Source of the DNA: an uncultured Spirochaetota bacterium
GTDB taxonomy: Bacteria; Spirochaetota; Spirochaetia; SZUA-6; Fen-1364
Assembly (NCBI GenBank): GCA_963733835.1
Contig: CAVTER010000004.1
Span: 43,102 to 107,101, forward strand
Length of the DNA: 64,000 nucleotides
Direction of reading: 5' to 3'
Below, piece by piece: positions 1 through 64,000 of this stretch. How positions within the stretch are numbered: the first letter of the stretch is position 1; each line of letters starts with the position of its first letter. Both the position numbers and the translations under genes were made by a program. The notes below the pieces were generated by a model. That model did no database searches, was not told the DNA's origin, and saw only the letters and a program-made list of their open reading frames with translations.

Positions 1-106
1 GGGGGGAGCTGGTCGCCCACCTTGAGGGTGCCGTTCCTGATCAGGGTCTTGATCTGCAGGGCGACGGTCTCGTACAGCCGCGCGCGCTTGATCGGTTCGA
101 GCATGG
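1..106 (-). CDS. GntR/FadR-family transcriptional regulator, N-terminal HTH fragment; the gene continues beyond the window start
   Basis: Reverse-strand translation from an ATG near 106 gives [34 protein letters not shown], a typical GntR winged-HTH N-terminus. It is truncated by the window edge. Confidence 0.55.
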
Positions 107-144
107 GGGGAGTATATCAGCAGAATCGATCTTCGACACCGGGA

Positions 145-2763
145 TCACCCGTCGGCGAGCCGGCGCTGCTCCAGGAACGCGGCGAGGAACCGTGCCGTGT
201 GCGACCCGCGCCGTACGCGCGCGACCCGCGCCGGGCTGCCCTCGGCCACGACCCGTGCCGCCCGCCTCTCCGCCCTCGGGCCCCAGGTCGATCACCCAGT
301 CCGCCTCGGCGATGATGTCGAGGTTGTGCTCGACGATCACGACGGTGTTGCCCGCGTCCACCAGCCGGTGCAGGACACGGATGAGCTTCTCCACGTCGGC
401 CATGTGCAGGCCGATCGTCGGCTCGTCGAGCAGGTACAGCGTGCGCGGCCCCCCGGCCCTCGCCCGGGCCAGCTCGGTGACCAGCTTGATCCTCTGCGCC
501 TCCCCGCCGCTCAGCGACGGGCTCTGCTGGCCGAGGGTGATGTACCCCAGGCCGACCGCATCGAGCAGCTCCAGGGCGTGGCGCACGCCGGGGTGAAAAT
601 CGAAGAACCTGGCGGCCTCGTCCACGCTCATGGCCAGGACGTCCGCGACGCTCTTTCCCCGGAAGGTCACCGCCAGCGTCTCCTCGTTGAAGCGCCGTCC
701 CCCGCAGGAGTCGCACGGCACGGTCACGTCGGGCAGGAAGCTCATCTCGATGCGCTTCATGCCCTGGCCGTCGCATTCCTCGCACCGGCCCCCGGCCACG
801 TTGAACGAGAACCGGCTCGCCGTGTACCCGCGCATCCGCGCCTCGGGGGAGGCGGCGAACAGGCGGCGCACGTCGTCCCAGATGCCGACGTAGGTGGCGG
901 GGCACGAGCGCGGCGTCTTGCCGATCGGCGTCTGGTCGACCTCGAGCACCCTGCCCACGGCCTGCCAGCCCTCGATGGCACGGCAGCCGTGCAGACCGCC
1001 CGCGGGGGCCGCCCGGCGGCGCGAGCCGGCCACGAGACGGCGCATGTTCTCGTAGAGGACGTTGCGCACGAGGGTGCTCTTGCCGCTGCCGCTCACACCC
1101 GTCACGCAGACCAGCCTCCGCAGGGGCACCTCGACGTCGAGGTCCTTCAGGTTGTGCAGGGCGGCCCCGCGGATGAGAAGCGACGGCGCGGGAGCCTGCC
1201 CCGGCCCGGGAGGCGTCCGCCCCGCGAGGGGATGGCGCAGCGGCTCGCGGAGGAACTTCGCGGTGAGGGACGCGCGGCTTCGCATGACCTGGGCGATGGT
1301 TCCCTGGGCGACCAGCCGTCCGCCGTTCACCCCGCCGCCCGGGACCGAGGTCCACGATGTGCTCGGCCCTGCGGATGGTTTCCTCGTCGTGCTCCACCAC
1401 GACCACGGTGTTTCCCTTCTGCCGCAGGCTGCGCAGGGTGTCCAGGAGCACGAGGTTGTCGCGCGCGTGCAGGCCGATGGTCGGCTCGTCGAGGATGTAG
1501 CAGACCCCGCGGAGGTTGGATCCGAGCTGCGAGGCCAGGCGGATGCGCTGCGCCTCCCCGCCGCTCAGCGTGGGGGCGGAGCGGTCCAGCGACAGGTACG
1601 AGAGGCCCACCTGTTCGAGGAAGGCGGCCCGGCTGTCGATCTCGGCGACGATGTCCCGGGCGATCTCTTTCTCGCGGCCGTCGAGGGCCAGGCCGCGCAT
1701 CTCGGCCGCCATCCCGGACACCGGGAGCCGTGCGTACTCGGCGATGTTCTTCCCGCGGAATCGCACGGCGAGCGCCTCGGGCCGCAGGCGAAGGCCGCCG
1801 CAGGCGGGGCAGGTCTTCTCGGGCCCCTCCCACCAGTCGTTCCACCAGATCTCCTCGCCCGTCTGCTCCGCGTCGAATCCCGAGAGCTGCTGGCCCGTGC
1901 CGAAGCAGGACGGGCACCAGCCGTGCCGGGAGTTGTACGAGAACAGGCGCGGGTCCAGCTCCTCGAAGCTCCTGCCGCACCGCGGGCAGGCCCGCTTCGT
2001 GGAGAAGGTGATCGTGCCCGTGGCCGTGCGCGACGCGCACCACGCCCCTGCCGAACTCCAGGCCCCTTCCCAGCAGCGCGCGAAGGGCCCGTTCGTTCTC
2101 GGGCCGGGCCGTCACCTCGCCCACGGGCAGCTCGATCGTGTGCTCGCGGAACCGGTCCAGCCGGGGCCACGGCGCCGTGGGGACAGCCTCGCCGTCCACG
2201 CGCAGAGCGTCGAACCCCCTGGCCGCGGCCCAGGCGGCGAGGTCGGTGTAGTACCCCTTGCGCGCCGTGACCAGGGGCGCCAGCACGCCCACGCGCCTGC
2301 CCCGGTAGTCGTGCAGCACGCGGGCGAGGATGCTCTCCGCGGTCTGGGGCGGCGATGGGCACGCCGCAGTCGGGGCAGTGCTGCGTGCCCAGCTTGACGA
2401 ACAGCAGCCGCAGGAACGGGTAGATCTCGGTGAGCGTGGCGACGGTGCTCTTCCTGCCGCCCCGGCTGGTGCGCTGCTCGATGGCCACCGTCGGCGGCAC
2501 GCCGAAGACGCCGTCCACGTCGGGCCGTGCGCCGGCTGCACGAACTGCCGGGCGTAGGCGTTCAGGGACTCGAGGTAGCGACGCTGCCCCTCGGCGAAGA
2601 GGATGTCGAAGGCGAGGGTGCTCTTGCCGCTGCCGCTCACGCCCGGTGATCACGCTGAAGGCGTCGCGGGGGATGCGCAGGTCGATGCCCTTCAGGTTGT
2701 GCTCGCGCGCGCGGCGGATGACGATCTCGCCGCCCGCGCGGGCGGGCCGCCGGCTCGGGGCAC
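145..2763 (-). CDS. uvrA: UvrA-family ABC ATPase, downstream tandem paralog B (excinuclease subunit A-like), with at least 4 frame disruptions
   Basis: Minus-strand ORF fragments 41..1330, 117..1766, 1327..2640 and 1565..2653 together cover a full UvrA: [12 protein letters not shown], Walker A ([12 protein letters not shown]), a CPDCG zinc finger, [14 protein letters not shown] signatures, [12 protein letters not shown] and the C-terminus ...[14 protein letters not shown] with its stop near 145. The frame changes at a G homopolymer near 2655. Confidence 0.7.
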
Positions 2764-2829
2764 CCGCCGGCGCTGCTGCCGGCCCGGCCGCCGTGCGTTG
2801 TCGCGCGCGCGGCGATGCGCCGGAAGGCC

Positions 2830-5553
<2,724 letters not shown>

Positions 5554-5671
5554 CTTTCCCAGCGGGATGGAGAGGGAGAGGTTTTTCAGCTTGTTCTGCC
5601 GGGCCCCCTCGATGCGGATTGCGGCCGCCGGGGGCCGCCGGGCGCGGGGGCGCGGGGAGGAGGGGGTGGGC

Positions 5672-6187
5672 TTAGCGATGCGCGTCCATCCCCCGCGGCG
5701 CGCTCCCGCGTTCCCGCGGCCCCGACAGGAGCTTTTCCATGAACATCGCGCCGGGGAGGGGGTTGTACACGTAGGGCTCGGTGTCCTGGAACCCGAACGA
5801 CCGGTACAGCCGCACGGCCCCCTGCATCGAGGGCAGCGTGTCCAGCCGCATCGCCGTGTACCCCTTTGCGCGGGCCTCCTCCAGGATCCTGCCGATGAGC
5901 TGCCTGCCCACGCCCAGCCCGCGGCCGGACTCCCGCACGAAGAGCCTCTTCATCTCGCAGGTCTGGCCGTCGATCGGCCGCAGGGCAACGCACCCGCACG
6001 GCTCACCGTCCCGTTCCGCGAGGATGAGGGCGCCCCGGGGGGGAGCGTACTTGCCCGGCAGGCTGTCCAGCTCGGCCGCGAAGCCCTGGAAGGCGAGGTC
6101 GATCTCGAGGGAGGCGGCGTACTCTTCGAAAAGCCTCCTCACTGCCGGCAGGTCTGCCTCTCCCGCCGGCCGGTACACGGTCTGCAT
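5672..6187 (-). CDS. GNAT-family N-acetyltransferase
   Basis: An intact 171-aa ORF with the acetyl-CoA binding motif R/Q-x-x-G-x-G/A (RGLGVGRQL) and a GNAT-like layout. Confidence 0.75.
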
Positions 6188-6196
6188 CGGCTCTCC

Positions 6197-7306
6197 TCAG
6201 TACACGAAGCCGCTGCCCGAGAGCTTCCCGTGCGCGATCTTGAGCTTGCGGTCCACGTCGATCCCGTAGGGGCACAGCCGCGACAGGGCCCCGTAGTCCG
6301 CGGAGGGGTCGACCTTCCGCGCGAGGGCGGCGTATTCCACGCGCGCCGCCTGCCCCTGCGCGAACCAGCCCTTCAGCCTCTCGCGCAGCGCGTACAGGGC
6401 GGGGTCGGGAGGCCGCATGTCGTCCATCTGCCTGTCCAGCAGGCCCTCCAGCAGGAACACCTCCTGCGGGTCGAACCCGTCCTGCCGGCAGTTTCCGCAC
6501 AGCCGGCAGACGTAGTCGCCCAGCTCGGGGGCCGTCCTGTACAGCTTCTCGGTCTCCCGGGCGCTCATCGGCTTGAACGAACGCACCGCCCGGATGTCGG
6601 CATCGAGCATCTCCACGGTGTTGATGCCCATGACGACGGTCGAGACGGGGAGGCCAAGGGCGTAGCGAATGGCAGGACCGGGGGAGCGGAACAGGTAGCC
6701 GTCGGCAAGGGCCTTCATGGCGATGAGCCCGATGCCCGCCTCCTGGCAGCGGGGAAGAAGCTGCGACTCCACGGTCGGGAAATTGAACCTGTCGAAGTAG
6801 TTGAACCCCGTCATCACCACGTCGAAGGGGTGCAGGGGAAGGGCGGCCAGGAGGCCGTCGGGCCTGCCGTGCCCCGTGATGCCGATGAAACGGGCCTTGC
6901 CCGCCCTGTGCGCAGCGGCGACCGCCTCCATGGCTCCGCCGGGGCCGAAGATGGCCCGGATATCCTCCTGGCCCTGCACGCAGTGGAGGTAGAGGATATC
7001 CACGTGGTCGGTGTGCAGGAGGCGCAGGCTCCTGTCGATCTCGGCGGCCGACGCCTCCTTCGTGCGCGCGAGGGTCTTGGTGGCCAGGACGAACTCGCCC
7101 CGCCTGCGCGCCACGGCCCTCCCGATCTTCTCCTCGGAGATGCCGTTCCCGTACTCGGCGGCCGTCTCGATGTAGGTGCCGCCCCTGTCGAGGTAGCTGT
7201 TGAGCAGGCGCGATGCCTCGGCAGAGGGGATTTCCACGAGGTGGAACCCGCCGAAGCCGAGGACGGAGAGGGAGAGGCCTGTCTTTCCCAGCGGCCGCTT
7301 TTCCAT
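6197..7306 (-). CDS. Aldo/keto reductase-family oxidoreductase with a C-terminal Cys-rich (putative Fe-S) extension
   Basis: The lower part of ORF 6197..8977 starts at MEKRPLGKTGLSLSVLGFGG and carries AKR signatures (GTYIETAAEYGNG, ILYLH). The tail contains CRLCGNC...C and CPYG Cys motifs. Confidence 0.75.
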   Translation of the reverse strand: MEKRPLGKTGLSLSVLGFGGFHLVEIPSAEASRLLNSYLDRGGTYIETAAEYGNGISEEKIGRAVARRRGEFVLATKTLARTKEASAAEIDRSLRLLHTDHVDILYLHCVQGQEDIRAIFGPGGAMEAVAAAHRAGKARFIGITGHGRPDGLLAALPLHPFDVVMTGFNYFDRFNFPTVESQLLPRCQEAGIGLIAMKALADGYLFRSPGPAIRYALGLPVSTVVMGINTVEMLDADIRAVRSFKPMSARETEKLYRTAPELGDYVCRLCGNCRQDGFDPQEVFLLEGLLDRQMDDMRPPDPALYALRERLKGWFAQGQAARVEYAALARKVDPSADYGALSRLCPYGIDVDRKLKIAHGKLSGSGFVY

Positions 7307-7462
7307 GATGATCCTCCGACCTGTCCAAAGGATAGCGAGGCGCCGGGCGGGTGGCAAGCGAGCCGCCGGGGACCCGGGGAGCGGCACGCGAGCCTCCGGG
7401 GCGGCTGGGCGAAATGCCTTGATTTCGGCCGTCCTGTCACCTATGCTACTAGAGGGAAGGTC

Positions 7463-7825
7463 ATGGCGAGAATCCTTGTGGTCGACGACGAGGCAACAGC
7501 CCGGGAAATGGCGCGCCAGGCGCTCCAGAGCAGGGGCCACGAGGTCGTCGAGGCAGCGGACGGAAATGCGGGGATGGAGCTCCTGCGCTCGGGGGGCTTC
7601 GCAGCGGTCGTCATGGACATCATGATGCCCGGCAAGGGCGGCGTGGAGACGCTCATCGACATTCACCGCGACTTCAAGAGCCTGAAGGTCATCATCATGT
7701 CCGGCAAGATCGACGTGGACTCCGATGCCTTCCGCGGCCTGGCCGAACACTTCGGCGCTTCGTGCATCCTGCGCAAACCCTTCGCCGCGGCCGACCTGCT
7801 CGCGGCAGTCGACTCGCTGCTGTAG
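7463..7825 (+). CDS. Stand-alone CheY-like response-regulator receiver domain protein
   Basis: Only the C-terminal 120 aa of the long + ORF 5498..7825 look real: MARILVVDDEATAREMARQALQSRGHEVVEAADGNAGMELL...DIMMPGKGGVETL...SGK, with a conserved Asp pocket. A G-rich RBS-like stretch sits upstream. Confidence 0.7.
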   Translation: MARILVVDDEATAREMARQALQSRGHEVVEAADGNAGMELLRSGGFAAVVMDIMMPGKGGVETLIDIHRDFKSLKVIIMSGKIDVDSDAFRGLAEHFGASCILRKPFAAADLLAAVDSLL

Positions 7826-7827
7826 CG

Positions 7828-8868
7828 TCAACCCGTCGAGACGAGACTCCTGATCACCTCGATGGCCTCGCGCACGTCGTCGGCCGTGACGCGGCTGGAG
7901 GTGACGAAGCGAAGGCTCTTCGCGTCGGCGGCAAAGGCGAGCACGCCCCGGGCCTTCATCGCGGCCGCCAGGGTCCTCGCGTCCATGGACGGGTGCGCGA
8001 AGCCCGCGAGGACGAAGTTCGTCGGTGTGCCCGCGCGGTCCACGGTGAACCCGGGCAGGAGGGACAGGCCGTCGGCAAGCAGGCGCGCGTTGGCGTGGTC
8101 GTCGGCAAGCCGGCAGATGTTCGCCTCCTCCAGGGCCGCGAGGCCGCAGGCGGCAAGCCAGCCCGTCTGGCGCATCCCGCCGCCCAGCATCTTGCGATAG
8201 CGCCGCCCCCTTTTCATGAAGGCCGCGCTCCCGCACAGCAGGGATCCCACCGGCGCGCCCAGCCCTTTGGACAGGGACACCATGACCGAGTCCACGTGGC
8301 GGGTGAAGGCGCGCGCCTCCACGCCGAGGGCGACTGCCGCGTTGAAGATCCGCGCCCCGTCCAGGTGCACCGGGATGCCCAGCCGGTCGGCCAGCTTCTT
8401 CACAGCGGCGAATCTCTCGGGGCCCGCGGCTATGCCGCCGTAGCGGTAGTGCGTGTTCTCGAGGCAGATGAGAGAGGTGCGCGGGTAGTGGATGTCGTCC
8501 GCGCGGACGGCCCGCTCGATGGCGAGGGGGTCGGGCACCCCCGCGGGCCCCGGCACGCCGCGCAGCAGGAGCCCTCCCACGCACGCCGCGCCGCCGGTCT
8601 CGGAGCTGCGGATGTGCGCGTTCTCCTCCAGGATCACCTCGTCGCCGCGGGACGTCCACGAGAGAAGCGCCACCAGGTTGCCCATGGTGCCGCTGGGGAC
8701 GAAGATCGCCTCCTCCGTTCCCAGAAGCCGGGCAGCGGTCCGTTCCAGCTCCTCCTGCCCCGGGTCCTCCCCGTAGACAGAGTCTCCCAGGGGGGCGCGG
8801 AACGCCTCGTCCCGCATCCGCTCGGTGGGCAGCGTGATCGTGTCGCGCCTCAGGTCGATCGTCCGCAC
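7828..8868 (-). CDS. ltaE: Low-specificity L-threonine aldolase (PLP-dependent)
   Basis: A GTG start (VRTIDLRRDTITLPT) after a GGGAGG RBS. The sequence has SGTMGNL, HLDGARIFNA and the SLSKGLGAPVGS PLP-lysine region typical of LtaE/threonine aldolases. Confidence 0.75.
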   Translation of the reverse strand: MRTIDLRRDTITLPTERMRDEAFRAPLGDSVYGEDPGQEELERTAARLLGTEEAIFVPSGTMGNLVALLSWTSRGDEVILEENAHIRSSETGGAACVGGLLLRGVPGPAGVPDPLAIERAVRADDIHYPRTSLICLENTHYRYGGIAAGPERFAAVKKLADRLGIPVHLDGARIFNAAVALGVEARAFTRHVDSVMVSLSKGLGAPVGSLLCGSAAFMKRGRRYRKMLGGGMRQTGWLAACGLAALEEANICRLADDHANARLLADGLSLLPGFTVDRAGTPTNFVLAGFAHPSMDARTLAAAMKARGVLAFAADAKSLRFVTSSRVTADDVREAIEVIRSLVSTG

Positions 8869-8888
8869 AGCGTCCTCCCTTTCCTGCT

Positions 8889-10635
8889 TCAGTCCCGCTC
8901 CAGCCCCTGCTGCCTCCACAGCGTGTAGTACAGCCCCTTCTTCCGCAGCAGGTCGAGGTGGGAGCCCATCTCGACAACCCGGCCCTTCTTGAGGACCACG
9001 ATCCTGTCCGCGCGGGCGACGGTGGACAGCCTGTGGGCGATGAGCACGGTCACGAAGCTGGGCCGCGTGCGGATGATCTGGTCGATCGTGCGCGTGATCT
9101 CCTTCTCCGTCTCCGTGTCCAGGGAGCTGGTGGCCTCGTCGAAGATGAGCAGGTCGGGCCTGCGCAGGAGCGCGCGCGCGATGGCCAGGCGCTGCCTTTC
9201 CCCGCCGGAGAGCTTCAGTCCCCCCTCGCCGATCCGCGTGTCCAGGCCCTCCCTGCTGCGCTCGAGCAGCCCGGCCAGCTGCGCCGCGCGCAGGCTGGCC
9301 AGGCACTCCTCGTCGTCGGCGTCGGCCCGGGCGAAGCGCAGGTTGTCGCGGATGGTCCCCGCGAACAGCTCGATGGCCTGGGGCACGAAGCCCACGCGCC
9401 GGCGAAGCAGGTCGTAGTTCACCGCGGAGGAGTCTATTCCAGTTGAAGAGAATGCGCCCCGCGTCGGGCGTGTACAGGCCAAGGAGCAGCTTCACCAGGG
9501 TGCTCTTCCCCGCCCCCGAGGGCCCCACGAAGGCGATGCTTTCCCCCGACCGGGCCGCGAAGGACACCTCCTGGAGGGCGGGCTCGCGCGCGCCGGGGTG
9601 CCGGTAGCTCACGCCCGAGAACTCCAGGCTCTCGATCCCGTCGGGCACCGCGCCGGAAGGATTGGCGGGAGCCGTCTCCTGCGCGAGGATGCGCTCGACG
9701 TTCTCGAGGCTCGCGCGCGTCTCCTGGTACTTCGTGATGATGCTGCCGATCTCGCCCAGCGGCGAGAAGATCGCGAAGGAGTAGAACATCATGCTGAGGA
9801 ACTCGCCCAGCGTGATGAGCCGCAGGTACACCAGCACGAGCATCAGCAGGAGCAGCAGCGCCCGGAAGAAGTTGATGGCCGTGCCCTGGAAGAACATGAG
9901 CAGGCGCACCGTCTTCACCTTGGACAGCTCCAGGTCGAGGATGCGGGTGTTCGTCGCGTTGAGCCTGTCGATTTCCTGCGTCTCCAGCCCCAGGCTCTTT
10001 ATCAGCTCGATGTTGCGAAGGCTTTCCGTGGTGGAGCCGGCCAGGGCGTTGGTCTCGCCGAAGATCCGGGCCTGCACCTTCTTGATCCTGCGGCCGAGGG
10101 ACGAGACCAGGACGCCGAGGACCGGGGAGAGCACGAGCAGGGCGGCGCCGATGGACCAGTGCACGAAGAAGGAGTAGCCCAGGACGAGCACGAAGGCGAG
10201 CGAGGAGATGAAGATGGAGTTGATGGCCTGGCCGATCATGTCCCGGGAGTCGCTCCTCGCCTTCTGCAGCTGCTGCAGCACCGCGCCGCTCTGCTGGTCC
10301 TCGAATGCCCGGTAGGGCAGGCGCAGGGAGTGGGCGATGCCGTCGGCGTACATCCTGGCGCCGACGGACTGGGAGGCGACGTTCACGAAGTAGTCCTGGA
10401 AGTTCTTCGCGACGCGGCTCACCATGGCAACGCCGACGAAGGCGAGGATGAGAAGCCCGACCCCGCGGATGAACTCGGCGCGGGGCATCGAGGCAAAGTT
10501 CGTGGCGTAGCGGTCGACGATGATGCGGAAGATCTGCGGGTCCAGGAGGGAGAAGACCTGGTTGACGACCGCCAGGCCGATCGCGAGGGCGATCATTCCC
10601 CGGTAGGGACGCAGGTAGGCGAGCAGGAGCTTCAT
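8889..10635 (-). CDS. ABC exporter with fused permease and ATPase (MsbA/lipid-A exporter-like); one frameshift near 9440
   Basis: The N-terminal six-TM domain (MKLLLAYLRPYRGMIALAIGL...) is followed by an NBD: Walker A GPSGAGKST in one frame, then the rest (LSGGERQRLAIARAL, LIFDEATSSLD, AHRLST) in the 8889..9482 frame. Confidence 0.75.
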
Positions 10636-10646
10636 GGGTGAAGATA

Positions 10647-11591
10647 CTACACGTGGTTGCGCAGGGCGAGCTCCACGGGGTGGGGGTGCAGCCACACCTG
10701 GCGCGACAGGTAGGGCTCGGCGAACCTGCGCACGTGGTGGCGCAGCAGCACGAGCGGCACGACCAGGGGCACATGGCCCGCGTGGTAGTCGCCAATCACC
10801 TCGAGCAGCTCCGCCTTCTCGTCGGCGGCGAGCTGCTTCTTGAAGTAGCCCATGGCGTGCTGCAGGACGTTCACGTTCTTCTTCGGCGTGGCCTCGAGGC
10901 TGAGCGCGCGCATGAGACCGGCCAGGTACTCGCCGAGGACCGCCGTCCGCGGCCTGCCCTTCGCCGAGGCGACGAGCGCGCCCAGCGCAGAGACGGCCCG
11001 CGGGTCGTGCGACATGACGAGGAGCTTATGGTCGGTGTGAAAGCCGACAAGCCCCCGGATGCTGCCATCCGCCTGCTCGAAGTCCCTCCAGCGCCGGTAG
11101 ACGAACACCCTCTCGATGAAGTTCTCGCGCAGGCCCGGGTCGTTCAGCCGGCCGTCGTCCTCCACGGGCAGGAGGGGGAAGCGTCCCGTGAAGGCCCGGG
11201 CAAACAGGCCCACGCCCCTCCGCGACGGGCTTCCCTTCTCATCGTAGACCTTCACGGCCCTGAGGCCCGAGCTGGGCGAGGCGCTCTTGAAGACGAAGCC
11301 GCACAGGTCCTCGGCGGCCAGCGCGGCCAGGCGGCTCTCGCTCCAGCGGCGCATGCGCTGCGTGTGGTCGATCCCCGTCTTCGCGGTCACCAGCCGGGGC
11401 TCGGCGGGGTCGCCCACCAGGCGCATGGACTCCCGGGGCACGCCCAGCCCGCACTCGACCTCGGGACAGACGGGCACCCACTCGACGAACCTTCCCAGCG
11501 TGTCGTGCAGGTACCTGTCCAGCTTGTGCCCGCCGTTGTAGCGGACGTTCTGCCCGAGAAGACACGAGCTGATTCCCAGCCTGATTGCCAT
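10647..11591 (-). CDS. DUF523 (TudS-like) plus DUF1722 two-domain protein
   Basis: An intact 314-aa ORF. The N-terminus is MAIRLGISSCLLGQNVRYNGGHK with a CPEVECGLGVPRE Cys cluster, which fits DUF523. The C-terminal half resembles DUF1722 (YbgA-like). Confidence 0.6.
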   Translation of the reverse strand: MAIRLGISSCLLGQNVRYNGGHKLDRYLHDTLGRFVEWVPVCPEVECGLGVPRESMRLVGDPAEPRLVTAKTGIDHTQRMRRWSESRLAALAAEDLCGFVFKSASPSSGLRAVKVYDEKGSPSRRGVGLFARAFTGRFPLLPVEDDGRLNDPGLRENFIERVFVYRRWRDFEQADGSIRGLVGFHTDHKLLVMSHDPRAVSALGALVASAKGRPRTAVLGEYLAGLMRALSLEATPKKNVNVLQHAMGYFKKQLAADEKAELLEVIGDYHAGHVPLVVPLVLLRHHVRRFAEPYLSRQVWLHPHPVELALRNHV

Positions 11592-11645
11592 TGCCAGCCT
11601 CCCCCTGCGGTGATTCTACCGCAGGCCGCATCCGTGGTATAAGCG

Positions 11646-12524
11646 GTGCACCCGGAGGTCCCCGTGCACGATGAGTTCACCGAGGTGAAGATCCTCGACA
11701 ATTTCTACCAGACGTCCAGCTTCTTCCCCATGCCCGTGGTGCTCGTCTCGAGCGTCTCGGAGTCGGGGAGGACCAATCTCGGCCCCTATTCCCTGTGCTT
11801 TCCCCACATCGTGGCCGGCCGCCACTCCATGATGCTCATCGCGCGCGACACGAGCAACACGGCGCGGAACATCGCCGCGCGCAGGCACTGCGCCCTGAAC
11901 TTCATCCCGCACCGACGGCGGTACCTGAAGAACTGCGTGACCCTCGGCTTTCCCGGCGAGACGACGGAGGAGAAGATGAAGAACAGCATCTTCACCCTCG
12001 AGCCGTCGCGGCGCACGGACGATGGCGGTGCGCGGTTTCCCGAGATCGTGCGCGAGGCCGTCCAGGTGTTCGAGTGCACGTGGGACGATGCCTTCCCGCT
12101 CACGTACTTCGAGGGAGACCAGGAGCGGCGGTTCGTGCTGCGCATCGAGAAGATCCACCTGAAACCCCGGCTGCGGACGGCCCTGCTGCAGGGGACCTGC
12201 GCGCCGGACCTGCCCATCGACTACGGCTTTCGCGACAACGCGCGCTTCTGGCTGGCCCGGCACGGCAGGCCGTACTCCGAGCTGATCCCGCGCTCCAAGG
12301 GCGTGTCCGTCGACGCGGTGAAGTACGCCGTGCAGCGTGTGGACCCCGGGGTGACGTGGCAGGAGGAGGCCTGCGCGAAGCTCGTGCGGGTGCCCCGGCC
12401 GTTCATGACGGCCGCGATCCGCGCCTGCGTGGAGGCGGCGGCGAAGGAGGGGGTCACGGAGATCACCCCCGCGTTCGTGGACAGGGTCAGGGACAAGCGC
12501 AGGGGAGAGAAGCCGAGCAGATAA
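11646..12524 (+). CDS. Flavin reductase-like (FMN-binding split-barrel) domain protein with a C-terminal extension; the start may be the GTG at 11664
   Basis: A 292-aa ORF. PMPVVLVSSVSESGRTNLGPYSLCFP resembles the flavin-reductase-like domain. GGAGG lies 5 nt before the GTG at 11664. Confidence 0.5.
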   Translation: MHPEVPVHDEFTEVKILDNFYQTSSFFPMPVVLVSSVSESGRTNLGPYSLCFPHIVAGRHSMMLIARDTSNTARNIAARRHCALNFIPHRRRYLKNCVTLGFPGETTEEKMKNSIFTLEPSRRTDDGGARFPEIVREAVQVFECTWDDAFPLTYFEGDQERRFVLRIEKIHLKPRLRTALLQGTCAPDLPIDYGFRDNARFWLARHGRPYSELIPRSKGVSVDAVKYAVQRVDPGVTWQEEACAKLVRVPRPFMTAAIRACVEAAAKEGVTEITPAFVDRVRDKRRGEKPSR

Positions 12525-12610
12525 TCCGGGGCGCGTCGGCTTGCTTGACGCGCCCCCGGGCGGCGTGATGAACTGCACGCATCATGCCATCCCACCAGCG
12601 CCACGGGCGC

Positions 12611-13264
12611 ATGTCCTCCATCACTTCCGTCATCTTCGACTTCGGCGGCGTGCTGGGCCTGCACCAGGACCCCGCCCAGGCACGGGTCCTGGCAGACCTG
12701 TGCGGCCTTCCCATGGACCGCTTCCGCACCCTGTACGCGAAGGACAGGCTGATGTGGGACAGGTCGACCGTGGACGCGGCAGGGTACTGGGGCAGCATCC
12801 TTGCCGCGGCGGGCCGCCCCGTTTCAGCCGACCTTGTCGGCCGGCTGGTTCGCGCCGACATCGCCGCGTGGACACGGGTCAACGCGCGCGTGGTCGCCTG
12901 GGCCGCGGCCCTGCGCAGGAAGGGCTTCCGCACGGCCATCCTTTCGAACATGCCGCAGGAGATCCTGGACGACATGTGGAAGGACCCGCGCCTCCAGTGG
13001 ATGGCCGAGTTCCCCGTGCGGGTCTTCTCCTGCGAGGTCCGCCTGGTGAAGCCCGAGCCGGAGATCTACCGCCTGTGCCTGGACTCCCTCGGCGTGCAGG
13101 CGTCCGAGGCGATCTTCGTCGACGACACGATCCATAACGTCGAGGGCGCGCAGGCGGTGGGGATACAGGCCCTGCTCTTCCTGACCGCCCCGGAGGCTGC
13201 CGTGGAGATCGAGAGGCGCTGGGGACTGCCCGTGGACGAGCTGGAGGGCGACGGGAATGGGTGA
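12611..13264 (+). CDS. HAD-family hydrolase (haloacid dehalogenase-like phosphatase)
   Basis: MSSITSVIFDFGGVL carries the DxG motif I. The sequence also has the SN motif and the FVDD motif IV. Confidence 0.75.
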   Translation: MSSITSVIFDFGGVLGLHQDPAQARVLADLCGLPMDRFRTLYAKDRLMWDRSTVDAAGYWGSILAAAGRPVSADLVGRLVRADIAAWTRVNARVVAWAAALRRKGFRTAILSNMPQEILDDMWKDPRLQWMAEFPVRVFSCEVRLVKPEPEIYRLCLDSLGVQASEAIFVDDTIHNVEGAQAVGIQALLFLTAPEAAVEIERRWGLPVDELEGDGNG

Positions 13265-15053
13265 GGCCCCGCGAGCAGCCGCACCCGGGGTCACCTTCAG
13301 CATGCGCCTGAAGATCACCCTCACGTTCCTGGTCATCGGGTCCCTCGCGAGTCTCCTGCTCGCCGCCGGCACATTCACGATCCTGCAGCGCAGCATGTTC
13401 GGCGAGCTGCAGAACAGGGTGGGCGGTCTTGCCCGGGTCGCCGCGCAGCTCGTCGATCCAGAGGCATGCCGGCGCCTGGTCGCCCGTCTGCGGCCCGGCA
13501 TGTCCGACGACGGGGTCCGTGAGGCGGAAGACTCGGCGGACTTCCTGTCCGTCTCCGAGGCGCTGAACGCCGTCCGGGCCACCGAGGAGCGCCTCGTCCA
13601 CTACATCTACCTTTTCGCGCCAACCCCCGACGCGGAGACGGCGCTCTTCGTCGTCGACGCGGACCTGCTCGCCGACCGCGCGCGCGCCGAGGCCGGCGAG
13701 CTGTCCGCCGATGAGCTGACGCGCTTCGGGTCGGCCTTCGATCTCTCGGACTTTCCCGTCGCGAGGAGGGCCATCGCCGAGAAGGTCCCGCTGGTGGAGC
13801 AGGGCTACACCTGGGACGAGGCCTACGGGGTGAACTCCCTCACCGGATACGCCCCTGTCTTCGGCAGGGACGGCACGACCCTTCTCGGGGTTCTCGGGAT
13901 CGACATGGTGGACAGCGACGTGCGCGCCGTGCTGCGCCGCGCGAGGATCGTCACGGGGGCGGTGGTGGGCGGCGCTCTGCTGCTCACGATCCTGGCATCC
14001 ATCGTCATGGGGTCGCTGTTCACCCGGGGCATCGTGTCGCTGGACACCGTCGTGCGCAGGTTCGGCCAGGAGAACCTCGAGGTGCGGGCCGTGGTCCGTT
14101 CGCGCGACGAGGTCGGCCGTCTGGGCCTGAGCTTCAATGCCATGGCCGAGACCATCCAGGGCTACAGCAGGCGGCTGGAGGACCTGCTGGGAGCGTACGG
14201 CAGGTTCGTGCCGCACGAGCTGCTGCGCCTGCTGTCCAAGGAGAGCATCGTCGATCTGCAGCTGGGGGACCATGTCCAGCGGGACATGACGGTGATGTTC
14301 TCGGACATCCGCTCCTTCACCGCGCTCTCCGAGTCGATGACGCCGTTCGAGACCTTCAACTTCCTCAACTCCTATCTCAAGCGCATGGGGCCCGAGATCC
14401 GCAGGAACAACGGGTTCATCGACAAGTACATCGGCGATGCGATCATGGCGCTGTTCCCCCGCTGCGCCGACGACGGCCTCGCGGCAGCCGTCGCGATGCA
14501 GCAGAGGCTTGCCGAGTACAACGGGCACAGGAAGTCCAGCGGGTACCGGCCCATCTCCATCGGCATCGGCGTGCACTCGGGCACCCTCATGCTGGGAACC
14601 GTGGGCGAGCACGAGCGGATGGACGGCTCGGTGATCGCCGACGCGGTCAACCTGGCCTCGCGGCTGGAGGCGCTCACGCGTCTGTACGGCGCCGCCATCC
14701 TCACGACCGGTCGGACTCTCAAGTCGCTGAGGGCAACCGGCAGGTTCGCCTGCCGCTTCATCGACAGGGTGCAGGTGAAGGGCAGGGAAGGGACTGTCCT
14801 GCTCTTCGAGGTCCTCGACGGCTGCCCCCCCGCGGAGAGGGAGATGAAGCTTTCCAGTCGCGAGGAGCTCGCCCGCGGGCTGCGTTCCTACTACGGCCGC
14901 AGGTTCGCGGAGGCCCTCGCGATCTTCGAAACGCTGCGCGCCCGCAATCCCTCCGACGAGGTTGTGCGCATCTTCCAGAACCGAACCAAGGTGCTCGCCG
15001 GGGTTGGCGCCCCGCCGGACTGGCGAGGAGTGGAGCTGATCGAGGCAAAGTAG
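13257..15053 (+). CDS. Membrane-anchored class III adenylate/guanylate cyclase with a periplasmic sensor domain and HAMP
   Basis: An intact 598-aa ORF: one TM helix, a periplasmic region of about 200 aa, a second TM, a HAMP-like region, then the cyclase catalytic domain (MFSDIRSFTAL, YIGDAIMALF, GIGVHSG). Confidence 0.8.
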   Translation: MGEAPRAAAPGVTFSMRLKITLTFLVIGSLASLLLAAGTFTILQRSMFGELQNRVGGLARVAAQLVDPEACRRLVARLRPGMSDDGVREAEDSADFLSVSEALNAVRATEERLVHYIYLFAPTPDAETALFVVDADLLADRARAEAGELSADELTRFGSAFDLSDFPVARRAIAEKVPLVEQGYTWDEAYGVNSLTGYAPVFGRDGTTLLGVLGIDMVDSDVRAVLRRARIVTGAVVGGALLLTILASIVMGSLFTRGIVSLDTVVRRFGQENLEVRAVVRSRDEVGRLGLSFNAMAETIQGYSRRLEDLLGAYGRFVPHELLRLLSKESIVDLQLGDHVQRDMTVMFSDIRSFTALSESMTPFETFNFLNSYLKRMGPEIRRNNGFIDKYIGDAIMALFPRCADDGLAAAVAMQQRLAEYNGHRKSSGYRPISIGIGVHSGTLMLGTVGEHERMDGSVIADAVNLASRLEALTRLYGAAILTTGRTLKSLRATGRFACRFIDRVQVKGREGTVLLFEVLDGCPPAEREMKLSSREELARGLRSYYGRRFAEALAIFETLRARNPSDEVVRIFQNRTKVLAGVGAPPDWRGVELIEAK

Positions 15054-15087
15054 CGCGGGCTTCGCACATGCTAGCGCAGTTGATGTA

Positions 15088-15146
15088 TTGACACTTTTGT
15101 CACGAAATGGTAGCTTTTGAATCGTGAATTATATCACCATTCACTT
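15088..15146 (+). promoter_or_regulatory. AT-rich promoter/operator island upstream of the hydrogenase operon
   Basis: A -35 TTGACA (15088-15093), 17-nt spacer, and an extended -10 TGgTAGCTT (15108-15116). The palindrome TGACA-N4-TGTCA overlaps the -35, and the inverted repeat GTGAA-N11-TTCAC lies at 15124-15145. Confidence 0.5.
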
Positions 15147-15161
15147 CTTGGGGGAGACAGC

Positions 15162-15676
15162 ATGAGCACAGCACTTCAGAAGCGTCCAATCGACGAGGTG
15201 ATTGCGAGCCACCCGCCCAACCGGGACCACCTGATCTCCATCCTGCAGGAGGTCCAGGGCGAGTATGGCTACCTCTCCCGCGACAGCATCAACAGGATCT
15301 CCGACTACCTGAAGCTGCCCTCGTCGAAGGTCTTCGGCGTGGCCACCTTCTACAACCAGTTCAAGCTGACCGCGCCGGGGAAGATCCAGATCCAGATCTG
15401 CCGGGGAACGGCCTGCCACGTGAAGGGATCGCTCAACCTGCTGGACGCCCTGATCACCGCGCTGGGCATCGAGGTCGGCCAGACGACCAGGGACGGGCTG
15501 TTCTCGCTCGAGACGGTCGCGTGCCTCGGGTGCTGCTCCATCGCTCCCGCGATGATGGTGAACGGGAGGTTCTTCGGCCGGCTCGACAAGAAGCAGGTCG
15601 AGGAGCTGGTCGACAAGTTCCGCGCCGCGGGCGGGGTCGACGGCGCTTCCGGGCCGAGGCCGGGGGGTGGAGGCAT
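15162..15676 (+). CDS. hydC: NuoE-like [2Fe-2S] subunit of an NADH-dependent [FeFe]-hydrogenase (HydC/HndA-like); no stop seen before the downstream HydB-like sequence
   Basis: MSTALQKRPIDEV...QICRGTACHVKGS...CLGCCSIAPAMMVNGRFFG is the NuoE/24-kDa 2Fe-2S motif. Upstream are a GGGGAGA RBS and an AT-rich promoter. A Gly-rich linker (GGVDGASGPRPGGGG) runs directly into the next domain in the same frame. Confidence 0.7.
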
Positions 15677-17512
15677 GAACAAGGTCTTCATCGGCATGGG
15701 CACCTGCGGCCTGGCCACCGGCGCGGGCGAGGTGAAGACGGCGGTCGAGAAGTGGGCGGCCGCGCGGCAACGTGGCGCGTGCAGATCACCCCGACGGGCT
15801 GCATCGGCTACTGCAAGGCCGAGCCGATCATGGACGTGGTGACCGACACGGGCCACCGGGTCTCCTACGGCAACGTCACTCCCGAGGTGGCCAGCTTCAT
15901 CCTGGACGAGGTGTTCGTGCGCAGGAACACTGAAGCTCGACGGCCTGCTGGGCCAGTTCAGGAACGGCAAGGCGCCGCTCGCCGGGCATCCCCCTGATCG
16001 ACGAGCACCCCTACTTCCGCAAGCAGGTGAAGTACGTGCTGCGCAACTGCGGGGTCATCAACCCCGAGTCCATCGCCGACTACCGCGCGCACGGCGGGTT
16101 CAAGGGCCTGGAGCGTGCGCTGCACCATGACCAGCGCCGAGGTGATCGCCGAGATCACGAAGTCGGGCCTGCGCGGCCGCGGCGGCGGCGGGTTCTCCGC
16201 CGGCAAGAAGTGGGAGTTCGCCCTGGCCTCGAAGAGCGAGAAGAAGTACGTGATCTGCAACGCCGACGAGGGCGACCCCGGGGCCTTCATGGACCGCTCC
16301 ATCCTCGAGGGCGACCCCTTCTCCGTGCTCGAGGGCATGATCATCGCCGGCTACGCCATCGGCGCCAACGAGGGCATCATCTACTGCCGCGCCGAGTATC
16401 CCCTCGCCATCGAGCGGCTCAGGAAGGCCATCGGCGTCGCTGAAGGCGGAGGGGCTTCTCGAGAAGCCGCGTCGGTCCGAGCGGGCTTCCAGTTCACCCT
16501 GCGGGTGAAGAAGGGCGCCGGCGCGTTCGTCTGCGGCGAGGAGACCGCGCTGATGGCCTCGGTCGAGGGCCGGCGCGGCATGCCCCGGCCCCGGCCGCCG
16601 TTCCCCGCCGTGTCGGGCCTGTTCCAGAAGCCCACGATCATCAACAACGTGGAGACCTTCGCCAACGTGCTCGCACATCCTGCGCGAGGGGGCCGCGCGC
16701 CTTCGCGGCCATGGGCACCGCAGAGCCGCAAGGGCACGAAGGTCTTCGCCCTCACCGGCAAGGTGATGAACACCGGCCTGGTCGAGGTGCCCATGGGCAT
16801 CACCCTGCGCGAGATCGTCTTCGACATCGGCGGCGGCATCCCCGACGGCAAGGCCTTCAAGGCCGTGCAGATCGGCGGTCCCTCGGGCGGCTGCATCCCG
16901 GCCGAGCACCTGGACACGAAGATCGACTACGAGTCGCTGAAGTCCGTCGGCGCCATGATGGGCTCGGGCGGCCTCGTGGTGATGGACGAGGACACCTGCA
17001 TGGTGGACGTGGCCCGCTACTTCCTGCGGCTTCATCACCACCGAGATCCTGCGGCAAGTGCATCCCCTGCCGCGAGGGCACGCAGCGGCTGTACGAGATC
17101 CTCGACTCCATCGTCTCGCCCTACTCGCAAGATGAAGAGCGAGGAGGACAACCTCCTGCGCTTCAACCGGGTGCTGAACATGGAGAGCCTGGCGCAGGTG
17201 ATCAAGGACACCTCGCTGTGCGGCCTGGGCCAGACGGCGCCCAACCCCGTGCTGTCCACCCTGCGGTACTTCCGCGAGGAGTACGAGGCGCACATCTACG
17301 ACCGGAAGTGCCCGGCCCACCAGTGCAAGGGCCTGCTGACCTACGAGATCGACACCGACGCCTGCACGGGGTGCACGCTGTGCGCGAAGAAGTGCCCCAC
17401 GCAGGCCATCGTGGGCGAGAAGAAGAAGGCCCACTACATCGTGGACGAGAAGTGCATCCGCTGCGGCATCTGCCGCGACGTGTGCCGCTTCAACGCGGTG
17501 ACGGTGAGCTGA
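15677..17512 (+). CDS. hydB: NuoF-like flavoprotein subunit of an [FeFe]-hydrogenase (HydB/HndC-like) with an N-terminal thioredoxin-like [2Fe-2S] domain; at least 4 frame disruptions
   Basis: The pieces are MNKVFIGMGTCGL...ITPTGCIGYCKAEP (Trx-like ferredoxin), then RNCGVINPESIADYRAHGGFKGLERAL, then ORF 16115..17512 with GRGGGGFSAGKKWE, the FMN/NADH motifs CNADEGDPGAF and GAGAFVCGEETALMAS, ESCGKCIPCREG (after a shift), and C-terminal 2x[4Fe-4S] CxxCxxCxxxCP. Confidence 0.75.
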
Positions 17513-17525
17513 GGAGGCGACATCG

Positions 17526-19256
17526 ATGGTGAACCTGACGATCAACGACCGGAAGACCCTGCAGGCCGCCCCCGGGACGACGATCCTGGACGCGGCGACC
17601 GCCGCGGGCGAGCGAGATCCCCACCCTGTGCCACATCAAGGAGCTGTTCCCGAGCGGCGCCTGCCGCATGTGCGTGGTGGAGTGCAAGGGGCAGCCCGGC
17701 CTCATCCCCTCCTGCGCCTTCCCGGTCGAGGAGGGCATGGAGGTCGCAGACGCGCAGCCCGCGGGTCGTCGAACGCCCGCCGCACGATCATCCAGCTCCT
17801 GCTCGCGAGCCACCCCTTCGACTGCCTCACCTGCGCCGAAGAACGGCTACTGCGAGCTGCAGTCCCTGGCCTCGGAGTACGGCATCGACAGGGTGCCCTT
17901 CGAGGGCAAGACCCGCCACCACTACACCGACTTCTCCTCCCCCTCCATCATCCGCGAGCCGGACAAGTGCATCCTCTGCGGCCGCTGCGTGCGCATCTGC
18001 GAGGAGATCCAGGGCGTGGCGGCCATCGACTTCACCCGGCGCGGCTTCGACACCATGGTGCTGCCGCCCTTCGAGATGGACCTGAGCGAGACCACCTGCG
18101 TCAACTGCGGCCAGTGCACGCTCGCCTGCCCGACCGGCGCGCTGCACGAGGTGCGCGCCGTCGAGAAGGTGATCCAGGTGCTGCAGGAGGGCAAGAAGTA
18201 CGTCGTGGCCCAGGCCGCCCCCGCGATCCGCGTGTCGCTGGGCGACTTCTTCGGGCTGGCCCCCGGCGCCAACGTGACAGGCAAGGTCGCCGCGGCGCCT
18301 GCGGCGCATGGGCTTCCGCCAGGTCTTCGACACCGACTTCGCCGCCGACCTCACGATCATGGAGGAGGGCACGGAGCTGGTGCGCAGGATCACGGAGGGC
18401 GAAGAAGCTTCCGCTGTTCACCTCCTGCTGCCCTGCCTGGATCAAGTTCGCCGAGCACTACTACCCCGAGCTGCTCGCGAACATCTCCACCTGCAAGAGC
18501 CCGCAGGAGATGATGGGCGCCACCATCAAGAGTTACCTCGCGAAGAAGATGTCGATCGACCCGCGCGACATCTACGTGGTGTCGGTGATGCCCTGCACGG
18601 CCAAGAAGTACGAGGCGCTGCGGCCCGAGCTGTCGAAGGACGGCGTCACGGACGTGGACGCGGTGCTCACCACCCGCCAGTTCAACAGGATGATGCAGAT
18701 CTTCGGCATCACCTTCGAGAGCCTCCCCGAGGAGGAGTTCGACAAGCCCTTCGGCGCGCCCACGGGGTCGGGCGACATCTTCGCCGCCTCCGGCGGGGTC
18801 ATGGAGTCGGCCCTGCGCTCGGCCTACTACCTGCTCACGGGCAAGGACCTGGAGAAGCTGGACTTCGAGGCCGTGCGCGGCATGGCCGGGGTGAAGGAGG
18901 CCAGCGTGAAGGTGGGCGACCGCACCATCCGCGTTGCCATCGCCAACCGCCTGTCCAACGCACGGCAGATCGCCGACAGGGTGCGCGCGGGGGACTCGCC
19001 CTGGGAGTTCATCGAGGTCATGGCCTGCCCCGGCGGCTGCGCCGGCGGCGGCGGCCAGATGTACGGCTACGACCCGCAGAGGACCGAGCAGAGGATCAAG
19101 GCGATCTACGCCCTGGAGAAGAGCAGGTCGGTGCGCCAGTCGTACAAGAACCCGGCAGTCGCCTCCGTGTACAAGGAGTACTTCGGCGAGCCGGGCTCGC
19201 ACACGGCGCACGAGCTCCTGCACACGAGCTACGAGTCACGGCCCCAGAAGGGCTGA
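17526..19256 (+). CDS. hydA: [FeFe]-hydrogenase catalytic subunit (HydA/HndD), about 3 frame disruptions
   Basis: An N-terminal 2Fe-2S/4Fe-4S ferredoxin region is followed by H-cluster motifs L1 (TSCCPAW), L2 (MPCTAKKYE) and L3 (EVMACPGGCAGGGGQ) in the 17526..19256 frame. Parts of the N-terminus sit in frames 17668..18513 and 18308..19369. Confidence 0.8.
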   Translation: MVNLTINDRKTLQAAPGTTILDAATAAGERDPHPVPHQGAVPERRLPHVRGGVQGAARPHPLLRLPGRGGHGGRRRAARGSSNARRTIIQLLLASHPFDCLTCAEERLLRAAVPGLGVRHRQGALRGQDPPPLHRLLLPLHHPRAGQVHPLRPLRAHLRGDPGRGGHRLHPARLRHHGAAALRDGPERDHLRQLRPVHARLPDRRAARGARRREGDPGAAGGQEVRRGPGRPRDPRVAGRLLRAGPRRQRDRQGRRGACGAWASARSSTPTSPPTSRSWRRARSWCAGSRRAKKLPLFTSCCPAWIKFAEHYYPELLANISTCKSPQEMMGATIKSYLAKKMSIDPRDIYVVSVMPCTAKKYEALRPELSKDGVTDVDAVLTTRQFNRMMQIFGITFESLPEEEFDKPFGAPTGSGDIFAASGGVMESALRSAYYLLTGKDLEKLDFEAVRGMAGVKEASVKVGDRTIRVAIANRLSNARQIADRVRAGDSPWEFIEVMACPGGCAGGGGQMYGYDPQRTEQRIKAIYALEKSRSVRQSYKNPAVASVYKEYFGEPGSHTAHELLHTSYESRPQKG

Positions 19257-19284
19257 GGGAGGGGAGGACCCCGGGGGACGGGCC

Positions 19285-21352
19285 ATGGTGTCGGTCTACA
19301 CGGTCAGCGACACGTGCAAGAAGTGCTACTCGTGCGTGCGGTCCTGCCCGACAAAGGCCATCCAGGTGAAGGGCGGGCAGGCCGAGATCATCGAGGAGTT
19401 CTGCATCTCCTGCGGGTGGTGCGTGACCGCCTGCTCGCAGGGGGCCAAGCGCGTGCGCTCCTCCCTCGACCAGGTGCGCGCGCTGCTGGCGGGGGCCGGC
19501 AGCACCTACGCGCTGCTCGCACCCTCGTTCCCCGCGGCGTTCCTCGACACCCCGCCGCGCCAGCTTGTGGGCGCGCTGCGCGCTGTGGGCTTCGCCGGCG
19601 TGTTCGAGGTGGCATTCGGGGCCGACCTCGTCTCGTACGAGTACTACCGGCGGTTCCGCGCCATCGTGGAACGCTCCCCCGACGACTTCCTCATCTCCTC
19701 GCCCTGCCCCTCCGTGGTGCAGTACGTGGAGAAGATGGTGCCCGAGCTGGCCGGCCATCTCGCCCCCGTGGTCTCGCCCATGGAGGCCACGGCCCGGATG
19801 GTGAGGAGCAGGGTCGACCCGCGGGCGCAGCTCGTGTTCATCGGCCCCTGCGTGGCGAAAAAAGTCGAGGGGGACGGCGCTTCCGGCGCCTCGGGCGCTT
19901 CCGGCGCCGGTGTGGATGCCGTGCTGACCTTCGAGGAGCTGGTGGAGCTGTTCGCCGCGGCGGGGGTGGCACCCCCCCAGGCGGCGCCTGCCGACTTCAA
20001 CCCCCCGCACGCGAACCTCGGCAGGATCTACCCGGTCACCGGCGGGCTGCTCAAGGCAGCCTCGATCGACGCGGACATCCTCGAGAGCCCCGTCTACGTC
20101 GTGGAAGGGCCCGAGAGGGTGATGGACATGCTGCACGTGCTGTCCAACCGGGTGCGCACAGGCCAGAGGGTGAGCTACAGGCTGTTCGACCTCCTGTTCT
20201 GCGAGGGGTGCATCGGCGGCCCCTCGATGGTGAACGACCTCACCTTCTACGAGCGCAAGAAGTACGTGGTGCAGTACATGCATCACCAGCCCATGGCCCG
20301 CGACATCGAGGAGTGGGCCGAGGAACACGCCGAGTACCTCGACATCGACCTGTCCACGCGCTTCCACCCCGTGACGCGCGAGGAGGTGGCCGCCCCCGAG
20401 GAGGAGATCCGCAGGATCCTCTCCCAGACGGGAAAGCTCACCCCCGAGGACGAGCTGAACTGCGGTGCCTGCGGCTACCCCTCCTGCAGGGACAAGGCCC
20501 TCGCCGTGTACAGGGGCAAGGCCGAGGTGGAGATGTGCCTGCCCGTACCTCATCGCCCGGGTGGAGTCGGCGATGAAGGACCTCACGGCGAACCAGACCC
20601 GGCTCATCCAGGCGGAGAAGCTCGCCTCGATGGGCCAGATGGCGGCGGGGATCGCCCACGAGATCAACAACCCCCTCGGCGTCGTGCTCATGTACTCTCA
20701 CCTGCTGAAGGACGAGCTTCCCGAGGGCGCCCCGGGCAGGGCCGACGCGGACAGGATCATCGCGGAGGCCGAGCGCACGCAGAAGATCGTGCGCGGGATC
20801 CTGAACTTCGCGCGCGAGGAAAAGGTCGAGCGCAGGCCCACCGACATCAATGCGCTTCTCCGTGACAGCGTGACCGGGATCGCGGGAACTTCACAGAACG
20901 GGAAAATCCGTGTAGAGTGGGCTCTCGACGAACGCCTCGCCCCGCAGAACGTGGATGCGGGGCAGCTGCGCCAGGTCTTCGACAACATCGTGAAGAACGC
21001 GCGGGAGGCCATGCCCGACGGCGGGACGCTCCGCGTGTCGACGGAGGACGGGGAGGGGGAGTTCACGGTCCGCGTCGCGGACTCGGGTCCCGGCATCCCG
21101 GAGGAGAACCTGCCCAAGATGTTCTCTCCCTTCTTCACGACGAAGAAGGTGGGCAAGGGCACGGGCCTGGGCCTGTCCGTGTGCTACGGCATCGTGAAGA
21201 TGCACGGCGGGACCATCCAGGCCTCGAACAACCCCGAGGGCGGCGCGTGCTTCACCGTGCGCATCCGCCGCGTCGTTTCCGCGGCCAACGGGAAGGCGGC
21301 GCAGGCGGCAGTTTCGAAGGAGGACGGACGTGGCTCGAGTACTGATCGTTGA
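19285..21352 (+). CDS. Sensor histidine kinase whose input is a sensory [FeFe]-hydrogenase-like (HydS-type) domain: 2x[4Fe-4S] ferredoxin, degenerate H-domain, Cys4 cluster, HisKA and HATPase; one frameshift near 20540
   Basis: [22 protein letters not shown]...[11 protein letters not shown] is a 2x4Fe-4S region. Degenerate H-cluster motifs follow: ISSPCPSVV (versus TSCCPxW), [21 protein letters not shown]. There is a [12 protein letters not shown] linker and CGACGYPSC. After the frameshift come HisKA ([12 protein letters not shown]) and HATPase_c ([20 protein letters not shown]) in ORF 20465..21352. Confidence 0.75.
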
Positions 21353-21734
21353 CGACGACGCGGACCTCATCGCGGGGCAGCGGGCGTTCCTGGAATCAAG
21401 CGGCTACACCGTCGAGTCTGCCAACTCGATCGACGAGGGCCTCGCCCGGGCGAGCGAGTTCGCCCCCGACCTCATCCTGGCGGACCTCATGATGGAGCAC
21501 TACGACTCGGGATTCGTGTTCTGCAAGAAGGTGCGCGACCTCCCCGGGCTGGCGACGGTTCCCATCATCATGCAGACAGCCGCCCCCCGCAAGATCGGCT
21601 TCACCTTCGAGGGAAGCGCGGCACCGGGGCGGGAGTGGATGAAGGTGGACGAGGTGCTCACCAAGCCCGTTCCCCTCGAGCACCTGGTGGGCAAGATCGA
21701 GCAGCACCTGTCGGGCAAGGCCCGCCGTGCGTAG
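21330..21734 (+). CDS. Single-domain CheY-like response regulator
   Basis: [13 protein letters not shown]...DLILADLMME...TKP. Its start overlaps the end of the upstream kinase. Confidence 0.8.
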   Translation: MARVLIVDDDADLIAGQRAFLESSGYTVESANSIDEGLARASEFAPDLILADLMMEHYDSGFVFCKKVRDLPGLATVPIIMQTAAPRKIGFTFEGSAAPGREWMKVDEVLTKPVPLEHLVGKIEQHLSGKARRA

Positions 21735-21757
21735 GACGCGGTGCCGCGGGTGAGCTG

Positions 21758-23261
21758 ATGGACGGCGAGCGGCCCCCCCAGCCCAGCGCGGACGCCTCCG
21801 CGGAGCCGGTCCCGAGGGACCGCGAGCAGGTCCGGATTCTCGTCATCGACGACGAGGAGGGCATGCGCGAGGGCATGCGGCGGGTGCTGGAGCGGCGGGG
21901 TTTCGCCGTGCAGACCGCCCGCGACGGGGAGACCGCCATCCGCATGCTCGGCGAGGCCCCCTACGACCTGGCCCTCGTCGACCTGAAGATGCCCGGCATC
22001 GACGGGTTCAAGGTCACCGAGCACATCCGCCAGCGCTTCGGCGGCACGCATGGTGGTGGTCATCGTCTCGGCCCTCGCCACGGTGGAGGCGGCCGTGGAG
22101 GTGACCCAGCGCGGCGCCTTCGACTTCCTGGTCAAGCCGTTCACCCCCGACGACCTGCTGCAGGTCGTGAACAGGGCCGTGCAGCAGTGGCGCCTGATCC
22201 GCGAGCGCGAGAAGTACCTCTCCGAGCTGGCCACGGAGCGCAGCCTCTCCCACCAGATGATCTCCTCGATGCACGAGGGGGTGGTGGTGCTGAACGTGCG
22301 CCGCGAGCCGGTGCTGATGAACCCGCGGGCCGAGCACTTCCTGGGAAAGCGCTTCCGGGAGGGCCTGACCCTCGCGGAGCTGTTCACCGACCTGGACGCC
22401 AGCGCGGCGATCGAGGGGGTCCTCGACGCCGGGCCGCAGGCACCCGACAGGTCCGTGCAGGTGAGGGCGGGAGAGGCGATGCTCCAGGTGAGCGTGACGC
22501 CGCTCACCCGCGACGGGGCGGCCGGCGGGGCGATCGTGATCCTCACCGACGTCACGGCGAGCTGGAAGGCCGAGCAGGACAAGAACAGGTTCGTCTCCAT
22601 GGTGGCCCACGAGCTGAAGAGCCCGCTCTCGGCGATCATCAACTACATCAACGTCATCCTGACGGGGATGTTCGACAGGGACCCGGGGAAGATCCACGAG
22701 ATGCTCGACCGCTGCAAGGTGCGCGGCGAGGCGCTGCTGGACCTCGTGCGCGACCTGCTGTACATCAACGCGCGCGAGGTGGGAAAGGTCCAGCGCACGC
22801 TGGAAGACCTGGACCTGAAGGAGATCCTCGCGGCGCAGCTGGAGTTCTTCAAGGTCCAGGCGGACAAGAAGAAGCTGGTCACGGCCCTCGAGGCGCCGCC
22901 CGCCGCCTGCCCCGTGCACGCGGACAGGGGCGACATGGACAGGATCTTCATGAACCTCATCTCGAACGGCATCAAGTACAACCGGGACAAGGGCAGCCTC
23001 ACGGTCGCCGTGGCCGACGGCGGGGAGAGCTGGATCGTGTCCGTGTCGGACACCGGCATCGGGATGAGCGAGGCCGAGCGCGCAAACCTGTTCCAGGAGT
23101 TCTACAGGGTCAAGAGCGCGAAGACATCGGGAATCGCGGGCACGGGCCTGGGCCTTGCCACGGTGCACCGGGTGCTGGGCGAGTACAACGGCGCGATCGC
23201 CGTCGAGTCCAGGCCCGACGCGGGCTCCACCTTCCGCGTCACCTTCCCCAAGCGCGCATAG
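21758..23261 (+). CDS. Hybrid receiver-PAS-histidine kinase (REC, PAS, HisKA, HATPase_c); one frameshift near 22040
   Basis: The N-terminal receiver (RILVIDDEEGMREGMRR...DLALVDLKMPGIDG) continues after a shift in ORF 22050..23261 with FDFLVKPF, a PAS-like region, the H-box MVAHELKSPL, the N-box NLISNGIKY and G-boxes DTGIGM, GTGLGL. Confidence 0.75.
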
Positions 23262-23290
23262 GCCGCGCCCCGGCGCCTGGCCCCCGCCGG

Positions 23291-23704
23291 CTACCGGTCC
23301 GCGGGGCACACCATGCGGACGGTCGGGAAATTCCTCCTGATTCTCGCGGGGTCCCGTGTCAGCAGCACGAGTTTCGACACCGCCGCGTGCGCGCCGATGA
23401 AGAGGTCGGGCAGGGGGCTCGTGCGGGCCCCGCCCGCCCTGCGGTAGCCGCGGAAGACCTTTCCCGCGAGGAACAGGGCCTCCCGGGGCATGTCGCTCCA
23501 GGCCAGGCCGCTGCCGCGGAGCGCCGACTCCAGCTCCTCGATGCGGGAGAAGCGGATCGAGACTTCCGAGTACACGATGGGATCGAGGAACACCGTGCCG
23601 TCGGCGGCCGCCCTCTCGAGGGTGTCGAGCGACCACTGCATCCACCGGACATCGTTCGTGAAGACGTCGAGCAGCACGGATGAATCGACGAGGTATTCCG
23701 CCAC
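23291..23704 (-). CDS. vapC: PIN-domain toxin VapC
   Basis: A 137-aa ORF starting MAEYLVDSSVLLDVF with conserved acidic PIN residues. It is immediately downstream of, and overlapping, the antitoxin gene. Confidence 0.75.
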   Translation of the reverse strand: MAEYLVDSSVLLDVFTNDVRWMQWSLDTLERAAADGTVFLDPIVYSEVSIRFSRIEELESALRGSGLAWSDMPREALFLAGKVFRGYRRAGGARTSPLPDLFIGAHAAVSKLVLLTRDPARIRRNFPTVRMVCPADR

Positions 23705-23919
23705 TACCCGCCCCGCGTCAGCCGCAGGATCTGCTCGGTCGACATCGTCACGTCTCCCCGGCCGACCAGCCCGCGCAGGGGAGTGTCGGACCTGCGCAGC
23801 GCCCGCAGCACGATCCTCCCGTCCTCCTCGATGAACTCGACTTCGGCGTGCGCATCGATGCGGTACTTGCGCCGCAGGGCCTGGGGGATCGTGACCTGTC
23901 CCTTGATGGTGACTCGCAT
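23704..23919 (-). CDS. vapB: AbrB/SpoVT-type antitoxin VapB
   Basis: A 71-aa ORF (MRVTIKGQVTIPQALRRKYRID) with a swapped-hairpin AbrB/MazE-like N-terminus. Confidence 0.7.
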   Translation of the reverse strand: MRVTIKGQVTIPQALRRKYRIDAHAEVEFIEEDGRIVLRALRRSDTPLRGLVGRGDVTMSTEQILRLTRGG

Positions 23920-24065
23920 GGTAATACCCTTACAGTAATACTGCCCCCACTGCCCCGCCGGTCAACCTCCCGCCTCCAATGAACGGGGCGAATCGGCGCC
24001 GGCATTGCCGTTGCGCGCGGGGAGCCTTCGGCCTACACTGCCGCCCGGGGGGGAGGAAAGCCCGC

Positions 24066-24707
24066 ATGCCGTACACCTACCAGATCGCCACCAGCGCGTC
24101 GCAGGACCGCCTGGAGAAGCTGATCGCCGAACGCCTGGCGCCCGGCGCGGACAGGGAGAGGATCGACGCCCGGATCTGGGACCTCTTCGGCGAGACGTGG
24201 GCCGTCATGTTCACGGACCTTTCGGGCTTCTCGCGCGGGGTCGCCGAGTTCGGCATCATCCACTTCCTGCAGGTCATCTTCGAGAGCCAGCGCATCCTGG
24301 TTCCCTGCATCGACAGGCACGACGGGATACTGTTGAAGAGCGAGGGCGACAGCCTCCTGGTGATCTTCCGCTCGGTGCGAAAGGCGCTGGAGTGCAGCCT
24401 CGCCATGCAGCGCGCGGCGCGGGACTACAACAGGGGCAGGACAGAGGCGGAGCAGATCCTGCTGTGCATCGGGCTGGGCTTCGGCCAGGTGCTGCGCATC
24501 GGCGACCACGACGTGTTCGGTGCCGAGGTGAATGCCGCGGCAAAGCTGGGCGAGGACACGGCAAAGGCATGGGAGATCCTCGTCACGGGCGCGGTGGCCG
24601 AGGGGGGACGGGGAGTCTCGGGGGTGTCGTTCAGTCCGATCCAGACCGTGCCGCCCGGGGCCGAGCGCGCGTTCCGCGCGGTGTACTCGCTGGAACGCAT
24701 GCCCTGA
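24066..24707 (+). CDS. Minimal stand-alone class III nucleotidyl cyclase domain protein (about 213 aa, no sensor or membrane domain)
   Basis: MPYTYQ...AVMFTDLSGFS...SEGDSLLVIF...GIGLGFGQVL...FGAEVNAAAKL are cyclase catalytic-core motifs. An RBS (GGGAGGAAAG) lies upstream. Confidence 0.65.
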   Translation: MPYTYQIATSASQDRLEKLIAERLAPGADRERIDARIWDLFGETWAVMFTDLSGFSRGVAEFGIIHFLQVIFESQRILVPCIDRHDGILLKSEGDSLLVIFRSVRKALECSLAMQRAARDYNRGRTEAEQILLCIGLGFGQVLRIGDHDVFGAEVNAAAKLGEDTAKAWEILVTGAVAEGGRGVSGVSFSPIQTVPPGAERAFRAVYSLERMP

Positions 24708-25056
24708 GCCGGAAGGCGACGATCCGCCGCACCAGGGCCAGGGGGATGGGCTTCTCGTACGGGAACTGCACGGTTCCCTTCGACGTGACGAAGCGGGAGA
24801 GCTGGTCCTTGAACGCGACGACCGCTTCCACGCCCGGGTAGAGGCCCACGTGCTTCGCGTGTCCCGCGAAGTAGACGAGAATCCTGTTCTGCCAGTAGCC
24901 CGGCATGCCGTAGCTGATCTTCTCCACGGCGTCGGGCGCGGCGGCCCGGATGGCGGCCCGCAGCTGTTTCAGGATCCGCCGCACCTCGGGCGGGAAACCC
25001 GCGATGTACTGGTCGACCGTCTTCGCGGTCCTGCCGCCCATCCCGCTCTCGCTCAT
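24631..25056 (-). CDS. DUF1801 (YdhG-like) domain protein
   Basis: MSESGMGGRTAKTVDQYIAGFPPEVRRILKQLRAAI...GYWQNRILVYFAGHAKHVGLYPG. Its 3' end overlaps the cyclase gene. Confidence 0.6.
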   Translation of the reverse strand: MSESGMGGRTAKTVDQYIAGFPPEVRRILKQLRAAIRAAAPDAVEKISYGMPGYWQNRILVYFAGHAKHVGLYPGVEAVVAFKDQLSRFVTSKGTVQFPYEKPIPLALVRRIVAFRLRACVPASTPRGTRARPRAARSGSD

Positions 25057-25952
25057 AACGCCTCCACCCGACCTTCCCAGCCCGCCGCGCCCGACGCCGC
25101 CTGCTCGAGAAGGATGCCGGCCCCGGGCATTGCCCCGGTCGCCGTGAGCACCCACGCCGTGGCCAGGCACCTGGTGTCCGCGAGGATCGCCTCGGCCGCC
25201 TCGGGCGGCACCACCTTCCCGCACACGCTCTCGACCCGGGGGTCGTACGGGTCCTGGAAGTGGCCGTGCAGGGCACTGCTCACGCGCAGCGCCCGCACAG
25301 TCTCGCGCGCGGGGATGGCAGGGAGCATGCTGTTCTTCGCGTTGCAGGGGCCCGGCTCGCCGAGGAGGAACAGGGCAGGCACGCGAAAGCCGTCCCTGGC
25401 TGCGACGGCGAGGCCGCCGGTATCCACCGCGTCGAGGCCGAGGTACGCGATTGCGTGGGGATCGCGGACACAGGCGAGGTAGGCGGCAAGGCCGCCTGCC
25501 GAAAAGCCCGCGTACAGCACGGGGCCGTCGTGCAGCGCGCGTGAGAGGGCGACCATGTCCTCGGCGTTCCTGTCGTGCCTGCCGTTGAATGGAGTGGAGT
25601 TGCAGAAGCTGAGGACAGCCGTCGGCACGCCGAACGAGGCCCACCGCTCGGCCCACCCCCGCATCCACGACAGGTTGCTCGCGAAGCCATGCCCGAGGAC
25701 AACGAGGGTGTCGGTCCGCGGCTCCGCCGGCCTGTAGACTTCGAAGGCGACCGTGCACCCGAAGGCGCCCGTCCTGCTGCCCTTTTCCACGGTGACGGGG
25801 ACCGCACCCCTGCCCGCGAGGAGCACCTCCATGTCCGTGCGCGCGGGCGCCGGGTCGGGGAGGGTCACGCGGGTCGTGGATGCGCAGGAGGCGAGAAGCA
25901 GTGCTGCAACAGCAAGGGCAGGAGGCAGGGCGCGACGCGGAAGAGTTCCCAT
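25053..25952 (-). CDS. Alpha/beta-hydrolase lipoprotein (dienelactone-hydrolase/esterase-like)
   Basis: It has a signal peptide and lipobox (LLASCAS) and a GFSAGG nucleophile elbow. The 299-aa ORF is intact. Confidence 0.7.
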   Translation of the reverse strand: MGTLPRRALPPALAVAALLLASCASTTRVTLPDPAPARTDMEVLLAGRGAVPVTVEKGSRTGAFGCTVAFEVYRPAEPRTDTLVVLGHGFASNLSWMRGWAERWASFGVPTAVLSFCNSTPFNGRHDRNAEDMVALSRALHDGPVLYAGFSAGGLAAYLACVRDPHAIAYLGLDAVDTGGLAVAARDGFRVPALFLLGEPGPCNAKNSMLPAIPARETVRALRVSSALHGHFQDPYDPRVESVCGKVVPPEAAEAILADTRCLATAWVLTATGAMPGAGILLEQAASGAAGWEGRVEAL

Positions 25953-26022
25953 GCCGCAAATCTACTGGCAGTGGACTGCCCGGGTCCACTGCCAGCAGAG
26001 TCGTGCCGGAGAGGAACCGCTG

Positions 26023-26178
26023 CTACTTCTTTTTCTCGGACTTGCTCTTGCGCTTGAGGTCCGCGCCGTGGGCGCGCTTGTAGGTCTGGATGTCCTTGAA
26101 CCGGCCCTTGCTGTCGCGCACCGCGTAGAGCTTCGTTCCCGAGGAGCTTCTGTGCGTGGTCCGTTTCGCTTTCGCCAT
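26023..26178 (-). CDS. Small (51 aa) lysine/arginine-rich hypothetical protein
   Basis: ATG start after a strong RBS (GGGAGGAGAGGGGA): MAKAKRTTHRSSSGTKLYAVRDSKGRFKDIQTYKRAHGADLKRKSKSEKKK. It falls below the 60-aa ORF track cutoff. A leader hairpin lies upstream. Confidence 0.45.
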   Translation of the reverse strand: MAKAKRTTHRSSSGTKLYAVRDSKGRFKDIQTYKRAHGADLKRKSKSEKKK

Positions 26179-26309
26179 TCCCCTCTCCTCCCACCCTCAA
26201 GGTTTCGTGCACGCGCGTGCGTGCATCCCGCGTCGGGACAGCAACAGTATATGCCGAGGCCCGCGCGCTGTCCATCAGAGCGGGAGAGTCGAGCCGGTCG
26301 AGCGCCCTC

Positions 26310-27446
26310 TCAGTACACGAACGCCGCGCCGGCGAGGAAGGAGAGCCCGCCGCGGCGGTTCGACGCCCAGCTGTCGGTGTCGTCGCCGAGTGCGACGCTG
26401 GCCATCGCAACAAGGGAGAGCCCGGTGTGCAGGCTCACGCTCACGCCGGGCACGATCACCGCGCTGCCGTCCACCGGCGAGACCAGCGCGCGGGCGCTCA
26501 CCGTGACGCGGGAGTCGACGGCAAGGGAGGCCTCCGGGTACAGCAGCAGGCCGTAGACAGGTGCCGGAGGAAATGGGGCATCCGATTCCTGCCACTCGCC
26601 CGCGGGGGCACAGAGGGCCTCCATGCGAAGCGACAGTGTCGCGCGCGGGCCGAGGCGCTGGAGGTGAAACACACCGGCGCTCAGGCGAAGGGTGTCCTGC
26701 AGGTCCTCCAGGCGCGGGGAGGTGGAGGGGACGGCCGTGCCTGCCGACAGGTGCCAGTCGACGAACAGGTTTCCCTGGAGCGAGACCGCGGCCTGGTGCA
26801 TCCCCGTCTCCCCCCGGTAGAGGTAGTCCGCCTCCACCTTGGTGCCCGCCAGCCTGCCGACAAGCCGCCCGCCCGCGGCGGCCGAGGTCACGTCGGGAAG
26901 AGGGGAAGAGGGGTTGGCGATGAACGCCGCCACGTCGATGCCCGGCGGCAGCGCCACCGCCTCGGCAAAGCTGAACCTGCCCAGGGGCACGTACAGCGCG
27001 GCAAGCCACGAGGAGTCATCGCGCAGCACGTCTCCTGTCAGGTCGAGGCCTGCCGCGGAGGAGCTGCCGTACAGGAGGTCAGCGGCGTTGAACGCCACGC
27101 CCTCTCCCCAGGAGAGCCGGGCCTTCCCGAGGGTGAGCCGCACGCCGGACGGCGCATCGCCGCCGGGGAATCGCACGGCGACGAGGGCCCGGGCGATCGA
27201 CGCGGAGACGCCTTCGCCCAGGAGACCGTCCAGGGCGAGCTCGGCCTTCACGTTCTCCGACTGGGAGGACAGGCTGACACGGGCGGTCCCGAGGGAGAAG
27301 AAGGCCCAGTCCGACGATGCCTCTCGCGTGAGAGTCTCGAGCACGCGGAGCCGCACGCCGAGGTCGACGTCGGCTGCCGCGGAGACGGCCGCTGCCAGGC
27401 CGGCGCAGGCCGCGAGGAGCGCACGGGCCGCGCGGCGGCCTACCAC
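26310..27446 (-). CDS. Outer-membrane beta-barrel protein (hypothetical) with signal peptide
   Basis: A 378-aa ORF with an Ala-rich signal peptide, alternating amphipathic beta-strand pattern and a C-terminal F-V-Y outer-membrane insertion motif. It is the last gene of the minus-strand operon. Confidence 0.6.
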   Translation of the reverse strand: MVGRRAARALLAACAGLAAAVSAAADVDLGVRLRVLETLTREASSDWAFFSLGTARVSLSSQSENVKAELALDGLLGEGVSASIARALVAVRFPGGDAPSGVRLTLGKARLSWGEGVAFNAADLLYGSSSAAGLDLTGDVLRDDSSWLAALYVPLGRFSFAEAVALPPGIDVAAFIANPSSPLPDVTSAAAGGRLVGRLAGTKVEADYLYRGETGMHQAAVSLQGNLFVDWHLSAGTAVPSTSPRLEDLQDTLRLSAGVFHLQRLGPRATLSLRMEALCAPAGEWQESDAPFPPAPVYGLLLYPEASLAVDSRVTVSARALVSPVDGSAVIVPGVSVSLHTGLSLVAMASVALGDDTDSWASNRRGGLSFLAGAAFVY

Positions 27447-28243
27447 GTCAACCTCTCCAGGGAGAAGAGCGCGGGGTCGAGGGCGAGGCCGATCGCGATG
27501 TCCTCGACGACGAACTCGGTCACTGAGCCCTTCTTCAGCTTGTCTTCAAGAACGACGCGCATCGGGATCGTGCGCCCGCTCACCTGGCGGAAGCCGGACA
27601 TGCGCGACTCCTTGAGCAGCCGACCCGAGAGCGAGAACTGCTGCATCCTGCGGGGGCTCCACGCCTGCGGGTCGATCCAGGCCAGTTGCCGGGGGTAGGC
27701 CACGTTCCTGCCCCTTGCTTTCATGGCGATGCGCCAGCAGTCGACCCCGTCCACCGCCTCGCTGCCCTCCAGGGTCACCTCGTACAGCTCGAGGATGTTC
27801 CGTCCCCCGGTCAGGTCTTCGTAGGACATGTCGGAGCCGAGGACAGCGTCGCGGAAGGCGGCGCCCTGCAGCCGGATCAGCTCCTCGGCCCCGGGGTAGA
27901 AGAGGTAGATCTCGTCGCGGGTGCGCAGGATCTTCTGGCCCTTCTCCTCGGCGCTGGTGAACTCGATGAGCGCATCGCCGGCTCCGCGGCTGTACGAGAG
28001 GAAGGTGGTGACCCGGGTGCCGAACCTGTCGGTCACCGTCATCCTGCCCCGCGTGCGCGAGGTGTCGTACACCTGGTTGGCCTGCATCCTGCGCACGATA
28101 TCCTCGGCGCTCCTGGCGCCCTCGGCGCTCCTGGCGCCCTCGGCGCTCCTGGCGTCCTGGGCGCAGGCGGCAGCCGCTGCCAGGGCCAGGAGCGCGGCCG
28201 CAAAGGCGGGGCGTGTCCATAGACGCATGGGAACCTCCCTCAT
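27440..28243 (-). CDS. LolA-like / outer-membrane lipoprotein-sorting-protein-family periplasmic protein, with a 3x tandem AEGARS repeat after the signal peptide
   Basis: MRLWTRPAFAAALLALAAAAACAQDARSAEGARSAEGARSAEDIV... and a LolA-like beta-barrel region (GRMTVTD...IEFTSAEEKGQKILRTRDEIYLFYPG). Its start overlaps the stop of the upstream permease (ATGA). Confidence 0.6.
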   Translation of the reverse strand: MREVPMRLWTRPAFAAALLALAAAAACAQDARSAEGARSAEGARSAEDIVRRMQANQVYDTSRTRGRMTVTDRFGTRVTTFLSYSRGAGDALIEFTSAEEKGQKILRTRDEIYLFYPGAEELIRLQGAAFRDAVLGSDMSYEDLTGGRNILELYEVTLEGSEAVDGVDCWRIAMKARGRNVAYPRQLAWIDPQAWSPRRMQQFSLSGRLLKESRMSGFRQVSGRTIPMRVVLEDKLKKGSVTEFVVEDIAIGLALDPALFSLERLTW

Positions 28244-29472
28244 ATCGCGCGCAGCGCCTCGACGGGCTGGATGCGCGCGGCCCGCCGGGCAGGCAGGAGC
28301 GCGGCCAGGCACGAGACGGCGATCGCGTAGATGAAGATCAGCACGGTGGTGAGCAGTCGGGGCCGCGCGAAGATGACCCCCGAGACCTCGATGCTCGTGC
28401 CCTGCGTGGCAGAGCTCATGTCGATGCCGAGGACCTGCATCGGGATGGAGAGGAGGAGCCCCAGGACGACCCCGGCCGCGGCCCCGAGGACCGCGAGGGC
28501 GAGGGCCTCGAGGAAGAACATCCGCACGATCTCCCTGCCCGTCATGCCCAGCGCGCCGACGGTGCCGATCTCGCGGGTGCGCTCGAAGACGACCATCATC
28601 GTGGTGTTCACCAGGACCGTGCTGGCAAGGATGAAGAAGATCAGCCCGATGACGAAGTACAGGCCCTCTGCCATCTGGAAGAAGGCCAGGAACATGCTCG
28701 CCTCGGTCCACGTCCGCGCGCGCAGGTCGGCCCAGCCCCCTTCGGCGAGGATGCGCTCGACGGACACGCGCACTGTCGGGATCTCCCTTTCGCTCCGCGC
28801 CGTGACGAGCACCTCGGTGACGCCGCCGTCGGTGCGCGCCAGGGCAACGGCCCTGTCCAGAGGGATGAAGAGGGACGACCCGTCCATCGAGGCGACGGGC
28901 ATCTCCACCAGGCCGACAACCTGGAAGGTCATGGCATTCGAGGAGCGGCGCATGGTCGTGGAAAGCAGGGTGAGGCGATCGCCCCTCTTCGCGCCAAGCG
29001 AGGCGGCGAGCCCCGTTCCCAGCACGGCCTCGTCTGCCCCCGGGGCGGGCAGCCTGCCCTCGCGCAGCAGCCGCTCCAGGTGCATGAAAGCGCGCTCCCG
29101 CTCGACATCGATCCCGACCGCCCTCGCGCCGGAGGTTTCCTGTCCCCGGAAGATCGCCACGGGGAGCGCAAGCCGCGCCGTTGCCGCTGCCACGCCCGGC
29201 TCGGCTTCCAGTCGGGCGATGAGCTCGCCGGGCCGCTCGACGCGGAGGTGCAGCGGGTTCAGCCTCTCGTGGCGTTCCCACTGCCCGTGGCGCACCTGCA
29301 CGTGTCCCGTGACAAAGTCCCTCACGTTGGCCTGCATGTCCAGGCGCATGCCGTTGATGTACCCGGCCAACGCCACCATGCTCATGGTGGCGACGGCGGT
29401 TGCCACGGCGGAGAGGATGCTCCGCCGCCTGTTCCTCCCGATGTTGCGGATTGCGATGCGCGCAAGCTTCAC
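28240..29472 (-). CDS. ABC transporter permease, FtsX/MacB/LolCE family (four TM plus large periplasmic domain)
   Basis: MKLARIAIRNIGRNRRRSILS is a typical MacB/LolC N-terminus. A periplasmic domain of about 230 aa is followed by a C-terminal FtsX three-TM bundle (ERTREIGTVGALGMT). Confidence 0.8.
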   Translation of the reverse strand: MKLARIAIRNIGRNRRRSILSAVATAVATMSMVALAGYINGMRLDMQANVRDFVTGHVQVRHGQWERHERLNPLHLRVERPGELIARLEAEPGVAAATARLALPVAIFRGQETSGARAVGIDVERERAFMHLERLLREGRLPAPGADEAVLGTGLAASLGAKRGDRLTLLSTTMRRSSNAMTFQVVGLVEMPVASMDGSSLFIPLDRAVALARTDGGVTEVLVTARSEREIPTVRVSVERILAEGGWADLRARTWTEASMFLAFFQMAEGLYFVIGLIFFILASTVLVNTTMMVVFERTREIGTVGALGMTGREIVRMFFLEALALAVLGAAAGVVLGLLLSIPMQVLGIDMSSATQGTSIEVSGVIFARPRLLTTVLIFIYAIAVSCLAALLPARRAARIQPVEALRAI

Positions 29473-29493
29473 TGCAGATTCCCTCCCGGTCGC

Positions 29494-30741
29494 TCAGCCG
29501 CGGCGCAGGCAGTCCGTGATGGACATGCGAAGCGCGCGGCGCACGGGGAACACCGCCACGGCTACGCAGGCGAGGATGCCCACGGCCAGGCCGGCCACGA
29601 ACACCTGAGGATTCCACGCGGAGCGCATGACCCCCGAGACCCTGTAGCCGATGTCCATCGTGCGCATGTCGAGCAGCCTCGAGAAGTCGATGCCCCATCG
29701 GACCATGGCCGCGTTCACGGCGGCGCCGACCGCCACGCCGGCCGCCGACCCCACAGCCCCGATGCCCGCCGCCTCCAGCAGGAAGACCCGGCGGATTTCG
29801 CGGTCGCGCATGCCCATGGCACGCATCATTCCCAGCTCCCGCACGCGCTCAGAGATGGTCATGAGCATCGTGTTCGAGACCCCGACGGCCGCGATGACGA
29901 ACACGAGGAGCAGGATGATGGTCGAGCCGCCCTTCTTGGCGGAGGAGATGCCCAGGTAGTCGGCGGACAGGTCCTTCCAGCTGGCGACGTGCAGCCCGGC
30001 AAACCCGGCGAGCGCCGGCAGCACGGTGCCCGCGGTGACCGCCTCGGCCCGGCGGTAGTCCCGGTAGCGCAGGTCGATCTCGGTCACGCTGCCGTCCATC
30101 TCCATGAGCGCGTCGGCGGTGTCCAGCGGCATGAACACGGTGCCCTTGTTGACCGCGGGGTTGGGGCAGTCGATGATGCCGACCACGTCGAGGTCGAGCA
30201 CCTGGCGGAAACCCGTGCGCGTCCTGGCCGCGATCGTGAGCAGGTCTCCCACCGACAGTCCCAGGTCCTCGGCGAGCCACCGGCCCAGCAGGGCCCCCTC
30301 TTCCCCGCCCGCGAGCGGGCGGCCCTCGGTCACCGTGGATCGAAGGGCGAACACGTCGTCGTCGCGCGCCGGGTCGATCGCGATCACCCGCACGGGCATG
30401 GACCCTTCCTCGACGACCGCTTCCCCGGCGAAGACGGTGCGCGCGGCAGCGGCGATGCCTGCCCCGCGCAGCGCGGCAAGCACGGGCTCGGGGCGCTCGA
30501 TCGCGCCGGAGAGGGGCAGGCGCTGCCGCTCCTGCCAGTACTCCCGGGTGACCACGCGCGAGGAGCCGGTCTCGTACAGGACGAGGTTGCGTTCGCTCTC
30601 GGTCTCGGCTCCCTTCAGCCACCCGTCCATGAAGATGTACACGGCGAGGCCGAAGGCGATCGCCGAGGCCGTGATGATCGTGCGCTTCCTGTAGCGCGAG
30701 AGGTTCTTCCAGGCGAGGCCCGCGAGGAACACGGCTGTCAC
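29494..30741 (-). CDS. ABC transporter permease, FtsX/MacB/LolCE family (second paralog)
   Basis: A GTG start (VTAVFLAGLAWKNLSRYRKRT) after a GAGGAGG RBS. The C-terminal FtsX domain has ERVRELGMMRAMGM. Its start overlaps the ATPase stop (GTGA). Confidence 0.8.
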   Translation of the reverse strand: MTAVFLAGLAWKNLSRYRKRTIITASAIAFGLAVYIFMDGWLKGAETESERNLVLYETGSSRVVTREYWQERQRLPLSGAIERPEPVLAALRGAGIAAAARTVFAGEAVVEEGSMPVRVIAIDPARDDDVFALRSTVTEGRPLAGGEEGALLGRWLAEDLGLSVGDLLTIAARTRTGFRQVLDLDVVGIIDCPNPAVNKGTVFMPLDTADALMEMDGSVTEIDLRYRDYRRAEAVTAGTVLPALAGFAGLHVASWKDLSADYLGISSAKKGGSTIILLLVFVIAAVGVSNTMLMTISERVRELGMMRAMGMRDREIRRVFLLEAAGIGAVGSAAGVAVGAAVNAAMVRWGIDFSRLLDMRTMDIGYRVSGVMRSAWNPQVFVAGLAVGILACVAVAVFPVRRALRMSITDCLRRG

Positions 30742-31442
30742 CTCCTCTCGTCGGAGGCCACGGCCCCGTCGTGCAGGCGCACGAGCCTGCGCGCGAAGCC
30801 CATCACCATCGGGTCGTGGGTGGAGAAGACGAATGTTGTGCGGTGCCTCGCGTTCATCGAGGCCATGAGCTCCAGGATGGCCCTGCCCGTGTCGGAGTCG
30901 AGGTTCGCCGTGGGCTCGTCGGCCAGCACGATGGACGGCTCCTTCACCAGGGCGCGCGCCACGGCCACGCGCTGCTGCTGGCCGCCGGACAGGCGCGCGG
31001 GCAGCCGGTCCTCCATGCCCCCGAGACCCACCTCGGCGAGGATGGCGGTTGTGCGCTCGCGCATGTCCCGCTCGCCCACGCCGAGAAGCGACAGGGCGAA
31101 GGAGACGTTCTCGAACGCGCTCAGCACGGGGATGAGGTTGAAGGTCTGGAAGACGAAGCCGAGGTGCCTGCGTCGGAACATCGCCAGCTCGTCGCGGCCC
31201 ATGGCGGAGACGTCCTGGCCGTCGATCTCGATGCGGCCCGTGTCGGCCCTGTCGATGCACCCGATGAGGTTCAGCAGCGTCGTCTTCCCCGAGCCGGACG
31301 GCCCGGCGATGCTCATGAACTCGCCCTTCTCGACAAGGAGCGAGACCCCCCGAAGCGCGCGCACGCCGGCCTCGCCGCCGCTGTAGGTCCTGCTCACGTC
31401 CTGCACGCTGATCAGCGCGCGCGACTTCCCGGTGTCGCTCAC
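30738..31442 (-). CDS. ABC transporter ATP-binding protein (LolD/MacB-NBD-like)
   Basis: A GTG start (VSDTGKSRALISVQDV), Walker A GPSGSGKTT, the signature LSGGQQQRVAVARAL, Walker B LADEPTANLD and the H-loop STHD. Confidence 0.85.
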   Translation of the reverse strand: MSDTGKSRALISVQDVSRTYSGGEAGVRALRGVSLLVEKGEFMSIAGPSGSGKTTLLNLIGCIDRADTGRIEIDGQDVSAMGRDELAMFRRRHLGFVFQTFNLIPVLSAFENVSFALSLLGVGERDMRERTTAILAEVGLGGMEDRLPARLSGGQQQRVAVARALVKEPSIVLADEPTANLDSDTGRAILELMASMNARHRTTFVFSTHDPMVMGFARRLVRLHDGAVASDERR

Positions 31443-32575
31443 TGCCGTGCCCCTCCATCCGCGGCCCCGCCGCCCGCCCCCTGTGTGCCCTGCTCCCCGC
31501 CTCCCGGGACTGTCGTGCGCTCCAGGGCGGCTCCCGCCATGACCGTGCCGAGGTTCATGCCGTCCAGGGCGCTGGAGGGAACGAGGATCATGGCGCCTTT
31601 CTGGCGCAGGCCCTCGTAGACCATGTTCATGGCGCGGAGGTTGAGGGCGGTGGGGTTGCCCTGGTAGCGTGCCGAGGCCTGCTCGAACTTCTCGGCGATC
31701 TCGACCTCGGCGGCCCCGAGGATCACGCGCGCCTGCTTCTCGCGTTCCGCCTGGGCCACCCGGCTCATCGCGTCCTCGAGGCCCTGCGGGAGGATGATGT
31801 CGGTGAACTCGACCGACAGGATGCTGATGCCCCACGGGTTTGTCTTGGCATCGAGGATGCCCTGGATCTCGCGGCACAGCGTGTCGCGCTGCGCCAGGAG
31901 CGTCGTGAGATCGTAGCGGCCGATCGAGTCGCGCAGGGCGGCCTGGGCCGAGAGCGTCACGGCCTCCGTGAAGTTCTCCACCTCGACAACGGACTTCTCC
32001 GCGTCCCAGATCATCCAGAAGGCGTGGGCGTCCACGTCGACGGGGACCGTGTCGCGCGTGAGCGTCTTCTCGGCAGTGAAATCGGTCGCCCGGATGCGCG
32101 TGTCGACGAAGCGCGCCACCCTGTCGGCCACGGGTACGAGGAAGAACAGGCCCGGCCCGCGAACCCTGTGGAACCGTCCCAGCCGCAGCACGACGGCCTT
32201 GTCCCACTGCGACACCATCTGCACGGACGGGGAGGCGAGCAGTCCCGCGGCGACGAGCGCCGCCAGGGGCAGGGAGCCCACCTGCGGGATGGCTGCCCAG
32301 GCCGCCCACAGCACGAGCTCGAGGGCGATCACGGTCGCCCATGTCGGCAGCGCCGCAAGCACGGCGGCCGCCGCCAGCAGCCCGGCGAATGTGTACAGCA
32401 GGTCCGGGGCCGGCAGGGCCCCCCGCAGCAGCTCGACGATCATCCCCGCTGACCCCAGGAGGAGCAGCACGATGAACGACAGCACGCCGAAGAGGAAGTC
32501 CCGCGGCACGGTCTTCTTCGCGATGCTGCGGATCCTCTGGCGTTTCTTCTCGATGATGCCCATGAGTCCTCCCAT
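31439..32575 (-). CDS. SPFH/band-7 (stomatin/prohibitin-like) membrane protein
   Basis: An N-terminal multi-TM region is followed by the band-7 core (VVLRLGRFHRVRGPGLFFLVPVADR...TRD...AEKFEQAS). Its stop overlaps the ATPase start. Confidence 0.75.
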   Translation of the reverse strand: MGGLMGIIEKKRQRIRSIAKKTVPRDFLFGVLSFIVLLLLGSAGMIVELLRGALPAPDLLYTFAGLLAAAAVLAALPTWATVIALELVLWAAWAAIPQVGSLPLAALVAAGLLASPSVQMVSQWDKAVVLRLGRFHRVRGPGLFFLVPVADRVARFVDTRIRATDFTAEKTLTRDTVPVDVDAHAFWMIWDAEKSVVEVENFTEAVTLSAQAALRDSIGRYDLTTLLAQRDTLCREIQGILDAKTNPWGISILSVEFTDIILPQGLEDAMSRVAQAEREKQARVILGAAEVEIAEKFEQASARYQGNPTALNLRAMNMVYEGLRQKGAMILVPSSALDGMNLGTVMAGAALERTTVPGGGEQGTQGAGGGAADGGARQ

Positions 32576-32579
32576 TCCC

Positions 32580-32972
32580 CTACCGCTCCAGCTCCCGCAG
32601 GGACCGGACCAGCTCGGGGATTCCCACGCCGTACGCGCCGGCCTGTGCGACGAAGCTCCGCGTCAGCTCGGCGAGCACCTGCTCGCGCTGCACCTCCGAC
32701 ATTTCCACTTTCCTGTCGCTCACGAAGGTGCCGCTGCCCTGCTGCGTCGTGACGATGCCGCGGATCTCGAGCTGGCTGTACGCCTTGGCGACGGTGTTCG
32801 GGTTGATGCTCAGCTCGACGGCGAGGCTGCGCACCGTGGGCAGCCGGTCGCCCTGCGAGAGCCTGCCGTCGGCGATGGCCATTTCCACCTGCAGGATGAT
32901 CTGCTTGTACAGCGGCACGCCGTTGCGTGCATCGAGTGAGAACTTGAACTCCCTCCGGTCCAGCGCCGCCAT
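32580..32972 (-). CDS. GntR-family transcriptional regulator, short YtrA-like subtype
   Basis: MAALDRREFKFSLDARNGVPLYKQIILQVEMAIADGRLSQGDRLPTVRSLAVELSINPNTVAKAYSQL is a GntR HTH. The effector domain is short (about 60 aa), typical of YtrA-type regulators of ABC operons. It is the first gene of the operon. Confidence 0.75.
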   Translation of the reverse strand: MAALDRREFKFSLDARNGVPLYKQIILQVEMAIADGRLSQGDRLPTVRSLAVELSINPNTVAKAYSQLEIRGIVTTQQGSGTFVSDRKVEMSEVQREQVLAELTRSFVAQAGAYGVGIPELVRSLRELER

Positions 32973-33105
32973 GCAGGCTCCCTTCGGCTGACTATTGTAC
33001 CAATGTAATAATACAACAGGAGAATAGTACACTCGCCCGTGTGTGTCAAGCGGTATGACCGGATCCGCGATCGAAGTCGATCCCCGGATGGGCTATACTG
33101 TGGGA

Positions 33106-34068
33106 ATGAATCACAGGCTCCTCCCTGCCCTCGTCCTGGTGCTGGCCGCCGCCGGCCTCGCCGCCCAGCAGCAGGTGCGCGTCTCGACCGAGCGCCAGCT
33201 TCCTGCCGCGCTGCGCTCCAATACCACGGTGACACTGGCGGCCGGAAAGTACCTGACCAGCGAGGTGAGCCAGAGCTCGAACCCCGCCGTGAGCTGGGAG
33301 GAGAGCTTCGACGGCCGACAGCTCGTTGTCACGGGGGTGAGCGGGCTCACACTGAAGGCCGCGCAGGGGGCGGCACGGGGTGCCACGCTGCTCGCCGAGC
33401 CGCGCTACTCCTACACCATCGTGTTCCGCCGGTGCAGGGACCTGCGCCTGGAGGGGCTGACCCTCGGGCACACCGAGGCGGGTGAGTGCGAGGGAGGCGT
33501 GCTGCGGTTCGAGGGCTGCGCGAACGTGCAGATCCAGGACTGCGACATGTTCGGAAGCGGCGTGGTCGGACTGGACCTTGAGAAGTGCGCGGGTGTCACG
33601 GTGCTCGGCTCGACAATCCGCGACTGCAGCGCGGGGGCACTGTGGGCGGTGGGTGTGCAGGACCTGCGTCTCGAGAACGTGCGCATCGCCGGCAACGAGG
33701 GGTGGCCCCTGGTCTGGGTGGAAGAGTCGCGAAACCTCGTCTTCGATTCCTGCCTCATCGAGGAGAGCACGGGCGAGGGCCTCTTCTGGATCGACGGGAA
33801 ATCCCAGGGGGTTTCGCTTCCCCGCACGACGATCCGGAACAACCAGACGGAGAGTCTCCTGTCCGACGACAGCGCCGAGCCCGACTTTTCGAACACGGCC
33901 TTCCTCGAGAACGACTTCGAGCAGGAGGAGGCAGACGAGCTGGACTGCGACTGCGAGGACGGCTCCGACCAGGCCTACGAGGAGGGCTACGACGAGGGCT
34001 ACCAGGAGGGCTACGAGCTGGGGTACGAGGAAGGCTACACCGACGCCCTTTCCGAGGGAGGCGACTGA
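33106..34068 (+). CDS. Secreted right-handed parallel beta-helix repeat protein with an acidic C-terminal (E/D-G-Y) repeat tail
   Basis: A signal peptide (MNHRLLPALVLVLAAAGLAAQ) is followed by beta-helix-like repeats (LRFEGCANVQIQDC, VGLDLEKCAGVTVLGSTIRDC, LRLENVRIAGN). The tail reads DELDCDCEDGSDQAYEEGYDEGYQEGYELGYEEGYTDALSEGGD. Confidence 0.6.
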   Translation: MNHRLLPALVLVLAAAGLAAQQQVRVSTERQLPAALRSNTTVTLAAGKYLTSEVSQSSNPAVSWEESFDGRQLVVTGVSGLTLKAAQGAARGATLLAEPRYSYTIVFRRCRDLRLEGLTLGHTEAGECEGGVLRFEGCANVQIQDCDMFGSGVVGLDLEKCAGVTVLGSTIRDCSAGALWAVGVQDLRLENVRIAGNEGWPLVWVEESRNLVFDSCLIEESTGEGLFWIDGKSQGVSLPRTTIRNNQTESLLSDDSAEPDFSNTAFLENDFEQEEADELDCDCEDGSDQAYEEGYDEGYQEGYELGYEEGYTDALSEGGD

Positions 34069-34072
34069 GCGC

Positions 34073-35278
34073 TCAGGCCTTCTTCAGCATCTCCTCCAGC
34101 AGGAGGTGGCAGTACAGGAGCTGGCGCGGAATGTGGAACGGGCCCTTCCACATGTTGCCCTTCAGGTCGTGCGACACGGTGCCGTCCCTGTGCAGGTAGC
34201 CGAACCACTCGCCGTACTGCCTGGTCGGGGAACCTGTCCATCGACCACGACAGTATCTTCTCGAACCAGCGCTCCCACTTCGGGTCTCCGGTGAGGTCGT
34301 AGGCGAGCAGCGCCGCATAGATGGCCTCGTTGTGCGGCCAGAACAGCTTCATGTCCCACTCGTACTGCACGGGCTGCCTGCCCTCGATGTCGACGAAGTA
34401 GAGGATGCCGCCGTACTTCGGGTCCCACCCCAGGTCGAGCGACCACTCGAGGATGGGCAGCGCCTTGTCGACAAGGGCCCTGTCGTTCCTCTGCTTCCCC
34501 TCTGCCATGATGAACCACGCCGTCTCGATCGCGTGGCCCGGGTTCACGCACCGGCCCTCGGGAGAGTCGCCCAGGTACTCGCCGTTCGGCCCCACGGTTT
34601 CCAGGAGAGCCTTCTTCTCGGGCTTCACGAAGAGGCGGAAGACCTCGTCGATCTGCGTGTCGATCATCGCGTCGTAGGGGAGGGGCGAGGCGGTGGTGTC
34701 GGCCCGGCGCATCACCTGCAGCGTGTTGATCTGGATCATCGACATGGAGTGCCCGCGCATGGGCCTCGTCTCCTGGAAGACCTTCGGCTCGAGAGACCCG
34801 GGGCCGGCCATTTCTTCGCGGCGGTCTCCTGGACGAAGCGCATGAGCGACCTGGCCTTCTCGAGGGACCGTGCGTCGCCGGCAGCCCTGCCGTACTCGGC
34901 GAAGGCCATGATCGCGAAGATCTCGGCGAAGAGGTAGCGGCGCTTGCGCAGCGGCCTGCCGTCGCGCGTGACCGAGTAGAAGACCCTGCCGTCCGTGTCG
35001 AAGCCGTGCGCCAGGATGAAGTCGATCGCGTGCTTCGACAGGGCCAGCCACTCCTCGCGCTTTTCCAGGTCGTTGTACAGGCGCGCGAGGGTCCACCCGA
35101 TCCTTCCCTCGACCCACATCGGCTTGTCGGAGCAGAGGATCTCGCCCTTCCTGTCCAGGAACGTCGTGAATCCTCCGTGCTGCCGGTCGGTGGCATGGCT
35201 GATCCAGAACGGGATGACGTTGTCCACCAGCTCGCTGCGGAACATGTCGCTCAGCTGCTTCATGCGGCGCTTTGTCAT
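34073..35278 (-). CDS. N-acylglucosamine 2-epimerase (AGE) / cellobiose-2-epimerase-family protein, 2 frameshifts
   Basis: The fragments 34736..35299 (MTKRRMKQLSDMFRSELVDNVIPFWISHATDRQHGGF), a middle frame (...AIETAWFIMAEGKQRNDRALVDKA...ILYFVDIEGRQPVQYEWDMKLFWPHNEAIYA) and 34073..34318 (FGYLHRDGTVSHDLKGNMWKGPFHIPR) join into an AGE-family (alpha/alpha)6 barrel protein. Confidence 0.7.
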
Positions 35279-35410
35279 GGGACCCTCCCGAACAGGCATC
35301 GATCGTGGAACCAGGGACGTACGATCGTCGAATCGTACCGTACCCGATGCATCCTGTCAACGAAGCACGCGGAAAATGGGCCCATTCGGAGAAATCTTCA
35401 CAAAAGCCTT

Positions 35411-35439
35411 GACGCCGGTACCGGGCCATAGTAGAATCG
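35411..35439 (+). promoter_or_regulatory. Sigma70-like promoter of the sugar ABC operon
   Basis: TTGACG-17 nt-TAGAAT, with a 10-bp palindrome CCGGTACCGG inside the spacer. It lies 150 nt upstream of the SBP start. Confidence 0.45.
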
Positions 35440-35587
35440 GCCAAAAGTCAGCGCTCACCGCGCCATGGGAAGACAGCCGAGAGCGGAAGGAGGTGGTTTC
35501 GTGTTCGTCCGCCAGCCCCCTTGAAGTTCCCGCCCCTGCACCGTTTTCCTCCATATCCACGAAAAGAACATGAGAAGGAGTGAGTCA

Positions 35588-36853
35588 ATGAAGATGCGGA
35601 AGGTTCTGTGTGTTGCCCTGGTCCTCCTGCTTGCCGTGGCGAGCCTTGCGATGGCGCAGAAGTTCGCCGGCAAGAGCATCAGGGTGCTGTACTTCTCCGC
35701 GACCTACGCGGATGCGGCGAAGGAGTACGCGAAGGAGTTCCAGCAGAAGACCGGCGCAAAGGTCGAGGTCGTCGACTTCCCCTACGTGACGCTGTACGAG
35801 AAGATGGGCCTCGCCCTGTCGACGGGAGACGACTCCTACGACGTGGTCACCCCGGCCTGCCAGTGGGACGGGGAGTTCGAGCCGTTCATGGAGGACCTGG
35901 CGCCCCTCATCAAGAGGGACAAGTTCGACTCGGCGGACATCATCCCGAACCTGTGGGAGCAGTCGGGCAAGTGGAACGACAGGATCATGGGCATCCCGTT
36001 CTCCAACACGCCCCAGACCCTCGCCTACAGGACCGACCTGATAAAGAAGTTCCCCACCAACTGGGACGAGTTCTTCACCGTGTGCGCGAAGCTCAACAAC
36101 CCGGCCAAGGGCTTCTATGCCATCGCCATCCCCGGCGTGAAGGAGCAGCTGTCGGGCCTGTGGATGATGGTCCAGTGGTCGCTGGGCGGCAGGTGGGCAG
36201 ACGAGGACTGGAACCTGGCCATCGACTCGCTGGAGACGCGCAGGTCCCTCGAGGTCACCAAGAAGTGGTTCAGCTACGCCGACCCCGCGTCTCCCGCCTG
36301 GGGTCTCGGTGAATCCGACGCGGCGTTCCTCGCCGGCAACGCGGCCATCGCGTTCTCCTGGCCCACCCTGGGAATCGCCCCCAACGGCGACAACCCCGAG
36401 AAGTCGAAGGTCGTGGGCAAGTGGGCCATCGCGCCCATCCCCTATGCCAAGAACGGCGTGACGGTGCTCTCCTCGTGGGACATCGGCATCCCCAAGGCGG
36501 CGAAGAACAAGGACGTGGCCTGGGAGTGGATCAAGTTCTACACCAGCAAGGAGAAGCAGCTGTCGAACTTCACAAAGTACTCGATCCTGCCCTCGCGCAT
36601 CTCGGTGTGGCAGCTTCCCCAGGTGAAGAACAGCAAGCTGTACCCGCACTGGCAGGCCTCGCAGCAGGGCGCGGTGATCTGGTGGAGGATCCCCGCCGGC
36701 ACCATGGCCGAGACCTACGTGCGCGACGCTGTGTCCAACTACGTCACCGACCAGTGGGGCCTGAGCAAGGCAGTGTCGTTCATGGAGGACGGCCTGCAGA
36801 AGCTGCTCGAGGAGTACCCGCCCGCCCCGGGGGTCAAGAACACCGGCCGCTGA
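35588..36853 (+). CDS. ABC transporter extracellular solute-binding protein (family 1, sugar/oligosaccharide type) lipoprotein
   Basis: A signal peptide (MKMRKVLCVALVLLLAVASLAMAQ) and a family-1 SBP fold. A sigma70-like promoter (TTGACG-17-TAGAAT) and a GAAGGAG RBS lie upstream. Confidence 0.8.
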   Translation: MKMRKVLCVALVLLLAVASLAMAQKFAGKSIRVLYFSATYADAAKEYAKEFQQKTGAKVEVVDFPYVTLYEKMGLALSTGDDSYDVVTPACQWDGEFEPFMEDLAPLIKRDKFDSADIIPNLWEQSGKWNDRIMGIPFSNTPQTLAYRTDLIKKFPTNWDEFFTVCAKLNNPAKGFYAIAIPGVKEQLSGLWMMVQWSLGGRWADEDWNLAIDSLETRRSLEVTKKWFSYADPASPAWGLGESDAAFLAGNAAIAFSWPTLGIAPNGDNPEKSKVVGKWAIAPIPYAKNGVTVLSSWDIGIPKAAKNKDVAWEWIKFYTSKEKQLSNFTKYSILPSRISVWQLPQVKNSKLYPHWQASQQGAVIWWRIPAGTMAETYVRDAVSNYVTDQWGLSKAVSFMEDGLQKLLEEYPPAPGVKNTGR

Positions 36854-36926
36854 CCTGAGTGTCGTTCCGGAGGGCCCCCCGCGAACTTCCGTGGGGGCCC
36901 TCCTTCTTCCCGGGAGGATCCACGGC

Positions 36927-37829
36927 ATGCTCGTGACGAGAACACTCTACCAGAGCACCACCGACAGGCTGCTCTCCTGGCTTTTCGTGCTGCCCGTCAT
37001 CCTCATCCTGCTCGTGGCGGCGTTCATCCCGCTGGGGTGGGGCCTGTACTTGAGCTTCTTCCGCTACAAGCTCAACATGCCGTCTGTCACCGCCTTCATC
37101 GGGCTGAAGAACTACCTGAACATCTTCACCGACGAGCTGCTGATCCGCAGCCTGCGCAACAACGCCATCTTCGCGACGGTGTCCGTCCTCCTCGAGCTCG
37201 TCGTGGGGGTGGTCATCGCGATGATGCTCTCGAGCGACAGCCGCCTGTCGCGCGGAATGGTGAGCATCCTCATGGTGCCCATGATCATCGCCCCCGTGGC
37301 GGCAGGCACGCTGTGGCGCATGATGCTGGACCGCACCTACGGGGTGGTCAACTACCTGCTCTCGTTCGTGGGGATCAAGCCCCTCTCCTGGATCGGCGAT
37401 CCCAAGCTCGCCCTGTACACCGTGTCGCTGGTCGACGCGTGGCTGTACATCCCCTTCGTGGCGGTGCTCATGCTCTCCTCGATCAAGGCCATGCCGACCA
37501 GCTTCCTGGACGCGGCGCGCGTGGACGGCGCCTCGCCCTGGAAGGTGTTCTGGAAGATCATCCTGCCCATCACCTCGCCTGTCATCATCATCGTGGCCAT
37601 GCTGCGGTTCATCGACGCGTTCAAGGTGTTCGACACGATCTTCGTCATGACGCAGGGCGGCCCCGGCAACGCCACGGAGATGCTGCCCACCTACATCTAC
37701 CGCCAGGGCATCAAGTTCCTGAACATCGGCTACTCGTCGGCCACCGCCATCGTGTTCGTGGCGGCCATGTCGATCATCGCCTGGGTGTTCCAGAAGCTGC
37801 GCGACAGCCAGCTCGCGAGGCTGGGGTAG
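36927..37829 (+). CDS. Sugar ABC transporter permease (MalF/UgpA-like)
   Basis: Six TM helices and the EAA loop (AARVDGASPWKVFWKIILP). Confidence 0.8.
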   Translation: MLVTRTLYQSTTDRLLSWLFVLPVILILLVAAFIPLGWGLYLSFFRYKLNMPSVTAFIGLKNYLNIFTDELLIRSLRNNAIFATVSVLLELVVGVVIAMMLSSDSRLSRGMVSILMVPMIIAPVAAGTLWRMMLDRTYGVVNYLLSFVGIKPLSWIGDPKLALYTVSLVDAWLYIPFVAVLMLSSIKAMPTSFLDAARVDGASPWKVFWKIILPITSPVIIIVAMLRFIDAFKVFDTIFVMTQGGPGNATEMLPTYIYRQGIKFLNIGYSSATAIVFVAAMSIIAWVFQKLRDSQLARLG

Positions 37830-37833
37830 CGCC

Positions 37834-38712
37834 ATGCAGGAACGACGCGCGCGCTCGACACGCAGGACCCGCGACCAGCAGCTTGCGAACTTCCTGAGCC
37901 TTCCGGTGCGGATCGTGGTCCTGGTGGCGGTCATGGCCGCGATCCTCTTCCCGCTGTACTGGCTGGTCAGCAACTCGCTGAAGCAGGAGCAGGAGTACTA
38001 CCACAGCCCGCCCATCATGTTCCCCACGAAGGTCACGGGGGAGAATTACGTCGAGATCGTCGCGAAGCGGGGGCTGTTCGCGGGGCTGAAGAACTCGCTT
38101 CTCATCGCGGCCTTCACGACCCTCGCCACGGTGCTCTTCGGCAGCCTCGCCTCCTACTCGCTGGTGAACGGGATGCTGCCCCGCAGGGTGAAGAACGGTT
38201 TCGCATGGTGGTTCCTCATCCAGAAGATGTACCCCGCCATCGTCGTGGCGGTGCCCGTGTTCTACATAGTGCGAAGCCTCCGCCTGATGGACAGCGTGGC
38301 CTCGCTCGTGCTCATGAACACGAGCTTCAACCTGCCGCTGGTGATCCTGCTGATGGTGGGGTTCTTCCAGGAGGCTCCCTTCGAGGTGGAAGAGCAGAGC
38401 ATGCTGGACGGGGCAAACCTCGCGCAGCGCTTCTTCCACATCACCGCTCCCATGGTCAAGAGCGGCATGATCGCCACCGGTATGCTCACCTTCGTGGCGA
38501 GCTGGAACGAGTTCCTCTACGCCGTCATCCTCACCATCGTGAAGGCCAAGCCGCTGACGGTGCTCATCGCGGGGTTCATCACCGACAAGGCGCTGATCTG
38601 GGGTCCCATGGCCGCCATGGGCTGCGTGGTCATCGCGCCCGTCCTGGTGATCATGTGGCTGATGCAGCGCGATTTCATCAGCGGCGTGTCTGCCGGTGCG
38701 CTGAAGGGCTGA
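37834..38712 (+). CDS. Sugar ABC transporter permease (MalG/UgpE-like)
   Basis: Six TM helices and the EAA-like loop (EQSMLDGANLAQRFFHITAPM). Confidence 0.8.
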   Translation: MQERRARSTRRTRDQQLANFLSLPVRIVVLVAVMAAILFPLYWLVSNSLKQEQEYYHSPPIMFPTKVTGENYVEIVAKRGLFAGLKNSLLIAAFTTLATVLFGSLASYSLVNGMLPRRVKNGFAWWFLIQKMYPAIVVAVPVFYIVRSLRLMDSVASLVLMNTSFNLPLVILLMVGFFQEAPFEVEEQSMLDGANLAQRFFHITAPMVKSGMIATGMLTFVASWNEFLYAVILTIVKAKPLTVLIAGFITDKALIWGPMAAMGCVVIAPVLVIMWLMQRDFISGVSAGALKG

Positions 38713-38722
38713 GGACGGCGGC

Positions 38723-39922
38723 ATGGTCGACACGCGGCCCGGCATCCAGCGGGAGCGGATGAACGGGATCCTGCGCGCTCTCCTGGACGGCGGCAGGCTC
38801 ACGCGCGCGGGCCTCGCCGCGACGCTGCGGCTCAGCCCCTCCTCCATCGTGAAGTACGCGAAGGTGCTCATCGACAAGGGCCTCGTGCGCGAGGCGGACA
38901 GGGAGCTGTCCACGGGAGGCCGCAGGTCGACGCTCCTGGAGCTGAACGCCGAGGCGGGCCTGAGCGTCGCCGTCGTCTTCGAGGCGAGCGCCGTGCGGGG
39001 GGCCGTCGTGGACGCGGCCGGGCGCACCGTGTCGGAGGCGGCGGTGCCGGCAGGGCAGGGCATCGCGCGCGGGGAGCTGCTCGCGGCCATGGACAGCCTG
39101 CTGGAGGGGCTGCTCGCCGCCGCGCGCAAGGCGGTGCCCCGGGTGCTGGGCATCGGCATCGGCATCGGCGGGTACATGGACCCGGTCGATGGAGTCTCGC
39201 ACGAGTACCTGTACGCGAGTGACTGGTACGACGTGCCGCTGCGCAGGCTGGTGGAGGACCGCTGGGGCCTTCCCTGCTACCTCGTGAACGACGCCAACGC
39301 CTGCGCGCTGGGCGAGAAGCACCGCGGCATGGGCGTGGGGGTGCGCGACTTCCTGTGCGCCTGGATCGGCGAGGGCGTGGGCATGGGCATCGTTGCCAAC
39401 GGCGAGCTGTACACGGGCAGGAGCTGGTACGCCGGCGAGTTCGGGCACATGCACGCCGTGGACGGCGGACAGCTGTGCTACTGCGGCCACTCGGGGTGCC
39501 TGGAGACGGTCTGCTCGCAGGAGGCGATCCTGGCGGCGTGCCGCGAGGGCCTGCGCCAGGGGGTGGCGAGCGACATCCGCAAGCAGATCGCGGGGGACCC
39601 CGACTCGGTGGCCATCGCGCAGGTGGTCGACGCGGCGAACAACGGCGACAGGTTCGCGAGGAACGTCATGGTCCGGGCGGGCGACGCGCTGGGGGCGAGG
39701 CTGGCCGACGCGGCCAACCTCTTCAACCCCGAGATGATCATCCTGCGCGGCCCCGTGATCGACGCCAACGCGTTCCTCTTCGAGCGCATCAGCGGCGTGG
39801 TCACCCACGAGACGCTGCGTCCCACGGCACGGGCGCTGCGCCTGGCATACTCTCCCGAGCGCAGGGACATCCGGTTCGCGGGGGTCGCGAGCGCGATCCT
39901 CATGGACTACTTCGCGAGGTAG
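38723..39922 (+). CDS. ROK-family transcriptional regulator (NagC/XylR-like: N-terminal HTH plus sugar-kinase-like domain)
   Basis: An HTH (RAGLAATLRLSPSSIVKYAKVLIDKGLV), the ROK glycine motif GIGIGIGG and the zinc motif CYCGHSGCLE. Confidence 0.8.
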   Translation: MVDTRPGIQRERMNGILRALLDGGRLTRAGLAATLRLSPSSIVKYAKVLIDKGLVREADRELSTGGRRSTLLELNAEAGLSVAVVFEASAVRGAVVDAAGRTVSEAAVPAGQGIARGELLAAMDSLLEGLLAAARKAVPRVLGIGIGIGGYMDPVDGVSHEYLYASDWYDVPLRRLVEDRWGLPCYLVNDANACALGEKHRGMGVGVRDFLCAWIGEGVGMGIVANGELYTGRSWYAGEFGHMHAVDGGQLCYCGHSGCLETVCSQEAILAACREGLRQGVASDIRKQIAGDPDSVAIAQVVDAANNGDRFARNVMVRAGDALGARLADAANLFNPEMIILRGPVIDANAFLFERISGVVTHETLRPTARALRLAYSPERRDIRFAGVASAILMDYFAR

Positions 39923-39928
39923 GACGAG

Positions 39929-41029
39929 GTGACATCGAGAGAGAGAGTGGCGGCCGCCTTCGCGCACCGCGACCCCGACAGGACGCCCCTGTTCGAGTAC
40001 GTGCTCCTGCCGCCCGTGGCCGGGCAGGTGCTGGGACGACCGTTCATCGAGTACCTGGGCGGCATGGAGCCGTGGCTGGCGGCTGCCGCCGAGCAGGGCT
40101 TCGAGCGGCTCCTCGGCTCCTACGCGCGCGACAGGGTGGAGATCGCCCGGCGGCTGGGCCACGACATGATCTGCCTGAGCCCCAACCCCGTGCCCGGGGC
40201 CGCCTACTCCTACGACCCCCTGTCCGAGATCGGGGCGCAGTTCACCGTCGCGGCCGAGGGTGACCCCGTGCAGCGGCTGGTGGAGCGCAACCGCAGGGTG
40301 GCCGAGACCATGCTGGGCGAGCTGCCCCGGGACAGCTACCTCGTGTACGACCTCGTGCGCGAGGAGATGAGGCGGCACGGCATGGACCTGCCCATCCTCG
40401 CACCCGCGTACTACCACGGCATCTGGACCGACGCCGACCTGATGCAGGTCATGGTCCTGGAGCCCGAGGTGGCGCGCGAGCACTTCCGCCTGGCCACGCG
40501 CAGGGCCCTTGCCGCGATCGACGACTACACCCGCCTGGGAATCGACTGCATCGGGATCGGCGGCGACTTTGCCGGGGTGCGCCTGCTCATCTCCCCCGAG
40601 TCCTACCGCCGGTTCATCGTCCCGGAGGTGGCAGCGTGCGCCCGTCGGGTGCGCGCCGGAGGGGCCCGGTCGGTGAACGCCTCGGACGGGAACCTGTGGC
40701 CGGTGCTGGACGATTTCCTGGATGGGTGCGAGGTGGACGCGTACCTCGAGATCGACATGAGCGCGGGCATGGACCTGGCCCGGCTGAAGGCGGCCTGGGG
40801 CGGGCGCATCACCTTCTTCGGCAACATGGACTGCGGGAAGATCCTGAGCTTCTCGACCCCCGAGGAGATCCGCGCCGTGACACTGTCCATCCTCGATGCG
40901 GGGTGGGGCGGGGGCGGGCACATCTTCACGGCGAGCAACGCCATCACGGCGAGCGTGCCGCTGGCCAACTACCTCGCCATGGTGAACGCATACAGGGAAA
41001 GGTTCGCCCTCGGGCCGCTGAGCCTCTGA
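39929..41029 (+). CDS. Uroporphyrinogen-decarboxylase (URO-D)-family protein (methyltransferase MtaA/CmuA-like)
   Basis: A 366-aa intact ORF with a URO-D-like TIM barrel (RTPLFEYVL...DCIGIGGDFAG...FFGNMDC). Confidence 0.6.
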   Translation: MTSRERVAAAFAHRDPDRTPLFEYVLLPPVAGQVLGRPFIEYLGGMEPWLAAAAEQGFERLLGSYARDRVEIARRLGHDMICLSPNPVPGAAYSYDPLSEIGAQFTVAAEGDPVQRLVERNRRVAETMLGELPRDSYLVYDLVREEMRRHGMDLPILAPAYYHGIWTDADLMQVMVLEPEVAREHFRLATRRALAAIDDYTRLGIDCIGIGGDFAGVRLLISPESYRRFIVPEVAACARRVRAGGARSVNASDGNLWPVLDDFLDGCEVDAYLEIDMSAGMDLARLKAAWGGRITFFGNMDCGKILSFSTPEEIRAVTLSILDAGWGGGGHIFTASNAITASVPLANYLAMVNAYRERFALGPLSL

Positions 41030-41044
41030 GCCTTCCGAGCCGCA

Positions 41045-41072
41045 TGGTGGGCGTTTCCGCGGAAACGCCCAC
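41045..41072. terminator. Perfect 13-bp stem / 2-nt loop GC-rich hairpin between convergent genes (bidirectional terminator candidate)
   Basis: GGTGGGCGTTTCC-GC-GGAAACGCCCACC sits in the 60-bp gap between the two convergent URO-D-family genes. No U-tract follows. Confidence 0.5.
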
Positions 41073-41089
41073 CACGGCGACCCGGTCGA

Positions 41090-42145
41090 TCAACGGCTGC
41101 CGTGCGGCTGGCTGCCCGCCGCGGCATGTTCCTCGCAGGCCCTCACCATTGCCCGCAGGTTCTCCAGGGGCGTCATGCGCGGCACGCCGCAGCCCGGCGA
41201 GAGAATCACGCCCCGCTCCATGCCCGGCTCCTCGAGGATGCGCCGGCAGGCTGCCGTGACCTGGTCCGGGCGCGCCTGCAGCAGGAACGTGGTGTCGAGG
41301 TTGCCCTTGAGCGCGATCCTCCCGCCCAGCAGCTGCCGTGCCAGCGCCATGGGCACCTTCGAGTCCACCTCGAAGCCCTGGAAGGGCACGCCGGCCAGGA
41401 AGTGCAGGAGGTGGTCGGTCCTGCCGCAGATGTGGATCCACAGGTCGCAGTCCCTGCCCGCGAGCGCGTCGATCGCCTTCTCCTGCCAGGGAAGGACGAA
41501 CTTCCGGTAGTCCGCGGGCGAGACGAGGCTGGCTGTCGCGTCGCCGAACTGGATGGCGTGTACGCCCGTGGCGATCATCGCTTTTCCATACGCGACGACG
41601 ACCTCGGTGCAGAAGGAGAGAAGCTCGCGCAGGTCCGCCTCGTTCTCCGTCGAGAGGTCCATGAAGAAGTCCTGCGCTCCCCGCAGCACGGCGGCGAGGC
41701 TGAAGGGGCCCGTGTCGATGTTGGCCTGGATGTAGTACCTGTCCCCGGCGGCCGCCACGACCCTGCGGGCTGCATCGAGGAGGGTTGTCATGCCGGGGGC
41801 GCTCGCGGGGTCGGGCACGCGGAGCTTGCGGAAGTCCCTCACCGAGTCAAGCAGCACCGTCCTGCTGAACGACTCGTCGTCGTCGGGGAAGGTGAGCTCC
41901 CCGCCCAGCGCCTGGTGGTAGACCCAGTTGTCGCGCGAGACGTAGATGCCGTCGAAGCCGCACATCTGGCGGGCTTTCAGCAGCGTGTCGGCCATGACCG
42001 CGGAGTCGGTCATGTACCTCCCCTGCGGCACCCCCGTGAGCTGGCAGGCAGGAGCCAGCAGGATCGGGAAGGTGGGGACCCTGTCGACAGGCTCGCCGCG
42101 CACCGCCGCGCGCGTCCGCTGCAGCCCCGTCATCTCACTGGACAT
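41090..42145 (-). CDS. Uroporphyrinogen-decarboxylase (URO-D)-family protein, second paralog
   Basis: MSSEMTGLQRTRAAVRGEPVDRVPTFPILL...ICGRTDHLL...ILSPGCGVP is a URO-D/MtaA-like fold. Confidence 0.6.
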   Translation of the reverse strand: MSSEMTGLQRTRAAVRGEPVDRVPTFPILLAPACQLTGVPQGRYMTDSAVMADTLLKARQMCGFDGIYVSRDNWVYHQALGGELTFPDDDESFSRTVLLDSVRDFRKLRVPDPASAPGMTTLLDAARRVVAAAGDRYYIQANIDTGPFSLAAVLRGAQDFFMDLSTENEADLRELLSFCTEVVVAYGKAMIATGVHAIQFGDATASLVSPADYRKFVLPWQEKAIDALAGRDCDLWIHICGRTDHLLHFLAGVPFQGFEVDSKVPMALARQLLGGRIALKGNLDTTFLLQARPDQVTAACRRILEEPGMERGVILSPGCGVPRMTPLENLRAMVRACEEHAAAGSQPHGSR

Positions 42146-42554
42146 CGAACCCCTCCTTCCGCGCGGCCTCCGCCAGCCGCTCATCGGAGGTGAGCAACGC
42201 AAGCGTCGCCGGGTTCTCCGACGAGGCTGCGAGAGCAGCAGCGAGCTGCAAGGCGTCCGCGGCCCTCAGCGGGTGCACCCGCAGCAGCCGCATCGCCCTC
42301 GCCCTGAGCTGGCTGGTCGGCAGCACCTCGTGCCAGCTCTCCGCGAGCGACTCGAGCGCGGAGAGAGCGTGAGAAAGCTGCTGGTCATCCAGGCCGCCCT
42401 CCCGGCGAAGACGATTGAGGGCCGACGCGCATTCCAGCCGGCACGCCCACCAGACCGTCATCTGCGGGTCGGAGAGCAGCAGTGACTTCCGGCCCTCGGT
42501 CTGCTGCTCGGGGACGAGCAGGGGGATGACCGCCGAGGAGTCCCAGAACCTCAT
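42135..42554 (-). CDS. vapC: PIN-domain toxin (VapC-like)
   Basis: MRFWDSSAVIPLLVPEQ... has PIN acidic residues. It overlaps the upstream antitoxin gene. Confidence 0.7.
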   Translation of the reverse strand: MRFWDSSAVIPLLVPEQQTEGRKSLLLSDPQMTVWWACRLECASALNRLRREGGLDDQQLSHALSALESLAESWHEVLPTSQLRARAMRLLRVHPLRAADALQLAAALAASSENPATLALLTSDERLAEAARKEGFDVQ

Positions 42555-42850
42555 CGGCCGGCCTCGCGTTCCTCGAGAAGGGCCCGCAGGGCGCTTGCCC
42601 CTTCCGGGAGCTTCGGCATGCGCCGGTTCACGAAGGCCCGGGCATCGAGAGGCTTGCGCGGCGGGGCGAGCACACCGCGCCTGACCAGGTCAGCCACCAG
42701 CTCACTGCCCATGCCGGGATCGCTGTTGACCGGTTCCAGCCTCGCGACGGGCGTGTCCCTGTCGAGGATCAGCACGGTCTCGCCCCGCTTGACCTCTTCT
42801 ATCAATCGACTGAGCGTGTTCTTCGCAACAGATATTGTAGCTTTCTTCAT
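42551..42850 (-). CDS. Phd/YefM-type antitoxin
   Basis: MKKATISVAKNTLSRLIEEVKRGETVLILDRDTPVARLEP is the Phd/YefM fold. A TATAGCTATA palindrome lies in its promoter region. Confidence 0.7.
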   Translation of the reverse strand: MKKATISVAKNTLSRLIEEVKRGETVLILDRDTPVARLEPVNSDPGMGSELVADLVRRGVLAPPRKPLDARAFVNRRMPKLPEGASALRALLEEREAGR

Positions 42851-42922
42851 ATGGCTATTATAGCTATATCTGGGAGCGTCGTCAATTCCGTGGCTGTCGG
42901 GCGGGAGTCTTCTCCGGCCCTC

Positions 42923-44160
42923 TCATCCCAGCCACCTCTGCATCCACTCGAAGGCCTCCGCCTGCATGGGCAGGTCGAACTTGTGCGGGCCCGGGTAAAG
43001 GGAGATGCGGAACGCGTCGGGTGCGCCCGCCTTTGCGTAGGTCTCGGCCAGGATCTCGTCCTGCCCGCTCGATCTCCCCGCGGGTGTACAGCGGGTCTTC
43101 CGTGGTGGACAGCACCAGGCTGGGAAGCGGGGCGCGCACGGCCAGCATCTCGGGGAAGTCCATCTGCCCCGGGATGCCGGGCGGGTAGATCATCCACGTG
43201 TGCGTGTAGCTCACGTTCCTGCAGAAGTCACGCCACGTGGTCATGAAGCCGACCACCACGGTGCAGCGCACCCTGTCGTCTGCCCCGGCCAGGAAGACGC
43301 TCCTCATGCCGCCCCCGGAAAGGCCGCCGCAGCCCAGCCGGCGAGCCGTCCACGTCGGGACGGGAGGCGAGGTACGAGAGAGCCGCGGAGTCTTCTGCGA
43401 GCGTGACACCCGGCCACGTCGTGCCCGCGCAGAGCAGCGACTTGGCAACGATGGTCTCGTGCTGGCCGGCAAAGGCGTTGTACCTCGCGATGGCAGCCTC
43501 CGGCTCGTCTGTGGGGACCTCGTAGCGCAGGACGGGATCAGTCGAGGCGAGGTCCGCGGGCAGCATCTCGCGCTGGGCTTCGGGGGCTGCCATGAGCTTC
43601 TCCACCGCGAAGGGAGGGAGGCCCGAGGCGAGCACCTTCCTGCTCTCGAAGGGGAACACGTCGTGGACGAGCACCGCGAACCCGCGCCGGGCGATCTCGT
43701 TGGCCCACGCCCTTCCGCCGTAGTACTCGGCCTGGTGGCGGCTCATCATGGCGTGCTGCGGGGAGGCAGTGCGGGAGATCTTCCGCTTGCCGAAGAACTT
43801 GTTCGCTGCGTGGTCGTGCAGCGCGAGCACGCCGGGGAGCTTTCCCGTCGCCCCCGCGGGCTTCAGGAACACGGCCTGGGTGCGCGGTCCCCAGGGCAGC
43901 TGCCACGAGAGCTCCTCGACCGCGAGTCCTTCGTGCAGGTACGCCGCGTGCACCTGCACCTCGGCGGCACCGACCGGGCTCCCGTCCGGCTGGACGGGAC
44001 AGCGGAAGCAGCGGGCAAGCTCCTCCCGCGCTGCCTTCTTCCACGCCCCGAGGTCCGTCCAGCGCGGGTTTCGGAACGACAGGCTGCCCGGCCCCTCGGC
44101 AGCCCGGGCCGCTGCCCACTCCCCGTAGGCGCCCAGCATGGTGAGCGGTGACTGTGCCAT
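42923..44160 (-). CDS. Alpha/beta hydrolase (acetyl-xylan-esterase / dienelactone-hydrolase-like), 2 frameshifts
   Basis: The N-terminal part is in ORF 43228..44160 (LALHDHAANKFFGKRKI...), the middle part in 42882..43472 (SGGGMRSVFLAGADDRVRCTVVVGF, a nucleophile region), and the C-terminus (QDEILAETYAKAGAPDAFRISLYPGPHKFDLPMQAEAFEWMQRWLG) in a third frame. Confidence 0.6.
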
Positions 44161-44230
44161 GCACCGATCCTACGGTGGAGACGGGACGCTGTCAAACCTG
44201 TATACTCTGCGCCCGGAAAGGCAGGCTTCA

Positions 44231-45190
44231 ATGAAGGTCGTCGTGATCGGTGCAACGGGCCATATCGGGACATACCTGGTCCCGCGCCTGGTCGAGCAGG
44301 GCCACGAGGTCGTGGCGGTGACCAGGGGCGAGCGCGAGCCGTACAGCGGGTCGGGCCTGTGGCGCGCGGTCACGCGCGTGCAGCTGGACAGGGAGAAGGA
44401 GGAGAAGGCCGGGAACTTCGGCAGGGCCATCGCGGGCCTGCAGGCCGACGTCGTGATCGACCTCATCTGCTTCACGCTTTCCAGCGCGGCGCACATCGTC
44501 GAGGCGCTGCGGGGGAAGGTGCAGCAGTACCTGTCCTGCTGCACGATCTGGGTGCACGGCCACTCCACCGTGGTGCCGACCACCGAGGAGGAGCCGCGCC
44601 GCCCCTTTGGCGAGTACGGCATCCAGAAGGCCGCGATCGAGAGCTTCCTCCTCGGGGAGGCACGGATGCGCGGCTTCCCCGCCACGGTTGTGCACCCCGG
44701 GCACATCGTCGGGCCGGGCTGGATCGCGCTGAACCCCGCGGGCAACTTCAACCCCGAGGTGTTCCAGGCGCTGGCCGAGGGGAAGGAGCTGGCGCTTCCC
44801 AACCTCGGGCAGGAGACGGTGCACCACGTGCACGCGGACGACGTTGCGCAGGTCTTCTGCCGGGCCATGGCCCGGCGCAGTGCCGCGCTGGGCGAGAGCT
44901 TCCACGCCGTCTCCCCGGGCGCGCTGAGCCTGCGTGGCTACGCGGAGCGGATGTCGGCGTGGTTCGGCAGGGAAACGCGCCTCTCGTTCATCCCGTGGGA
45001 GCAATGGAAGAAAACGGTGAGTCCCGAGGACGCGGATGCGACCTGGGACCACGTCGCGCACAGCCCCTGCTGCAGCATCGAGAAGGCGCGCCGCATGCTC
45101 GGCTACGAGCCGCGCTACACCTCCCTGGAAGCCGTGTACGAATCCGTGAGTGACCTCATTGTGAAAGGAAGGCTTCGCGGTTCACCTTGA
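44231..45190 (+). CDS. NAD(P)-binding NmrA-like / atypical SDR epimerase-reductase family protein
   Basis: MKVVVIGATGHIGTYLVPRLVEQGHEVVAVTR is a Rossmann GxxGxxG. The protein is about 320 aa. Confidence 0.7.
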   Translation: MKVVVIGATGHIGTYLVPRLVEQGHEVVAVTRGEREPYSGSGLWRAVTRVQLDREKEEKAGNFGRAIAGLQADVVIDLICFTLSSAAHIVEALRGKVQQYLSCCTIWVHGHSTVVPTTEEEPRRPFGEYGIQKAAIESFLLGEARMRGFPATVVHPGHIVGPGWIALNPAGNFNPEVFQALAEGKELALPNLGQETVHHVHADDVAQVFCRAMARRSAALGESFHAVSPGALSLRGYAERMSAWFGRETRLSFIPWEQWKKTVSPEDADATWDHVAHSPCCSIEKARRMLGYEPRYTSLEAVYESVSDLIVKGRLRGSP

Positions 45191-46466
45191 GCGGGTCGAG
45201 CCACGAGAGCTCGACGTCCGCGGCGGCGATCCAGCCCTCGGCGCCCGCCTTCGTGACTGCCCTGTACCAGCGCGGCGTGCCGTCGCTCCTGTCGAAGACG
45301 TACAGCAGCGCCCCGCGGGCCAGGTCCGCGACCGCGCCGCTCTCGATGCTCACGTCGGCGAAGAGCGTGGCGCTCTCGGGCACGACAGTCGCCTGCCGAG
45401 GGAGCTCCTCGGCTGCCTGCTTCTGGTAGCGGGTGCCGTCCCACGTGTAGAAGCTCACCACCGTGTTCCTGAACTCCCGCTCCTCGCTCAGCTCTTCCAT
45501 GGAGGTGGTCACCTTCACCGTCTCGAGAATGCCGTCGCCGTCGGAGTCCAGGAGTCGGCGCACCGCCGAGTAGGCGGAGCCCTCGTCCGTGGCAAAGCTT
45601 TCGTTGTACTGGAAGATGGGGGTCCATGCCCCCCCGCGCTGCGCCAGCCAGCACTCCCACGTGAGGGGCGTGGCGCCGAGGTAGTTGAGCGACACGATGG
45701 TCTCGATCGAGGCGGCGACTTCCAGCGAGCCGTCGGCGTTCAGGTCCGACACGGTGACCCCGCGCACCCCCGAGGGGTGGAAGGTGTCGGGGAAGACCCA
45801 GGCGCTCGTGTCCACAAGGGTGACCGTTCCGCCGGAGGCCACGGCGAGGACATTGTACTGGGCGTCGCCGCCGCCCACGTCGACCTTGCGCTCGAGGAAC
45901 CCCGCAGACACGCCCCCTGACTCGGCGAGCACAAGGACGCAGGCCGAGGAGTCCACGGCACCGGCGAGCGGGGACTCGCCGCCCACGGCCTTCACCGTGT
46001 ACATGCGACGGTAGGCGCCGCCGTCCTTCTCCCACTCCGTCGCGGACAGCACCGCCACGAGGGAAAGCGGCGAGAGCACCTCCTCGGGCTGAGACGGGCC
46101 TTGCGTCGATTCGTCGTGCAGCGGCTCCGGGGCGAGGAGCAGGCCGTGCAGGACCTGGCCGCGCGCCGACTCGAAGGTGGCACCGACGGGCATCCACGAC
46201 ATGAGCAGCTCTCCCGCCTCGCCGCGGGGGAACACGCGGGCCCTGCTGGGGACGTAGCGCACAAGCTCTGCCGGCGGGACCGCGACGGATCCGGGCTCCG
46301 CGACCGGCGTCTCGACCGCGGGCGCCTGCGGGGAAGAGGGCCCGGGCAGCGGCTCGGCCTTCCTCGCTCGCGAGCAGCTGGCAAGGGCAAGGCCGCAGGC
46401 GAAGGCACAGGCGAGGGCGCGGACAAGCGAACGGGCAAGGGCGGGAACACGCGGCAGTTTCTTCAC
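45156..46466 (-). CDS. Hypothetical lipoprotein (about 436 aa)
   Basis: A GTG start after a GGAGG RBS and a lipobox (LALASCS). I recognise no domain. Its start overlaps the stop of the upstream histidine kinase (GTGA). Confidence 0.5.
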   Translation of the reverse strand: MKKLPRVPALARSLVRALACAFACGLALASCSRARKAEPLPGPSSPQAPAVETPVAEPGSVAVPPAELVRYVPSRARVFPRGEAGELLMSWMPVGATFESARGQVLHGLLLAPEPLHDESTQGPSQPEEVLSPLSLVAVLSATEWEKDGGAYRRMYTVKAVGGESPLAGAVDSSACVLVLAESGGVSAGFLERKVDVGGGDAQYNVLAVASGGTVTLVDTSAWVFPDTFHPSGVRGVTVSDLNADGSLEVAASIETIVSLNYLGATPLTWECWLAQRGGAWTPIFQYNESFATDEGSAYSAVRRLLDSDGDGILETVKVTTSMEELSEEREFRNTVVSFYTWDGTRYQKQAAEELPRQATVVPESATLFADVSIESGAVADLARGALLYVFDRSDGTPRWYRAVTKAGAEGWIAAADVELSWLDPLKVNREAFLSQ

Positions 46467-48259
46467 GGGGAGCCTCCTGGCGCCCTGGGCAGCCAGATGT
46501 AGAAGGAGGTGCCGGTGTCGGTGGCCCCCGCCTCGTCGCCGTCCGCGGTCGACGGCCCCGATTCGCACCATGCCCTGCCGCCGTGGCGGTCGACGATCTT
46601 CGACACGAGGTACAGCCCCAGGCCTGCCCCGTCGCTGGACTGCACCAGGCGGGAGAACTTGTGGAAGAGCAGGGGGACCTTCTCCGGGGGAATGGGGGTG
46701 CCGCCGTTGGACACGCCGATCCTGGTGCCGCCGTCCTCCTCCCGCGAGGAAAGGCGGATCCAGCCCGCGCCGTACTTGAGGGCATTGCCGAGGAGGTTCG
46801 ACACGGCGATCTCCAGCAGTTCCCGGTCGGCGAGCACGGGCGCCTCGTCCCTCCAGTCCCAGCGCAGCTGGAAGCCGGCGCGCTCGATCTCGCGGCCCAG
46901 GCGCTTCACGAGCGGCTCGACCACGTCGGTGCGCGGGCTCACCTGGCGGGGGGAGAAGCGCAGGGTGCCCCGCTCGAGGCGCGACAGGTTGAGGTAGTTG
47001 CGCACCATGTCGCGGAACCTCTCCAGGTCGCGCACCATGAGCGCGCTCACCTCGGCCTGGTCCTTCGACAGGGGCCCCAGGGAGCCGTCGGCGAGCTGCA
47101 TGCAGTTGAGAAGGAGCGAGCCAACGGAGTTGGAAAGCTCGTGTGTCACGAAGCCCAGCAGCTCCTGGTAGTCCCGGTTTGCCTGCTCGAGGGCAGCGTT
47201 CTGGCCCCGCAGGGCGTCCTCCCGCTTGTGCACCTCGTCGGCCATCTCGTTGAAGGCGTGCGCGAGCCCCCGGATCTCGGCGTCGCCCTTCTCGGCGGCA
47301 ACGGGTGAGTGCGGGTCGCCGACCGACAGCCTCTCGGAGGCGTGCGACAGGGCGGCGATGGGCCTCACGATGCGTCGGGCCAGGAAGTAGGCGGCGGCCA
47401 GGAGACCCGCCAGCGACGGCAGGCTGACCGCTGACAGGATCGCCACCGCCCTGTTCCTGATGTCCACGTACCTGCGCTCGAGAACGCCCACGTACAGGAT
47501 GCCCACCGCGGTGCCGGCGGGATCGCGCAGGGGCTCGTAGGCGGAGATGTACCAGTCGTCCACCACCCAGGCCCGGCGCAGCCACCGCTCGCCCTGCTCG
47601 AGGACCCGCTGCCGCACCTGGGCTGAGGCGCGGGTGCCCAGCGCCGGGGCGCCGGACGGGCCGATCACCGTGGTTGCCACCCGCGTGTCGCCGAGAAAGA
47701 CGGTGACCGTGCCGAAGGGCTTGCGCCGGTAGAGCGTTTCGCTGAAGAGGATGGCCTGCATGCGGCGGACCAGCGGTTCGTTGCCGTTCAGCACGACCGC
47801 GGCGAACGCGGTTCCCCCCGGCCCGGGGCAGGCGGCGAACAGGCACAGGGCCTGGCTGCCGGGGTAGACCTCTGGCGGTTGCACGGCAGAGCCTGGCCTG
47901 CGGGCGGTCACGAACGACCGGGGCAGCGCCACCACGCCGCCCGCGGCAGACCCGCGCGGAACGCCGGCCGCGGCAAGGGCATCCTCCTCCGCCGGTGTCG
48001 CGATGAAGGCAAGGTCGGGCGGGTCCATGGCCTGGCAGTCGATGGTAAGGCCGCGCGAGGCGAGCTCCGCGGAGATGGCGAGCAGCCGCACCCTGTCGTC
48101 GAGGAAGGTCCGGGCCGCGCGGAGGTCGCTCTCGACCCGCGATGCCGCCTCGGAGCTCACGGCCCGGGAGATGAGGACGGCTCCAGCCGCCGTGGTTGCC
48201 AGGGCGGAGAAGACGATGATCCCGAGATGGCTTGCGAAGATCCGGTTGGCAAGCCTCAT
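46463..48259 (-). CDS. Sensor histidine kinase with a periplasmic Cache-like sensor, HAMP, HisKA and HATPase_c
   Basis: An intact 598-aa ORF: TM, a periplasmic domain of about 250 aa, TM, HAMP (AALSHASERL), the H-box FVTHELSNSV, the N-box NLLGNALKY, and G-boxes. Confidence 0.8.
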   Translation of the reverse strand: MRLANRIFASHLGIIVFSALATTAAGAVLISRAVSSEAASRVESDLRAARTFLDDRVRLLAISAELASRGLTIDCQAMDPPDLAFIATPAEEDALAAAGVPRGSAAGGVVALPRSFVTARRPGSAVQPPEVYPGSQALCLFAACPGPGGTAFAAVVLNGNEPLVRRMQAILFSETLYRRKPFGTVTVFLGDTRVATTVIGPSGAPALGTRASAQVRQRVLEQGERWLRRAWVVDDWYISAYEPLRDPAGTAVGILYVGVLERRYVDIRNRAVAILSAVSLPSLAGLLAAAYFLARRIVRPIAALSHASERLSVGDPHSPVAAEKGDAEIRGLAHAFNEMADEVHKREDALRGQNAALEQANRDYQELLGFVTHELSNSVGSLLLNCMQLADGSLGPLSKDQAEVSALMVRDLERFRDMVRNYLNLSRLERGTLRFSPRQVSPRTDVVEPLVKRLGREIERAGFQLRWDWRDEAPVLADRELLEIAVSNLLGNALKYGAGWIRLSSREEDGGTRIGVSNGGTPIPPEKVPLLFHKFSRLVQSSDGAGLGLYLVSKIVDRHGGRAWCESGPSTADGDEAGATDTGTSFYIWLPRAPGGSP

Positions 48260-48363
48260 GGCAGGAGCATGCGGCGCCGGGGAGCGGGAGTCAAGGAGAG
48301 CGCCGGTGGACGGGGACCGCGTCTTTACCCCGCCCGCCGATTTCGGTACTTTGTCCGGGTCAC

Positions 48364-48810
48364 ATGGGTAGCCTGCACGGCATCGCGGAGTGGATCGGGC
48401 TCGGCCTCGGGGCGCTGGTAGCGGCCGGCCTCGTCTCGTTTCTCATCCTGCGGCGCAGGCTGATCTCCCGGGTCGAGGCGGAGCTGGGAAGGGAGTGCGC
48501 CCTCCTGGTGACCGGGGCCCGCATCGGCTTCCTGCAGAAGCAGCTCGAGCCGGGCCTGCTCATGCTCCTGGCCACCGGCCTGTACTTCCACTCCTGGTTC
48601 GCCGACCGCGAGCTGTTCATCCCCGGGCCGTCGATCACCTACATCGGTGTCTCCGACCCCGCGCAGGGGCAGGTGCGCCGCGAGCGGCGCGCGGTCGTGC
48701 TGCGCTTCCTGAACACGGCGGGCAAGGAGGACGGCCTCTACATCCGCCTGCTGTACCCCGAGCAGTGGGTGGAGGCGATCAAGACGCACCTCATCACCCG
48801 CGCGACCTGA
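48364..48810 (+). CDS. Hypothetical membrane protein
   Basis: MGSLHGIAEWIGLGLGALVAAGLVSFLIL is a TM helix. The protein is 148 aa with no recognised domain. Confidence 0.4.
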   Translation: MGSLHGIAEWIGLGLGALVAAGLVSFLILRRRLISRVEAELGRECALLVTGARIGFLQKQLEPGLLMLLATGLYFHSWFADRELFIPGPSITYIGVSDPAQGQVRRERRAVVLRFLNTAGKEDGLYIRLLYPEQWVEAIKTHLITRAT

Positions 48811-48823
48811 AAGGGAGGGCCGG

Positions 48824-49897
48824 ATGCCCGGCAGCGTGTTCGGCAGGATCCTCACAGTCGCGACCTTCGGCGAGAGCCACGGTCCCGCGGTGGGCGCGGT
48901 GCTCGACGGCGTGCCCCCGGGGCTGCCCCTGGCTGTCGCGGACATCCAGCGCGAGCTGGACAGGAGGCGGCCGGGGCAGAGCAGCGTGACCACCGAGCGC
49001 GCCGAGAGCGACACGGTCGAAGTACTCTCCGGCGTGTTCGAGGGCAGGACCACGGGCACACCCATCGCGCTCCTGGTCAGGAACTCCTCTGCCCGGAGCA
49101 GCGACTACGAGTCGATAAAGGACGTGTTCCGGCCCGGGCACGCGGACTACACCTACGCCGCCAAGTACGGCATCCGCGACTGGCGCGGCGGCGGGCGCTC
49201 GTCGGGCCGCGAGACGGCAGCCCGCGTGGCTGCCGGCGCGGTCGCCAGGGTCTTCCTGTCCCGGCGCGGAATCGCCGTGCGCGGCCACGCGGTGGAGATC
49301 GCGGGCGTGCGGGCGCGGAGCTTCGACCCGGCCGAGATCGAGCGAAACCCCGTGCGCTCGGCCGATCCTGCCGCGGCTGCCCTCATGATGGAGAGGATCG
49401 AGGAGGCGAAGAAGGCAGGAGACTCGGTGGGCGGCATCGCCGAGGTCGTGGTGAGCGGCTGCCCTGCCGGCCTGGGGGACCCCGTGTTCGACAAGCTGGA
49501 GGCCCTGCTCGCACACGCTGTCATGTCGATCGGCGGGGCCCGCGCGGTCGAGGTGGGCGCGGGTGTCGAGGCTGCCCGGATGCGCGGTTCCCAGTACAAT
49601 GACAGCCTCTTCATGGACGCCGGCAGGGTCGCGGCCCGGACCAACAACGCGGGCGGCATTGCCGGGGGAATTTCGACCGGCGGCGAAATCGTTGTCCGGG
49701 CAGCGTTCCGGCCCCCTGCCTCGATCAGCCTCGCGCAGCAATCGGTAAACACGACGGGCGAGCAGGTGACCGTCGAGGTGCGGGGCAGGCACGACCCCTG
49801 CATCGTGCCCAGGGCGATCCCCGTGCTGGAGGCGATGGCGGCGCTTGTGATCGCCGACTGCCTGCTCGTCCAGGATTCACTCGGCCCCGCCCGTTGA
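48824..49897 (+). CDS. aroC: Chorismate synthase
   Basis: FGRILTVATFGESHGPAVGAVLDGVPPGL, GRSSGRETAARVAAG and RHDPCIVPRA are chorismate synthase signatures. Confidence 0.9.
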   Translation: MPGSVFGRILTVATFGESHGPAVGAVLDGVPPGLPLAVADIQRELDRRRPGQSSVTTERAESDTVEVLSGVFEGRTTGTPIALLVRNSSARSSDYESIKDVFRPGHADYTYAAKYGIRDWRGGGRSSGRETAARVAAGAVARVFLSRRGIAVRGHAVEIAGVRARSFDPAEIERNPVRSADPAAAALMMERIEEAKKAGDSVGGIAEVVVSGCPAGLGDPVFDKLEALLAHAVMSIGGARAVEVGAGVEAARMRGSQYNDSLFMDAGRVAARTNNAGGIAGGISTGGEIVVRAAFRPPASISLAQQSVNTTGEQVTVEVRGRHDPCIVPRAIPVLEAMAALVIADCLLVQDSLGPAR

Positions 49898-49957
49898 CTT
49901 CACGGCCGTTGACAGCCCCTCCCCGCCGGTATTAACTCAGCGTGGAACGGGAGACCT

Positions 49958-50419
49958 ATGAAGCTCACCCAGTACATCAAGCCGGAGTGTTTCGTGCCCC
50001 TCCTCGCCGAGAAGACCCGGGAGGAGGCGCTTCGCCGCATGGTCCGCGTGCTCGCGGAAAAGGGGATCGTAAAGAACGAGGATGACATCTTCGCGCACCT
50101 TCTGGAGCGCGAGAGCATCCAGAGCACGGCCGTGGGAAACGGCATTGCCATCCCCCACTGCTTCAGCGACCAGGTGGCCGACCTCGTCATCACCGTGGCC
50201 CGGGCCCCGCAGGGCATCGGGTTCGACTCCTTCGACGGCGCCCCCACGCGGGTCATCTTTCTCCTGCTGGGGAACCGCGACGGCCACGGCCTGCACCTGA
50301 AGGCGCTGGCGCGCATCGCGCGCCTTATCAAGAGCACCGCGTTCATCGAGAAGATCATCGCCGCCGACACGGTCGAAGCCATGGTGCGCGCCTTCGAGGA
50401 AGAGGAGATGAAGATCTGA
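49958..50419 (+). CDS. PTS EIIA type-2 domain protein (PtsN / EIIA-Ntr-like regulatory protein)
   Basis: AIPHC (active-site His) and RVIFLLLGN are typical of EIIA(Fru/Ntr). No EIIB or EIIC is nearby. Confidence 0.7.
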   Translation: MKLTQYIKPECFVPLLAEKTREEALRRMVRVLAEKGIVKNEDDIFAHLLERESIQSTAVGNGIAIPHCFSDQVADLVITVARAPQGIGFDSFDGAPTRVIFLLLGNRDGHGLHLKALARIARLIKSTAFIEKIIAADTVEAMVRAFEEEEMKI

Positions 50420-50757
50420 TGAAGCTCCTGTTCATCGTGCTCAACTCCAACGACAAGCTCGAAGAGGTGCTCGAGGGCCTGATCGAGGTCGGGGTGACCG
50501 GCGCCACCGTCGTGGACTCGGTGGGGATGGGCCGGATCATCGAAAACGTGCCGCTGTTCGCCGGGATGCGAAACGTTTTCCGCTCGGCAAAGCCGCGCAA
50601 CAACATCATCTTCTCGGCCATCCGCACCAGCCAGGCCGCCGAGACCATGGCCGTGCTCGACAAGATCCTCGGCTGCTCGGTGCCGGGCAAGGGCGCCGGC
50701 ATCGCCTTCCTCGTTCCCATCGACACGGTGATCGGGGTCTGCAAGGATCCCGACTGA
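50419..50757 (+). CDS. PII-like (GlnB-fold) small regulatory protein
   Basis: A 112-aa ORF: MKLLFIVLNSNDKLEEVLEGLIEVGVTGATVVDSVGMGR. A ferredoxin-like beta-alpha-beta fold with a Gly-rich T-loop-like segment. Confidence 0.5.
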   Translation: MKLLFIVLNSNDKLEEVLEGLIEVGVTGATVVDSVGMGRIIENVPLFAGMRNVFRSAKPRNNIIFSAIRTSQAAETMAVLDKILGCSVPGKGAGIAFLVPIDTVIGVCKDPD

Positions 50758-50762
50758 GCCGG

Positions 50763-52245
50763 GTGTTCGACGTCGCTGTCATCGGCGCCGGGGTGAGCGG
50801 CGCGGCGATCGCGCGGCTGCTTGCCGCGCACGCCGTGACCGTGGCCCTGGTGGAGAGGGCAGCCGACGTCTCCTTCGGCGTCTCCAAGGCCAACTCCGGC
50901 ATCATCCACGCCGCCTTCCACCACAAGGGCACGACCCTCAAGGCGCGCCTGGAGGCCGCGGGAAACCCGATGTTCGACCGCCTGCAGGCGGAGCTGGGAT
51001 TCCCGTTTCGCAGGGTGGGCATCGTCGTGGCAGCCTTCTCCGAGGAGGAGATGAAGACCGTCGAGGTCCTGCACGAGCGGGGAGTGGAGAACGGCTCGCC
51101 GGGCATCGAGATCGTGGGCCGCGACAGGCTGCTCGCCCTCGAGCCGAAGCTCAGCCCTGACGTGCGCGGGGGGCTTTTCGCGCCCAGCGGCGGGATCATC
51201 GAGCCGTACAGGTTCGTCTTCAGCCTGGTGGAGAACGCCGTGGCCAACGGCGTGCAGCTGTTCAGGAACTGGAAGGCCTCCTCGGCGCACCAGGTGGACG
51301 GGGGCTGGCAGATCGAGTCCGACCGGGACGAGAGGATCCTCGCCCGCTGGGTGGTGAACGCCGCGGGCCTGCGCGCGGACGAGGTCTCGGCCGCCTTCGG
51401 CGCCGAGCGCTACACGATCACCCCGAGGAAGGGCGAGGAGTACATCCTCGAGAGGGGCAGCGCGGGGTTCCCCTCGCGCGTGATCTTCCCCGTCCCCACG
51501 AAGAACTCCAAGGGAATGCTCGTGATCCCCACGGTGGAAGGCACGATGATGCTCGGCCCCACCGCCGAGGAGATCGAGGACAAGTCCGACGTGGCCACCA
51601 CGCCCGACAATCTCGAGCGCGTGTTCGACCTTGCCGCCCGCATGGTGCCGGCAGTGTCGCGGCGCGACATCATCACCTCCTTCGCCGGCCTTCGGCCCAC
51701 GCTGCCGGGCGACGACTTCTATGTCGAACGCTCCCGCGAGGCGCCGCGCTTCGTGCAGGTGGCAGGCATCCAGTCGCCCGGGCCTCACGGCCTCGCCCGC
51801 CATCGCCGAGCGCGTGCTGGACCTGCTGCGGGAAGATGGCCTCGCGCTTCGGCCGCGGGCGGACTTCGACCCCTTCGTGCGACACCCCGCGCGCATCCGC
51901 GAGGTGCCGCCGGGGGACCGGGAGGCACTCGCCCGCCTGGTGGCCGAGGACCCTTCGCGCGGTCACGTGGTCTGCAGGTGCGAGACGGTGAGCGAGGCCG
52001 AGGTGGTCGAGGCGATCAGGAAGGGCCACACGACGCTGGACGGGATCAAGTTCTACACGCGCGCGGGCCAGGGCAGGTGCCAGGGCGGGTTCTGCACCTA
52101 CCGGATCATGCAGATCCTGGCGCGCGAGACGGGCATGCCCCTGGAGGCAATCACCAAGAGGGGCGGGGAGAGCGTGCTCGTGGTGGGGCGCATCGGCGCC
52201 GGCCGGCCGCCGACCCGTCTGCCGGTCCCGGGAGGCCCGCGTGAG
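50763..52245 (+). CDS. GlpA-like FAD-dependent oxidoreductase with a C-terminal BFD-like [2Fe-2S] domain; one or more frameshifts near 51790
   Basis: MFDVAVIGAGVSGAAIARLLA (GxGxxG), DAO-family motifs, then after a shift CRCETVSEAEVVEAIRKGHTTLDGIKFYTRAGQGRCQGGFC, a BFD-like 2Fe-2S domain. Confidence 0.7.
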
Positions 52246-53516
52246 CCTCGAGCGCAGCTACGACGCCGTGGTGATCGGCGGCGGGAGCGCGGGCATGGCC
52301 GCGGCCCTTGCCGTGCGCGAGGCAGGGCTCACCGCCGCCATCGTGGAGCGCGAGCCGTTCCTCGGCGGCATCCTCCTGCAGTGCATCCACAGCGGGTTCG
52401 GCATCCACGAGTTCGGCGAGGACCTCACGGGCCCCGAGTACGCCGAGCGGTTCATCGCCAGGGTGGTCGGGGCGGGCATCGACTGCTTCCTGGACACCAC
52501 GGTCATGGAGGTCCTCCCCCGGGACGGCAGGCGCGAAATTGTTGCCTGCTCCAGCCGCCACGGGGTGGTGCGCCTGTCGGCCCGGGCGGTGATCCTCGCC
52601 ATGGGCTGCCGGGAGAGAAACAGGGGCAACGTGGCCATCGCGGGCACAAGGCCCGCCGGGATCTTCACGGCAGGCCTGGCCCAGCGCCTTGTGAACATCG
52701 AGGGCTGCATCCCCGGCAGGCGCGTGGTGATCGTGGGCTCGGGCGACATCGGCCTGATCATGGCGCGCAGGCTCACCCTGGTGGGCTGCACGGTCCTCGG
52801 CGGTCGTCGAGATCCAGCCGTACCCCTCGGGCCTCGTGCGCAACCTCGTGCAGTGCCTGAACGACTTCTCCATCCCTCTGTACCTCGGCCACGTGGTCTC
52901 GAGGATCTCGGGGAAGGACAGGGTGGAGTCGGTGGAGATCGCGCCCCTGGTGGAGGGGCGACCCGACACGGGGCGGGCCTTCCGCATCGACTGCGACACG
53001 GTGCTCCTGTCGGTGGGGCTCATCCCCGAGAACGAGCTGTCGCGCGCGGCGGGAGTGCCCATCAACGGCGACACGAATGGTCCCGTTGTCGACGCCGACC
53101 TGATGACGGGCGTGGAGGGCATCTTCGCCTGCGGCAACGTGCTGCACGTGCACGACCTGGTGGACTTCGCCTCGGAGGAGTCGCGCCGCTGCGGCCAGCA
53201 CGCCGCGGCCTGGCTGCGTTTCCGCGGAAACGCAGCACGCCCAGCCGGACCCGGGCCGAAGGTCTCGGCCGGCGCCAATGTCCGCTACGTGGTACCGGGC
53301 GCGTCGGCGCCGGGCAGGGAGAACGTGCTGTACCTGCGGCCCATGGTGGTGAAGAACAACGCGGTGCTCGAGGTGACCGTGGACGGCGAGGGCATCAGGA
53401 AGCGGAAGCTCGCCCACGTGCAGCCCTCTGAGATGATCCGCATCGCGTTGAAGGCCGGCGACATCCCCGCCGCCGACCCCGCGAAGCCCAACCTGATGGA
53501 GGTGTCCATCCGGTGA
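52241..53516 (+). CDS. FAD/NAD(P)-binding pyridine nucleotide-disulfide oxidoreductase-family protein; one frameshift near 52800
   Basis: A GTG start after GGAGG: VSLERSYDAVVIGGGSAGMAAAL. A second Rossmann (RVVIVGSGDIGLIMARRL) follows, and the sequence continues in another frame (ACGNVLHVHDLVDFASEE). Confidence 0.7.
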
Positions 53517-53938
53517 GCGCGACCCCCGACGCCGCAGCAACGGCCGGCGCACCCGGCTGCGAAATGGTCTGCATAGCCTGCCCGCTGGGCTGCAGGCTCA
53601 CTGTCGGCAGGTCCGCTTCCGGCGAGCTCACGGTGACAGGAAACCGCTGCCCCAAGGGCGTGACCTATGCCCAGGAGGAGACCCTCTCCCCGAAGCGCAT
53701 CGTGACCGCGGTGGTCCGCACTGACTCCGAGGCTTTCCCCTATGCTCCCGTGCGCACCGACGTGCCGCTTCCCCGGGCGCTGGCCGCCGGCCTGCTGCAG
53801 GACCTGTACGCGCGAACCGTCGCGCTGCCCGTCCGCATGGGTGCAGTGCTGATCGACGACGTGGCCGGCACCGGGGTGAAGGTCGTCTTCACGCGGAACC
53901 TTCCACCCGCGGAAGTCCCGTCCGCCGGTCGGCGCTAG
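53513..53938 (+). CDS. DUF1667 domain protein
   Basis: CIACPLGCRLTV...GNRCPKG are the Cys motifs characteristic of DUF1667. Its start overlaps the upstream stop. Confidence 0.65.
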   Translation: MSATPDAAATAGAPGCEMVCIACPLGCRLTVGRSASGELTVTGNRCPKGVTYAQEETLSPKRIVTAVVRTDSEAFPYAPVRTDVPLPRALAAGLLQDLYARTVALPVRMGAVLIDDVAGTGVKVVFTRNLPPAEVPSAGRR

Positions 53939-54336
53939 CGCTTCTTCCGGCTGGACGCGTTCAGCGCCACGGCCTGCCGTACCAGGGCGCTCAGCGCGGC
54001 CGTGTCTACCTTCTCTCCCTCGTGGATGTCGATTGCGCGCCTGGTGCTGCCCTCGAGGCTCGCGTTGAAGAGGCGCTTGGGGTCCTTCAGCGCGGCACCC
54101 CGGGCGAAGGTGAGCTTCACCGCCTGCTTGTAGGTCTCGCCCGTGCACACAATGCCGTCGTGGCACCAGGCAGGGGTCCCCCTCCACATCCATTCCTCGA
54201 CGATCCCGGGGTCTGCCTTGTGGACGAGCGCCCGGACCTGGGCAAGCACCTTGCCCCGCCAGTCGCCCAGCTCGTCGATCCTCATGTCGATCAGGTCGGA
54301 CGCCGGCTTCCCCGCCACCCTCTCCTGATTCTGCAT
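53935..54336 (-). CDS. DUF1801 (YdhG-like) domain protein, second copy
   Basis: MQNQERVAGKPASDLIDMRIDELGDWRGKVLAQVRALVHKADPGIVEEWMWRGTPAWCHDGIVCTGETYKQAVKLTFARGA. Confidence 0.6.
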   Translation of the reverse strand: MQNQERVAGKPASDLIDMRIDELGDWRGKVLAQVRALVHKADPGIVEEWMWRGTPAWCHDGIVCTGETYKQAVKLTFARGAALKDPKRLFNASLEGSTRRAIDIHEGEKVDTAALSALVRQAVALNASSRKKR

Positions 54337-54570
54337 CTGTTTCCTCCGTGCGCACCGGCCCGCGACCCCGCTCTCGAGGCCCGCCAGGGATCGCCGTCCC
54401 GGCTCGGCACCACCGAAAACGTAGCGACACTCGGCGCAGGGGGCAAGTGCAGGCCGGAGGCAATCTCCTTTGCGCACCTCCAGGCGGCCTTCGCTGCCCT
54501 CTTCCTCCGTGGCGGAGACGCCGGCTTCCTGCCGCACGTTCGTCGCTCCTTCCCTCATGGGACCCTGCCC

Positions 54571-55907
54571 TCAGTTCTTCCCCGGCAGGTCCAACTCCAC
54601 GTGCACCGGGCAGTCGCACTCGCCGGCCTTCCTGCTCGCGCAGCCTTCCCCGTGCCAGACGAGCAGCCCGCAGTGGCCCCCTGGCAGGTGCTGCCTGTGG
54701 GCGAGCTGGGGCAGGAGCTTCCACGCGGCAGCCCGCACCCGCGCATCCAGCTCCCTGCGCGCCCGGTACTGGCGCTGCTCGCTCTCGGACAGGTCGAATC
54801 CCCGGGCATACCAGATCACGGCCGCGCCCCCTGCCTTGCCTTCGCTCCCAGGGCGGAGAGGAGCAGCGTGGTGCGGAGGTACGACTCCTCGAAGGAAGGC
54901 TCCGCGTGGTGCCAGGCCGCGCCCGGCGACAGCAGGCGGTCGAGGTTGCGGCGGAAGACTCTCCGCGTCTGCACCGGCATGGCGGCCTGGCCCCTGGCCA
55001 GGGCCTCCTCGCCCTCTTTGCGGGAGCCCGAGAGCACGAGCGCGGCTCCCATGAGCCCCACGGCGTAGGGATCGCCCGGCTTGACCGAGAGGAACCTCTC
55101 CAGGTGCGCCACCGCATGGTTCGGGTCGCCCCCGCGGATGCGGAAGTGCGCGGCGCGCAGGTGCAGGTGCCTGTTGTACGGGTCGTGAACCAGCGCGCGC
55201 TGCAGTGTGCGAAGGGCCTGGCCGGGCCTGCGCAGGTCTCCCGTGGTGTAGGGGGAGTGCCGGCGCAGCCGCGAGAGCGCGGCGAACGCGCAGGCGGTCA
55301 TGGCCACCGCGAACAGCGACTGGGCGCCGAACCCGATCGTGGCAAGGAAGTTGGAAAAGCCGTGCACCAGGGAGGCGGGAAGCACGGCGAGGAGCACCAT
55401 GGCAAGACCCCGGGGCGTGAGCCGGGCAGTGCCGAAGCGTTGCGTCGACCAGGCCAGGCCCCAGATCGACGCGTAGATCATGTGCCGCAGCGGGGTGATC
55501 GCGGCCCGCAGGAGCGCCGTCCCGGGCCCGTACCATGCGCCGTAGAGGACGTTCTCGACGAGGGCGAAGCCCAGGCCCACGGCCGCTGCCTGGTAGATCC
55601 CGTCGGCAGGCTCGCGCAGCGAGCGCAGCCGGGCAACGAGGATGGAGAAGACGAGCAGCTTGGAAAGCTCCTCGACAGGGGCATAGACGAACACGAAGAG
55701 GAGCAGCGAGAGTCCCGGCCGCGTCGCGGCCGGGTCGGCGGGCAGGATGTTGCTGAGCACGTACGCCGGCGCCGCGCTGAGCATGCCCAGCACGAACAGG
55801 ATCGCCATGCTCCTGTCCAGGCGCTTCCTGGCCCTGTGCGGGTCCAGCCGCAGGAGCGCCACCAGCCACGCCACTGCCGAGATGCCCGTGATCACGATCG
55901 CTGCCAT
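54571..55907 (-). CDS. PrsW-family intramembrane protease-like protein with TPR-like and Cys-rich C-terminal regions; one frameshift near 54830
   Basis: A multi-TM region (MAAIVITGISAVAWLVALL...) with PrsW-like motifs (EELSK, FALVEN, HGFSN). The C-terminal tail in the 54571.. frame contains CGLLVWHGEGC...CDC. Confidence 0.5.
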
Positions 55908-56344
55908 GCCTACATCCTTTCCCCGTAGATGCTCTCGGGTCTCCAGAGTGCTCGCAGGTCCCACCCGCCTCGACCGCGTTGGGGAGCTGCTCCCACGGGC
56001 GCGCTCGTAGTCGGCACGGGCACCGTACCGACCCCGCCTTGACGGGGAACCCGCCCAGCGTGCCGTTCTGGGCGATGGACCACCACGCGAGGCGGGAGGG
56101 CTTGTCCGCGAGGCGGACCATGCACACGGCGTGTCCGTTCCCGCCTGCTTCGCGACCGAAGCTCCCGACCCACGGGTCCCAGCCCCAGTAGCGGAGCAGG
56201 CCGCAGGTGAACAGCGCCCAGTCCTCGCAGGACGCCCGCCTGCCCGCTGGCCAGGCAACTGCTGCGTCGGGCCAGCCGACCGCAATGGCCGTGGGCCCGC
56301 TGTCGGACTGAAGTCCACTCCAGCCGAAGACACCGGATCGCGGT

Positions 56345-57783
56345 CTACCGAAGAGCCCATCTGGAGGAGGCTGCTGGAAGGATCGCGCAGCTCAGGACCA
56401 CCCACGAGCGATCCCTCAGGCGGCCCGCTCCGGCCAGCGTCAGGGGAGATGCCGAAAACCTCGAAATGAGCTTGTCCTTCAGGGACGGGAAGATCGTGCG
56501 CGAGAACACCTCGATGATCCTGTCTCGATCCGGGTCTTGGCTTCCTCGTACCAGCCCGCCTCCTCGATCCTCACGAACAGCTCGTAGTCCATGAGCAGCT
56601 GATGATGATGCCCGATCGCCCCGGGGGCGCCGGGCGGGATCGCGCAGGACGGGAATGGAGACTTCAAATGTGTTCAGATCGCAGAACTCATCCAGCCACC
56701 CGAAAACCTGTTCCTTCGTGATGGTGCCCCAGTGTCGAGGATGTTCTTCAGTTGGACTTGAAGGTTTCGCCCAGTCCCTGCCTCGAGGGGGTATAGAACA
56801 GGTGCGCCGAGGTGATCCCGGAATACCTCTCCCACGGCTCATCGACGGCGAGGAATACGCGTGAACACCGACTCGGCCCCTTTGGAGGACAGGATCTTCT
56901 CCTTCTCCCTTTGATCCTCGCCCGGGTCTTTGCAGGAAGGTCACGGTGTCGGCGATGGAGTAGAGTCTTTCAGGTCCGCGGCCCATATCAGCTTCCCGTA
57001 GCCGTACTGGCTCCCCGGCTGTCTTCCACGACCCGCGGGCCCGGGAACACTTCACGATCTCGGTGCCCGTCATGACTTCGCCACCAAGCTCGCCGATCTT
57101 CTCGCGGATCCTGCCCGTGAATGCGCCGACGCCGCCGACGGGATACAGGTAGTCGTTGTAGAGCGCGAAATAGCTGAGGGTGAAGAATGCCGGCGTCCCC
57201 TTGAAGAAGTGCTGGCTGAAGACGTCCCGCAGGGGCCCGTGCGTGATGATCTTCTGCAGGAACGCCTCCATCGGGACGTTCAGCTTGCCGATCCTGGACA
57301 GCGTGTGAACGAACTTGAAAAGCCACGCGAACACCGAGGGGATCATCCGCAGGCTCTTCGGCGATTTCGAAAACAGCGGGTTGTCCGCACCGTACAGCAC
57401 CTTGAGGTCGTTGATGACCTTGCGGATCTCGTCGGCAAGGGCATCGACCTCGGGAACGCTGCCGGGATACAGCTCCTTCAGCAGCGCGGAGTATTCCAGT
57501 AGGCTGTCCTCTCCCGTCACCGTGAAGACGTGGTCCTCGATTCCCAGCGACACCGGGATAGGCAAGAATTGCACACGATGCCCAGCATCGGGGCATGGCG
57601 GCACGAGCGGAGTTACAAGGGCCCGTGCGCCGCCTCGAAATGGAAACCGTCCGTGGAGAACGAGTTCATAGGCCGACCGCAGGTGTCGTTCTTCCCGATC
57701 AACAGCGTGTCCTTCTTCGACGTGCACAGGTAGACGGCTGCCGTAGTTCCGTGCTCCCGTCCCGCGACCACGTACTCGCTCAT
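56345..57783 (-). pseudogene. Phytoene-desaturase (CrtI)-family FAD oxidoreductase, multiply frameshifted
   Basis: The N-terminus (MSEYVVAG...IGKNDTCGRPMNSFSTDGFHFEAAHGPL) is in ORF 57613..57966, the middle (YPVGGVGAFTGRIREKIGELGGEVMTGTEIVK) in 56345..57727, and the C-terminal motif (FGWLDEFCDLNTFEVSIPVLRDP) in another frame. Confidence 0.5.
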
Positions 57784-57844
57784 CTTCACGTACACAACTC
57801 CGCTGGAACAGGTTGTTCTGCGAGACTGTGTCTCTTCCCGCCTG

Positions 57845-58819
57845 TCAACCGAGGAGGCTGCCCGTCGCAGCGCGTCGCCGTTCCCGCGTCCAGGCCAGCG
57901 TCTCACTGATGCGCACCTCCATCGGGGTGGGGCGCATCCCGAACGTCTTCTCCATGGCGCTCCCATCGAGGATGAAGGGCCCGGTGAACTCGTAGAGCAT
58001 TTCCACCACCTCGCGGGCGCCCGGGTCGAAGAGGCCGGCGACGCCGAGCACCGACCGACCGGCGACCCGCGCCTTCACTTCTCGTCCCAGCTCCTTCGAG
58101 AGGAGGTCGAGCAGCTCCTGCTGGGTCACCGGAGGACCAGAGGGCACGTGCCACGCACGCCCGAGCGCCCGGTCGTCGGTGCCGGCAGTGGCGAGGGCCC
58201 GGCCGAAGTCCTTCACGTAGGTGAAGCTGTGCTCCTGGTCGAGGCTTCCCAGCGCGCTCACGGGCCTGCCTTCCAGTGCGGCGCGGAAGATCATGCGCCC
58301 GTTCACGGGTTCCCAGGGACCGAAGAAGTCGCTGCCCCGGACGGCCGCGGCGCGGATGCGCCCTGCCGCGTGGGCGTCGACCAGCGCCCGGGCCATGGCC
58401 GCCCTCACCGCGCCCTTGCGCGAGCAGGGGCGGAACGGCATCGTCTCGACCATCGGCTGCCCCCCGGTGTTCCCGTACGGGTAGAGGTTCTCCGCGGCAA
58501 CGAGCTTCGCCCCCGCGCCGGAGGCTGCCTCGAGGATCGCATCCTGCAGGGGAGGGAACTCCGCGGCCCACCGGTGGTACGGAGGCTGGGCGCACTGGTA
58601 GACCGTCTCCGCGCCGGCGACCAGGTCGCGGGTCTGCGCCGGGACACGGGCGTCCGCGGCCACGACCTCTGCGCCGGCCGGCGGTGGTTCCATCCCGCCG
58701 CTGCGGTTGACCAGCCGCACCCGGTGACCCATCTCCAGGAGCGCCTCGGCCGTGAACCGACCCAGGGGCCCGGTCCCGAAGACCACGTGCAGGGCCTTCC
58801 CGTTCCGTGTCGTGCGCAC
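57845..58819 (-). CDS. NAD-dependent epimerase/dehydratase (extended SDR) family protein
   Basis: A GTG start after AGGAGA. LHVVFGTGPLG is a Rossmann motif. The protein is about 325 aa. Confidence 0.65.
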   Translation of the reverse strand: MRTTRNGKALHVVFGTGPLGRFTAEALLEMGHRVRLVNRSGGMEPPPAGAEVVAADARVPAQTRDLVAGAETVYQCAQPPYHRWAAEFPPLQDAILEAASGAGAKLVAAENLYPYGNTGGQPMVETMPFRPCSRKGAVRAAMARALVDAHAAGRIRAAAVRGSDFFGPWEPVNGRMIFRAALEGRPVSALGSLDQEHSFTYVKDFGRALATAGTDDRALGRAWHVPSGPPVTQQELLDLLSKELGREVKARVAGRSVLGVAGLFDPGAREVVEMLYEFTGPFILDGSAMEKTFGMRPTPMEVRISETLAWTRERRRAATGSLLG

Positions 58820-58836
58820 GTCGTTCTCCTCTCGTC

Positions 58837-59955
58837 TCACGGTCTCACCAGGCCGTCGGTCGGGATGCGGAACCCCTCTGCGAATCCGTCTGACGCCATC
58901 CCGACGGCAGCGATCATCTGGATCGTCTCGCCGGCTCCCGCGAAGCCGTCGTGCACCGAGCGGTACAGGTCCGCCATGGCCGGGTACTCCTGCAGCGGCT
59001 GCGATGCGGGAAGAACCGCGAGGCCGTCGTGGATGGCCTGCAGCCACATCCGCTGGAACGCGACGCCGGCCAGGACCTGCGCCGCGCGGCTGTTGCCCCG
59101 GGTCCGCACGAGAAGGAAAGTACCTGCCCCGTCGATCTCCTTGTCGAAGCTGCCGGCGCCTGCCAGGCCCCACTTCGCAGGCTTCATGGGGAAGAGGGTC
59201 TCGAAGAGCTGGACCGCGCCGAGGGATTTCCTGGGAAAGCTGCTGCGGTACGATAGGCCCCAGGGGGTCCGCGCGATCTGCCGCGCGCTGCGGCGCATCA
59301 CGGTGTAGGACTCTTCCAGCGTCGGCAGGTGGGTCATCTCGAGCCGGAAGGCATCCTTCAGGATCGGTTTCAGCCGGGCAAGCGACGGTTCGTCGGTGAG
59401 GAACTCGACGGTAACGCCGGGGAGGTTTCCCGCGCGCTCCAGGTCGGCCTGCTGCCCGGCAGCAAGCGAAAGCCTCCCGAGACCGGCCTTGACCGTGGCC
59501 CCGGCGAGCGCATCGAGGTACCCCGGCTCCTGCGCGCCAGTCGCGGGCTCCAGGTGCACGACGGCCACGGGCGCGGCGAAGTCCCTGCCGAGGTCGTCCG
59601 GGGCAGGTTCGCCCCCGGGGAAAAGCTCGATCCGTGCCCGGTAGCCTGCTGCCGAGGCCGCGTCCTCGACAACCGCGAGGAATCCACCGATCGACATCAG
59701 TGTCTGCCGTGAGAACGGGTCGGCCTGCGGCAGCAGCCGTGCACCCGCAAGGTGGATGCGGAAGGTGTTCGCGCCGGCGGGGTCGAGCGTGACCTCCCAC
59801 GGCTGCATGTTGTGAGCGGACATGCTCCACCGCGCCTGCTCGACGATGGCCAGCCGGACATCCCGGCCGGCAGCTCCCGGGGAGGTGCCGCCGCGCGGGG
59901 CAGCCGCGCAGGCTCCGAGTGCGAACGACAGCGCGAGGATGGACAGGGGACGCAT
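58837..59955 (-). CDS. Acg-family nitroreductase-like lipoprotein
   Basis: A lipobox (ALSFALGACAA) followed by a tandem nitroreductase-like fold (PWEVTLDP...). The protein is about 370 aa. Confidence 0.55.
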   Translation of the reverse strand: MRPLSILALSFALGACAAAPRGGTSPGAAGRDVRLAIVEQARWSMSAHNMQPWEVTLDPAGANTFRIHLAGARLLPQADPFSRQTLMSIGGFLAVVEDAASAAGYRARIELFPGGEPAPDDLGRDFAAPVAVVHLEPATGAQEPGYLDALAGATVKAGLGRLSLAAGQQADLERAGNLPGVTVEFLTDEPSLARLKPILKDAFRLEMTHLPTLEESYTVMRRSARQIARTPWGLSYRSSFPRKSLGAVQLFETLFPMKPAKWGLAGAGSFDKEIDGAGTFLLVRTRGNSRAAQVLAGVAFQRMWLQAIHDGLAVLPASQPLQEYPAMADLYRSVHDGFAGAGETIQMIAAVGMASDGFAEGFRIPTDGLVRP

Positions 59956-59957
59956 GT

Positions 59958-60698
59958 TCACGATGAAGCTCCTTTTCGAACGGGGTTCGGCCCGCGGTCG
60001 GGGACTGCAAGCACGGCGCTCACCAGCGCATCGAGCTCCGCGCGGTACAGCCGCGCGGGATCGGCAAGGTAGGGGGGGAACTGGCGGCTCAGCTCGATGG
60101 AGACCAGCCCGTGCACGCGGGCCCACACGTGCACGGCCCTCGCCAGGACGGAGGGGTCTGCCGAGCCGTACAGACGGGCAGCATCAGCGGGGGAAAGGCC
60201 GGTGGTGGGACCGACAGCGCCCGCGGACGCCGACCGGGCCGACCGAAGCACCCGGGCCTTGCGCGCCGCCTCGAGGGTCCCGATCAGAACCGCCAGCGCC
60301 TGCCCCGCGACAGGGCCCACCTGGGCGGCAGGCAGCACGTACCCCGGGAACGGCGCAGAGAACATCAGCAGGTATCGCTCGGGGTTCGCGATTGCCCACT
60401 CCCGGTAGGCCATGCCCAAGGCCCGCAGCCTGCCGGCGTGGTCGTCGGCGCGAAGCCGGGAGACTGCCGCGGCCTGGTTCGCGCCGAAGGCGGTGTAGGC
60501 ATCGACGACCAGGGCGGTCACGAGGTCGTCCCGGCGGTGGAAGTAGTTGTAGATCGCCGGGGCGGTGATGCCCAGCTCGCGCGCGATCGCCCGCAGCGAA
60601 AGGGCGGCGGCCCCCTCCGAGGAGACCTGCCCCCACGCCGCGGTCTTGATTGCCTCCAGGAGGCTGGTTCCCTGCTGGCCCGGTTTTCTCGGCGACAT
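59958..60698 (-). CDS. TetR/AcrR-family transcriptional regulator
   Basis: TSLLEAIKTAAWGQVSSEGAAALSLRAIARELGITAPAIYNYFHRRDDL is a TetR HTH. Confidence 0.8.
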   Translation of the reverse strand: MSPRKPGQQGTSLLEAIKTAAWGQVSSEGAAALSLRAIARELGITAPAIYNYFHRRDDLVTALVVDAYTAFGANQAAAVSRLRADDHAGRLRALGMAYREWAIANPERYLLMFSAPFPGYVLPAAQVGPVAGQALAVLIGTLEAARKARVLRSARSASAGAVGPTTGLSPADAARLYGSADPSVLARAVHVWARVHGLVSIELSRQFPPYLADPARLYRAELDALVSAVLAVPDRGPNPVRKGASS

Positions 60699-60997
60699 CT
60701 GCTCTCTCCTCCCATCTAACACCGTATATATACACTGTTAACACCCGATCGTCAAGCCCCCTGGCGGAAGCGCCACCGGCTGCTGCCCTGCGGGGGCGGC
60801 CGCCCCGGCGCGCTCGTCCCCGGGGGCTGCGCGCGGCCTCCCGCACGGGCAGCGGAGCACTTGCCTCGGAAGCGCGTTCGTGAGAACGTGTCGGATCGGC
60901 AGGCCGCGGGTGCGGGGTGCCCCTGCGAACGGGGAACCCGGCGGGCACCCGGTGAAAGCCAGTGACGGCGGGGCCGCCGAACCGGAGGTGCTGGAGA

Positions 60998-62095
60998 ATG
61001 GACAGGCGCACGCCCCGTCGACGGGCGGCCGCCGGGCGGGCCGCGGCAGGGGGTCACGCGAAGGCGGCACAGCGATCTCGATCCCGGCCGCAGCGCGGCG
61101 CGGTGGACACGCAGAGCGAGGAGCGGTTCATCGGGACCGTCGAGCGCCTGATCGACCCGATGGCGGTCTCCAACCTGCTGTGCTTCCAGTCGCTCAAGAA
61201 GCTCCTGCCGGCGTTCGTGCTGAAGGCACTGCTGCGAAGGGCTTCACGGAAGACCCCGCACATCGGATTCGTCATCGAGCCCTACAGCCTGTTCCTGTTT
61301 TTCCAGCTGAAGGACCTGGAGCTTGCGGCCTCGATGCTGCCGGAACGCTACGAGCTGGCAAAGACCAGGCTGTTCGCCGACGACGAGCCGGACTACTACC
61401 TTGGCATCGGGAACCTGGCCACGCGCGCGAGCACGTTCTGGGGAAACCGCCAGGAGTCCTACCTCATCGCGAAGGACCGCAAGACCGGGCTCCTGTCGTG
61501 GATCTTCATCGGGATCCTGAGCGACACCGTGATCGCCCTGCCGACGAAGGGCATCGCCGACGCGAACAGCAGGAACGCGATCTTCACGACCACGTCGAAG
61601 GGCGAGGTCATCATCGACTTCAGGGAAGACAGGACGGGAAGGCGGCTCTGCGCAAGGGGAAGCCTGCGCGGCGGGACGATGCGCGAATTGGACCAGCCCA
61701 TCTGGGTGATGGGCAACACCTCGATCGGCCACAGCAGGGACCTTGCAGCCGGGGACGACGCGCCCTTCGCGGTGATCTTCGACCCGGCCGAGGTCGAGCA
61801 GGGCCTGGACATCCCCCCGGGCGACATCAGGATCGAGGAGAACACGCTCTTCCCGGGCCTTGCGGAGCCCGAGCTCAGCAAGGTGGTCTGCTTTCCCTTT
61901 GCCCAGCACTACATGGCAGACAGCCCGGGCCTGCGCACCTTCGTGAAGGATCGCGCCGACCTGGTCGGGCACTACAAGAGGCTGGCGGATGCGGGTATCA
62001 CGCGGACGTTCTCCGCAAGGACGATCGTCGCGCAGATCGCCATCGGCATCGCGGTGTCGGCAGTCGTCGCCGCAGCGCTGGTGCTGATCTTCTGA
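60998..62095 (+). CDS. Hypothetical protein with a C-terminal TM anchor; divergent from the TetR regulator
   Basis: A 365-aa ORF with no recognised domain, ending in a hydrophobic helix (IVAQIAIGIAVSAVVAAALVLIF). The start is uncertain (alternative Met near 61160). Confidence 0.4.
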   Translation: MDRRTPRRRAAAGRAAAGGHAKAAQRSRSRPQRGAVDTQSEERFIGTVERLIDPMAVSNLLCFQSLKKLLPAFVLKALLRRASRKTPHIGFVIEPYSLFLFFQLKDLELAASMLPERYELAKTRLFADDEPDYYLGIGNLATRASTFWGNRQESYLIAKDRKTGLLSWIFIGILSDTVIALPTKGIADANSRNAIFTTTSKGEVIIDFREDRTGRRLCARGSLRGGTMRELDQPIWVMGNTSIGHSRDLAAGDDAPFAVIFDPAEVEQGLDIPPGDIRIEENTLFPGLAEPELSKVVCFPFAQHYMADSPGLRTFVKDRADLVGHYKRLADAGITRTFSARTIVAQIAIGIAVSAVVAAALVLIF

Positions 62096-62120
62096 GCCCC
62101 GGGGCCAGCGGGCCCCCGGC

Positions 62121-62988
62121 TCAGCGGAACTCGGGCGCGGGCGGGAAGAGCTGGTCCCGCCGTGCCACGAGATCGTCGCAGCTCTTCACGTCGTCGCCCA
62201 CGCGCACGAGGATCACGGGATTCAGCCCGGGGCCGCCGTACTGGACCGGGTGGGACTGCTGGGCCAGGATGCGGTGCGACGCCCCGATCACGAACTGCTC
62301 GGACTCGTCCTTCACGCTCCCGTACAGGTTCCCGTTCGAGTGCAGCGCGAGGGTGTCGCTGTAGATCTCGCGCCGGGTGATGTAGATCCTGCCGTCCAGG
62401 AGGTTCCCCATCTTGAGCCTGACGGTGACGCCCGGCTTGCCGTCGCCGTCGGCATCGACAAGGTTGGGATCCCGGGGATCGCGCGACAGCGGGAGCGACG
62501 GGTCGCCGGTGATGCCCAGCAGCGTGGGAGAGGTAGGGCGGAACACGATCCACTGCCCGTTCTCGAACCGGACCTGCACCTCCTGGACGCGGGGCGCGAT
62601 GGCGCGGGTGGCCTCGTCGGAAAAGAGCACCGTGACAGCTCTTCTGGTTCAGCTTCTGCTCCGCGCTGCAGAAGCTGTCGACCTGGTACAGACGCCCGTT
62701 CTCGAGCCTGAACTCCGTGAACCCGTACGACACCGTGAAGGTCCGCATGGGCGTGCGGGTGCTCGTGTCCTCGTAGGCCACCACGTCGTAGTGGGCGTAG
62801 CGCCCGGCGATGGCCTTCATCGCCTCCTGCACGTTCGCCGGACCCTTCCACGACGGGTCGCTCGCGGGGAACTCGTGCAGCGGGGACTTCGGCCACGGCA
62901 GTGGGGCGGAGCAGGCGCCCAGCGCAACCGCAAGTGCCGCGGCGCACGCGGCGAGCACCAGGTGCCTGAACGTCGTGCTATGTCTCAT
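62121..62988 (-). CDS. Hypothetical lipoprotein; one frameshift near 62645
   Basis: MRHSTTFRHLVLAACAAALAVALGACS is a lipobox. The sequence continues in the 62121..62630 frame (MLFSDEATRAIAPRVQEVQVRFENGQW...). Confidence 0.45.
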
Positions 62989-63119
62989 GGGGAAAGAAGA
63001 TACCACCACAGCGGTCGCGGAGGAAAGGTGCAAAGTGCCGCGCCCGGGGCAGGTCGGGTCACCCGGCGGCGCACCTCCCGCCGCCTTGCCCGGGGTCCTG
63101 CCCCGTGGTACAAGGGGCC

Positions 63120-63614
63120 ATGGCCACCCACGAGCTGCCCGACTACACGTACCGCGGCGCCCGCGCGCTGGTGCTGCTCCACGAGCGCTACATGCGCGAG
63201 TTCCTCCTCGCCTGGAAACGGGCGCGCGCGGCCCAGGTGCGGCTTCCGGCAACGGACGACCCCGACTACGCCTCCCACGAGGCGCTCCTCCACCACGGCC
63301 TGCGCGCCGCGCGCGGCTACTTGACCTGGCTGTGCGAGAAGCTGGGCCTTCCCGACCCCGGCATCGAGCCTGCCCCGGGCGTGGACACGGTGGAGAAGGA
63401 CGCCGACCGCTACCTCGAGCACCTGCTCGCGCGCTGGCGCCTGCCGCTGGCAGGGGTCGCGCAGGAGAGGTTCAGCGTGACGTACAAGGCGCGCTGGGGC
63501 GACGACATGACCTGCGAGAGCATGCTCGAGCACGCGGTCGTGCATCCCCTGCGGCACACCTTCCAGCTCGAGGAGCTGATGCAAGCCCAGTCCACGGGGA
63601 AGGGGCCGTCGTAG
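63120..63614 (+). CDS. DinB/YfiT-like (DinB_2 four-helix bundle) hypothetical protein
   Basis: A 165-aa ORF with a spaced His pattern (HE...H...H) resembling the DinB_2 metal-binding family. Confidence 0.4.
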   Translation: MATHELPDYTYRGARALVLLHERYMREFLLAWKRARAAQVRLPATDDPDYASHEALLHHGLRAARGYLTWLCEKLGLPDPGIEPAPGVDTVEKDADRYLEHLLARWRLPLAGVAQERFSVTYKARWGDDMTCESMLEHAVVHPLRHTFQLEELMQAQSTGKGPS

Positions 63615-63763
63615 CCGCAGCATCGGAGCACGAGGGCCCACGACGGGCGAGAACCCGGCCTGCGCAGGCAGCGTGGGCCGGGCGCTCCTGCCGGTGGCGA
63701 GCGGCTCGCAGGGGCGGAGGATCGTCCGCAGACGTGGCGATGGCTATCGTCACGAATACCTGG

Positions 63764-63794
63764 TTGACATACTTTTGATACTATAGTACTATAG
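63764..63794 (+). promoter_or_regulatory. Promoter plus palindromic operator upstream of the RHH gene
   Basis: TTGACA-17-TACTAT. The palindrome CTATAGTACTATAG overlaps the -10. Confidence 0.45.
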
Positions 63795-63828
63795 CGATGT
63801 GAATCATCAACCGTCGGGCAGGTTTGTG

Positions 63829-64000
63829 ATGAGAGTTCCCCCGAAGCTCCACGCATCCCTCAGGAAGCGTGCACGCGATACGGGGGTCTCGTTGAACAGC
63901 CTGTGCCTCGCCGCGCTCAATCGGCAACTCGGGGAGGGCAGTGCCTGCGACGAGGTACGGGCCATCCCGGTGCAGCAGATCAAGGAACTTGTCGGCGAGA
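63829..64000 (+). CDS. Ribbon-helix-helix (Arc/CopG/HicB-like) DNA-binding protein, probably a TA antitoxin; truncated by the window end
   Basis: MRVPPKLHASLRKRARDTGVSLNSLCLAALNRQLGEG is a beta-alpha-alpha RHH. A TTGACA-17-TACTAT promoter with a 14-bp palindrome lies upstream. Confidence 0.55.
   Translation, partial: MRVPPKLHASLRKRARDTGVSLNSLCLAALNRQLGEGSACDEVRAIPVQQIKELVGE

Follow-up and report, generated by a model that had tools for sequence, protein, structure and literature searches.

Type VII ABC transporters (the MacB/LolCDE family) have no transmembrane substrate path; their substrates are expelled or extracted on the periplasmic side of the inner membrane. Wzi (PF14052) is an 18-stranded lectin barrel that anchors the capsule in E. 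coli strains with group 1 capsules. An inner-membrane exporter, a LolA-fold protein and a dedicated barrel occur together in a seven-gene plasmid cluster of Borrelia, BBJ23-29, a computational proposal dating from 2026 (PMC13078400), and in the DUF1302/DUF1329/BNR/RND clusters of Proteobacteria, for which export of envelope components has been proposed (bioRxiv 10.1101/072470). Because of these two computationally proposed analogues, the general architecture of the locus described here is not new. We have analyzed a seven-gene cassette located in a window of 64,000 nucleotides, which is the whole stretch of DNA under study. The original prediction knew of no described Lol or MacAB system with such a bundle. 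That stands for the exact set of seven genes, no description of which was found in the literature searched, but not for the architecture in general. We interpret the cassette, with somewhat better than even confidence, as a repressor-controlled, Lol-like exporter that spans the envelope and would use a shuttle, not a tunnel.

A summary of the locus is presented in Table 1. The ORF list of the window contains seven minus-strand ORFs at 26310-32972, and the junctions read from the sequence are those of the original prediction (GTGA twice, ATGA once and a 7-nt overlap); its gene identities and operon structure are likewise borne out by the family matches and junctions. The window has about 69% GC and long spurious ORFs are plentiful on both strands, so that mis-called ORFs, or unrelated genes adjacent by chance, had to be considered. 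This is hardly credible: each of the seven genes has high GC3 or a strong family match, and order, strand and start/stop overlaps are kept in dozens of species at 31-80% protein identity. The co-linear loci and conserved overlaps already refute it.

Table 1. Features of the cassette and its upstream region (window coordinates)
Feature	Coordinates	Strand	Details
Sigma-70-like promoter	33021..33049	-	-35 TTGACA (33049-33044), 17-nt spacer, -10 TATTCT (33026-33021)
Predicted operator of YtrA-type GntR	32995..33016	-	imperfect palindrome TTGTATTA-N6-TTGGTACAA, between -10 and ribosome-binding site
GntR	32580-32972	-	130 aa; ATG start; GGGAG ribosome-binding site 6 nt upstream
SPFH	31439-32575	-	378 aa
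ABC ATPase	30738-31442	-	234 aa
FtsX1	29494-30741	-	415 aa
FtsX2	28240-29472	-	410 aa
LolA-like (carrier)	27440-28243	-	267 aa
OMP (barrel)	26310-27446	-	378 aa
Junction GntR/SPFH			4-nt gap
Junction SPFH/ATPase			GTGA overlap, SPFH stop on ATPase start
Junction ATPase/FtsX1			GTGA overlap
Junction FtsX1/FtsX2			21-nt gap
Junction FtsX2/LolA-like			ATGA overlap, FtsX2 stop on LolA-like start
Junction LolA-like/OMP			7-nt overlap (GTGGTAG), OMP start on LolA-like stop

At least 130 species genomes contain a relative of the barrel, and the best 80 loci were retrieved; all but one are titled Spirochaetota and the remaining one has no taxon. Fifty-four loci had enough upstream DNA to be assessable. 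The full set of seven genes, in the same order and orientation, is found in 39 of these, from different spirochaete species genomes, and the ATPase, two FtsX permeases, carrier and barrel are co-linear in 53. GntR and SPFH were detected jointly in every locus where both could be assessed (39 of 39). In 13 of the 54 loci both went undetected and the five-gene core stands alone; a TetR gene is usually in their place and heads at least 10 of these 13. Thus the cassette is a real operon conserved across spirochaetes rather than a chance adjacency. Co-occurrence in other genomes had been named beforehand as the point on which the proposed seven-gene assembly could fall; the assembly clearly survives, with a five-gene core to which GntR and SPFH do not belong. 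The 7-nt overlap of carrier and barrel is kept in 60 of 78 loci, and by this conserved overlap the two genes are predicted to be translationally coupled. At a single locus (L050) no ABC genes adjoin those of carrier and barrel, an observation that counts against an exporter. No flanking gene family is common to more than 15 loci, and the beta-helix protein and other neighbours in the window gave no tblastn match near any of 84 related loci; the suggestion that the beta-helix protein is the cargo is therefore not supported. Since no conserved cargo or biosynthetic gene was found beside the cassette in related loci, the cargo is unconstrained by gene neighbourhood, which likewise counts against an exporter.

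The ATPase (PF00005, 118.7 bits) has intact Walker A (GPSGSGKTT), signature (LSGGQQQR) and Walker B (IVLADEP, of the ILADEP type) motifs in its translation. It appears to belong to the LolD/DevA/MacB-NBD/FtsE group, scoring 209 bits with the NCBIfam model DevA (cut-off 295.8) and 206.5 bits with LolD (cut-off 307.75). Both permeases match PF02687 and PF12704 and have the MacB/LolCE topology (TM1, a MacB_PCD periplasmic domain of ~230 aa, TM2-4), in agreement with the predicted inner-membrane MacB/LolCDE-like transporter, of type VII, with two different permeases. Against a cut-off of 362 bits for lolCE (TIGR02212), FtsX1 scores 93.9 and FtsX2 137.9. Among PDB sequences FtsX1 ranks LolF, LolE (49.3 bits), YtrF (43.5), LolC (43.3) and MacB (34.7), which would place it slightly nearer LolE than LolC, and FtsX2 ranks LolF (72.9), LolC (65.2), YtrF (50.5), LolE (47.7) and MacB (34.8), which suggests that it is nearer LolC; it is this LolC-like permease that is encoded beside the carrier. 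No membrane-fusion adaptor or TolC-type gene was found in the cassette by family search, and a shuttle is therefore the only encoded route.

These affinities raise the question of whether the cassette is the housekeeping Lol pathway, with LolCDE, a divergent LolA and the barrel replacing LolB as acceptor for all outer-membrane lipoproteins. In its favour, the permeases have LolF, LolC and LolE as their closest solved relatives and, like LolC/LolE, come as an unlike pair; the fold of the carrier is that of the LolA superfamily, and LolB is not recognised in spirochaetes (PMC11326224, PMC13078400). We nevertheless consider this improbable. The equivalog thresholds of lolCE and LolD are widely missed by the scores given above, the carrier matches PF17131 and not Pfam LolA, and the functional LolA of Borrelia is a separate chromosomal homologue, BB0346 (PMC11326224). 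Moreover, the cassette has dedicated repressors, it is present in two variant copies in the single genome of Ca. Marispirochaeta associata (L019, L034), and among the best 80 loci the Treponemataceae are represented by a single MAG, Borrelia and Leptospira by no record at all. The original view that this is not a canonical lolCDE locus is thus upheld, and since permeases and ATPase fall well below the curated LolCE/LolD thresholds, the Lol-like chemistry of the exporter that we propose is an analogy.

The carrier matches PF17131 (LolA_like, alias TP_0789-like; 142.5 bits, E 1.5e-41), without a match to the Pfam LolA model, and among solved structures it comes closest to that of NE2245, a member of the LolA superfamily (3BUU, E 8e-18). 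Most orthologues have a small-residue (AxA-like) site at the end of the signal peptide, and a conserved AEEII-type motif comes next; Cys occurs within the signal peptide of a few, but at a conserved lipobox position in none, so that the family is not lipid-anchored. As anticipated, the protein is thus a LolA-fold periplasmic protein, soluble and secreted. PF17131 proteins also adjoin MMPL/RND exporters in Haliovirga and Pseudoalteromonas and an ABC gene with two FtsX genes in Persicobacter; one lies beside an MMPL/RND exporter in P. gingivalis and Prevotella (PMC10434189), and T. pallidum TP0790, whose number adjoins that of the PF17131 namesake TP0789, has been modelled as an AcrB-type RND pump (PMC8407342). 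The presence of this family beside other inner-membrane exporters argues that it serves generally as the periplasmic acceptor of an exporter.

AlphaFold, supplied with an 85-sequence alignment, models the last gene product as an 18-stranded barrel (pLDDT 93.9), and we confidently predict a secreted outer-membrane beta-barrel of the dedicated kind originally proposed. The family is uncurated and apparently restricted to spirochaetes: it has no Pfam or NCBIfam model, and its profile found no PDB sequence. Wzi-like signals are weak. Co-linear PF14052 matches over the first strands and a conserved WGEG-FNAGD loop occur in 32 of 85 family members, all below the gathering score (≤18.4 bits against 30.1) and none for the window protein; very weak DUF1302 matches occur in 2 of 85. 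The barrel starts directly after the signal peptide, so that a large N-terminal domain could not fit ahead of it. Its best structural matches include the substrate-specific uptake channels OccD/OprD, ChiP, ScrY and LamB, which could point to traffic in the retrograde direction (Mla-like or FadL-like logic), with the barrel admitting a hydrophobic nutrient or mislocalised lipid, the carrier ferrying it inward and the ABC transporter handling it at the inner membrane. LolA-fold proteins and their dedicated barrels (DUF1329/DUF1302) show cofitness with RND and BNR genes in Pseudomonas and Shewanella, and the phenotypes are on fatty esters, Tween 20 for example (bioRxiv 10.1101/2020.07.04.188060, 10.1101/072470). 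Uptake is nonetheless very unlikely here, as the expulsion or extraction chemistry of type VII transporters runs against it and the cassette has no linked gene for catabolism, for a substrate-binding protein or for a permease of the importer type.

The first gene of the operon appears to encode a short YtrA-type GntR transcription factor, as had been predicted: it matches PF00392 (70.7 bits), and its nearest solved structures are the short GntR proteins Lmo0741, Lmo2241 and Lin1836 (121-134 aa), which align nearly end to end. Its best NCBIfam matches, the Rv1152 family and PmtR, are both below cut-off. The promoter upstream matches the consensus at 10 of 12 positions (3 sites in the region against 0.2 expected), and an operator-like half-site, TGTACTA (33031-33025), overlaps its -10; TTGACA followed by a TGTAYTA-containing sequence recurs at the same place 5' of GntR in related loci. 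In 34 of 40 loci the 250 nt that precede the GntR start contain TGTAYTA-N3-10-TA.TACA or something close to it, and TTGTACTAAT-N5-GTACAA-type variants are visible in five of the other six, four of them Sphaerochaeta; neither the fetched loci (1.14 Mb, both strands searched) nor the remainder of the window had any further occurrence of the pattern. A promoter and a predicted palindromic operator upstream of GntR are thus conserved, and GntR may repress the operon by binding the palindrome TTGTAYTA-N5/6-TwrkTACAA, over and just 3' of the promoter. The second gene product is a predicted stomatin-type SPFH/Band-7 membrane protein (PF01145, 114.3 bits); PH stomatin (E 2.8e-34) and human stomatin are its nearest solved structures, ahead of QmcA or HflK/C, and hydropathy indicates an N-terminal hydrophobic region of ~90 aa with 3-4 TM segments. 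We infer that this protein, inherited with GntR, may scaffold the transporter in the membrane or supply the sensing of membrane state that GntR, having no effector domain, lacks.

Local TetR and GntR repressors are more common with inducible efflux and stress pumps than with envelope-biogenesis machines, which counts against a Lol-like exporter. With a YtrA-GntR or a TetR repressor heading its two variants, the cassette might instead serve inducible detoxification, clearing the periplasm or outer leaflet of exogenous toxins of a hydrophobic kind (fatty acids and detergent-like lipids, antimicrobial peptides or lipophilic antibiotics) and passing them out through the barrel, with de-repression on exposure. 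PmtR, among the best GntR matches, regulates a peptide-export ABC transporter; both permeases have YtrF, a permease of the YtrA-regulated operon of B. subtilis, among their closest relatives of solved structure; exporters of drugs and of peptides are found in the MacB family (PMC5985334); and two copies in one genome, as in Ca. Marispirochaeta associata, are common for efflux pumps. We regard efflux as rather unlikely all the same. The MacA adaptor and TolC duct of known MacB-type pumps are not encoded in the cassette, bulk efflux by way of a stoichiometric soluble carrier is inefficient, and the strict translational coupling of carrier and barrel, together with strongly conserved charged residues in the barrel, suggests a specific cargo.

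In the Lol-like exporter that we favour, two copies of the ATPase would power the FtsX heterodimer, a mechanotransmission transporter, which would pull a molecule that is strongly hydrophobic or anchored by a lipid out of the inner membrane's periplasmic leaflet and load it into the soluble carrier. The carrier would then cross the periplasm and deliver the molecule to the barrel, for insertion into the outer membrane or release at the surface. The most likely cargo would be an endogenous lipid-anchored surface component, either a lipoprotein or a glycolipid.

The cassette is best read as neither canonical LolCDE nor MacAB-TolC. With LolCDE-LolA-LolB of E. coli and other diderms (including LolF variants) it shares an ATPase and two different FtsX-type permeases with large periplasmic domains, as well as a soluble LolA-superfamily carrier and the logic of a shuttle without a trans-periplasmic duct. 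However, its outer-membrane end is an integral barrel where LolB is a lipoprotein, its carrier and barrel are in the operon and translationally coupled, and a repressor of its own is included, joined in most loci by a stomatin gene. MacAB-TolC has the same FtsX plus MacB_PCD permease architecture and LolD/MacB-type ATPase; the cassette differs in that its ATPase is encoded as a polypeptide by itself, its permeases form a heterodimer, and a soluble carrier and monomer-type barrel take the place of the duct formed with a MacA-type adaptor and TolC-type outer-membrane factor. The TetR-MMPL(RND)-PF17131 modules (P. gingivalis PG1175-81, Prevotella, Haliovirga, Pseudoalteromonas) also place PF17131 beside an inner-membrane exporter, often with a local repressor, which is TetR as in the five-gene spirochaete variant, but the pump is a proton-driven MMPL/RND protein, no recognised dedicated barrel has been described, and those of oral Bacteroidota are strongly induced on iron depletion. 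The DUF1302 (barrel)/DUF1329 (LolA/LolB-like) clusters combine barrel, LolA-fold protein and exporter without significant sequence relationship to the cassette; they use an RND pump, they alone have the BNR propeller, and they have mutant phenotypes where the spirochaete cassette has none yet. Wzi is encoded in a wza-wzb-wzc capsule locus, whereas the cassette barrel lies in an ABC/LolA-like operon. B. subtilis ytrABCDEF is similarly headed by a short YtrA-type GntR and has an FtsX-type permease, but is a monoderm system without periplasmic carrier, barrel or SPFH gene. Borrelia BBJ23-29 likewise combines a dedicated outer-membrane barrel and a LolA-like protein with an ABC ATPase and a type VII permease resembling MacB. 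The window carrier had no tblastn match at E≤1e-3 in Borreliella plasmids, and FtsX2 has distant matches there in 17 records. Unlike the cassette, BBJ23-29 is plasmid-borne and has a single homodimeric permease, with TPR proteins in place of GntR and SPFH; its barrel is an Omp85/TamA-like domain, while that of the cassette is 18-stranded and of Wzi/porin size.

We have re-derived the gene models of the operon, using family matches, the start codons and the sequence that precedes them. The GC content of the window is about 69%, so long spurious ORFs are abundant. As regards gene layout, every particular of the original prediction, which had placed seven minus-strand genes at 26310-32972 with overlapping stops and starts, was correct. 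In gene order, the junctions are a 4-nt gap, GTGA, a second GTGA, a 21-nt gap, ATGA and a 7-nt overlap.

Gene models of the seven-gene cassette and of two flanking genes (positions in the window)
Gene	Position	Strand	Length	Remarks
GntR	32580-32972	-	130 aa	
SPFH	31439-32575	-	378 aa	
ABC ATPase	30738-31442	-	234 aa	
FtsX1	29494-30741	-	415 aa	
FtsX2	28240-29472	-	410 aa	
LolA-like carrier	27440-28243	-	267 aa	
Barrel (last gene)	26310-27446	-	378 aa	
Beta-helix protein	33043-34068	+ (divergent)		secreted, PF13229 right-handed beta-helix
Lipobox protein	25053-25952	-	299 aa	LLASC lipobox-like signal peptide, just downstream of operon

At three distant homologues (34-41% identity) the seven genes recur in unchanged order, with the 7-nt overlap and with different flanks. 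Relatives of the barrel were found in at least 130 genomes when one genome per species was scanned. The best 80 loci are all titled Spirochaetota except one 'uncultured bacterium'; they come from Spirochaetaceae, Marispirochaeta, Sphaerochaeta, Thalassospirochaeta and one Treponemataceae MAG. Sphaerochaeta and Marispirochaeta are among the cultured genera that have the cassette. The seven window proteins were compared with all loci by tblastn, and a locus was considered assessable if its DNA upstream of the barrel gene amounted to 6.3 kb or more (n=54). All seven genes are co-linear in 39 of these 54 loci, and 13 contain only the ATPase, two FtsX, carrier and barrel genes, so the functional core is five genes. 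One locus (L073) has a 100-N gap at the expected GntR position, and another, on a complete spirochaete chromosome (L050 8210-10233, OZ253446.1), has only carrier and barrel genes, beside histidine-biosynthesis genes. ABC genes were not detected within the fetched L050 locus, and this pair may function together with a transporter whose genes lie elsewhere. Inside the related cassettes the same searches found only the seven gene types of the window. Ca. Marispirochaeta associata JC231 harbours both variants, with seven genes at L019 and five at L034, and the two copies may differ in cargo or regulation. Recurrence of the gene set in other genomes, on which the original prediction depended, is borne out by the 39 complete loci, and chance adjacency of the genes is excluded.

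The beta-helix protein had been proposed as a possible cargo. This proposal was rejected, since neither this protein nor the lipobox or DUF1801 proteins beside the operon gave a tblastn match near any of the 84 related loci; the latter two were rejected as conserved partner or cargo on the same grounds. All-against-all clustering of flanking ORFs yielded no family common to more than 15 loci, and no cargo candidate emerged. The commonest family was DUF5312, with TetR next, and after these came ogt, ferredoxin, aminotransferase and Crp-type genes. The cassette is self-contained, with no cargo gene linked to it. As to the flanking genes themselves, the lipobox protein has no Pfam match and its gene has its own promoter-like site at 26274-26246, and the acidic, repetitive C-terminal tail of the beta-helix protein, EEGYDEGYQEGYELGYEEGY, matches Yae1_N. 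At 34035-35299 (minus strand), the parts of an N-acylglucosamine 2-epimerase gene lie in different reading frames: ORF 34736-35299 covers PF07221 positions 1-116, another frame of ORF 34035-35444 covers positions 199-315, and the C-terminus seems to be carried by a third frame, 34073-34318. The gene is either a pseudogene or the product of assembly frameshift errors.

The ATPase matches Pfam ABC_tran (118.7 bits), and its translated sequence shows the Walker A, signature and Walker B motifs. The two permeases are distinct subunits, each with PF02687 (FtsX) and PF12704 (MacB_PCD) domains and with four TM segments, a large periplasmic domain lying between TM1 and TM2. Hydropathy places TM1 near residue 30 and the other three segments after residue 270, which gives both proteins a predicted classical type VII topology. 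The FtsX domain, MacB-like periplasmic core and ATPase motifs of the type VII (MacB/FtsX) ABC superfamily are therefore all present. Transporters of this type, such as MacB and LolCDE, act by mechanotransmission on periplasmic-side substrates (PMC5985334, PMC8277102). The nearest solved structures of the permeases are LolF, LolC and LolE, then YtrF, then MacB; FtsX2, whose gene adjoins that of the carrier, is closer to LolC (65 bits vs 48 for LolE), and FtsX1 is slightly nearer LolE than LolC. On the NCBIfam LolC/E model (TIGR02212, cut-off 362.45 bits) FtsX1 and FtsX2 score 93.9 and 137.9 bits, and the ATPase scores 206.5 bits on the LolD model (TIGR02211, cut-off 307.75), about the same as on the DevA, DarD, MacB and FtsE models. 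No cassette product reaches any NCBIfam equivalog threshold. One or two extra FtsX-type permease genes lie beside or inside the cassette in four loci (L077 5394-6623, L079 10101-12641, L081 10099-11355 and L083 2215-3459); in L077 the additional gene sits between carrier and barrel.

The carrier belongs to the LolA superfamily, as predicted, judging from its match to PF17131 LolA_like (142.5 bits, E 1.5e-41, profile positions 4-183 of 184; gathering threshold 30 bits) and from its nearest solved structure, 3BUU (NE2245, E 8e-18). This and the other near structures (9TP6, 4Z48, 3BK5) are uncharacterised LolA-superfamily proteins. PF17131 is its only match at E<=0.01; the Pfam LolA model gives none. 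With this result and the missed TIGR02212 and TIGR02211 cut-offs, the view that the operon is not the canonical lolCDE locus stands. That the cassette could still be the housekeeping Lol pathway of these spirochaetes is quite improbable: equivalog thresholds are missed and the carrier is PF17131-only, the cassette has dedicated repressors, is duplicated in one genome and occupies few lineages among the loci retrieved, and the functional LolA of Borrelia is a separate LolA homologue (PMC11326224).

In most carrier orthologues the signal peptide ends at a small-residue (AxA-like) site, and a conserved AEEII-type motif comes after it. Cys occurs within the signal peptide of a few orthologues, in none of them at a conserved lipobox position; the Cys of the window carrier is therefore incidental and the protein soluble. 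Its lipobox-like AAAC is not kept in orthologues, and a lipoprotein assignment was rejected. An 18-bp tandem repeat in the carrier gene (28102-28164; 3.5 copies, 95% matches) encodes ARSAEG-ARSAEG-ARSAED directly after the signal peptide. Since orthologues have one copy of the motif ((S/T)AEE(I/V)), the triplication at the mature N-terminus is lineage-specific.

PF17131 genes are found next to other exporters as well. They adjoin MMPL/RND exporters in Haliovirga and Pseudoalteromonas, with or without TetR nearby, and iron depletion raises the expression of similar operons 13- to several-hundred-fold in P. gingivalis and Prevotella (PMC10434189). T. pallidum TP0790, modelled as an AcrB-type RND pump, is numbered next to TP0789, the PF17131 namesake (PMC8407342). 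TP0786-TP0788 do not form an ABC/FtsX set beside TP0789; the published model of TP0786 is LptB, and the RND-type pump is TP0790. A replicon of Persicobacter psychrovividus (Bacteroidota; NZ_AP025293.1, L085 3060-8681) encodes TetR, a secreted 378-aa protein, an ABC ATPase, two FtsX proteins and a PF17131 carrier 30% identical to that of the window. The secreted protein has no Pfam family and may be a barrel; we claim no homology to the spirochaete barrel family (hhalign probability 0.12, not significant). These neighbouring exporters of several kinds support a generic acceptor role for PF17131 proteins. With the cassette, the family gains a testable candidate role, that of an acceptor in the periplasm for inner-membrane exporters of two different energy classes.

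The protein encoded by the last gene has no Pfam match. A single-sequence AlphaFold model was unusable (pLDDT 33.3), and the prediction was repeated with an 85-sequence alignment. The resulting model is an 18-stranded barrel, as in Wzi, in agreement with the outer-membrane barrel originally proposed. Conservation is strongest in the long segment that joins strands 5 and 6 (G107, W113, G114, G116 and N120, within GKxRLSWGEGxxFNAGD). In the model this region would be extracellular loop 3, which, by analogy with porins, may fold into the lumen. The Wzi family PF14052 (gathering threshold 30.1 bits) does not match the window barrel and matches 32 of 85 relatives weakly (best 18.4 bits, E 0.0012, below that threshold); a profile of the barrel family finds no match among PDB sequences even at E 10. 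The family is uncurated and comprises about 400 clusters at 50% identity. A lipobox-like LAAC in the signal peptide is not kept in orthologues, and the barrel was rejected as a lipoprotein. The structural neighbours of the barrel include uptake channels and, together with the DUF1302/DUF1329 phenotypes on fatty esters (bioRxiv 10.1101/2020.07.04.188060, 10.1101/072470), could point to retrograde transport or uptake; such a role fits poorly with the mechanics of type VII ABC transporters, and we regard it as very unlikely.

The junction between carrier and barrel reads [A/G/T]TGGT plus the rest of the stop codon in 60 of 78 loci, and in six further loci the start is the TTG within TTTTGA, so that the genes overlap by 4 nt. 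The barrel nearly always has Val at residue 2, since GT and the second base of the carrier stop codon make up this codon, and the same 7-nt overlap (27440-27446 in the window; related loci L001-L084) explains why the carrier usually ends in Trp. Since the overlap fixes them, both residues are by-products of overlapping codons and not of protein function. The persistent translational coupling suggests that carrier and barrel need to be synthesized together.

The first gene of the operon encodes a YtrA-type GntR protein, as had been proposed. It matches Pfam GntR (70.7 bits; PF00392 over residues 21-84), aligns end to end with short GntR structures of 121-134 aa, and combines a winged helix with a very short C-terminal region and no effector-binding domain. 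A sigma-70-like promoter (TTGACA, 17 nt, TATTCT; 33049-33021, minus strand) lies about 50 nt 5' of the ATG, and it fixes the start codon at 32972. Aligned GntR upstream regions of related loci share TTGACA, TGTAYTA over the -10 element, and then a palindrome, TTGTAYTA-N5/6-TwrkTACAA, which in the window is TTGTATTATTACATTGGTACAA at 33016-32995. Of 40 loci, 34 carry a relaxed form of this pattern no more than 250 nt upstream of GntR, and both strands of the 1.14 Mb of fetched loci contain no other copy. Five of the six loci lacking it show TTGTACTAAT-N5-GTACAA-type variants; four of these are Sphaerochaeta. The palindrome has the GT...AC core typical of GntR-family operators and is best read as a predicted autoregulatory operator of GntR. 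Operator and promoter are additions to the original prediction.

The SPFH protein (Pfam Band_7, 114.3 bits) is a stomatin, with E 2.8e-34 to PH stomatin vs 9e-25 to QmcA and 8e-8 to HflK. Its hydrophobic N-terminal region of about 90 residues (three to four segments by hydropathy, within residues 1-118) is unusually long, as stomatins usually have a single anchor or hairpin. An NfeD/STOPP-type partner is common in prokaryotic stomatin operons. No NfeD-family match was found among the seven cassette products; here GntR precedes the SPFH gene and the ABC ATPase follows it. GntR and SPFH are found together in 39 loci and are undetected together in 13, and they thus form a regulatory or accessory module that is interchangeable with TetR. 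A TetR gene lies directly upstream of the ATPase gene in 10 of the 13 five-gene loci and in two shorter loci, overlapping the ATPase gene in L011; the five-gene locus of JC231 (L034) instead has a divergently oriented sigma-54 activator upstream. SPFH proteins assemble into membrane cages, and the many chains per entry in the solved structures of stomatin, QmcA and HflK/C agree with this; the protein could thus be a scaffold or cage for the transporter. Alternatively, it could be the sensing partner of GntR, a repressor that has no effector domain. The exchange of GntR plus SPFH for TetR, which has its own ligand-binding domain, favours the sensing reading over the scaffold, and this clean swap suggests that a stomatin may act as sensing partner of a YtrA-type repressor.

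The local repressors, the affinities to YtrA, PmtR and YtrF, and the paralogy of the cassette would also fit inducible efflux of exogenous hydrophobic toxins. However, no adaptor or TolC family matches any of the seven products in Pfam, and the carrier is stoichiometric; we consider efflux unlikely. Because no MacA-type adaptor and no TolC are encoded, extraction, carriage and delivery make up the only complete route that can be assembled from these parts. The type VII ABC transporter with its Lol-like permeases would extract the substrate at the inner membrane, the soluble LolA-fold carrier would take it through the periplasm, and delivery would be to the outer-membrane barrel. This is the most likely mechanism and somewhat more probable than all others together; its hand-offs, direction and cargo are what we infer. 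A wider reading, which we offer tentatively and hold to be doubtful as a whole, is that free-living and host-associated spirochaetes, in which no LolB is recognised, own a second, dedicated inner-membrane-to-surface route for a lipid-anchored molecule (a surface lipoprotein or glycolipid). The Lol-like extractor would load the PF17131 carrier, which would dock on the Wzi-like 18-stranded barrel, of a family not recognised before; the barrel would act as outer-membrane insertase or flippase, and a stomatin cage would organise or gate the extractor and relay the membrane state to the YtrA repressor. The cassette bears on how LolB-less diderms, notably spirochaetes, deliver lipoproteins and other lipid-anchored molecules to and across the outer membrane. 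It offers a small model of the entire route, isolated genetically, in which energiser, carrier, outer-membrane terminus, regulator and operator share a single operon of 6.7 kb.

Among known systems, the cassette would work like LolCDE, which releases triacylated lipoproteins to LolA, yet it fails the LolCDE membership scores and the strict LolA family test. It shares the type VII superfamily with MacAB-TolC, but lacks a MacA/HlyD-type adaptor and a TolC-type factor; even as a shuttle-type efflux pump it would represent a new architecture of MacB-family export, one that dispenses with both. The barrel has the 18 strands of Wzi, but it gives no PF14052 match, and those of its relatives are below the gathering threshold. 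The nearest described system is the Borrelia BBJ23-29 cluster, a computational proposal of 2026 (PMC13078400), which shares the logic of ABC transporter, LolA-like protein and barrel. That cluster has an Omp85-type barrel, one permease and TPR proteins, whereas the window cassette has neither an Omp85-type barrel nor TPR proteins. The window permease has distant matches on Borreliella plasmids, and the window carrier has no detectable match there. The original prediction that no described Lol or MacAB system bundles these genes holds for the cassette as such, of which full-text searches found no description; its general logic, by contrast, has precedents. What is new is the apparently spirochaete-restricted barrel family, the fixed five-gene core, the module of stomatin and YtrA-type repressor, and a defined, predicted operator.

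Follow-up and report, generated by a model that had tools for sequence, protein, structure and literature searches.

What a putatively exported beta-helix protein does with a long acidic tail of glycine and tyrosine repeats, and whether the operon lying head to head with its gene has any part in this, is the question raised by positions 33106 to 34068 (plus strand) of the window, the whole 64 kb stretch of DNA analysed here. An earlier note on this DNA had taken the tail for a bacterial oddity suggestive of metal or mineral binding or of a sorting tag, and had proposed a functional link to the divergent operon. The ORF itself is a genuine gene. It runs from an ATG at 33106 to a stop codon at 34066-34068 and encodes 320 residues, with a GC3 of 0.87 in a window of 69% GC and with the codon-position GC pattern of the window's genes, and 32 homologues were found in a collection of 5.8 billion proteins, the best at 80% identity. 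The database copy (P0001) has 337 residues from a start further upstream; the majority of homologues start at the Met chosen here. At the other end the last six residues, LSEGGD, and the stop codon (34048 to 34068, plus strand) close the reading frame, a terminal GD or GE being common to several homologues, and the stop lies 4 bp from that of a convergent GlcNAc 2-epimerase-like gene. An assembly or frameshift artefact as the source of the tail can be ruled out, since homologues assembled independently (JGI, ENA, Logan) have the tail too.

The N-terminus MNHRLLPALVLVLAAAGLAA (residues 1-20, 33106 to 33165, plus strand), followed by QQQ, reads as a signal peptide, having a basic n-region, a 16-residue hydrophobic core and a c-region of small residues, and the A20-Q21 pair is almost invariant across 22 homologues. 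A low-confidence helix is modelled at residues 6-16 and the first beta-strand begins at residue 22. Putative cleavage by signal peptidase I would fall between A20 and Q21, and no lipobox Cys was found in the N-terminus, so read from its sequence the protein is a candidate for Sec export in a non-lipidated and probably periplasmic form.

The body (residues 21-270, 33166 to 33915, plus strand) is by fold prediction a right-handed parallel beta-helix of the PbH1/CASH type, as family motifs, Pfam and the structural model indicate. Pfam Beta_helix (PF13229) matches residues 133-265 with 48.4 bits against a cut-off of 25.9 (E=1e-12), and the core carries the motifs P99-R100-Y101, G121-H122-T123-x2-G-x-C128-x-G-G-V132, G150-S151-G152 and C174. 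An AlphaFold2 model built on a 28-sequence alignment has short strands throughout and a pLDDT above 90 over most of residues 20-270. The three-stranded right-handed coil architecture of PbH1 proteins is present. ORF, N-terminus, Pfam match and model thus agree with the earlier reading of a signal-peptide protein with a parallel beta-helix, and structure prediction, proposed then as a check, returns a confident body and a tail with a pLDDT below 50.

The repeats of the helix had also been described as each ending in Cys, and here the regular placement of Cys held up and its position at the end of each repeat did not. The coils are 23-28 residues long and six of the seven core Cys (110, 128, 138, 146, 161, 174 and 216) fall at three recurring coil positions, the first occupied by C110/C138/C161 and then V184/S207, the second by C146/S169/V192/C216 and the third by S151/C174 and then N197/S221/N246, which on reading the sequence is the site of a classical Asn ladder. 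The Cys pattern thus exists, as part of the internal stacking that is usual in beta-helices, and does not mark repeat ends. A metal or catalytic cluster of His122, Cys128, Cys151 and Cys174 was rejected as a firm reading, because residues 151, 174, 197, 221 and 246 lie one coil apart and so build the helix's turn ladder. The residue at 151 is Ser in the Spirochaetota clade and Cys in most of the wider family. H122 and C128 sit in an enlarged turn loop immediately above the ladder, and they and the ladder residues may be structural.

Attempts to give the body an enzymatic name met with likeness at the level of the fold. Whether queried with the whole protein or the family profile, the PDB yielded weak repeat-level matches only, and the sequence matches to AlgE4 and AlgE6 reached no better than E=0.08-0.5. 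Active sites of GH28 enzymes are marked by the motifs NTD, DD, GHG and RIK, and none of these is present in the target core, the only DD standing at 254; Pfam Glyco_hydro_28 does not match the target and gives 14.1 bits against a cut-off of 22.9 in the homologue P0002. The JGI label of polygalacturonase on some homologues is therefore unsupported, the GH28 signature motifs being missing. Alginate and mannuronan C5-epimerases (AlgG/AlgE) have the catalytic motif DPHD, which the target lacks, and that identity was likewise rejected, the likeness being one of fold alone. Pectate and alginate lyases of the PL families are marked by an Arg/Lys catalytic base and, on the PB1 face, acidic residues that bind Ca2+; no CAZy-type Pfam family, lyase families included, matched the target, and its fold match to lyases is generic. 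NosD (PF05048) scores 20.8 bits against a cut-off of 23.6, so below threshold, and stands at threshold in P0002 and P0010; a nosZ/nosF/nosY neighbourhood is absent around the target, with no nos or metal-homeostasis genes nearby.

The beta-helix unit itself is large in number and widely spread. An exhaustive profile search of 1.84 billion cluster representatives returned 5,245 of them at E<=0.001, of which 1,722 reach E<=1e-30, and every one of the 148 top representatives fetched has two to four tandem copies of a unit of about 250 residues. An N-terminal BlaR1-type Peptidase_M56 domain precedes the copies in 45 of these 148, and many of the remainder start with a lipoprotein-type signal (25 N-termini were read); M56 and lipoprotein-type N-termini together place the unit outside the cytoplasm. 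When one genome per species was scanned, relatives of 53-64% identity came solely from uncultured Spirochaetota bins and those of 27-42% mainly from Oscillospiraceae and other Clostridia, Sporobacter termitidis DSM 10068 included, and in 19 of those loci an ORF for a BlaI/MecI-type repressor lies beside the beta-helix gene, mostly directly upstream of an M56-beta-helix fusion. Across 358 domain copies the most conserved residues are W64, D69-G70, P99-R100-Y101, G121-H122, C128, V132, G150-C/S151-G152, G155 and C174. No curated family beyond the generic Beta_helix covers the unit, and cluster look-ups gave no informative names. The unit is thus a large, widespread and uncharacterised extracytoplasmic family; the target, from a diderm, has a single copy and is of the non-lipidated kind. 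That BlaR1-type transducers of gut Firmicutes have an outer domain from a large unannotated family is possibly the by-product of wider use.

The tail was correctly described as some 70 residues of acidic D/E-G-Y repeats with a CDCEDG motif. Residues 251-320 hold 27 Asp/Glu and no Lys/Arg, a net charge of -27, and contain an acidic linker, FEQEEADELDCDCEDGSDQ (residues 271-289, 33916 to 33972, plus strand), with a CxC motif at C281 and C283, and after it the glycine repeat AYEEGYDEGYQEGYELGYEEGYTDA (residues 290-314, 33973 to 34047, plus strand), recognised from translation, Pfam and the tandem repeat in the DNA, which has the form AxxxG(xxxG)4xxxA. Gly at 294/298/302/306/310 and Tyr at 291/295/299/303/307/311 keep a strict period of four; within AYEEGYDEGYQEGYELGYEEGYTDA a Tyr follows each Gly, a Glu usually precedes it, and Ala bounds the segment four residues out on both sides. 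The tail was shuffled 200,000 times, and no shuffle was as periodic. At the DNA level a 12-nt unit is repeated in tandem 7.1 times with 73% matches (33954-34038), and a six-frame scan of the 64 kb found the tail repeat nowhere else in the window. The tail has no His or Met, no hydrophobic stretch and no basic cluster. Tail and linker are without secondary structure in the full-length model, at a pLDDT below 50, and the isolated tail folded without an alignment gives a single predicted helix over residues 287-317 at a mean pLDDT of 64, rising to 70 and 73 for the two ten-residue blocks that cover residues 291-310 (the other four models have means of 48-51). A type I secretion or RTX substrate was discarded as an identity, the period being four with an xEGY unit and not that of GGxGxD nonapeptides, and an N-terminal signal-like sequence being present.

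Such a repeat has precedents. Trost and Moore (2009) described AxxxG(xxxG)mxxxA in FliH and YscL, with a repeat number that depends on the species, and proposed that it serves helix-helix dimerisation; in the FliH repeats Tyr or Phe make up more than 45% of position x1, and Glu, Gln or Ala about two-thirds of x3 (PMC2674601). Paul et al. (2015) found that the Yae1-Lto1 complex no longer forms when Gly residues of the Lto1 GX3 motif are changed to Ala, and noted the same motif in FliH (PMC4523923). Pfam Yae1_N (PF09811) matches the tail at residues 284-312 with 31.6 bits against a gathering cut-off of 27.5; among the homologues all scores are below the cut-off, with P0010 borderline at 27.3 and others at 15.9, 14.4 and 13.7. 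Five NCBIfam FliH models match the tail too, each in the repeat region only and the best with 31.9 against a cut-off of 180. By its sequence the tail is thus a recognisable GX3 repeat of the FliH/Yae1 type and not unprecedented, and the view of it as an oddity gives way before the Yae1_N score, the FliH repeat pattern and the acidic GYxxGY repeats of unrelated metagenome proteins.

Among relatives only a small clade of uncultured Spirochaetota has the tail. A survey of 186 fetched proteins and of all ORFs called in 83 comparison loci, for at least three GYxx units (GY, GF or GW), found these only in the seven closest Spirochaetota homologues, in which the repeat number varies from 4 to 7, much as FliH repeats vary in number, and in one unrelated 63-residue membrane-anchored protein, which has GYEEGY..EEGYTDALS in common with the target and is 66% identical over 58% of the tail query. 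In homologues of 43-57% identity the tails are shorter and rich in Glu/Tyr but lack the Gly period, and distant relatives have no tail; in the wider clade tails run to 10-70 residues and differ in pattern (EYEEEYDE, YYDEDYDE). A CxC before the repeat is present in about five of the nine nearest relatives (P0002, P0003, P0004, P0007 and P0008, not P0005, P0006 or P0010). A word-indexed search with the tail alone gave 23 candidates and one match, and as it missed the parent protein, presumably through composition filtering, it is no gauge of how frequent such tails are. A scan of metagenomes for a (GYxx)4 pattern found about a dozen informative cases of period four, the rest being mostly (GY)n tails of proteins of about 800 residues. 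The informative cases include more small proteins, either exported, lipoproteins or anchored in the membrane, whose GY repeats keep a period of four, some of the repeats being acidic (for example L153, CYEEGYDEGYDEGYEMGYASA). Since its repeat number varies, distant relatives are tailless and period-4 GY repeats exist elsewhere, the tail is a recently added repeat of a known type whose size can change, and other exported proteins have repeats like it.

The neighbourhood had been described roughly as it is. The divergent upstream operon starts with a GntR/YtrA-type regulator (32580 to 32972, minus strand; Pfam GntR, E=8e-20) and continues with an SPFH gene, an ABC ATPase, two FtsX/MacB permeases, a TP_0789-like (LolA-like) gene and a 378-residue ORF, which ends in an aromatic residue and is a possible outer-membrane protein. 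The minus-strand ORF at 27546-28220 is in the wrong frame to be the LolA-like gene, and tblastn places the TP_0789-like gene at about 27608-28042. Downstream and convergent are the GlcNAc 2-epimerase-like gene, split over three frames, and then a sugar ABC transporter and a ROK regulator. The AT-rich intergenic region has an imperfect inverted repeat (32991 to 33028; 17-nt arms, 71% complementary) that overlaps the -10 element of a minus-strand promoter-like site (33049-33021) and is plausibly, from its sequence and place, a candidate YtrA/GntR operator of the regulator's own operon. No plus-strand promoter consensus for the target gene was found in this region. The same gene blocks are found on the contig of a 65%-identical homologue (L001), there with an AraC-type gene between the target and GntR, and with a PIN toxin pair and DUF2461 between the target and the epimerase. 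Elsewhere the target homologue is preceded by a toxin-antitoxin pair and a lipoprotein gene (L005), or its gene context is unrelated (L003, L004/L007, L006 and L008). Since the head-to-head arrangement recurs solely in L001, and with an extra gene, the proposed functional link to the YtrA-ABC-LolA-OMP operon is unsupported, and the target is tied to that operon by proximity in two genomes alone.

The explanation favoured here, as a tentative best guess that we put a little short of even, is that of an exported beta-helix unit with an acquired polyanionic GX3 tail acting by helix-helix association. The body would be one copy of the extracytoplasmic PbH1/CASH unit and would most likely bind or modify a glycan or cell-envelope polymer, to judge from the fold and the company that the unit keeps. 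A small clade of uncultured Spirochaetota would have acquired a polyanionic C-terminal extension with an AxxxG(xxxG)mxxxA core, which on association may fold into an amphipathic helix with a Gly stripe that allows close helix-helix packing. Through such pairing the beta-helix domain would form dimers or bind a partner protein that has a similar repeat. A pairing role was put forward for FliH, and mutations have demonstrated it for Yae1-Lto1, and it is because the repeats of Yae1-Lto1 are needed for complex formation that an association module is the best guess for the tail. The helix modelled for the isolated tail spans exactly the repeat, and its residue preferences match the FliH statistics; from these and the fold we infer helix formation and self-association of the tail and glycan binding by the body. 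No partner with a similar repeat was found in the 64-kb window or in related loci. The family as a whole can do without the GX3 geometry, since homologues of 43-57% identity lack the Gly period and distant ones have no tail, and the Yae1_N match, in which the target alone passes the threshold, could be compositional convergence.

The main rival to helix association, possible but on the less probable side, is that the tail is a disordered polyanionic low-complexity extension, made and resized by slippage of the 12-nt repeat, with a generic role in solubility, in electrostatic repulsion from the anionic envelope or in loose binding of Ca2+/Mg2+; with an origin in slippage the GX3 periodicity would be a by-product of the repeat unit and no packing motif. 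The 7.1 tandem copies, the 4 to 7 copies among close homologues beside the differing 10-70 residue tails of the wider clade, the unstructured low-pLDDT tail of the full-length model and the charge of -27 with no basic residue would all follow. However, every unit has its Gly and Tyr although the DNA copies are only 73% alike, which points to selection on the pattern of amino acids, and the preferences for Tyr at x1 and Glu at x3 recur in FliH repeats, an unrelated protein has the identical eight-residue end EEGYTDAL, and the isolated tail is modelled as a helix.

Metal or mineral binding, in which the CxC and the carboxylates would bind Cu, Zn or Ca and possibly feed or regulate the body in distant analogy with NosD, seems improbable. 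To the 27 carboxylates in 70 residues, the CxC in an acidic context kept in five homologues and the weak NosD similarity of the body must be opposed the three homologues that keep the GY repeat without a CxC, the NosD score below gathering with no nos or metal-homeostasis genes at hand, a tail that offers neither His nor Met, and the equal likelihood that a periplasmic CxC pair is oxidised. Very improbable indeed is a sorting or secretion tag read by the adjoining YtrA-regulated ABC/FtsX/LolA-like/OMP machinery, so that the protein would come to lie in the outer membrane or outside it, even though the genes stand head to head in the window and, with the AraC-type gene inserted, in L001, and have in common an intergenic region with a candidate operator. 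That adjacency is lost in the other loci (L005, L003, L004/L007, L006 and L008), and most family members have no tail or a replaced one. No NCBIfam or Pfam model of a C-terminal sorting signal (PEP-CTERM, GlyGly-CTERM, LPXTG, T9SS CTD) matches the tail, which has no hydrophobic helix or basic cluster either, and the suggested search for other carriers of the EGY tail found no second tailed protein, whether in the 64-kb window or in the ORF calls of the 83 comparison loci. Systems of the LolCDE/MacB type act on lipoproteins or small substrates, whereas the target is without a lipobox.

If the tail does mediate association by helix pairing, GX3 repeats would function in the periplasm as well as in the cytoplasm, and the tail would be a simple handle on how they pair, because no solved structure of such a repeat, nor any meaningful match, was found when the PDB was searched by sequence with the tail. 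A wider reading, which we hold to be rather unlikely, is that the GX3 repeat, so far described in cytoplasmic proteins only, is also a portable extracytoplasmic helix-pairing module for which small membrane-anchored proteins are possible docking partners, and that the beta-helix unit is a new and widespread ligand-sensing ectodomain, given that many BlaI/BlaR1(M56)-type signalling pairs of gut Clostridia have it as their extracellular part. The finding is a modest one, in that an odd low-complexity tail gains a name and a testable mechanism, GX3 helix pairing, and the suggested link to an export operon is removed. What is new is a mildly unusual combination of a beta-helix protein with a known repeat type and no new kind of system.

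Set against known systems, the body is only 10-17% identical to the carbohydrate-active beta-helix proteins (alginate lyase 6KFN, AlgE4/AlgG, PL1/PL6/PL9 lyases, GH28) and to NosD, and its family has conserved motifs of its own, PRY and GHTxxGxCxGGV. Nearer to it are the clostridial tandem lipoproteins and BlaR1(M56) fusions, which like the target are extracytoplasmic and have the unit of about 250 residues (27-40% identity) with the invariant G-H, Cys and Gly positions, and unlike the target have two to four copies, lipoprotein or M56 N-termini, Cys at 151 and no acidic GY tail. For the tail, FliH/YscL (SctL) offers the same AxxxG(xxxG)m pattern (m=4 here) with Tyr at x1, Glu at x3, a variable repeat number and a predicted helix. 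FliH is however cytoplasmic and has its repeat N-terminal to the FliI-binding domain, whereas in the target the repeat is C-terminal on a beta-helix protein with a signal peptide, and the target tail is far more acidic and lacks the Arg/Lys common in FliH. Full membership of the FliH/YscL family was rejected, as only the repeat region aligns, and far below cut-off, and a signal sequence is present. No Lto1-like partner or Rli1 context was found for the target, and its resemblance to Yae1 is one of motif only. Yae1 and Lto1 are eukaryotic cytosolic adaptors of Fe-S assembly with ten GX3 units and the target is a bacterial, putatively exported protein with six A/G-X3 units, and what they share is a Yae1_N match above the gathering score and a repeat in which Gly recurs with a period of four among aromatic and acidic residues.

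Between the exported beta-helix gene (33106-34068, plus strand) and the divergent gene of the GntR/YtrA-type regulator (32580-32972, minus strand), an AT-rich island in the 69% GC window holds an imperfect inverted repeat with 17-nt arms (32991-33028). This repeat overlaps the -10 of a strong promoter-like site on the minus strand (33021-33049, TTGACA-17-TATTCT) and is a candidate autoregulatory operator for YtrA. Further along the operon that YtrA heads, tblastn places the TP_0789-like (LolA-like) gene at about 27608-28042 (minus strand; 73% identity to the product on L001, the contig of the 65%-identical syntenic homologue) and not at the ORF suggested by a mechanical ORF listing. The next ORF (26310-27446, minus strand, 378 aa) has a signal-like N-terminus and the C-terminus AAFVY, gave no match in Pfam and may be an outer-membrane barrel. 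On the other side, the convergent GlcNAc 2-epimerase-like gene (34073-35299, minus strand) is broken over three reading frames, its pieces falling in the ORFs 34736-35299 and 34073-34318 and in part of the ORF 34035-35444, and is either a pseudogene or split by indel errors from long-read assembly; many gene calls on L001 are likewise fragmented.

Period-4 GY repeats like those of the target's acidic tail also occur on small membrane-anchored, signal-peptide or lipoprotein ORFs (the 63-aa protein P0186, and ORFs at loci L153, of 177 aa, L170, L111 and L194), with GYEEGY...EEGYTDALS common to P0186 and the target tail. Possibly these are independent extracytoplasmic uses of the repeat, or else docking partners. 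Many metagenome proteins of about 800 aa (loci L088, L095, L102, L113, L124, L132, L139, L146 and others) have at their C-terminus a long (GY)n run and, after it, basic or acidic residues; they are unrelated to the target yet swamp any GY pattern scan. These tails are probably the tyrosine clusters found at the C-terminus of Wzc-type polysaccharide co-polymerase/tyrosine kinases.

Two target paralogues (57% and 53% identity) are present in the single Spirochaetota bin MFD05674.bin.2.117 (a MAG; loci L006 and L007), in differing genomic contexts. Among gut Clostridia, Oscillospiraceae included, the beta-helix unit is found as two to three tandem copies behind an N-terminal BlaR1-type M56 domain (loci L015, L017, L019, L020, L028, L036, L038, L042, L047 and others; proteins P0034 and P0058), a fusion seen in 45 of the 148 best cluster representatives. 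At 19 loci the beta-helix gene has an ORF for a BlaI/MecI-type repressor beside it, mostly directly upstream of an M56-beta-helix fusion. In this form the unit looks like an uncharacterised family of sensor ectodomains.

Follow-up and report, generated by a model that had tools for sequence, protein, structure and literature searches.

Importers of the CUT1 carbohydrate class can be energized by shared ATPases, such as MsiK in Streptomyces and MsmX in Bacillus. The NanL-NanE-RokA route is an example of an AGE-type ManNAc/GlcNAc epimerase route. This sialic-acid route of Bacteroides is named in the abstract of 10.64898/2026.05.18.725967. In the acetogen Odm, Vdm, Mtv and Cdm systems, an MT I of the UroD superfamily works with a corrinoid protein, an MT II and an activating enzyme, and MT I enzymes of this superfamily can function without zinc (PMC13222342). 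The type 1 mlp clusters contain three MtaA-like paralogs together with a corrinoid protein and Ram/RACE, and the genes for a corrinoid methyltransferase, its carrier and its activase normally lie together (Kountz & Balskus, PMC10418091).

Here we describe a locus in a window of 64,000 nt (the whole stretch of DNA analysed) from an uncultured Spirochaetota bacterium, in which a sugar importer lies next to an AGE-family epimerase gene and two genes of the URO-D family, called UROb and UROc. The cluster is a conserved catabolic module of anaerobic uncultured spirochaetes.

Layout and conservation of the locus

Pfam matches across the 64,000-nt window confirmed, at the coordinates given, each gene that a sequence-only reading of this DNA had described, with a divergent AGE gene (minus), an importer operon (plus) and a second URO-D gene convergent to the first (minus). 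The features are as follows.

34073–35278, minus strand: AGE-family gene, N-acyl-D-glucosamine 2-epimerase type (Pfam GlcNAc_2-epim, split over two frames)
35279–35569, no strand: control region between the divergent AGE and SBP genes, holding two promoter-like sites
35360–35332, minus strand: promoter-like site toward the AGE gene (promoter scan)
35409–35437, plus strand: promoter-like site toward the SBP gene (promoter scan)
35570–36853, plus strand: family-1 carbohydrate solute-binding protein, SBP (Pfam SBP_bac_1, 3e-37)
36891–37829, plus strand: ABC permease 1, MalF/UgpA type (Pfam BPD_transp_1; NCBIfam UgpA/GlcT-like)
37834–38712, plus strand: ABC permease 2, MalG/UgpE type (Pfam BPD_transp_1; NCBIfam GlcU/UgpE-like)
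38723–39922, plus strand: ROK-family transcription regulator (Pfam ROK, 7e-50, plus MarR_2/HTH_24)
39929–41029, plus strand: UROb, URO-D-fold enzyme, last gene of the importer operon (Pfam URO-D, 9e-16, C-terminal half only)
41046–41073, no strand: hairpin between the convergent UROb and UROc stop codons (perfect 13-bp stem, GC-rich)
41090–42145, minus strand: UROc, MtaA/CmuA-like URO-D-fold protein (Pfam URO-D, 2e-62, full length)
42135–42554, minus strand: PIN toxin (Pfam)
42551–42850, minus strand: Phd/YefM antitoxin (Pfam)
42885–42857, minus strand: near-consensus promoter of the Phd/PIN pair (11 of 12 matches)

The SBP, both permeases, the ROK regulator and UROb form one operon (35570–41029, plus strand) with intergenic gaps of 37, 4, 10 and 6 nt; the AGE gene and UROc form two further transcription units. 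The locus is therefore split, as the sequence-only reading had considered, but the three units are not unrelated to one another. The promoter scan gave four sites where shuffled sequence would yield 0.7, and three of these sites are intergenic. The hairpin folds at −35.7 kcal/mol (z = −4.0), a value equalled by none of 200 shuffles, and although it has no T-tract, it is a probable bidirectional terminator. All genes of the locus other than AGE have intact frames and a GC3 of 0.92–0.97.

The SBP carries a signal peptide but lacks a lipobox cysteine. Identity to its spirochaete orthologs is 68–87%, falling to 60% for the divergent L035. Its best solved relatives, the sugar binders 5iai and 6dtq, match at only 4e-26, too distant to indicate a ligand. 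No sugar-type (MalK-type) ABC ATPase is encoded within the 64-kb window, where the sole nucleotide-binding-domain matches (30753–31409, 8943–9573 and 1305–1754) belong to other ABC systems. The importer is of the CUT1 type and its ATPase is presumably supplied in trans, in line with the earlier suggestion that it borrows a shared one. The ROK protein, a winged helix followed by a ROK domain, appears NagC/Mlc-like from its scores (NCBIfam NagC, 198.6 bits; Mlc, 172 bits; both under the cutoff). Inspected by eye, it keeps the CYCGHSGCLE zinc motif and has a degenerate kinase DxGxT motif; the latter, together with the DNA-binding domain, indicates a regulator rather than a RokA kinase.

The AGE gene is full length, yet its frame is broken twice, by the loss of one C from a C-run at about 34800–34803 and by one base too many at about 34218–34221, so that the GC3 frame plot runs from frame 0 to 2 and back to 0. 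With tblastn, residues 1–393 of the CP070696 ortholog align to the region in three pieces at 61–73% identity, and the out-of-frame middle segment is the best conserved. Once its frame is reconstructed, the protein matches PDB 8bry at 1e-111, and the positions that align with the four catalytic residues of 2gz6 are conserved. Judged by these alignments, it is a close relative of true GlcNAc/ManNAc 2-epimerases, which points to an N-acyl-hexosamine as the substrate.

Among species representatives, a further 18 Spirochaetota loci carry the same gene set, arranged in three different orders, and it is also present on one more metagenome contig. UROc is convergent and follows UROb in one order, shares the divergent arm with AGE in another (L005, L015, L021 and L035), and is co-directional in the third (L019 and a JGI contig); no spirochaete locus on a sufficiently long contig lacks it. 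Because the gene set holds together across three gene orders, the link is functional and not due to chance, and the importer forms one group with the AGE and URO-D genes as had been proposed. The proposed pairing of both URO-D genes with the importer is thus borne out in that they are kept together, but in this genome UROc is not inside the importer transcription unit. It has its own, behind an inserted Phd/PIN toxin-antitoxin pair that lies directly upstream, the PIN stop overlapping the UROc start by 11 nt. This pair shares the UROc transcription unit here but is outside the conserved module, since none of the related loci has it, not even L006, the closest relative. Two genes found in relatives, a third URO-D paralog (UROa) and a second AGE (AGEb), are absent from this locus; L016 and L044 likewise have no UROa. 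Outside Spirochaetota, UROb and AGE are adjacent in L026, L028, L063 and L081, a UROb-AGE-URO-D trio is also found in a Ruminiclostridium MAG, and in L026 such a trio is located behind ABC permeases.

Two non-equivalent URO-D-fold proteins

The two URO-D genes at the locus are not equivalent. The end coordinate of the sequence-only reading, 42145, coincides with the start of a 100%-identical database protein of 351 aa (P0121). UROc matches MtaA (PDB 4ay7) over its full length at 6e-30, compared with 6e-17 for HemE in the PDB, and it scores 179.8 bits (8e-53; cutoff 235.4) with the NCBIfam mtaA_cmuA model and 74.7 bits (6e-21; cutoff 303) with hemE. Its HICG and PGCG motifs align with LHICGN and APGCG of MtaA, and the resulting His-x-Cys...Cys triad is invariant in the aligned sequences (17 of 17 UROc and 8 of 8 UROa). 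In global alignment UROc is ~25% and UROa ~19% identical to MtaA. The nearest characterised relatives of UROc are all methyl-corrinoid enzymes. UROc thus sides with MtaA/CmuA over HemE and looks like a zinc methyltransferase.

UROb did not bear out the same assignment and is not MtaA-like at the catalytic positions. It always has Ala, Asp and Asn where MtaA has His, Cys and Cys, scores 42.1 bits with the MtaA/CmuA model (cutoff 235.4), does not match the HemE model, and lies at the same structural distance from MtaA as from HemE. There is no significant sequence match between UROb and CdmB (9rui), and UROc matches 9rui at only 4e-5. We are confident that UROb folds as a UroD-superfamily barrel. 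Its invariant polar and aromatic residues are located at the C-terminal ends of the β-strands, with Asp, Glu, Asn, His and aromatics at the pocket positions. The family is compact, 47–85% identical across >12 phyla, and outside Spirochaetota it is mostly stand-alone with varied neighbours. By sequence comparison, UROb is a separate orphan orthogroup. Neither paralog groups with HemE, and the sequence-only reading is therefore not refuted on that count; overall, it holds in part.

Possible chemistry of the sugar pathway

We have high confidence that both URO-D-fold proteins work as enzymes in the sugar pathway of the cluster. In our preferred scheme, the importer would bring in an N-acyl-hexosamine-type sugar bearing a modification, most likely O-methylation, and UroD-superfamily methyltransferases would strip the alkyl group in the cytoplasm. 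UROb would act as a substrate-specific zinc-free MT I, for which CdmB and MtvB are known precedents, and UROc as a zinc-dependent, MtaA-like MT II that hands the methyl group on; the corrinoid carrier would be encoded at another place in the genome. The released N-acyl-mannosamine or N-acyl-glucosamine would then be epimerised by AGE and enter the ordinary GlcNAc route. The methylated substrate is one that we infer. Sugar demethylation is plausible; our confidence that it is corrinoid-dependent is low, and the complete scheme is tentative, with somewhat more doubt than trust on our part. It is favoured by the conserved linkage, the MtaA-like UROc, the barrel fold of UROb with its invariant strand-end residues, the zinc-free MT I precedent, the L063 locus described below and the AGE gene. 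Oxygen-dependent demethylation is not open to this organism, which is anaerobic and has a HydABC-type [FeFe] hydrogenase.

On the other hand, a corrinoid protein, which the sequence-only reading had suggested looking for, did not appear in the window. Its scanned ORFs contain no corrinoid protein, RACE activase, pterin-binding MT II or B12 riboswitch, nor do the spirochaete loci contain a corrinoid protein, activase or B12 riboswitch; corrinoid partners are also missing from 25 further metagenome loci and, except for L063, from 1.27 Mb of related loci. In L063, a Caldilineae contig, a corrinoid protein (B12-binding_2 plus B12-binding) is encoded co-directionally in the operon, two genes past UROb-AGE. 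This single adjacency in ~100 UROb loci is close to chance expectation. The lack of nearby partners, which are normally co-located, counts against the demethylation scheme, as do the scores of both proteins below the MtaA/CmuA cutoff, the mostly stand-alone UROb outside Spirochaetota, and the frameshifted AGE and absent UROa in this genome.

The URO-D-fold proteins may instead act on the imported sugar by corrinoid-independent chemistry, with no methyl-corrinoid, UROb being a novel TIM-barrel enzyme that converts sugars (isomerase, lyase, decarboxylase or hydrolase-like) and UROc a MetE-style zinc enzyme acting directly on a thiol or thioether. We give this the same weight as the demethylation scheme, again with somewhat more doubt than trust. 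The near absence of corrinoid protein and activase speaks for it, and so do the stand-alone, very conserved UROb in many saccharolytic phyla, the class II aldolase and PFK-family kinase that flank a distant UROb relative, the transaldolase/FSA-family gene and racemase that adjoin UROb in L026, and a UROb pocket composed as in sugar-binding barrels. However, it runs against the methyl-corrinoid relatives of UROc and leaves the L063 corrinoid protein unexplained. We know of no sugar-acting member of the URO-D family (PF01208-type), and full-text literature searches on URO-D-family genes in sugar loci or on sugar demethylation found none, which also counts against this reading.

It is unlikely that the locus is decaying and non-functional here, with AGE a pseudogene, UROa and AGEb lost and UROc captured by the toxin-antitoxin pair. 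The two frameshifts, the missing genes and the insertion would fit, but AGE is open apart from two indels that cancel (one base removed, one added), its middle segment remains at 73% identity with the catalytic residues kept, UROa-less layouts recur, and the remaining genes are intact. Other window genes have similar frame breaks, such as the one at 9401–9430 within the nucleotide-binding domain of an ABC exporter, and this pattern points to assembly indel errors; the AGE frameshifts are probably such errors. It is likewise unlikely that UROc is a general one-carbon/methionine-related methyltransferase outside the sugar pathway, leaving only UROb and AGE with the importer. Its separate opposite-strand unit, behind the Phd/PIN pair and past the strong hairpin, would agree with this, as would its position in CP070696.1 and the relative L009, downstream of MTHFR and DUF5981 and near FolD and a pterin-binding protein. 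Yet the MTHFR adjacency holds in only 2 of 18 loci, whereas UROc tracks the cluster through its rearrangements and is in every sufficiently long spirochaete locus. It is extremely improbable that both genes simply encode HemE paralogs serving tetrapyrrole synthesis. Both match PF01208 and source databases call many homologs uroporphyrinogen decarboxylase, but we rejected this identity on the model scores given above, on the NLGHG histidine position of HemE, where UROc has Cys and UROb has Asn, and on the sugar rather than heme operon context.

Comparison with known systems

The URO-D-fold proteins differ from HemE in not retaining its catalytic-site residues, in missing the model cutoff widely and in a context other than tetrapyrrole synthesis. 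Like the MsiK- and MsmX-dependent CUT1 importers, the importer has an SBP and two permeases with no ATPase gene at the locus; unlike in those systems, the shared ATPase was not found in the 64 kb of genome covered. In the NanL-NanE-RokA route, too, a sugar utilisation locus brings together a ROK-family protein and an N-acyl-hexosamine 2-epimerase of the AGE family; here, however, there is no sialate lyase, the ROK protein is a regulator instead of the RokA kinase, and the URO-D-fold genes have no counterpart in that route.

The acetogen O-demethylase and dehalogenase systems likewise use several paralogous UroD-superfamily barrels as substrate-specific methyltransferases, some of them zinc-free as UROb would be. 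Their substrates are aryl methyl ethers or chloromethane, and their genes come with those for a corrinoid protein, MT II and activase, which are missing from the carbohydrate context here. With the type 1 mlp clusters, the locus shares multiple deeply diverged MtaA-like paralogs, an anaerobic host, the lack of a tetrahydrofolate methyltransferase and an unknown substrate. Those clusters always include a corrinoid protein and activase, neither of which is found in ours, and are tied to methyl-sulfur/methyl-selenium metabolism, in contrast to the importer, ROK regulator and AGE here. The MtaABC-type methanogen systems differ in that our locus has neither an MtaC-type corrinoid protein nor an MtaB-type partner or an activase nearby, and, to our knowledge, coenzyme M is not expected in a fermentative bacterial host. 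UROc also falls under the curated family cutoff and sits beside a sugar importer. Nevertheless, UROc and UROa share both the full-length fold and the LHICGN/APGCG triad with the MtaA/MtbA/MtsA methylcobamide:coenzyme M methyltransferases (4ay7).

Organization and transcription of the importer locus

Because the window has a G+C content of about 70%, reading frames were chosen by third-position GC and then checked against Pfam. The locus proved to be laid out as the sequence-only reading had described it, with every gene recovered at its place by these frames and by Pfam.

Features of the locus (window coordinates, strand, description, source)
34073-35278, minus: AGE (GlcNAc_2-epim) epimerase gene; Pfam
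35360-35332, minus: promoter-like site toward AGE; consensus scan
35409-35437, plus: promoter-like site toward the binding protein gene; consensus scan
35570-36853, plus: SBP_bac_1 binding protein (SBP); Pfam
36891-37829, plus: BPD_transp_1 permease 1; Pfam
37834-38712, plus: BPD_transp_1 permease 2; Pfam
38723-39922, plus: HTH and ROK protein; Pfam
39929-41029, plus: UROb, URO-D protein; Pfam
41046-41073, between UROb and UROc: perfect 13-bp GC hairpin; fold -35.7 kcal/mol, z = -4.0
41090-42145, minus: UROc, full-length URO-D protein, convergent; Pfam
42135-42554, minus: PIN toxin gene; Pfam
42551-42850, minus: Phd/YefM antitoxin gene, preceding the PIN gene; Pfam
42885-42857, minus: near-perfect promoter-like site before the antitoxin gene; consensus scan

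The intergenic gaps in the plus-strand run from SBP to UROb are 37, 4, 10 and 6 nt, indicating that SBP, both permeases, the ROK protein and UROb form one operon. The 60-nt spacer between UROb and the convergent UROc contains the hairpin, and the starts of both genes are confirmed by database proteins with 100% identity, 366 aa long for UROb and 351 aa for UROc. Promoter-like consensus sites are enriched (4 observed versus 0.7 expected), and three of the four lie exactly within intergenic DNA. We also observed that the stretch with the AGE, SBP and permease genes (34000-38000) has a G+C content of 63-64%, as against 68-72% in the flanks, and that the first-codon-position GC is unusually low there (0.53-0.57). 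Immediately beside AGE, 33043-34068 (plus strand) encodes a secreted right-handed beta-helix protein with an unusual acidic C-terminal tail of EEGY/DEGY repeats that matches Pfam Yae1_N; it is not conserved in the related spirochaete loci, but a large beta-helix/CBM96 protein is encoded in the UROb operon of a Ruminiclostridium MAG (L026).

The family-1 binding protein and two MalF/MalG-type permeases (Pfam, NCBIfam) make this a CUT1 importer, and neither the window nor the cluster loci yielded a MalK/MsiK-type ATPase. A tblastn search with E. coli MalK matched only the nucleotide-binding domains of unrelated ABC systems (30753-31409, 8943-9573 and 1305-1754); the earlier statement that the locus has no ATPase is therefore true of the window, and the importer ATPase is presumably encoded elsewhere in the genome. 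The ROK protein has an N-terminal winged helix, a ROK domain and, in translation, a zinc motif of the CxCGxxGCxE type (CYCGHSGCLE), and its top NCBIfam models are NagC and Mlc, both under cutoff. Palindrome and k-mer enrichment in the AGE/SBP intergenic and UROc upstream regions of 12-13 loci revealed no shared ROK operator, yielding only promoter-like words of the TTGACA/TATAAT type, none of them in common with the GC-rich window, so that this search lends no support to co-regulation of UROc.

Directly upstream of UROc, the Phd/PIN pair and its near-consensus promoter occupy 42135-42885 (minus strand), and the UROc start overlaps the PIN stop codon by 11 nt. Neither the locus of the closest relative (L006) nor any other locus compared has this pair, which is therefore an insertion here. 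In this genome, transcription of UROc most likely starts at the promoter of the toxin-antitoxin pair. A second PIN-domain gene (23291-23704, minus strand) adjoins a small upstream ORF (23704-23919), and this pair (23291-23919) is probably another VapBC-type toxin-antitoxin.

The AGE gene does not have an intact reading frame, as its third-position GC signal changes frame twice. Using tblastn with the AGE ortholog of the Spirochaetaceae MAG CP070696.1, we recovered residues 1-393 in three collinear pieces (61, 73 and 70% identity), with a C missing from a C-run at about 34800-34803 and one surplus base at about 34218-34221; the two frameshifts compensate each other, and the best-conserved segment is the out-of-frame one. 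Same-strand frame switches without a stop codon at the junction also occur in several other places, among them about 9401-9430, 1230-1336, 20520-20565, 51795-52830, 55936-55950 and 43350-43590. In the case that we checked, an ABC exporter (7828-10695), the nucleotide-binding ABC_tran domain is divided between frames at 9401-9430, and a Pyr_redox_2 gene has its C-terminal half alone in frame. These switches suggest either frequent assembly indel errors or many recent pseudogenes. Since similar breaks affect other genes in the window and the out-of-frame segment is well conserved, the AGE frameshifts are read as probable assembly errors, the alternative being that AGE is a very recent pseudogene.

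The repaired AGE is far closer to solved N-acyl-glucosamine 2-epimerases (PDB 8bry, 1e-111; 6f04, 8e-88; 2gz6, 3e-86) than to cellobiose 2-epimerases (1e-28 or weaker). It has identical residues at all four positions aligned to R57, H239, E308 and H372 of the Anabaena enzyme (2gz6), which we take to be its catalytic Arg, His, Glu and His, and it scores below the NCBI equivalog cutoff of NF052547 (363.7 bits versus 600). No source paper for 8bry was found in the full-text literature. A YihS-type sulfoquinovose isomerase was also considered for AGE and rejected, as no such structure is among the PDB matches, which are GlcNAc and cellobiose 2-epimerases.

Two dissimilar URO-D-fold proteins

UROc matches the Pfam URO-D model at 2e-62 over profile positions 4-346 and the MtaA structure 4ay7 at 6e-30 in a full-length match (residues 22-359), compared with 6e-17 for the best HemE. 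The NCBIfam models give the same order (MtaA/CmuA, 179.8 bits versus HemE, 74.7), both scores being under the curated cutoffs (235.4 for TIGR01463 and 302.95 for the HemE model TIGR01464). The HICG and PGCG motifs of UROc align with LHICGN and APGCG of 4ay7, whose His, Cys and Cys are presumably the zinc ligands of MtaA, and this triad is invariant in a joint alignment of 17 UROc sequences and 8 sequences of UROa, a third paralog present in some relatives. At the position of the histidine in the HemE NLGHG motif, UROc has a Cys. By its sequence, UROc falls on the MtaA side of the superfamily.

UROb showed a distinct pattern. Only its C-terminal half matches the Pfam URO-D model, it scores 42.1 bits against the MtaA/CmuA model (cutoff 235.4), and the HemE model TIGR01464 gives no match at E <= 1e-3. 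The triad positions are Ala/Asp/Asn in 15 of 15 sequences sampled across phyla, and the NLGHG histidine is replaced by Asn337. UROb no longer carries the catalytic signature of either known branch of the superfamily. Within the family 75 alignment columns are invariant; many of these, located where the barrel strands have their C-terminal ends, are Asp, Glu, Asn, His or aromatic residues, which marks a real active site. Its UroD-superfamily barrel is that of the substrate:corrinoid methyltransferases (MT I), a class in which zinc is optional, and no PDB sequence match to CdmB (9rui) was obtained. Because CdmB and the Moorella enzyme are UroD-superfamily MT I proteins that work without zinc (PMC13222342), loss of the triad alone leaves UROb a possible MT I. 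Identity is only about 18-26% among the three paralog families and 19-25% between them and MtaA. The sequence-only reading had asked whether the two genes cluster with MtaA/MtvA-type methyltransferases and not with HemE; neither is HemE, UROc lies on the MtaA side, and UROb is a lineage of its own.

An exhaustive UROb profile search over 1.84 billion representatives returned 5590 matches at E <= 1e-3 and 124 at E <= 1e-30, and of the full-length 50%-identity representatives only two or three exceed 300 bits, so that UROb is a compact orthogroup within a large superfamily. Spirochaete MAGs supply the great majority of the homologs at 58-87% identity, and all UROb relatives that we looked up are unnamed metagenome proteins. 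The family, 49-62% identical to the window protein and 47-85% among its members, also occurs in Planctomycetota, Armatimonadota, Clostridia, Chloroflexota, Hydrogenedentota, Latescibacterota, Verrucomicrobiota, Lentisphaerota, Sumerlaeota and others, where all source genomes in a scan by GTDB species are MAGs. Automatic "uroporphyrinogen decarboxylase" labels on proteins of the UROb and UROc types are wrong as statements of function and should be read with caution in annotation.

Conservation of the gene set and search for corrinoid proteins

We scanned one genome per GTDB species, obtaining 80 loci; these, with two loci from look-ups (CP070696.1 and JAJSAL010000044) and with duplicates removed, contain 18 Spirochaetota loci that carry the module. 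In CP070696.1, three blocks follow one another, the first with AGE and a URO-D gene, the second with SBP, permease, permease, ROK, UROb and AGE, and the third with UROc; a 103-kb JGI contig has SBP, both permeases, ROK, two URO-D genes, AGE and another URO-D gene, all co-directional; and in JAJSAL010000044 the divergent arm holds URO-D, AGE and URO-D. UROc is present, in one of three positions, in every one of the 18 loci whose contig is long enough, while UROa and a second AGE are optional members, both missing in the window and in two other loci (L016 and L044). The importer, AGE and URO-D genes are a unit, and the recurrence of the module in Spirochaetota rules out chance adjacency.

Beside UROc in CP070696.1, a folate one-carbon/hydrogenase block (13531-20850) encodes MTHFR, DUF5981 (a MetV-like small subunit), a NiFe hydrogenase with HycI protease, a pterin-binding protein and FolD, and L009 is the only other locus with this block next to the cluster. 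Linkage to MTHFR and folate genes was considered as a general feature of UROc and dropped, because the MTHFR, FolD and pterin-binding neighbors seen in CP070696.1 recur in one close relative only.

Outside Spirochaetota, UROb has varied neighbors. In a set of 212 ORFs lying nearest or second-nearest to it, the Pfam families met most often are other URO-D paralogs (9), GFO/IDH/MocA oxidoreductases (5), GlcNAc_2-epim (4) and aldo-keto reductases (4), with scattered glycoside hydrolases and sugar transporters as rarer neighbors. In the Ruminiclostridium MAG, ABC permeases, the beta-helix/CBM96 protein, a TAL/FSA-family protein, UROb, AGE, URO-D and a racemase run in one direction. Several other contexts were recorded. 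In three independent assemblies of Brocadiia-type contigs (L002-L004), UROb at 61% identity directly follows ETF-beta, ETF-alpha and an FAD-linked oxidase resembling lactate/glycolate dehydrogenase, a context that has nothing to do with sugar import. A distant relative of 369 aa in a JGI contig (L086, Ga0172369_10000152, 6903-10097, plus strand) is flanked by a class II fructose/tagatose-bisphosphate aldolase-family gene and a PFK-family kinase, which hints at a sugar-phosphate role for that branch of the superfamily. In a Latescibacterota MAG (L085, JADZBP010000118.1, 5272-21039), at least five URO-D-family paralogs, UROb included, surround a glycyl-radical enzyme with its radical-SAM activase, together with a PLP-dependent decarboxylase and an NAD-epimerase, and this locus contains no corrinoid protein.

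Corrinoid methyltransferases are normally encoded with a carrier protein and an activase (PMC10418091; PMC13222342). Neither a corrinoid protein nor an activase was found among about 50 window ORFs scanned, and none accompanies UROc in the 18 spirochaete loci. Rfam detected no riboswitch of any kind, B12 included, in the window or in eight related loci. Scanning 1.27 Mb of loci for the DxHxxG...SxL...GG motif gave one true match, in the Caldilineae MAG DUEF01000314.1 (L063, 2526-8043, plus strand), where a CN-hydrolase/GDPD fusion, UROb, AGE, Metallophos and a corrinoid protein of 211 aa (B12-binding_2 and B12-binding) are co-directional. This is the sole corrinoid protein beside any UROb gene in about 100 loci; a phmmer search with it found no further one in any locus, and it was found in 0 of 25 metagenome loci related to the L063 UROb, the contig of the closest relative being too short. 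We treat the L063 adjacency, at 1 in about 100 loci, as a lead, not evidence. The gene tables and Pfam lists read for UROb loci contained no activase and no pterin-binding MT II, the partner that passes the methyl group on, with the sole exception of a pterin-binding gene about 6 kb away in CP070696.1.

Candidate chemistry and comparison with known systems

It is quite probable that the imported sugar is processed by a pathway in which the URO-D-fold proteins serve as enzymes, and that it belongs to the N-acyl-hexosamine class, to which the type of AGE and the NagC/Mlc-like regulator point. What these enzymes do is much less certain. We tentatively propose a dealkylation, most likely an O-demethylation, in which substrate specificity would lie with UROb, while UROc would serve as the MtaA-like zinc component; the corrinoid carrier would come from elsewhere in trans, and the product, once converted by AGE, would enter the GlcNAc route. 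Polysaccharides of plants, algae and bacteria commonly contain O-methylated sugars. To our knowledge, the sole described demethylation route for them is the P450 system for 6-O-methyl-galactose, which needs oxygen. In addition, the window encodes a NuoE-like 2Fe-2S protein, a NuoF-like flavoprotein and an [FeFe] hydrogenase large subunit (15117-19256, plus strand), a HydABC-type cluster of the electron-bifurcating type, which indicates that the organism is a strictly fermentative anaerobe; such a host fits the need for an oxygen-independent route. The interpretation given by the sequence-only reading is partly supported: the linkage of the importer, AGE and URO-D genes and the MtaA-side placement of UROc speak for it, and the lack of the MtaA triad in UROb and of a corrinoid protein in the window ORFs scanned and the spirochaete loci speaks against it.

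To this demethylation we give the same tentative weight as to a corrinoid-independent chemistry, in which UROb would represent a novel type of barrel that converts sugars, and UROc would work as a zinc enzyme in the style of MetE. The scarcity of corrinoid genes near UROb suits the latter, and the MtaA-like zinc triad of UROc and the precedent of zinc-free MT I proteins suit O-demethylation. The remaining alternatives are minor. That UROc is unrelated to the sugar pathway would agree with its place on the opposite strand behind the toxin-antitoxin pair, and stands against its constant presence in the spirochaete loci with long enough contigs; a decaying locus would account for the broken AGE frame, and the conserved out-of-frame segment speaks against it. 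The two URO-D genes might also be HemE paralogs, given their Pfam URO-D matches, and here the HemE model scores and the missing NLGHG histidine led us to reject a HemE function for both. Thiol-sugar substrates (bacillithiol or mycothiol fragments) as partners of the zinc site were dropped, as there was no evidence for them at all.

A more far-reaching form of the O-demethylation proposal, which we consider unlikely, would make the cluster the first known case of anaerobic, cobamide-dependent demethylation of O-methylated sugars, with UROb as the founder of a new zinc-free, sugar-specific MT I branch spanning more than 12 bacterial phyla, UROc as its MtaA-like partner and a shared carrier acting in trans from outside the operon. 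Whatever its chemistry, UROb is a good target for enzyme discovery, as a highly conserved orphan that is 47-85% identical across phyla and present in many uncultured sugar-degrading lineages. The spirochaete cluster offers a testable context, since it has a zinc-type partner, a dedicated binding protein open to ligand screening and an AGE by which the class of sugar is narrowed down.

Full-text searches found no relevant paper on URO-D-family genes in sugar loci or on anaerobic sugar demethylation, nor one on the P450 route for O-methyl sugars. The parts of the cluster come from known families (CUT1 importer, ROK, AGE and the UroD superfamily), and none of the papers reached by these searches describes their combination. 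Among known systems, the mlp clusters, with three paralogs, likewise have several UroD-superfamily proteins in one cluster, and the acetogen O-demethylase and Cdm systems also use several such proteins. All three, however, are defined by co-location with a corrinoid protein and an activase, whereas the cluster described here is without them.

Follow-up and report, generated by a model that had tools for sequence, protein, structure and literature searches.

An EIIA/PII-like gene pair and a candidate glycerol-3-phosphate dehydrogenase triad in Spirochaetota, and the antiporter context of the pair in other lineages

A packed gene string in a spirochaete contig

The window, meaning the whole 64-kb stretch of DNA analysed, comes from the genome of an anaerobic, peat- or soil-type member of the Spirochaetota with a G+C content of 70%. 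It contains a tightly packed string, all on the same strand, composed of unk152, aroC, a promoter-like motif, genes for EIIA and PII-like proteins, and three genes (the triad) encoding a GlpTk-type dehydrogenase, a NOX-like flavoprotein and a DUF1667 protein (Table 1). The initial annotation had placed the five genes from EIIA to DUF1667 on the plus strand with these coordinates, and both the positions and the domain assignments were borne out, by Pfam and, for the PII fold, by AF2 and Foldseek. The first gene, unk152, had no matches in a Pfam search; it shares 50% identity with its orthologue at locus L006 (tblastn), and precedes aroC in all loci of the related Spirochaetota clade with a sufficiently long contig, that of L012 ending inside aroC.

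Table 1. Features of the gene string, numbered from the first nucleotide of the window
Feature	Position	Strand	Description or evidence
unk152 (no family match)	48364..48810	+	~150 aa, N-terminal hydrophobic helix
aroC, chorismate synthase	48824..49897	+	Pfam Chorismate_synt, E = 6e-137
Promoter-like motif	49909..49937	+	TTGACA-N15/16-TAT(T/C)NACT
EIIA, stand-alone PTS EIIA type 2, PtsN-like	49958..50419	+	PTS_EIIA_2, E = 7e-32
PII-like, 112 aa, divergent subfamily	50419..50757	+	AF2 and Foldseek fold
GlpTk-type FAD dehydrogenase, DAO + BFD [2Fe-2S]	50763..52244	+	Pfam DAO, Fer2_BFD
NOX-like NAD(P)/FAD flavoprotein	52241..53516	+	Pfam Pyr_redox_2
DUF1667 ('MOX') small subunit	53513..53938	+	Pfam DUF1667, E = 1e-20

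The stop codon of EIIA overlaps the start of the PII-like gene by 1 nt (TGATG), the dehydrogenase gene follows after a gap of 5 nt (about 5-25 nt in relatives, judged from gene coordinates), and the dehydrogenase/NOX-like and NOX-like/DUF1667 junctions are GTGA overlaps. A conserved promoter-like motif is present in the cluster only 5' of EIIA, with its 3' end lying 20 nt upstream of the start codon and followed by a GGGAG ribosome-binding site. The 64-kb window has a single copy, against an expectation of 0.00 from shuffled sequences, and each of 29 spirochaete loci likewise has one, always just 5' of EIIA; a generic promoter scan overlooked it because the spacer is short. A terminator scan found no plus-strand terminator-like sites between 48000 and 54400. 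The spacing suggests that EIIA and PII-like are likely to be co-transcribed with the triad in the clade. As the five-gene string recurs with intact genes, and with differing flanks, in 12 of the 21 species-level loci of relatives, the arrangement is not a matter of chance.

Like PtsN of Escherichia coli, the EIIA-like protein is a stand-alone type with the conserved phosphohistidine motif GNGIAIPH, the phosphorylatable residue being His67. This aligns with the active-site histidine of the closest solved relatives, PtsN of Neisseria meningitidis (2a0j) and E. coli (1a6j). The protein scores under the NCBIfam cut-offs for both PtsN (an equivalog model) and FruA, and in a Myxococcales member of the family (L032) the phosphohistidine is replaced by tyrosine. 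The PII-like protein reached 23.4 bits against Pfam P-II, under the gathering score of 25. Structural modelling, which the initial annotation had proposed, confirmed a PII fold: the AF2 model (pLDDT 77) has a doubled beta-alpha-beta arrangement, and its top Foldseek matches are canonical PII proteins (E ~1e-5, TM 0.55-0.6), with PotN, a PII-like protein of Lentilactobacillus hilgardii (7o4x), also among the matches. Close homologues number 228, and the family as a whole 2444 clusters. The equivalents of Q39, Y51, K58, K90, R101 and R103 are not conserved; the protein lacks the residues by which canonical PII senses ATP, 2-oxoglutarate and nitrogen status.

Identity and integrity of the triad

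The triad had been described as functionally uncharacterized, which did not hold: judged by its architecture, it is a known type of soluble three-subunit glycerol-3-phosphate (G3P) dehydrogenase, GlpTk-NOX-MOX. The GlpTk family was named by Schmerling et al. 2025 (PMC11962113), who name TK1393 of Thermococcus kodakarensis; T. maritima and C. perfringens are among the anaerobic bacteria from which the family is reported. As cited there, the T. kodakarensis complex was reconstituted (Koga 2019, J Biosci Bioeng 127:679), and in Giardia the GlpTk, NOX and MOX parts are fused into one (Lalle 2015). The spirochaete triad resembles the archaeal complex in gene order, in domains (DAO/BFD [2Fe-2S], pyridine-nucleotide-disulfide-type flavoprotein and DUF1667) and in being soluble, without a membrane anchor; the likeness is one of architecture, and the triad differs in probably being transcribed behind an EIIA/PII-like pair and in having no glycerol kinase, facilitator or antiterminator nearby. 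The partners of TK1393 are presumably TK1392 and TK1391.

The top NCBIfam model for the dehydrogenase was type 2 G3P oxidase (253 bits, under the cut-off of 460), followed by L-2-hydroxyglutarate (L-2-HG) oxidase. Its best PDB match was GlpO of M. pneumoniae (4x9m, E = 3.5e-45), in which the active-site motifs align at H, K and R; the role assigned to His51 comes from a separate source. The NOX-like protein is related to NfnA, TrxR, CoA-disulfide reductase and NADH oxidase structures in the PDB. DUF1667, a family of 2138 clusters at 50% identity, has four cysteines that are invariant in family alignments (C20, C23, C27 and C46), its sole solved relative being C. perfringens CPE0013 (2jov). Neither the 64-kb window nor any clade locus contains a glpK, glpF, glpP, GDPD, EI or HPr gene; therefore both the assignment to G3P and the phosphodonor of EIIA rest on homology.

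That absence of glycerol and G3P genes near the triad would also suit an enzyme with a different small substrate, which could be L-2-HG or some other 2-hydroxy acid, or else an amino acid as with the archaeal proline dehydrogenase and HcnABC-type complexes. The shortfall against the G3P oxidase cut-off, the second-placed L-2-HG oxidase model and a catalytic histidine common to L2HGDH point the same way, as do weak matches to PH1363, a chain of 1y56 (the L-proline dehydrogenase complex of P. horikoshii), in the BFD region and in a portion of the NOX-like protein. Such two-flavoprotein complexes, among them HcnABC and heterotetrameric sarcosine oxidase, likewise combine a DAO-type and a Pyr_redox-type flavoprotein with a small Cys-rich or 2Fe-2S element. 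However, the catalytic subunit is far nearer to G3P oxidase than to the other 1y56 chain, which carries the label sarcosine oxidase and is matched with E = 3e-11, and its far-closest solved relative is a bona fide G3P oxidase, matched over the full domain. The conserved lysine and arginine reportedly bind phosphate in G3P oxidase, the identical three-gene architecture is active on G3P in T. kodakarensis, and homologous triads with 37-60% DUF1667 identity adjoin glpP, glpFK or GDPD genes. Oxidation of a different substrate is thus unlikely.

Two genes of the triad are interrupted in the window, a point that the initial annotation did not note. A 1-nt insertion around 51780, located by comparison with the intact locus L009, breaks the frame of the dehydrogenase gene, in which Pfam finds DAO in one frame (E = 4e-63) and Fer2_BFD in another (E = 8e-14); one more frame change is required at the 3' end (52199-52244) for the gene to reach a stop codon. 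In the NOX-like gene, a 1-nt insertion around 52799 divides the N- and C-terminal halves of Pyr_redox_2 between two frames. Taken at face value, these breaks and the absent in-frame stop would make both genes pseudogenes in a decaying triad, and three frame problems within 3.2 kb, together with the loss of the triad in other lineages of the clade, could be read that way. Yet the first insertion extends a G run (GGG, against GG in L009), the second places one extra G inside GGCGG, and both shifted frames are open and conserved, at 64% identity to orthologues. The 417 aa NOX-like orthologues are intact in short-read assemblies. Frame breaks in the clade occur at differing positions and only in long-read-looking contigs (MFD and ERZ2503...), with none in other MAG loci, and the near-identical loci L003 (split) and L005 (intact) differ only in the frame break. 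Abutting frame switches are found throughout the window, including in housekeeping genes. The two insertions are almost certainly errors of long-read assembly, and decay of the triad is highly improbable.

Distribution of the pair and the triad

The order aroC-EIIA-PII is found in all 21 species-level loci of the Spirochaetota clade, with aroC always directly upstream of EIIA. The triad is present in 12 of these loci and absent from nine, forming a clean insert of ~3 kb between PII-like and fabH: the start of fabH lies 14-134 nt after PII without the triad and 3048-3215 nt after it with the triad. Triad-less lineages occupy at least two places in the aroC+EIIA+PII tree, implying at least two independent gains or losses. 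Most clade loci have fabH immediately downstream, behind the triad where this is present; in the window's own sub-clade no fabH lies within 10 kb. In the spirochaete loci, the 10 kb on either side of the pair contained no CPA homologue. Wherever the triad occurs, even in deeply separated branches of the clade, it directly follows PII; such persistence exceeds what a neutral hitch-hiker needs.

A different context is seen elsewhere. Among 80 non-spirochaete PII-like loci from metagenomes (G+C 33-67%), drawn with two peptide patterns so that a few sediment lineages are perhaps over-represented, EIIA lies directly 5' of PII-like in 64 of 69, most commonly with a 1-nt overlap (47/64), and CPA-type Na+/H+ exchanger (Na_H_Exchanger) genes adjoin PII-like in 76 of the 78 loci that could be assessed. 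Neither the triad nor aroC was found in any of the 80. In four genome loci from other phyla, and four Aminicenantes-like loci, EIIA-PII sits beside two Na_H_Exchanger-type genes. The EIIA/PII-like pair is hence an autonomous and widespread two-gene module, the conserved unit of the locus, and in other lineages it lies within a four-gene unit with two CPA-family membrane proteins. This EIIA/PII-like/antiporter module appears to be undescribed in the literature searched; because the pair elsewhere almost always adjoins cation/proton antiporter genes, it is the pair, rather than the enzyme, that constitutes the unexplored part.

The survey of triad neighbourhoods suggested in the initial annotation found neither EIIA nor PII beside any of six triads outside the clade, three of which adjoin glycerol or G3P genes (glpP, glpP-glpF-glpK or a GDPD gene). 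Pairing is accordingly not a general property of either the pair or the triad. Separate transcription and a lack of conservation elsewhere had been named as the observations that would count against a link: co-transcription is very probable, given the 5-nt gap, the absence of a plus-strand terminator-like site and the single motif, but the conservation does not extend to the six triads outside the clade.

Possible regulatory logic

On balance we favour a reading in which an autonomous pair has antiporters as its ancestral targets, the triad is an optional, co-expressed G3P dehydrogenase and the frameshifts are errors. Transcription from the motif 5' of EIIA would cover EIIA, PII-like and the triad if there is one, so that the enzyme would be co-expressed with the pair. 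A regulatory PTS would phosphorylate His67, making EIIA a reporter of PEP/pyruvate (carbon-energy) state, and EIIA may work with a PII-like trimer whose ligand is bound in a non-canonical way, other than the ATP/2-oxoglutarate mode. The primary, ancestral targets of the pair would be cation/proton antiporters, for which PtsN-YcgO, GlnK-AmtB and SbtB-SbtA offer precedents. In the triad, the FAD of GlpTk would oxidise G3P to DHAP, with electrons passing through the BFD [2Fe-2S] and a DUF1667 four-Cys centre to the NOX-like FAD, and finally to a soluble acceptor, either NAD(P)+ or a different one. Pair and enzyme are most likely linked by co-expression at the operon level and not through an obligatory protein-protein circuit.

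The target of the pair in the clade could nevertheless be the triad, the EIIA-like and PII-like proteins binding the dehydrogenase complex and gating it through PTS phosphorylation and PII ligand as a dedicated sensor-enzyme circuit. PtsN and PII proteins bind metabolic enzymes, and the close spacing, the common motif, the constant position of the triad behind PII and the lack of antiporters near the spirochaete pair would all be expected of such a circuit. There is also precedent in PTS control of glycerol catabolism: EIIA-Glc inhibits the GlpK of E. coli, and in Firmicutes GlpK is phosphorylated by HPr~P. These share the logic of a PTS component tied genetically or physically to the glycerol/G3P pathway; however, the target there is a kinase instead of a dehydrogenase, and the PTS protein is HPr or an EIIA of a different fold, with no PII-like protein involved. 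Direct gating is made rather doubtful by the nine clade species that have the pair without the triad, with its repeated gain or loss, and by the separation of pair and triad elsewhere, where PII-like loci are antiporter-linked. Alternatively, the pair might regulate its other constant neighbours, the shikimate pathway through aroC or lipid synthesis through fabH-fabD-fabG-fabF, the triad being irrelevant. The shikimate pathway consumes PEP and canonical PII binds BCCP, and the invariable aroC and frequent fabH flanks are in keeping with this. We consider it very unlikely, as EIIA has its own promoter-like motif 3' of aroC, neither aroC nor the fab genes lie beside the pair in any other lineage, the window's sub-clade lacks fabH within 10 kb, and a neighbourhood kept within a single clade may simply reflect inherited synteny. 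The proposal that the enzyme is under nitrogen-PTS/PII-type signalling thus survives in its co-transcription, but as a possibility and not a finding, because the pairing is not general and the sensor residues of PII are absent.

The PII-like protein recalls GlnK-AmtB and SbtB-SbtA, in which PII or PII-like proteins plug or gate transporters, in having a ferredoxin-like PII fold of ~110 aa, whose long T-loop region is conserved across the family, and in adjoining a membrane transporter gene in 76 of 78 loci. It differs in that it does not conserve the residues involved in T-loop modification or in binding ATP, ADP and 2-oxoglutarate, in having two CPA-family proteins as the partner transporter, and in being encoded together with an EIIA protein. 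In E. coli, PtsN (EIIA-Ntr) controls potassium and cation transporters; its unphosphorylated form inhibits the CPA1 K+/H+ antiporter YcgO (PMC11808508; review PMC13104625). In most lineages the EIIA described here is likewise genetically tied to CPA-family antiporter genes, although in the Spirochaetota clade no antiporter is adjacent. Unlike PtsN systems, which have no PII-like partner, it lies outside an rpoN operon, scores under the PtsN equivalog cut-off and is always coupled to a PII-like protein.

Gene string, transcription and frame integrity

The five-gene cluster claimed in the initial annotation at 49958-53938 was recovered by gene calling and Pfam searches, tightly packed on the + strand of the window. 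It consists of a pair of genes encoding an EIIA(Ntr)-like and a PII-like protein, followed by a triad encoding a FAD dehydrogenase, an NADH-oxidase-like (NOX-like) flavoprotein and a DUF1667 protein. The EIIA stop and PII-like start codons have one base in common (TGATG), the dehydrogenase gene follows after a gap of 5 bases, and the two junctions within the triad are both GTGA overlaps. The string is bordered on the left by an opposite-strand histidine kinase gene and on the right by a convergent DUF1801 gene.

Features of the gene string, with examples of split genes elsewhere in the window
Feature	Position	Strand	Evidence or remark
unk152, protein of about 150 aa	48364-48810	+	no Pfam match; one N-terminal hydrophobic helix
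Chorismate synthase (aroC)	48824-49897	+	upstream of EIIA
PTS EIIA type-2 protein	49958-50419	+	Pfam PTS_EIIA_2, E = 7e-32
PII-like protein, 112 aa	50419-50757	+	
DAO-family FAD dehydrogenase with BFD [2Fe-2S] domain	50763-52244	+	DAO, E = 4e-63; Fer2_BFD, E = 8e-14
Pyr_redox_2 flavoprotein (NOX-like)	52241-53516	+	
DUF1667 protein	53513-53938	+	
Split gene	1347-2521	-	codon-position G+C segmentation
Split gene	3331-4715	-	codon-position G+C segmentation
Split gene	15189-17506	+	codon-position G+C segmentation
Split gene	17839-19235	+	codon-position G+C segmentation
Split gene	21342-23252	+	codon-position G+C segmentation
Split gene	42138-44082	-	codon-position G+C segmentation
Split gene	56345-57727	-	codon-position G+C segmentation

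A motif of the form TTGACA-N15/16-TAT(T/C)NACT, spotted by eye in the lined-up intergenic regions and afterwards tested by scans, lies approximately 10-95 nt 5' of the EIIA start in 29 loci of the related Spirochaetota clade. Its N15 form is TTGACA-N15-TATTNACT. The copy in the window (49909-49937, +) is the only one in 64 kb, where shuffled sequences are expected to contain 0.00, and no other gene of the window was found to be preceded by it. For a sigma-70 promoter the spacer is short; the sequence can alternatively be read as TTGACA-N17/18-T(T/C)NACT, or the motif could be an operator rather than a promoter. A generic promoter scan returned no promoter, and a terminator scan of the cluster identified no + strand terminator-like site, the only two candidates being on the minus strand and at chance level. 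Given the conserved motif and this lack of + strand terminator-like sites, the EIIA and PII-like genes and, where present, the triad very probably form a single predicted transcription unit. At gathering scores, Rfam matched no RNA family anywhere in the window, hence neither a riboswitch nor a leader explains the cluster.

Two of the triad genes are broken in the window: the DAO and BFD domains of the dehydrogenase are found in successive frames, and the halves of the Pyr_redox_2 domain are likewise in two different frames. Alignment to L009, a relative with intact genes and 79% nucleotide identity, placed a single-base insertion at about 51780 in the dehydrogenase gene (GGG in the window, GG in L009) and another at about 52799 in the NOX-like gene (an extra G within GGCGG). 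The shifted frames are open and 64% identical to their orthologues. The same genes are broken, elsewhere in the gene, in contigs with 'MFD' or ERZ2503... identifiers, which from their naming we take to be long-read assemblies, and never in the other loci from metagenome-assembled genomes (MAGs). Two near-identical contigs, one split (L003) and one intact (L005), do not otherwise differ, and segmentation by codon-position G+C reveals abutting same-strand frame switches throughout the window. Together, these observations lead us to read the triad frameshifts as assembly errors. At its 3' end, the dehydrogenase gene has 29 bases more than that of L009 and its BFD frame is stop-free until 52860, the TGA at 52242 sitting in the original frame of the dehydrogenase rather than that of the BFD domain. 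A dehydrogenase/NOX-like gene fusion, as in protists, was considered behind this missing in-frame stop and is supported by no relative; a further indel is the more likely cause. The window has the look of a long-read assembly left unpolished, with about one indel every 1-3 kb, such that ORF-based annotation of its contig would be fragmented throughout.

The enzyme triad

The triad had been described as functionally uncharacterised; it matches an already characterised type of glycerol-3-phosphate (G3P) dehydrogenase, the GlpTk-NOX-MOX enzyme of Thermococcus. The 'GlpTk' family of G3P dehydrogenases was named by Schmerling et al. (bioRxiv 2024; Commun Biol 2025, PMC11962113), who describe its genes as always preceding those of an NADH-oxidase-type flavoprotein (NOX) and a DUF1667/'molybdopterin oxidoreductase' (MOX) protein. 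By the same account, the family takes in T. maritima and C. perfringens, all three parts are fused in Giardia, and in vitro the three T. kodakarensis proteins assemble into a soluble complex (Koga et al. 2019, as cited in PMC11962113). In Pseudoclostridium thermosuccinogenes the triad is placed between glpP and glpK.

As in these systems, the predicted catalytic subunit in the window joins a DAO-family FAD dehydrogenase to a BFD-like [2Fe-2S] domain at the C terminus (478-510 aa in intact orthologues), and its gene is followed by co-oriented genes for a pyridine-nucleotide-disulfide/NADH-oxidase-type flavoprotein and then a DUF1667 protein. The top NCBIfam model for this subunit is type 2 G3P oxidase, at 253 bits and thus below the cut-off of 460, and the top solved relative is the G3P oxidase of M. 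pneumoniae (MpGlpO; 4x9m, E = 3.5e-45 across the whole domain). The His of SGIIH, Lys of NSKG and Arg of AGLRP align with MpGlpO His51, Lys258 and Arg320; His51 is the catalytic histidine, and Lys258 and Arg320 reportedly contact the phosphate (Elkhal et al. 2015). The NOX-like subunit is, judging by its PDB relatives, a generic two-dinucleotide-binding flavoprotein, whilst DUF1667 has four invariant cysteines in family alignments and C. perfringens CPE0013 as its sole solved relative. No GlpK, GlpF or GlpP homologue was detected by tblastn in the window or any spirochaete locus, hence the window triad differs from the typical, though not defining, GlpTk-NOX-MOX context in having no glpK/glpF/glpP or other G3P-producing link. 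We infer that the triad is a G3P dehydrogenase, and on these similarities the enzyme part appears ordinary: one more bacterial example of the GlpTk type.

The initial annotation had proposed surveying DUF1667 triads for neighbouring EIIA and PII genes. Neither gene lies beside any of six triads from outside the clade, a thin sample comprising four plasmid-collection records and two contig look-ups (R. albus, Vescimonas, Acetoanaerobium, Fusobacterium, an Anaerolineales MAG and one unassigned MAG), the DUF1667 family having no stretch conserved enough for a metagenome pattern survey. Three of the six adjoin glpP, glpP-glpF-glpK or a glycerophosphodiesterase gene. At least two of the plasmid-collection records are affected by probable mislabelling: the 2.6 Mb 'plasmid' of Acetoanaerobium noterae (NZ_CP154629.1) and the 2.1 Mb 'plasmid' of Fusobacterium vincentii (NZ_CP084075.1), contain housekeeping-type loci and are almost without annotation; both look like chromosomes filed as plasmids.

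The EIIA/PII-like pair within and beyond the Spirochaetota

The closest solved proteins to the window EIIA are PtsN of N. meningitidis (2a0j) and E. coli (1a6j), with the active-site histidine aligned; like them, it has the PTS_EIIA_2 fold, with a predicted phospho-His67 in GNGIAIPH (G-x-G-I-A-I-P-H). It scores 69.6 bits against the PtsN equivalog TIGR01419, below the cut-off of 138.7, and higher (91.2 bits) against the fruA IIA model, also below its cut-off (103.5). PtsN is encoded in the rpoN-hpf-ptsN-rapZ-npr neighbourhood and receives its phosphate from EI-Ntr/NPr; the window EIIA gene instead neighbours aroC and the PII-like gene, and the scanned ORFs of the window yielded no EI, HPr or RpoN domain. 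In a Myxococcales MAG (L032:9540-10001), Ser-Tyr replaces the Pro-His that all the others have at the phosphorylation site of the EIIA (GQGVAVSY against GxGIAxPH); this would be a natural non-phosphorylatable variant, still beside the PII-like gene and cation/proton antiporter (CPA) genes of the Na_H_Exchanger family.

Structural modelling of the PII-like protein bore out its suggested fold. The AF2 model (pLDDT 77) has the two beta-alpha-beta units of a ferredoxin-like fold of about 112 aa, with T-loop and B-loop, as in canonical PII, and its top Foldseek matches are canonical PII proteins only (E ~1e-5, TM 0.55-0.6). The window protein scores 23.4 bits against Pfam P-II, below the gathering score of 25, and the precomputed matches of its homologues are flagged 'weak'. 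In canonical PII proteins, Q39, K58, K90, R101 and R103 bind ATP, ADP and 2-oxoglutarate, and Y51 or S49 is the site of T-loop modification. Profile alignment with E. coli GlnK (2gnk) revealed I at Q39, N or K at Y51, a variable residue at K58, I at K90, an invariant G at R101 and C or K at R103, with only the B-loop glycines retained. Across phyla, the protein's own T-loop region (VP[IL]F.G.R..F....P.N) is near-invariant. Also unlike canonical PII, the gene has no link to amtB, glnA or nif; it neighbours EIIA and either CPA genes or aroC and the triad. A PII fold without the effector residues indicates a member of the PII superfamily that is not a GlnB/GlnK-type sensor, and the sequences accordingly appear to constitute a branch devoid of the canonical nitrogen/energy sensor residues.

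Scanning GTDB species representatives with a pattern from the PII-like alignment retrieved 25 loci, 21 of which come from a single Spirochaetota clade of peat, fen, soil and sediment. One of the 21, a 4.3 kb contig labelled Bryobacteraceae (L012, JBEKWU010000244.1), is near-identical in sequence and gene order to a Spirochaetia locus (L011); both stem from the SPRUCE peat project, and L012 is probably mis-binned. The order aroC-EIIA-PII is present in all 21 clade loci, and unk152 is directly 5' of aroC in every one that reaches so far (e.g. L006:7965-8423); it was not found next to the pair outside the clade. The triad follows the PII-like gene in 12 of the 21 and is missing from the other nine. 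In triad-less loci fabH starts 14-134 nt past the PII-like gene, as against 3048-3215 nt in triad-bearing loci with fabH nearby, which marks the triad as a clean indel. On a neighbour-joining tree of aroC, EIIA and PII, the triad-less species comprise one large subclade, one species (L017) nested among triad-bearers and one deep branch (L022), implying at least two independent events. The aroC enzyme needs reduced flavin; a functional link with the NOX-like protein was dropped, as the position of aroC is kept in the nine triad-less species. In most clade loci (e.g. L003, L006, L034 and L036), although not in the window's own sub-clade, the constant downstream neighbour of the PII-like or DUF1667 gene is a convergent fabH, then fabD-fabG-fabF. 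Phospholipids are built on G3P, and BCCP is a binding partner of canonical PII, so a connection of the pair or triad to lipid synthesis is conceivable.

Beyond the spirochaetes, the EIIA-PII arrangement is retained in four genome loci (Aminicenantales, Eubacteriales, Myxococcales and Planctomycetia; PII identity 43-55%), where the pair abuts two Na_H_Exchanger-family membrane proteins and neither aroC nor the triad is present. A profile built from these four PII-like proteins matched 2444 clusters, which puts the branch at some 2,400 clusters of sequences (90% identity). The order EIIA-PII-CPA-CPA was found on four long contigs. A metagenome scan yielded 80 loci, a pattern-biased sample with G+C contents of 33-67%: in 64 of the 69 loci that can be assessed, EIIA is directly 5' of PII, most commonly with a 1-nt overlap (47 of the 64), and CPA genes adjoin the PII-like gene in 76 of 78, with no triad or aroC in any of the 80. 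The most distant PII-like members (about 36-49% identity; L122, L123, L125, L127, L128 and L129) abut a single CPA gene, and in none of the five whose 5' side can be assessed (L125 lies at a contig edge) does an EIIA gene precede the PII-like gene. Such members, without EIIA yet beside a CPA gene, suggest that the link between PII-like proteins and antiporters is older than that with EIIA. No CPA homologue was detected by tblastn in the window or any spirochaete locus.

Searches of the literature, including for PII-like proteins together with antiporters, found no description of an EIIA/PII-like/CPA module, and a 2026 review of PTS-Ntr nowhere mentions PII. The module thus consists of known parts in a combination undescribed in the searchable literature, whereas the triad is an already known enzyme type.

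Possible roles of the pair, and other genes of the window

Judged by gene order, the stable unit appears to be the EIIA/PII-like pair, with a CPA antiporter operon as its home context; what matters is the pair in front, not the enzyme. Gating of transporters by PII-type proteins is known from GlnK-AmtB and SbtB-SbtA. The CPA1 K+/H+ antiporter YcgO of E. coli is inhibited by PtsN in its unphosphorylated form (PMC11808508), and in lineages outside the clade a PtsN-like EIIA is encoded beside CPA genes. The home context of the pair fits both precedents. In the Spirochaetota clade, the pair would have moved away from any antiporter gene, and in about half of the species it would head an operon with a GlpTk-type dehydrogenase.

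The suggestion that the triad is under nitrogen-PTS/PII-type signalling stands in so far as a single transcription unit is very probable; against it are the nine clade loci with the pair and no triad, and the six outside triads with no pair. These data somewhat favour co-expression of pair and triad without an obligatory circuit at the protein level. Direct regulation of the triad enzyme by the pair seems improbable; it is retained mainly because the triad, which could be the spirochaete target of the pair, is always directly behind the pair where it occurs. Equally speculative is a fuller scheme, in which the pair would be an undescribed, translationally coupled switch, with PTS phosphorylation and a small-molecule signal gating paired CPA antiporters in many anaerobic lineages, and which in peat-soil Spirochaetota would have parted from the antiporter genes and been re-targeted or extended, within one operon, to a soluble G3P dehydrogenase complex. 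Were the two proteins to act together, two large bacterial signalling families, the regulatory PTS and PII, would physically converge in them, and the inhibition of a K+/H+ antiporter by PtsN, known from one example in E. coli, would be extended to a general system hard-wired in the genes. Because the same pair is found with and without the dehydrogenase, the spirochaete operon amounts to a natural experiment.

Elsewhere in the window, the block at 15189-21325 (+) encodes an electron-bifurcating-type [FeFe] hydrogenase (HydC/HydB/HydA-type), then a histidine kinase fused to a sensory protein that resembles a hydrogenase (Fe_hyd_lg_C, FeS and HisKA/HATPase); response-regulator and kinase genes lie 3' of this. 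Such a hydrogenase points to an anaerobic organism, making O2 an improbable acceptor for the triad enzyme. L006 and L036 likewise carry the hydrogenase/sensor block 5' of their aroC-EIIA-PII string. Two divergent URO-D-family genes (39947-41026, +; 41132-42136, -) lie beside genes for a ROK regulator and a sugar ABC transporter; proteins of this family, when found in anaerobes, are often methyltransferases rather than haem enzymes.
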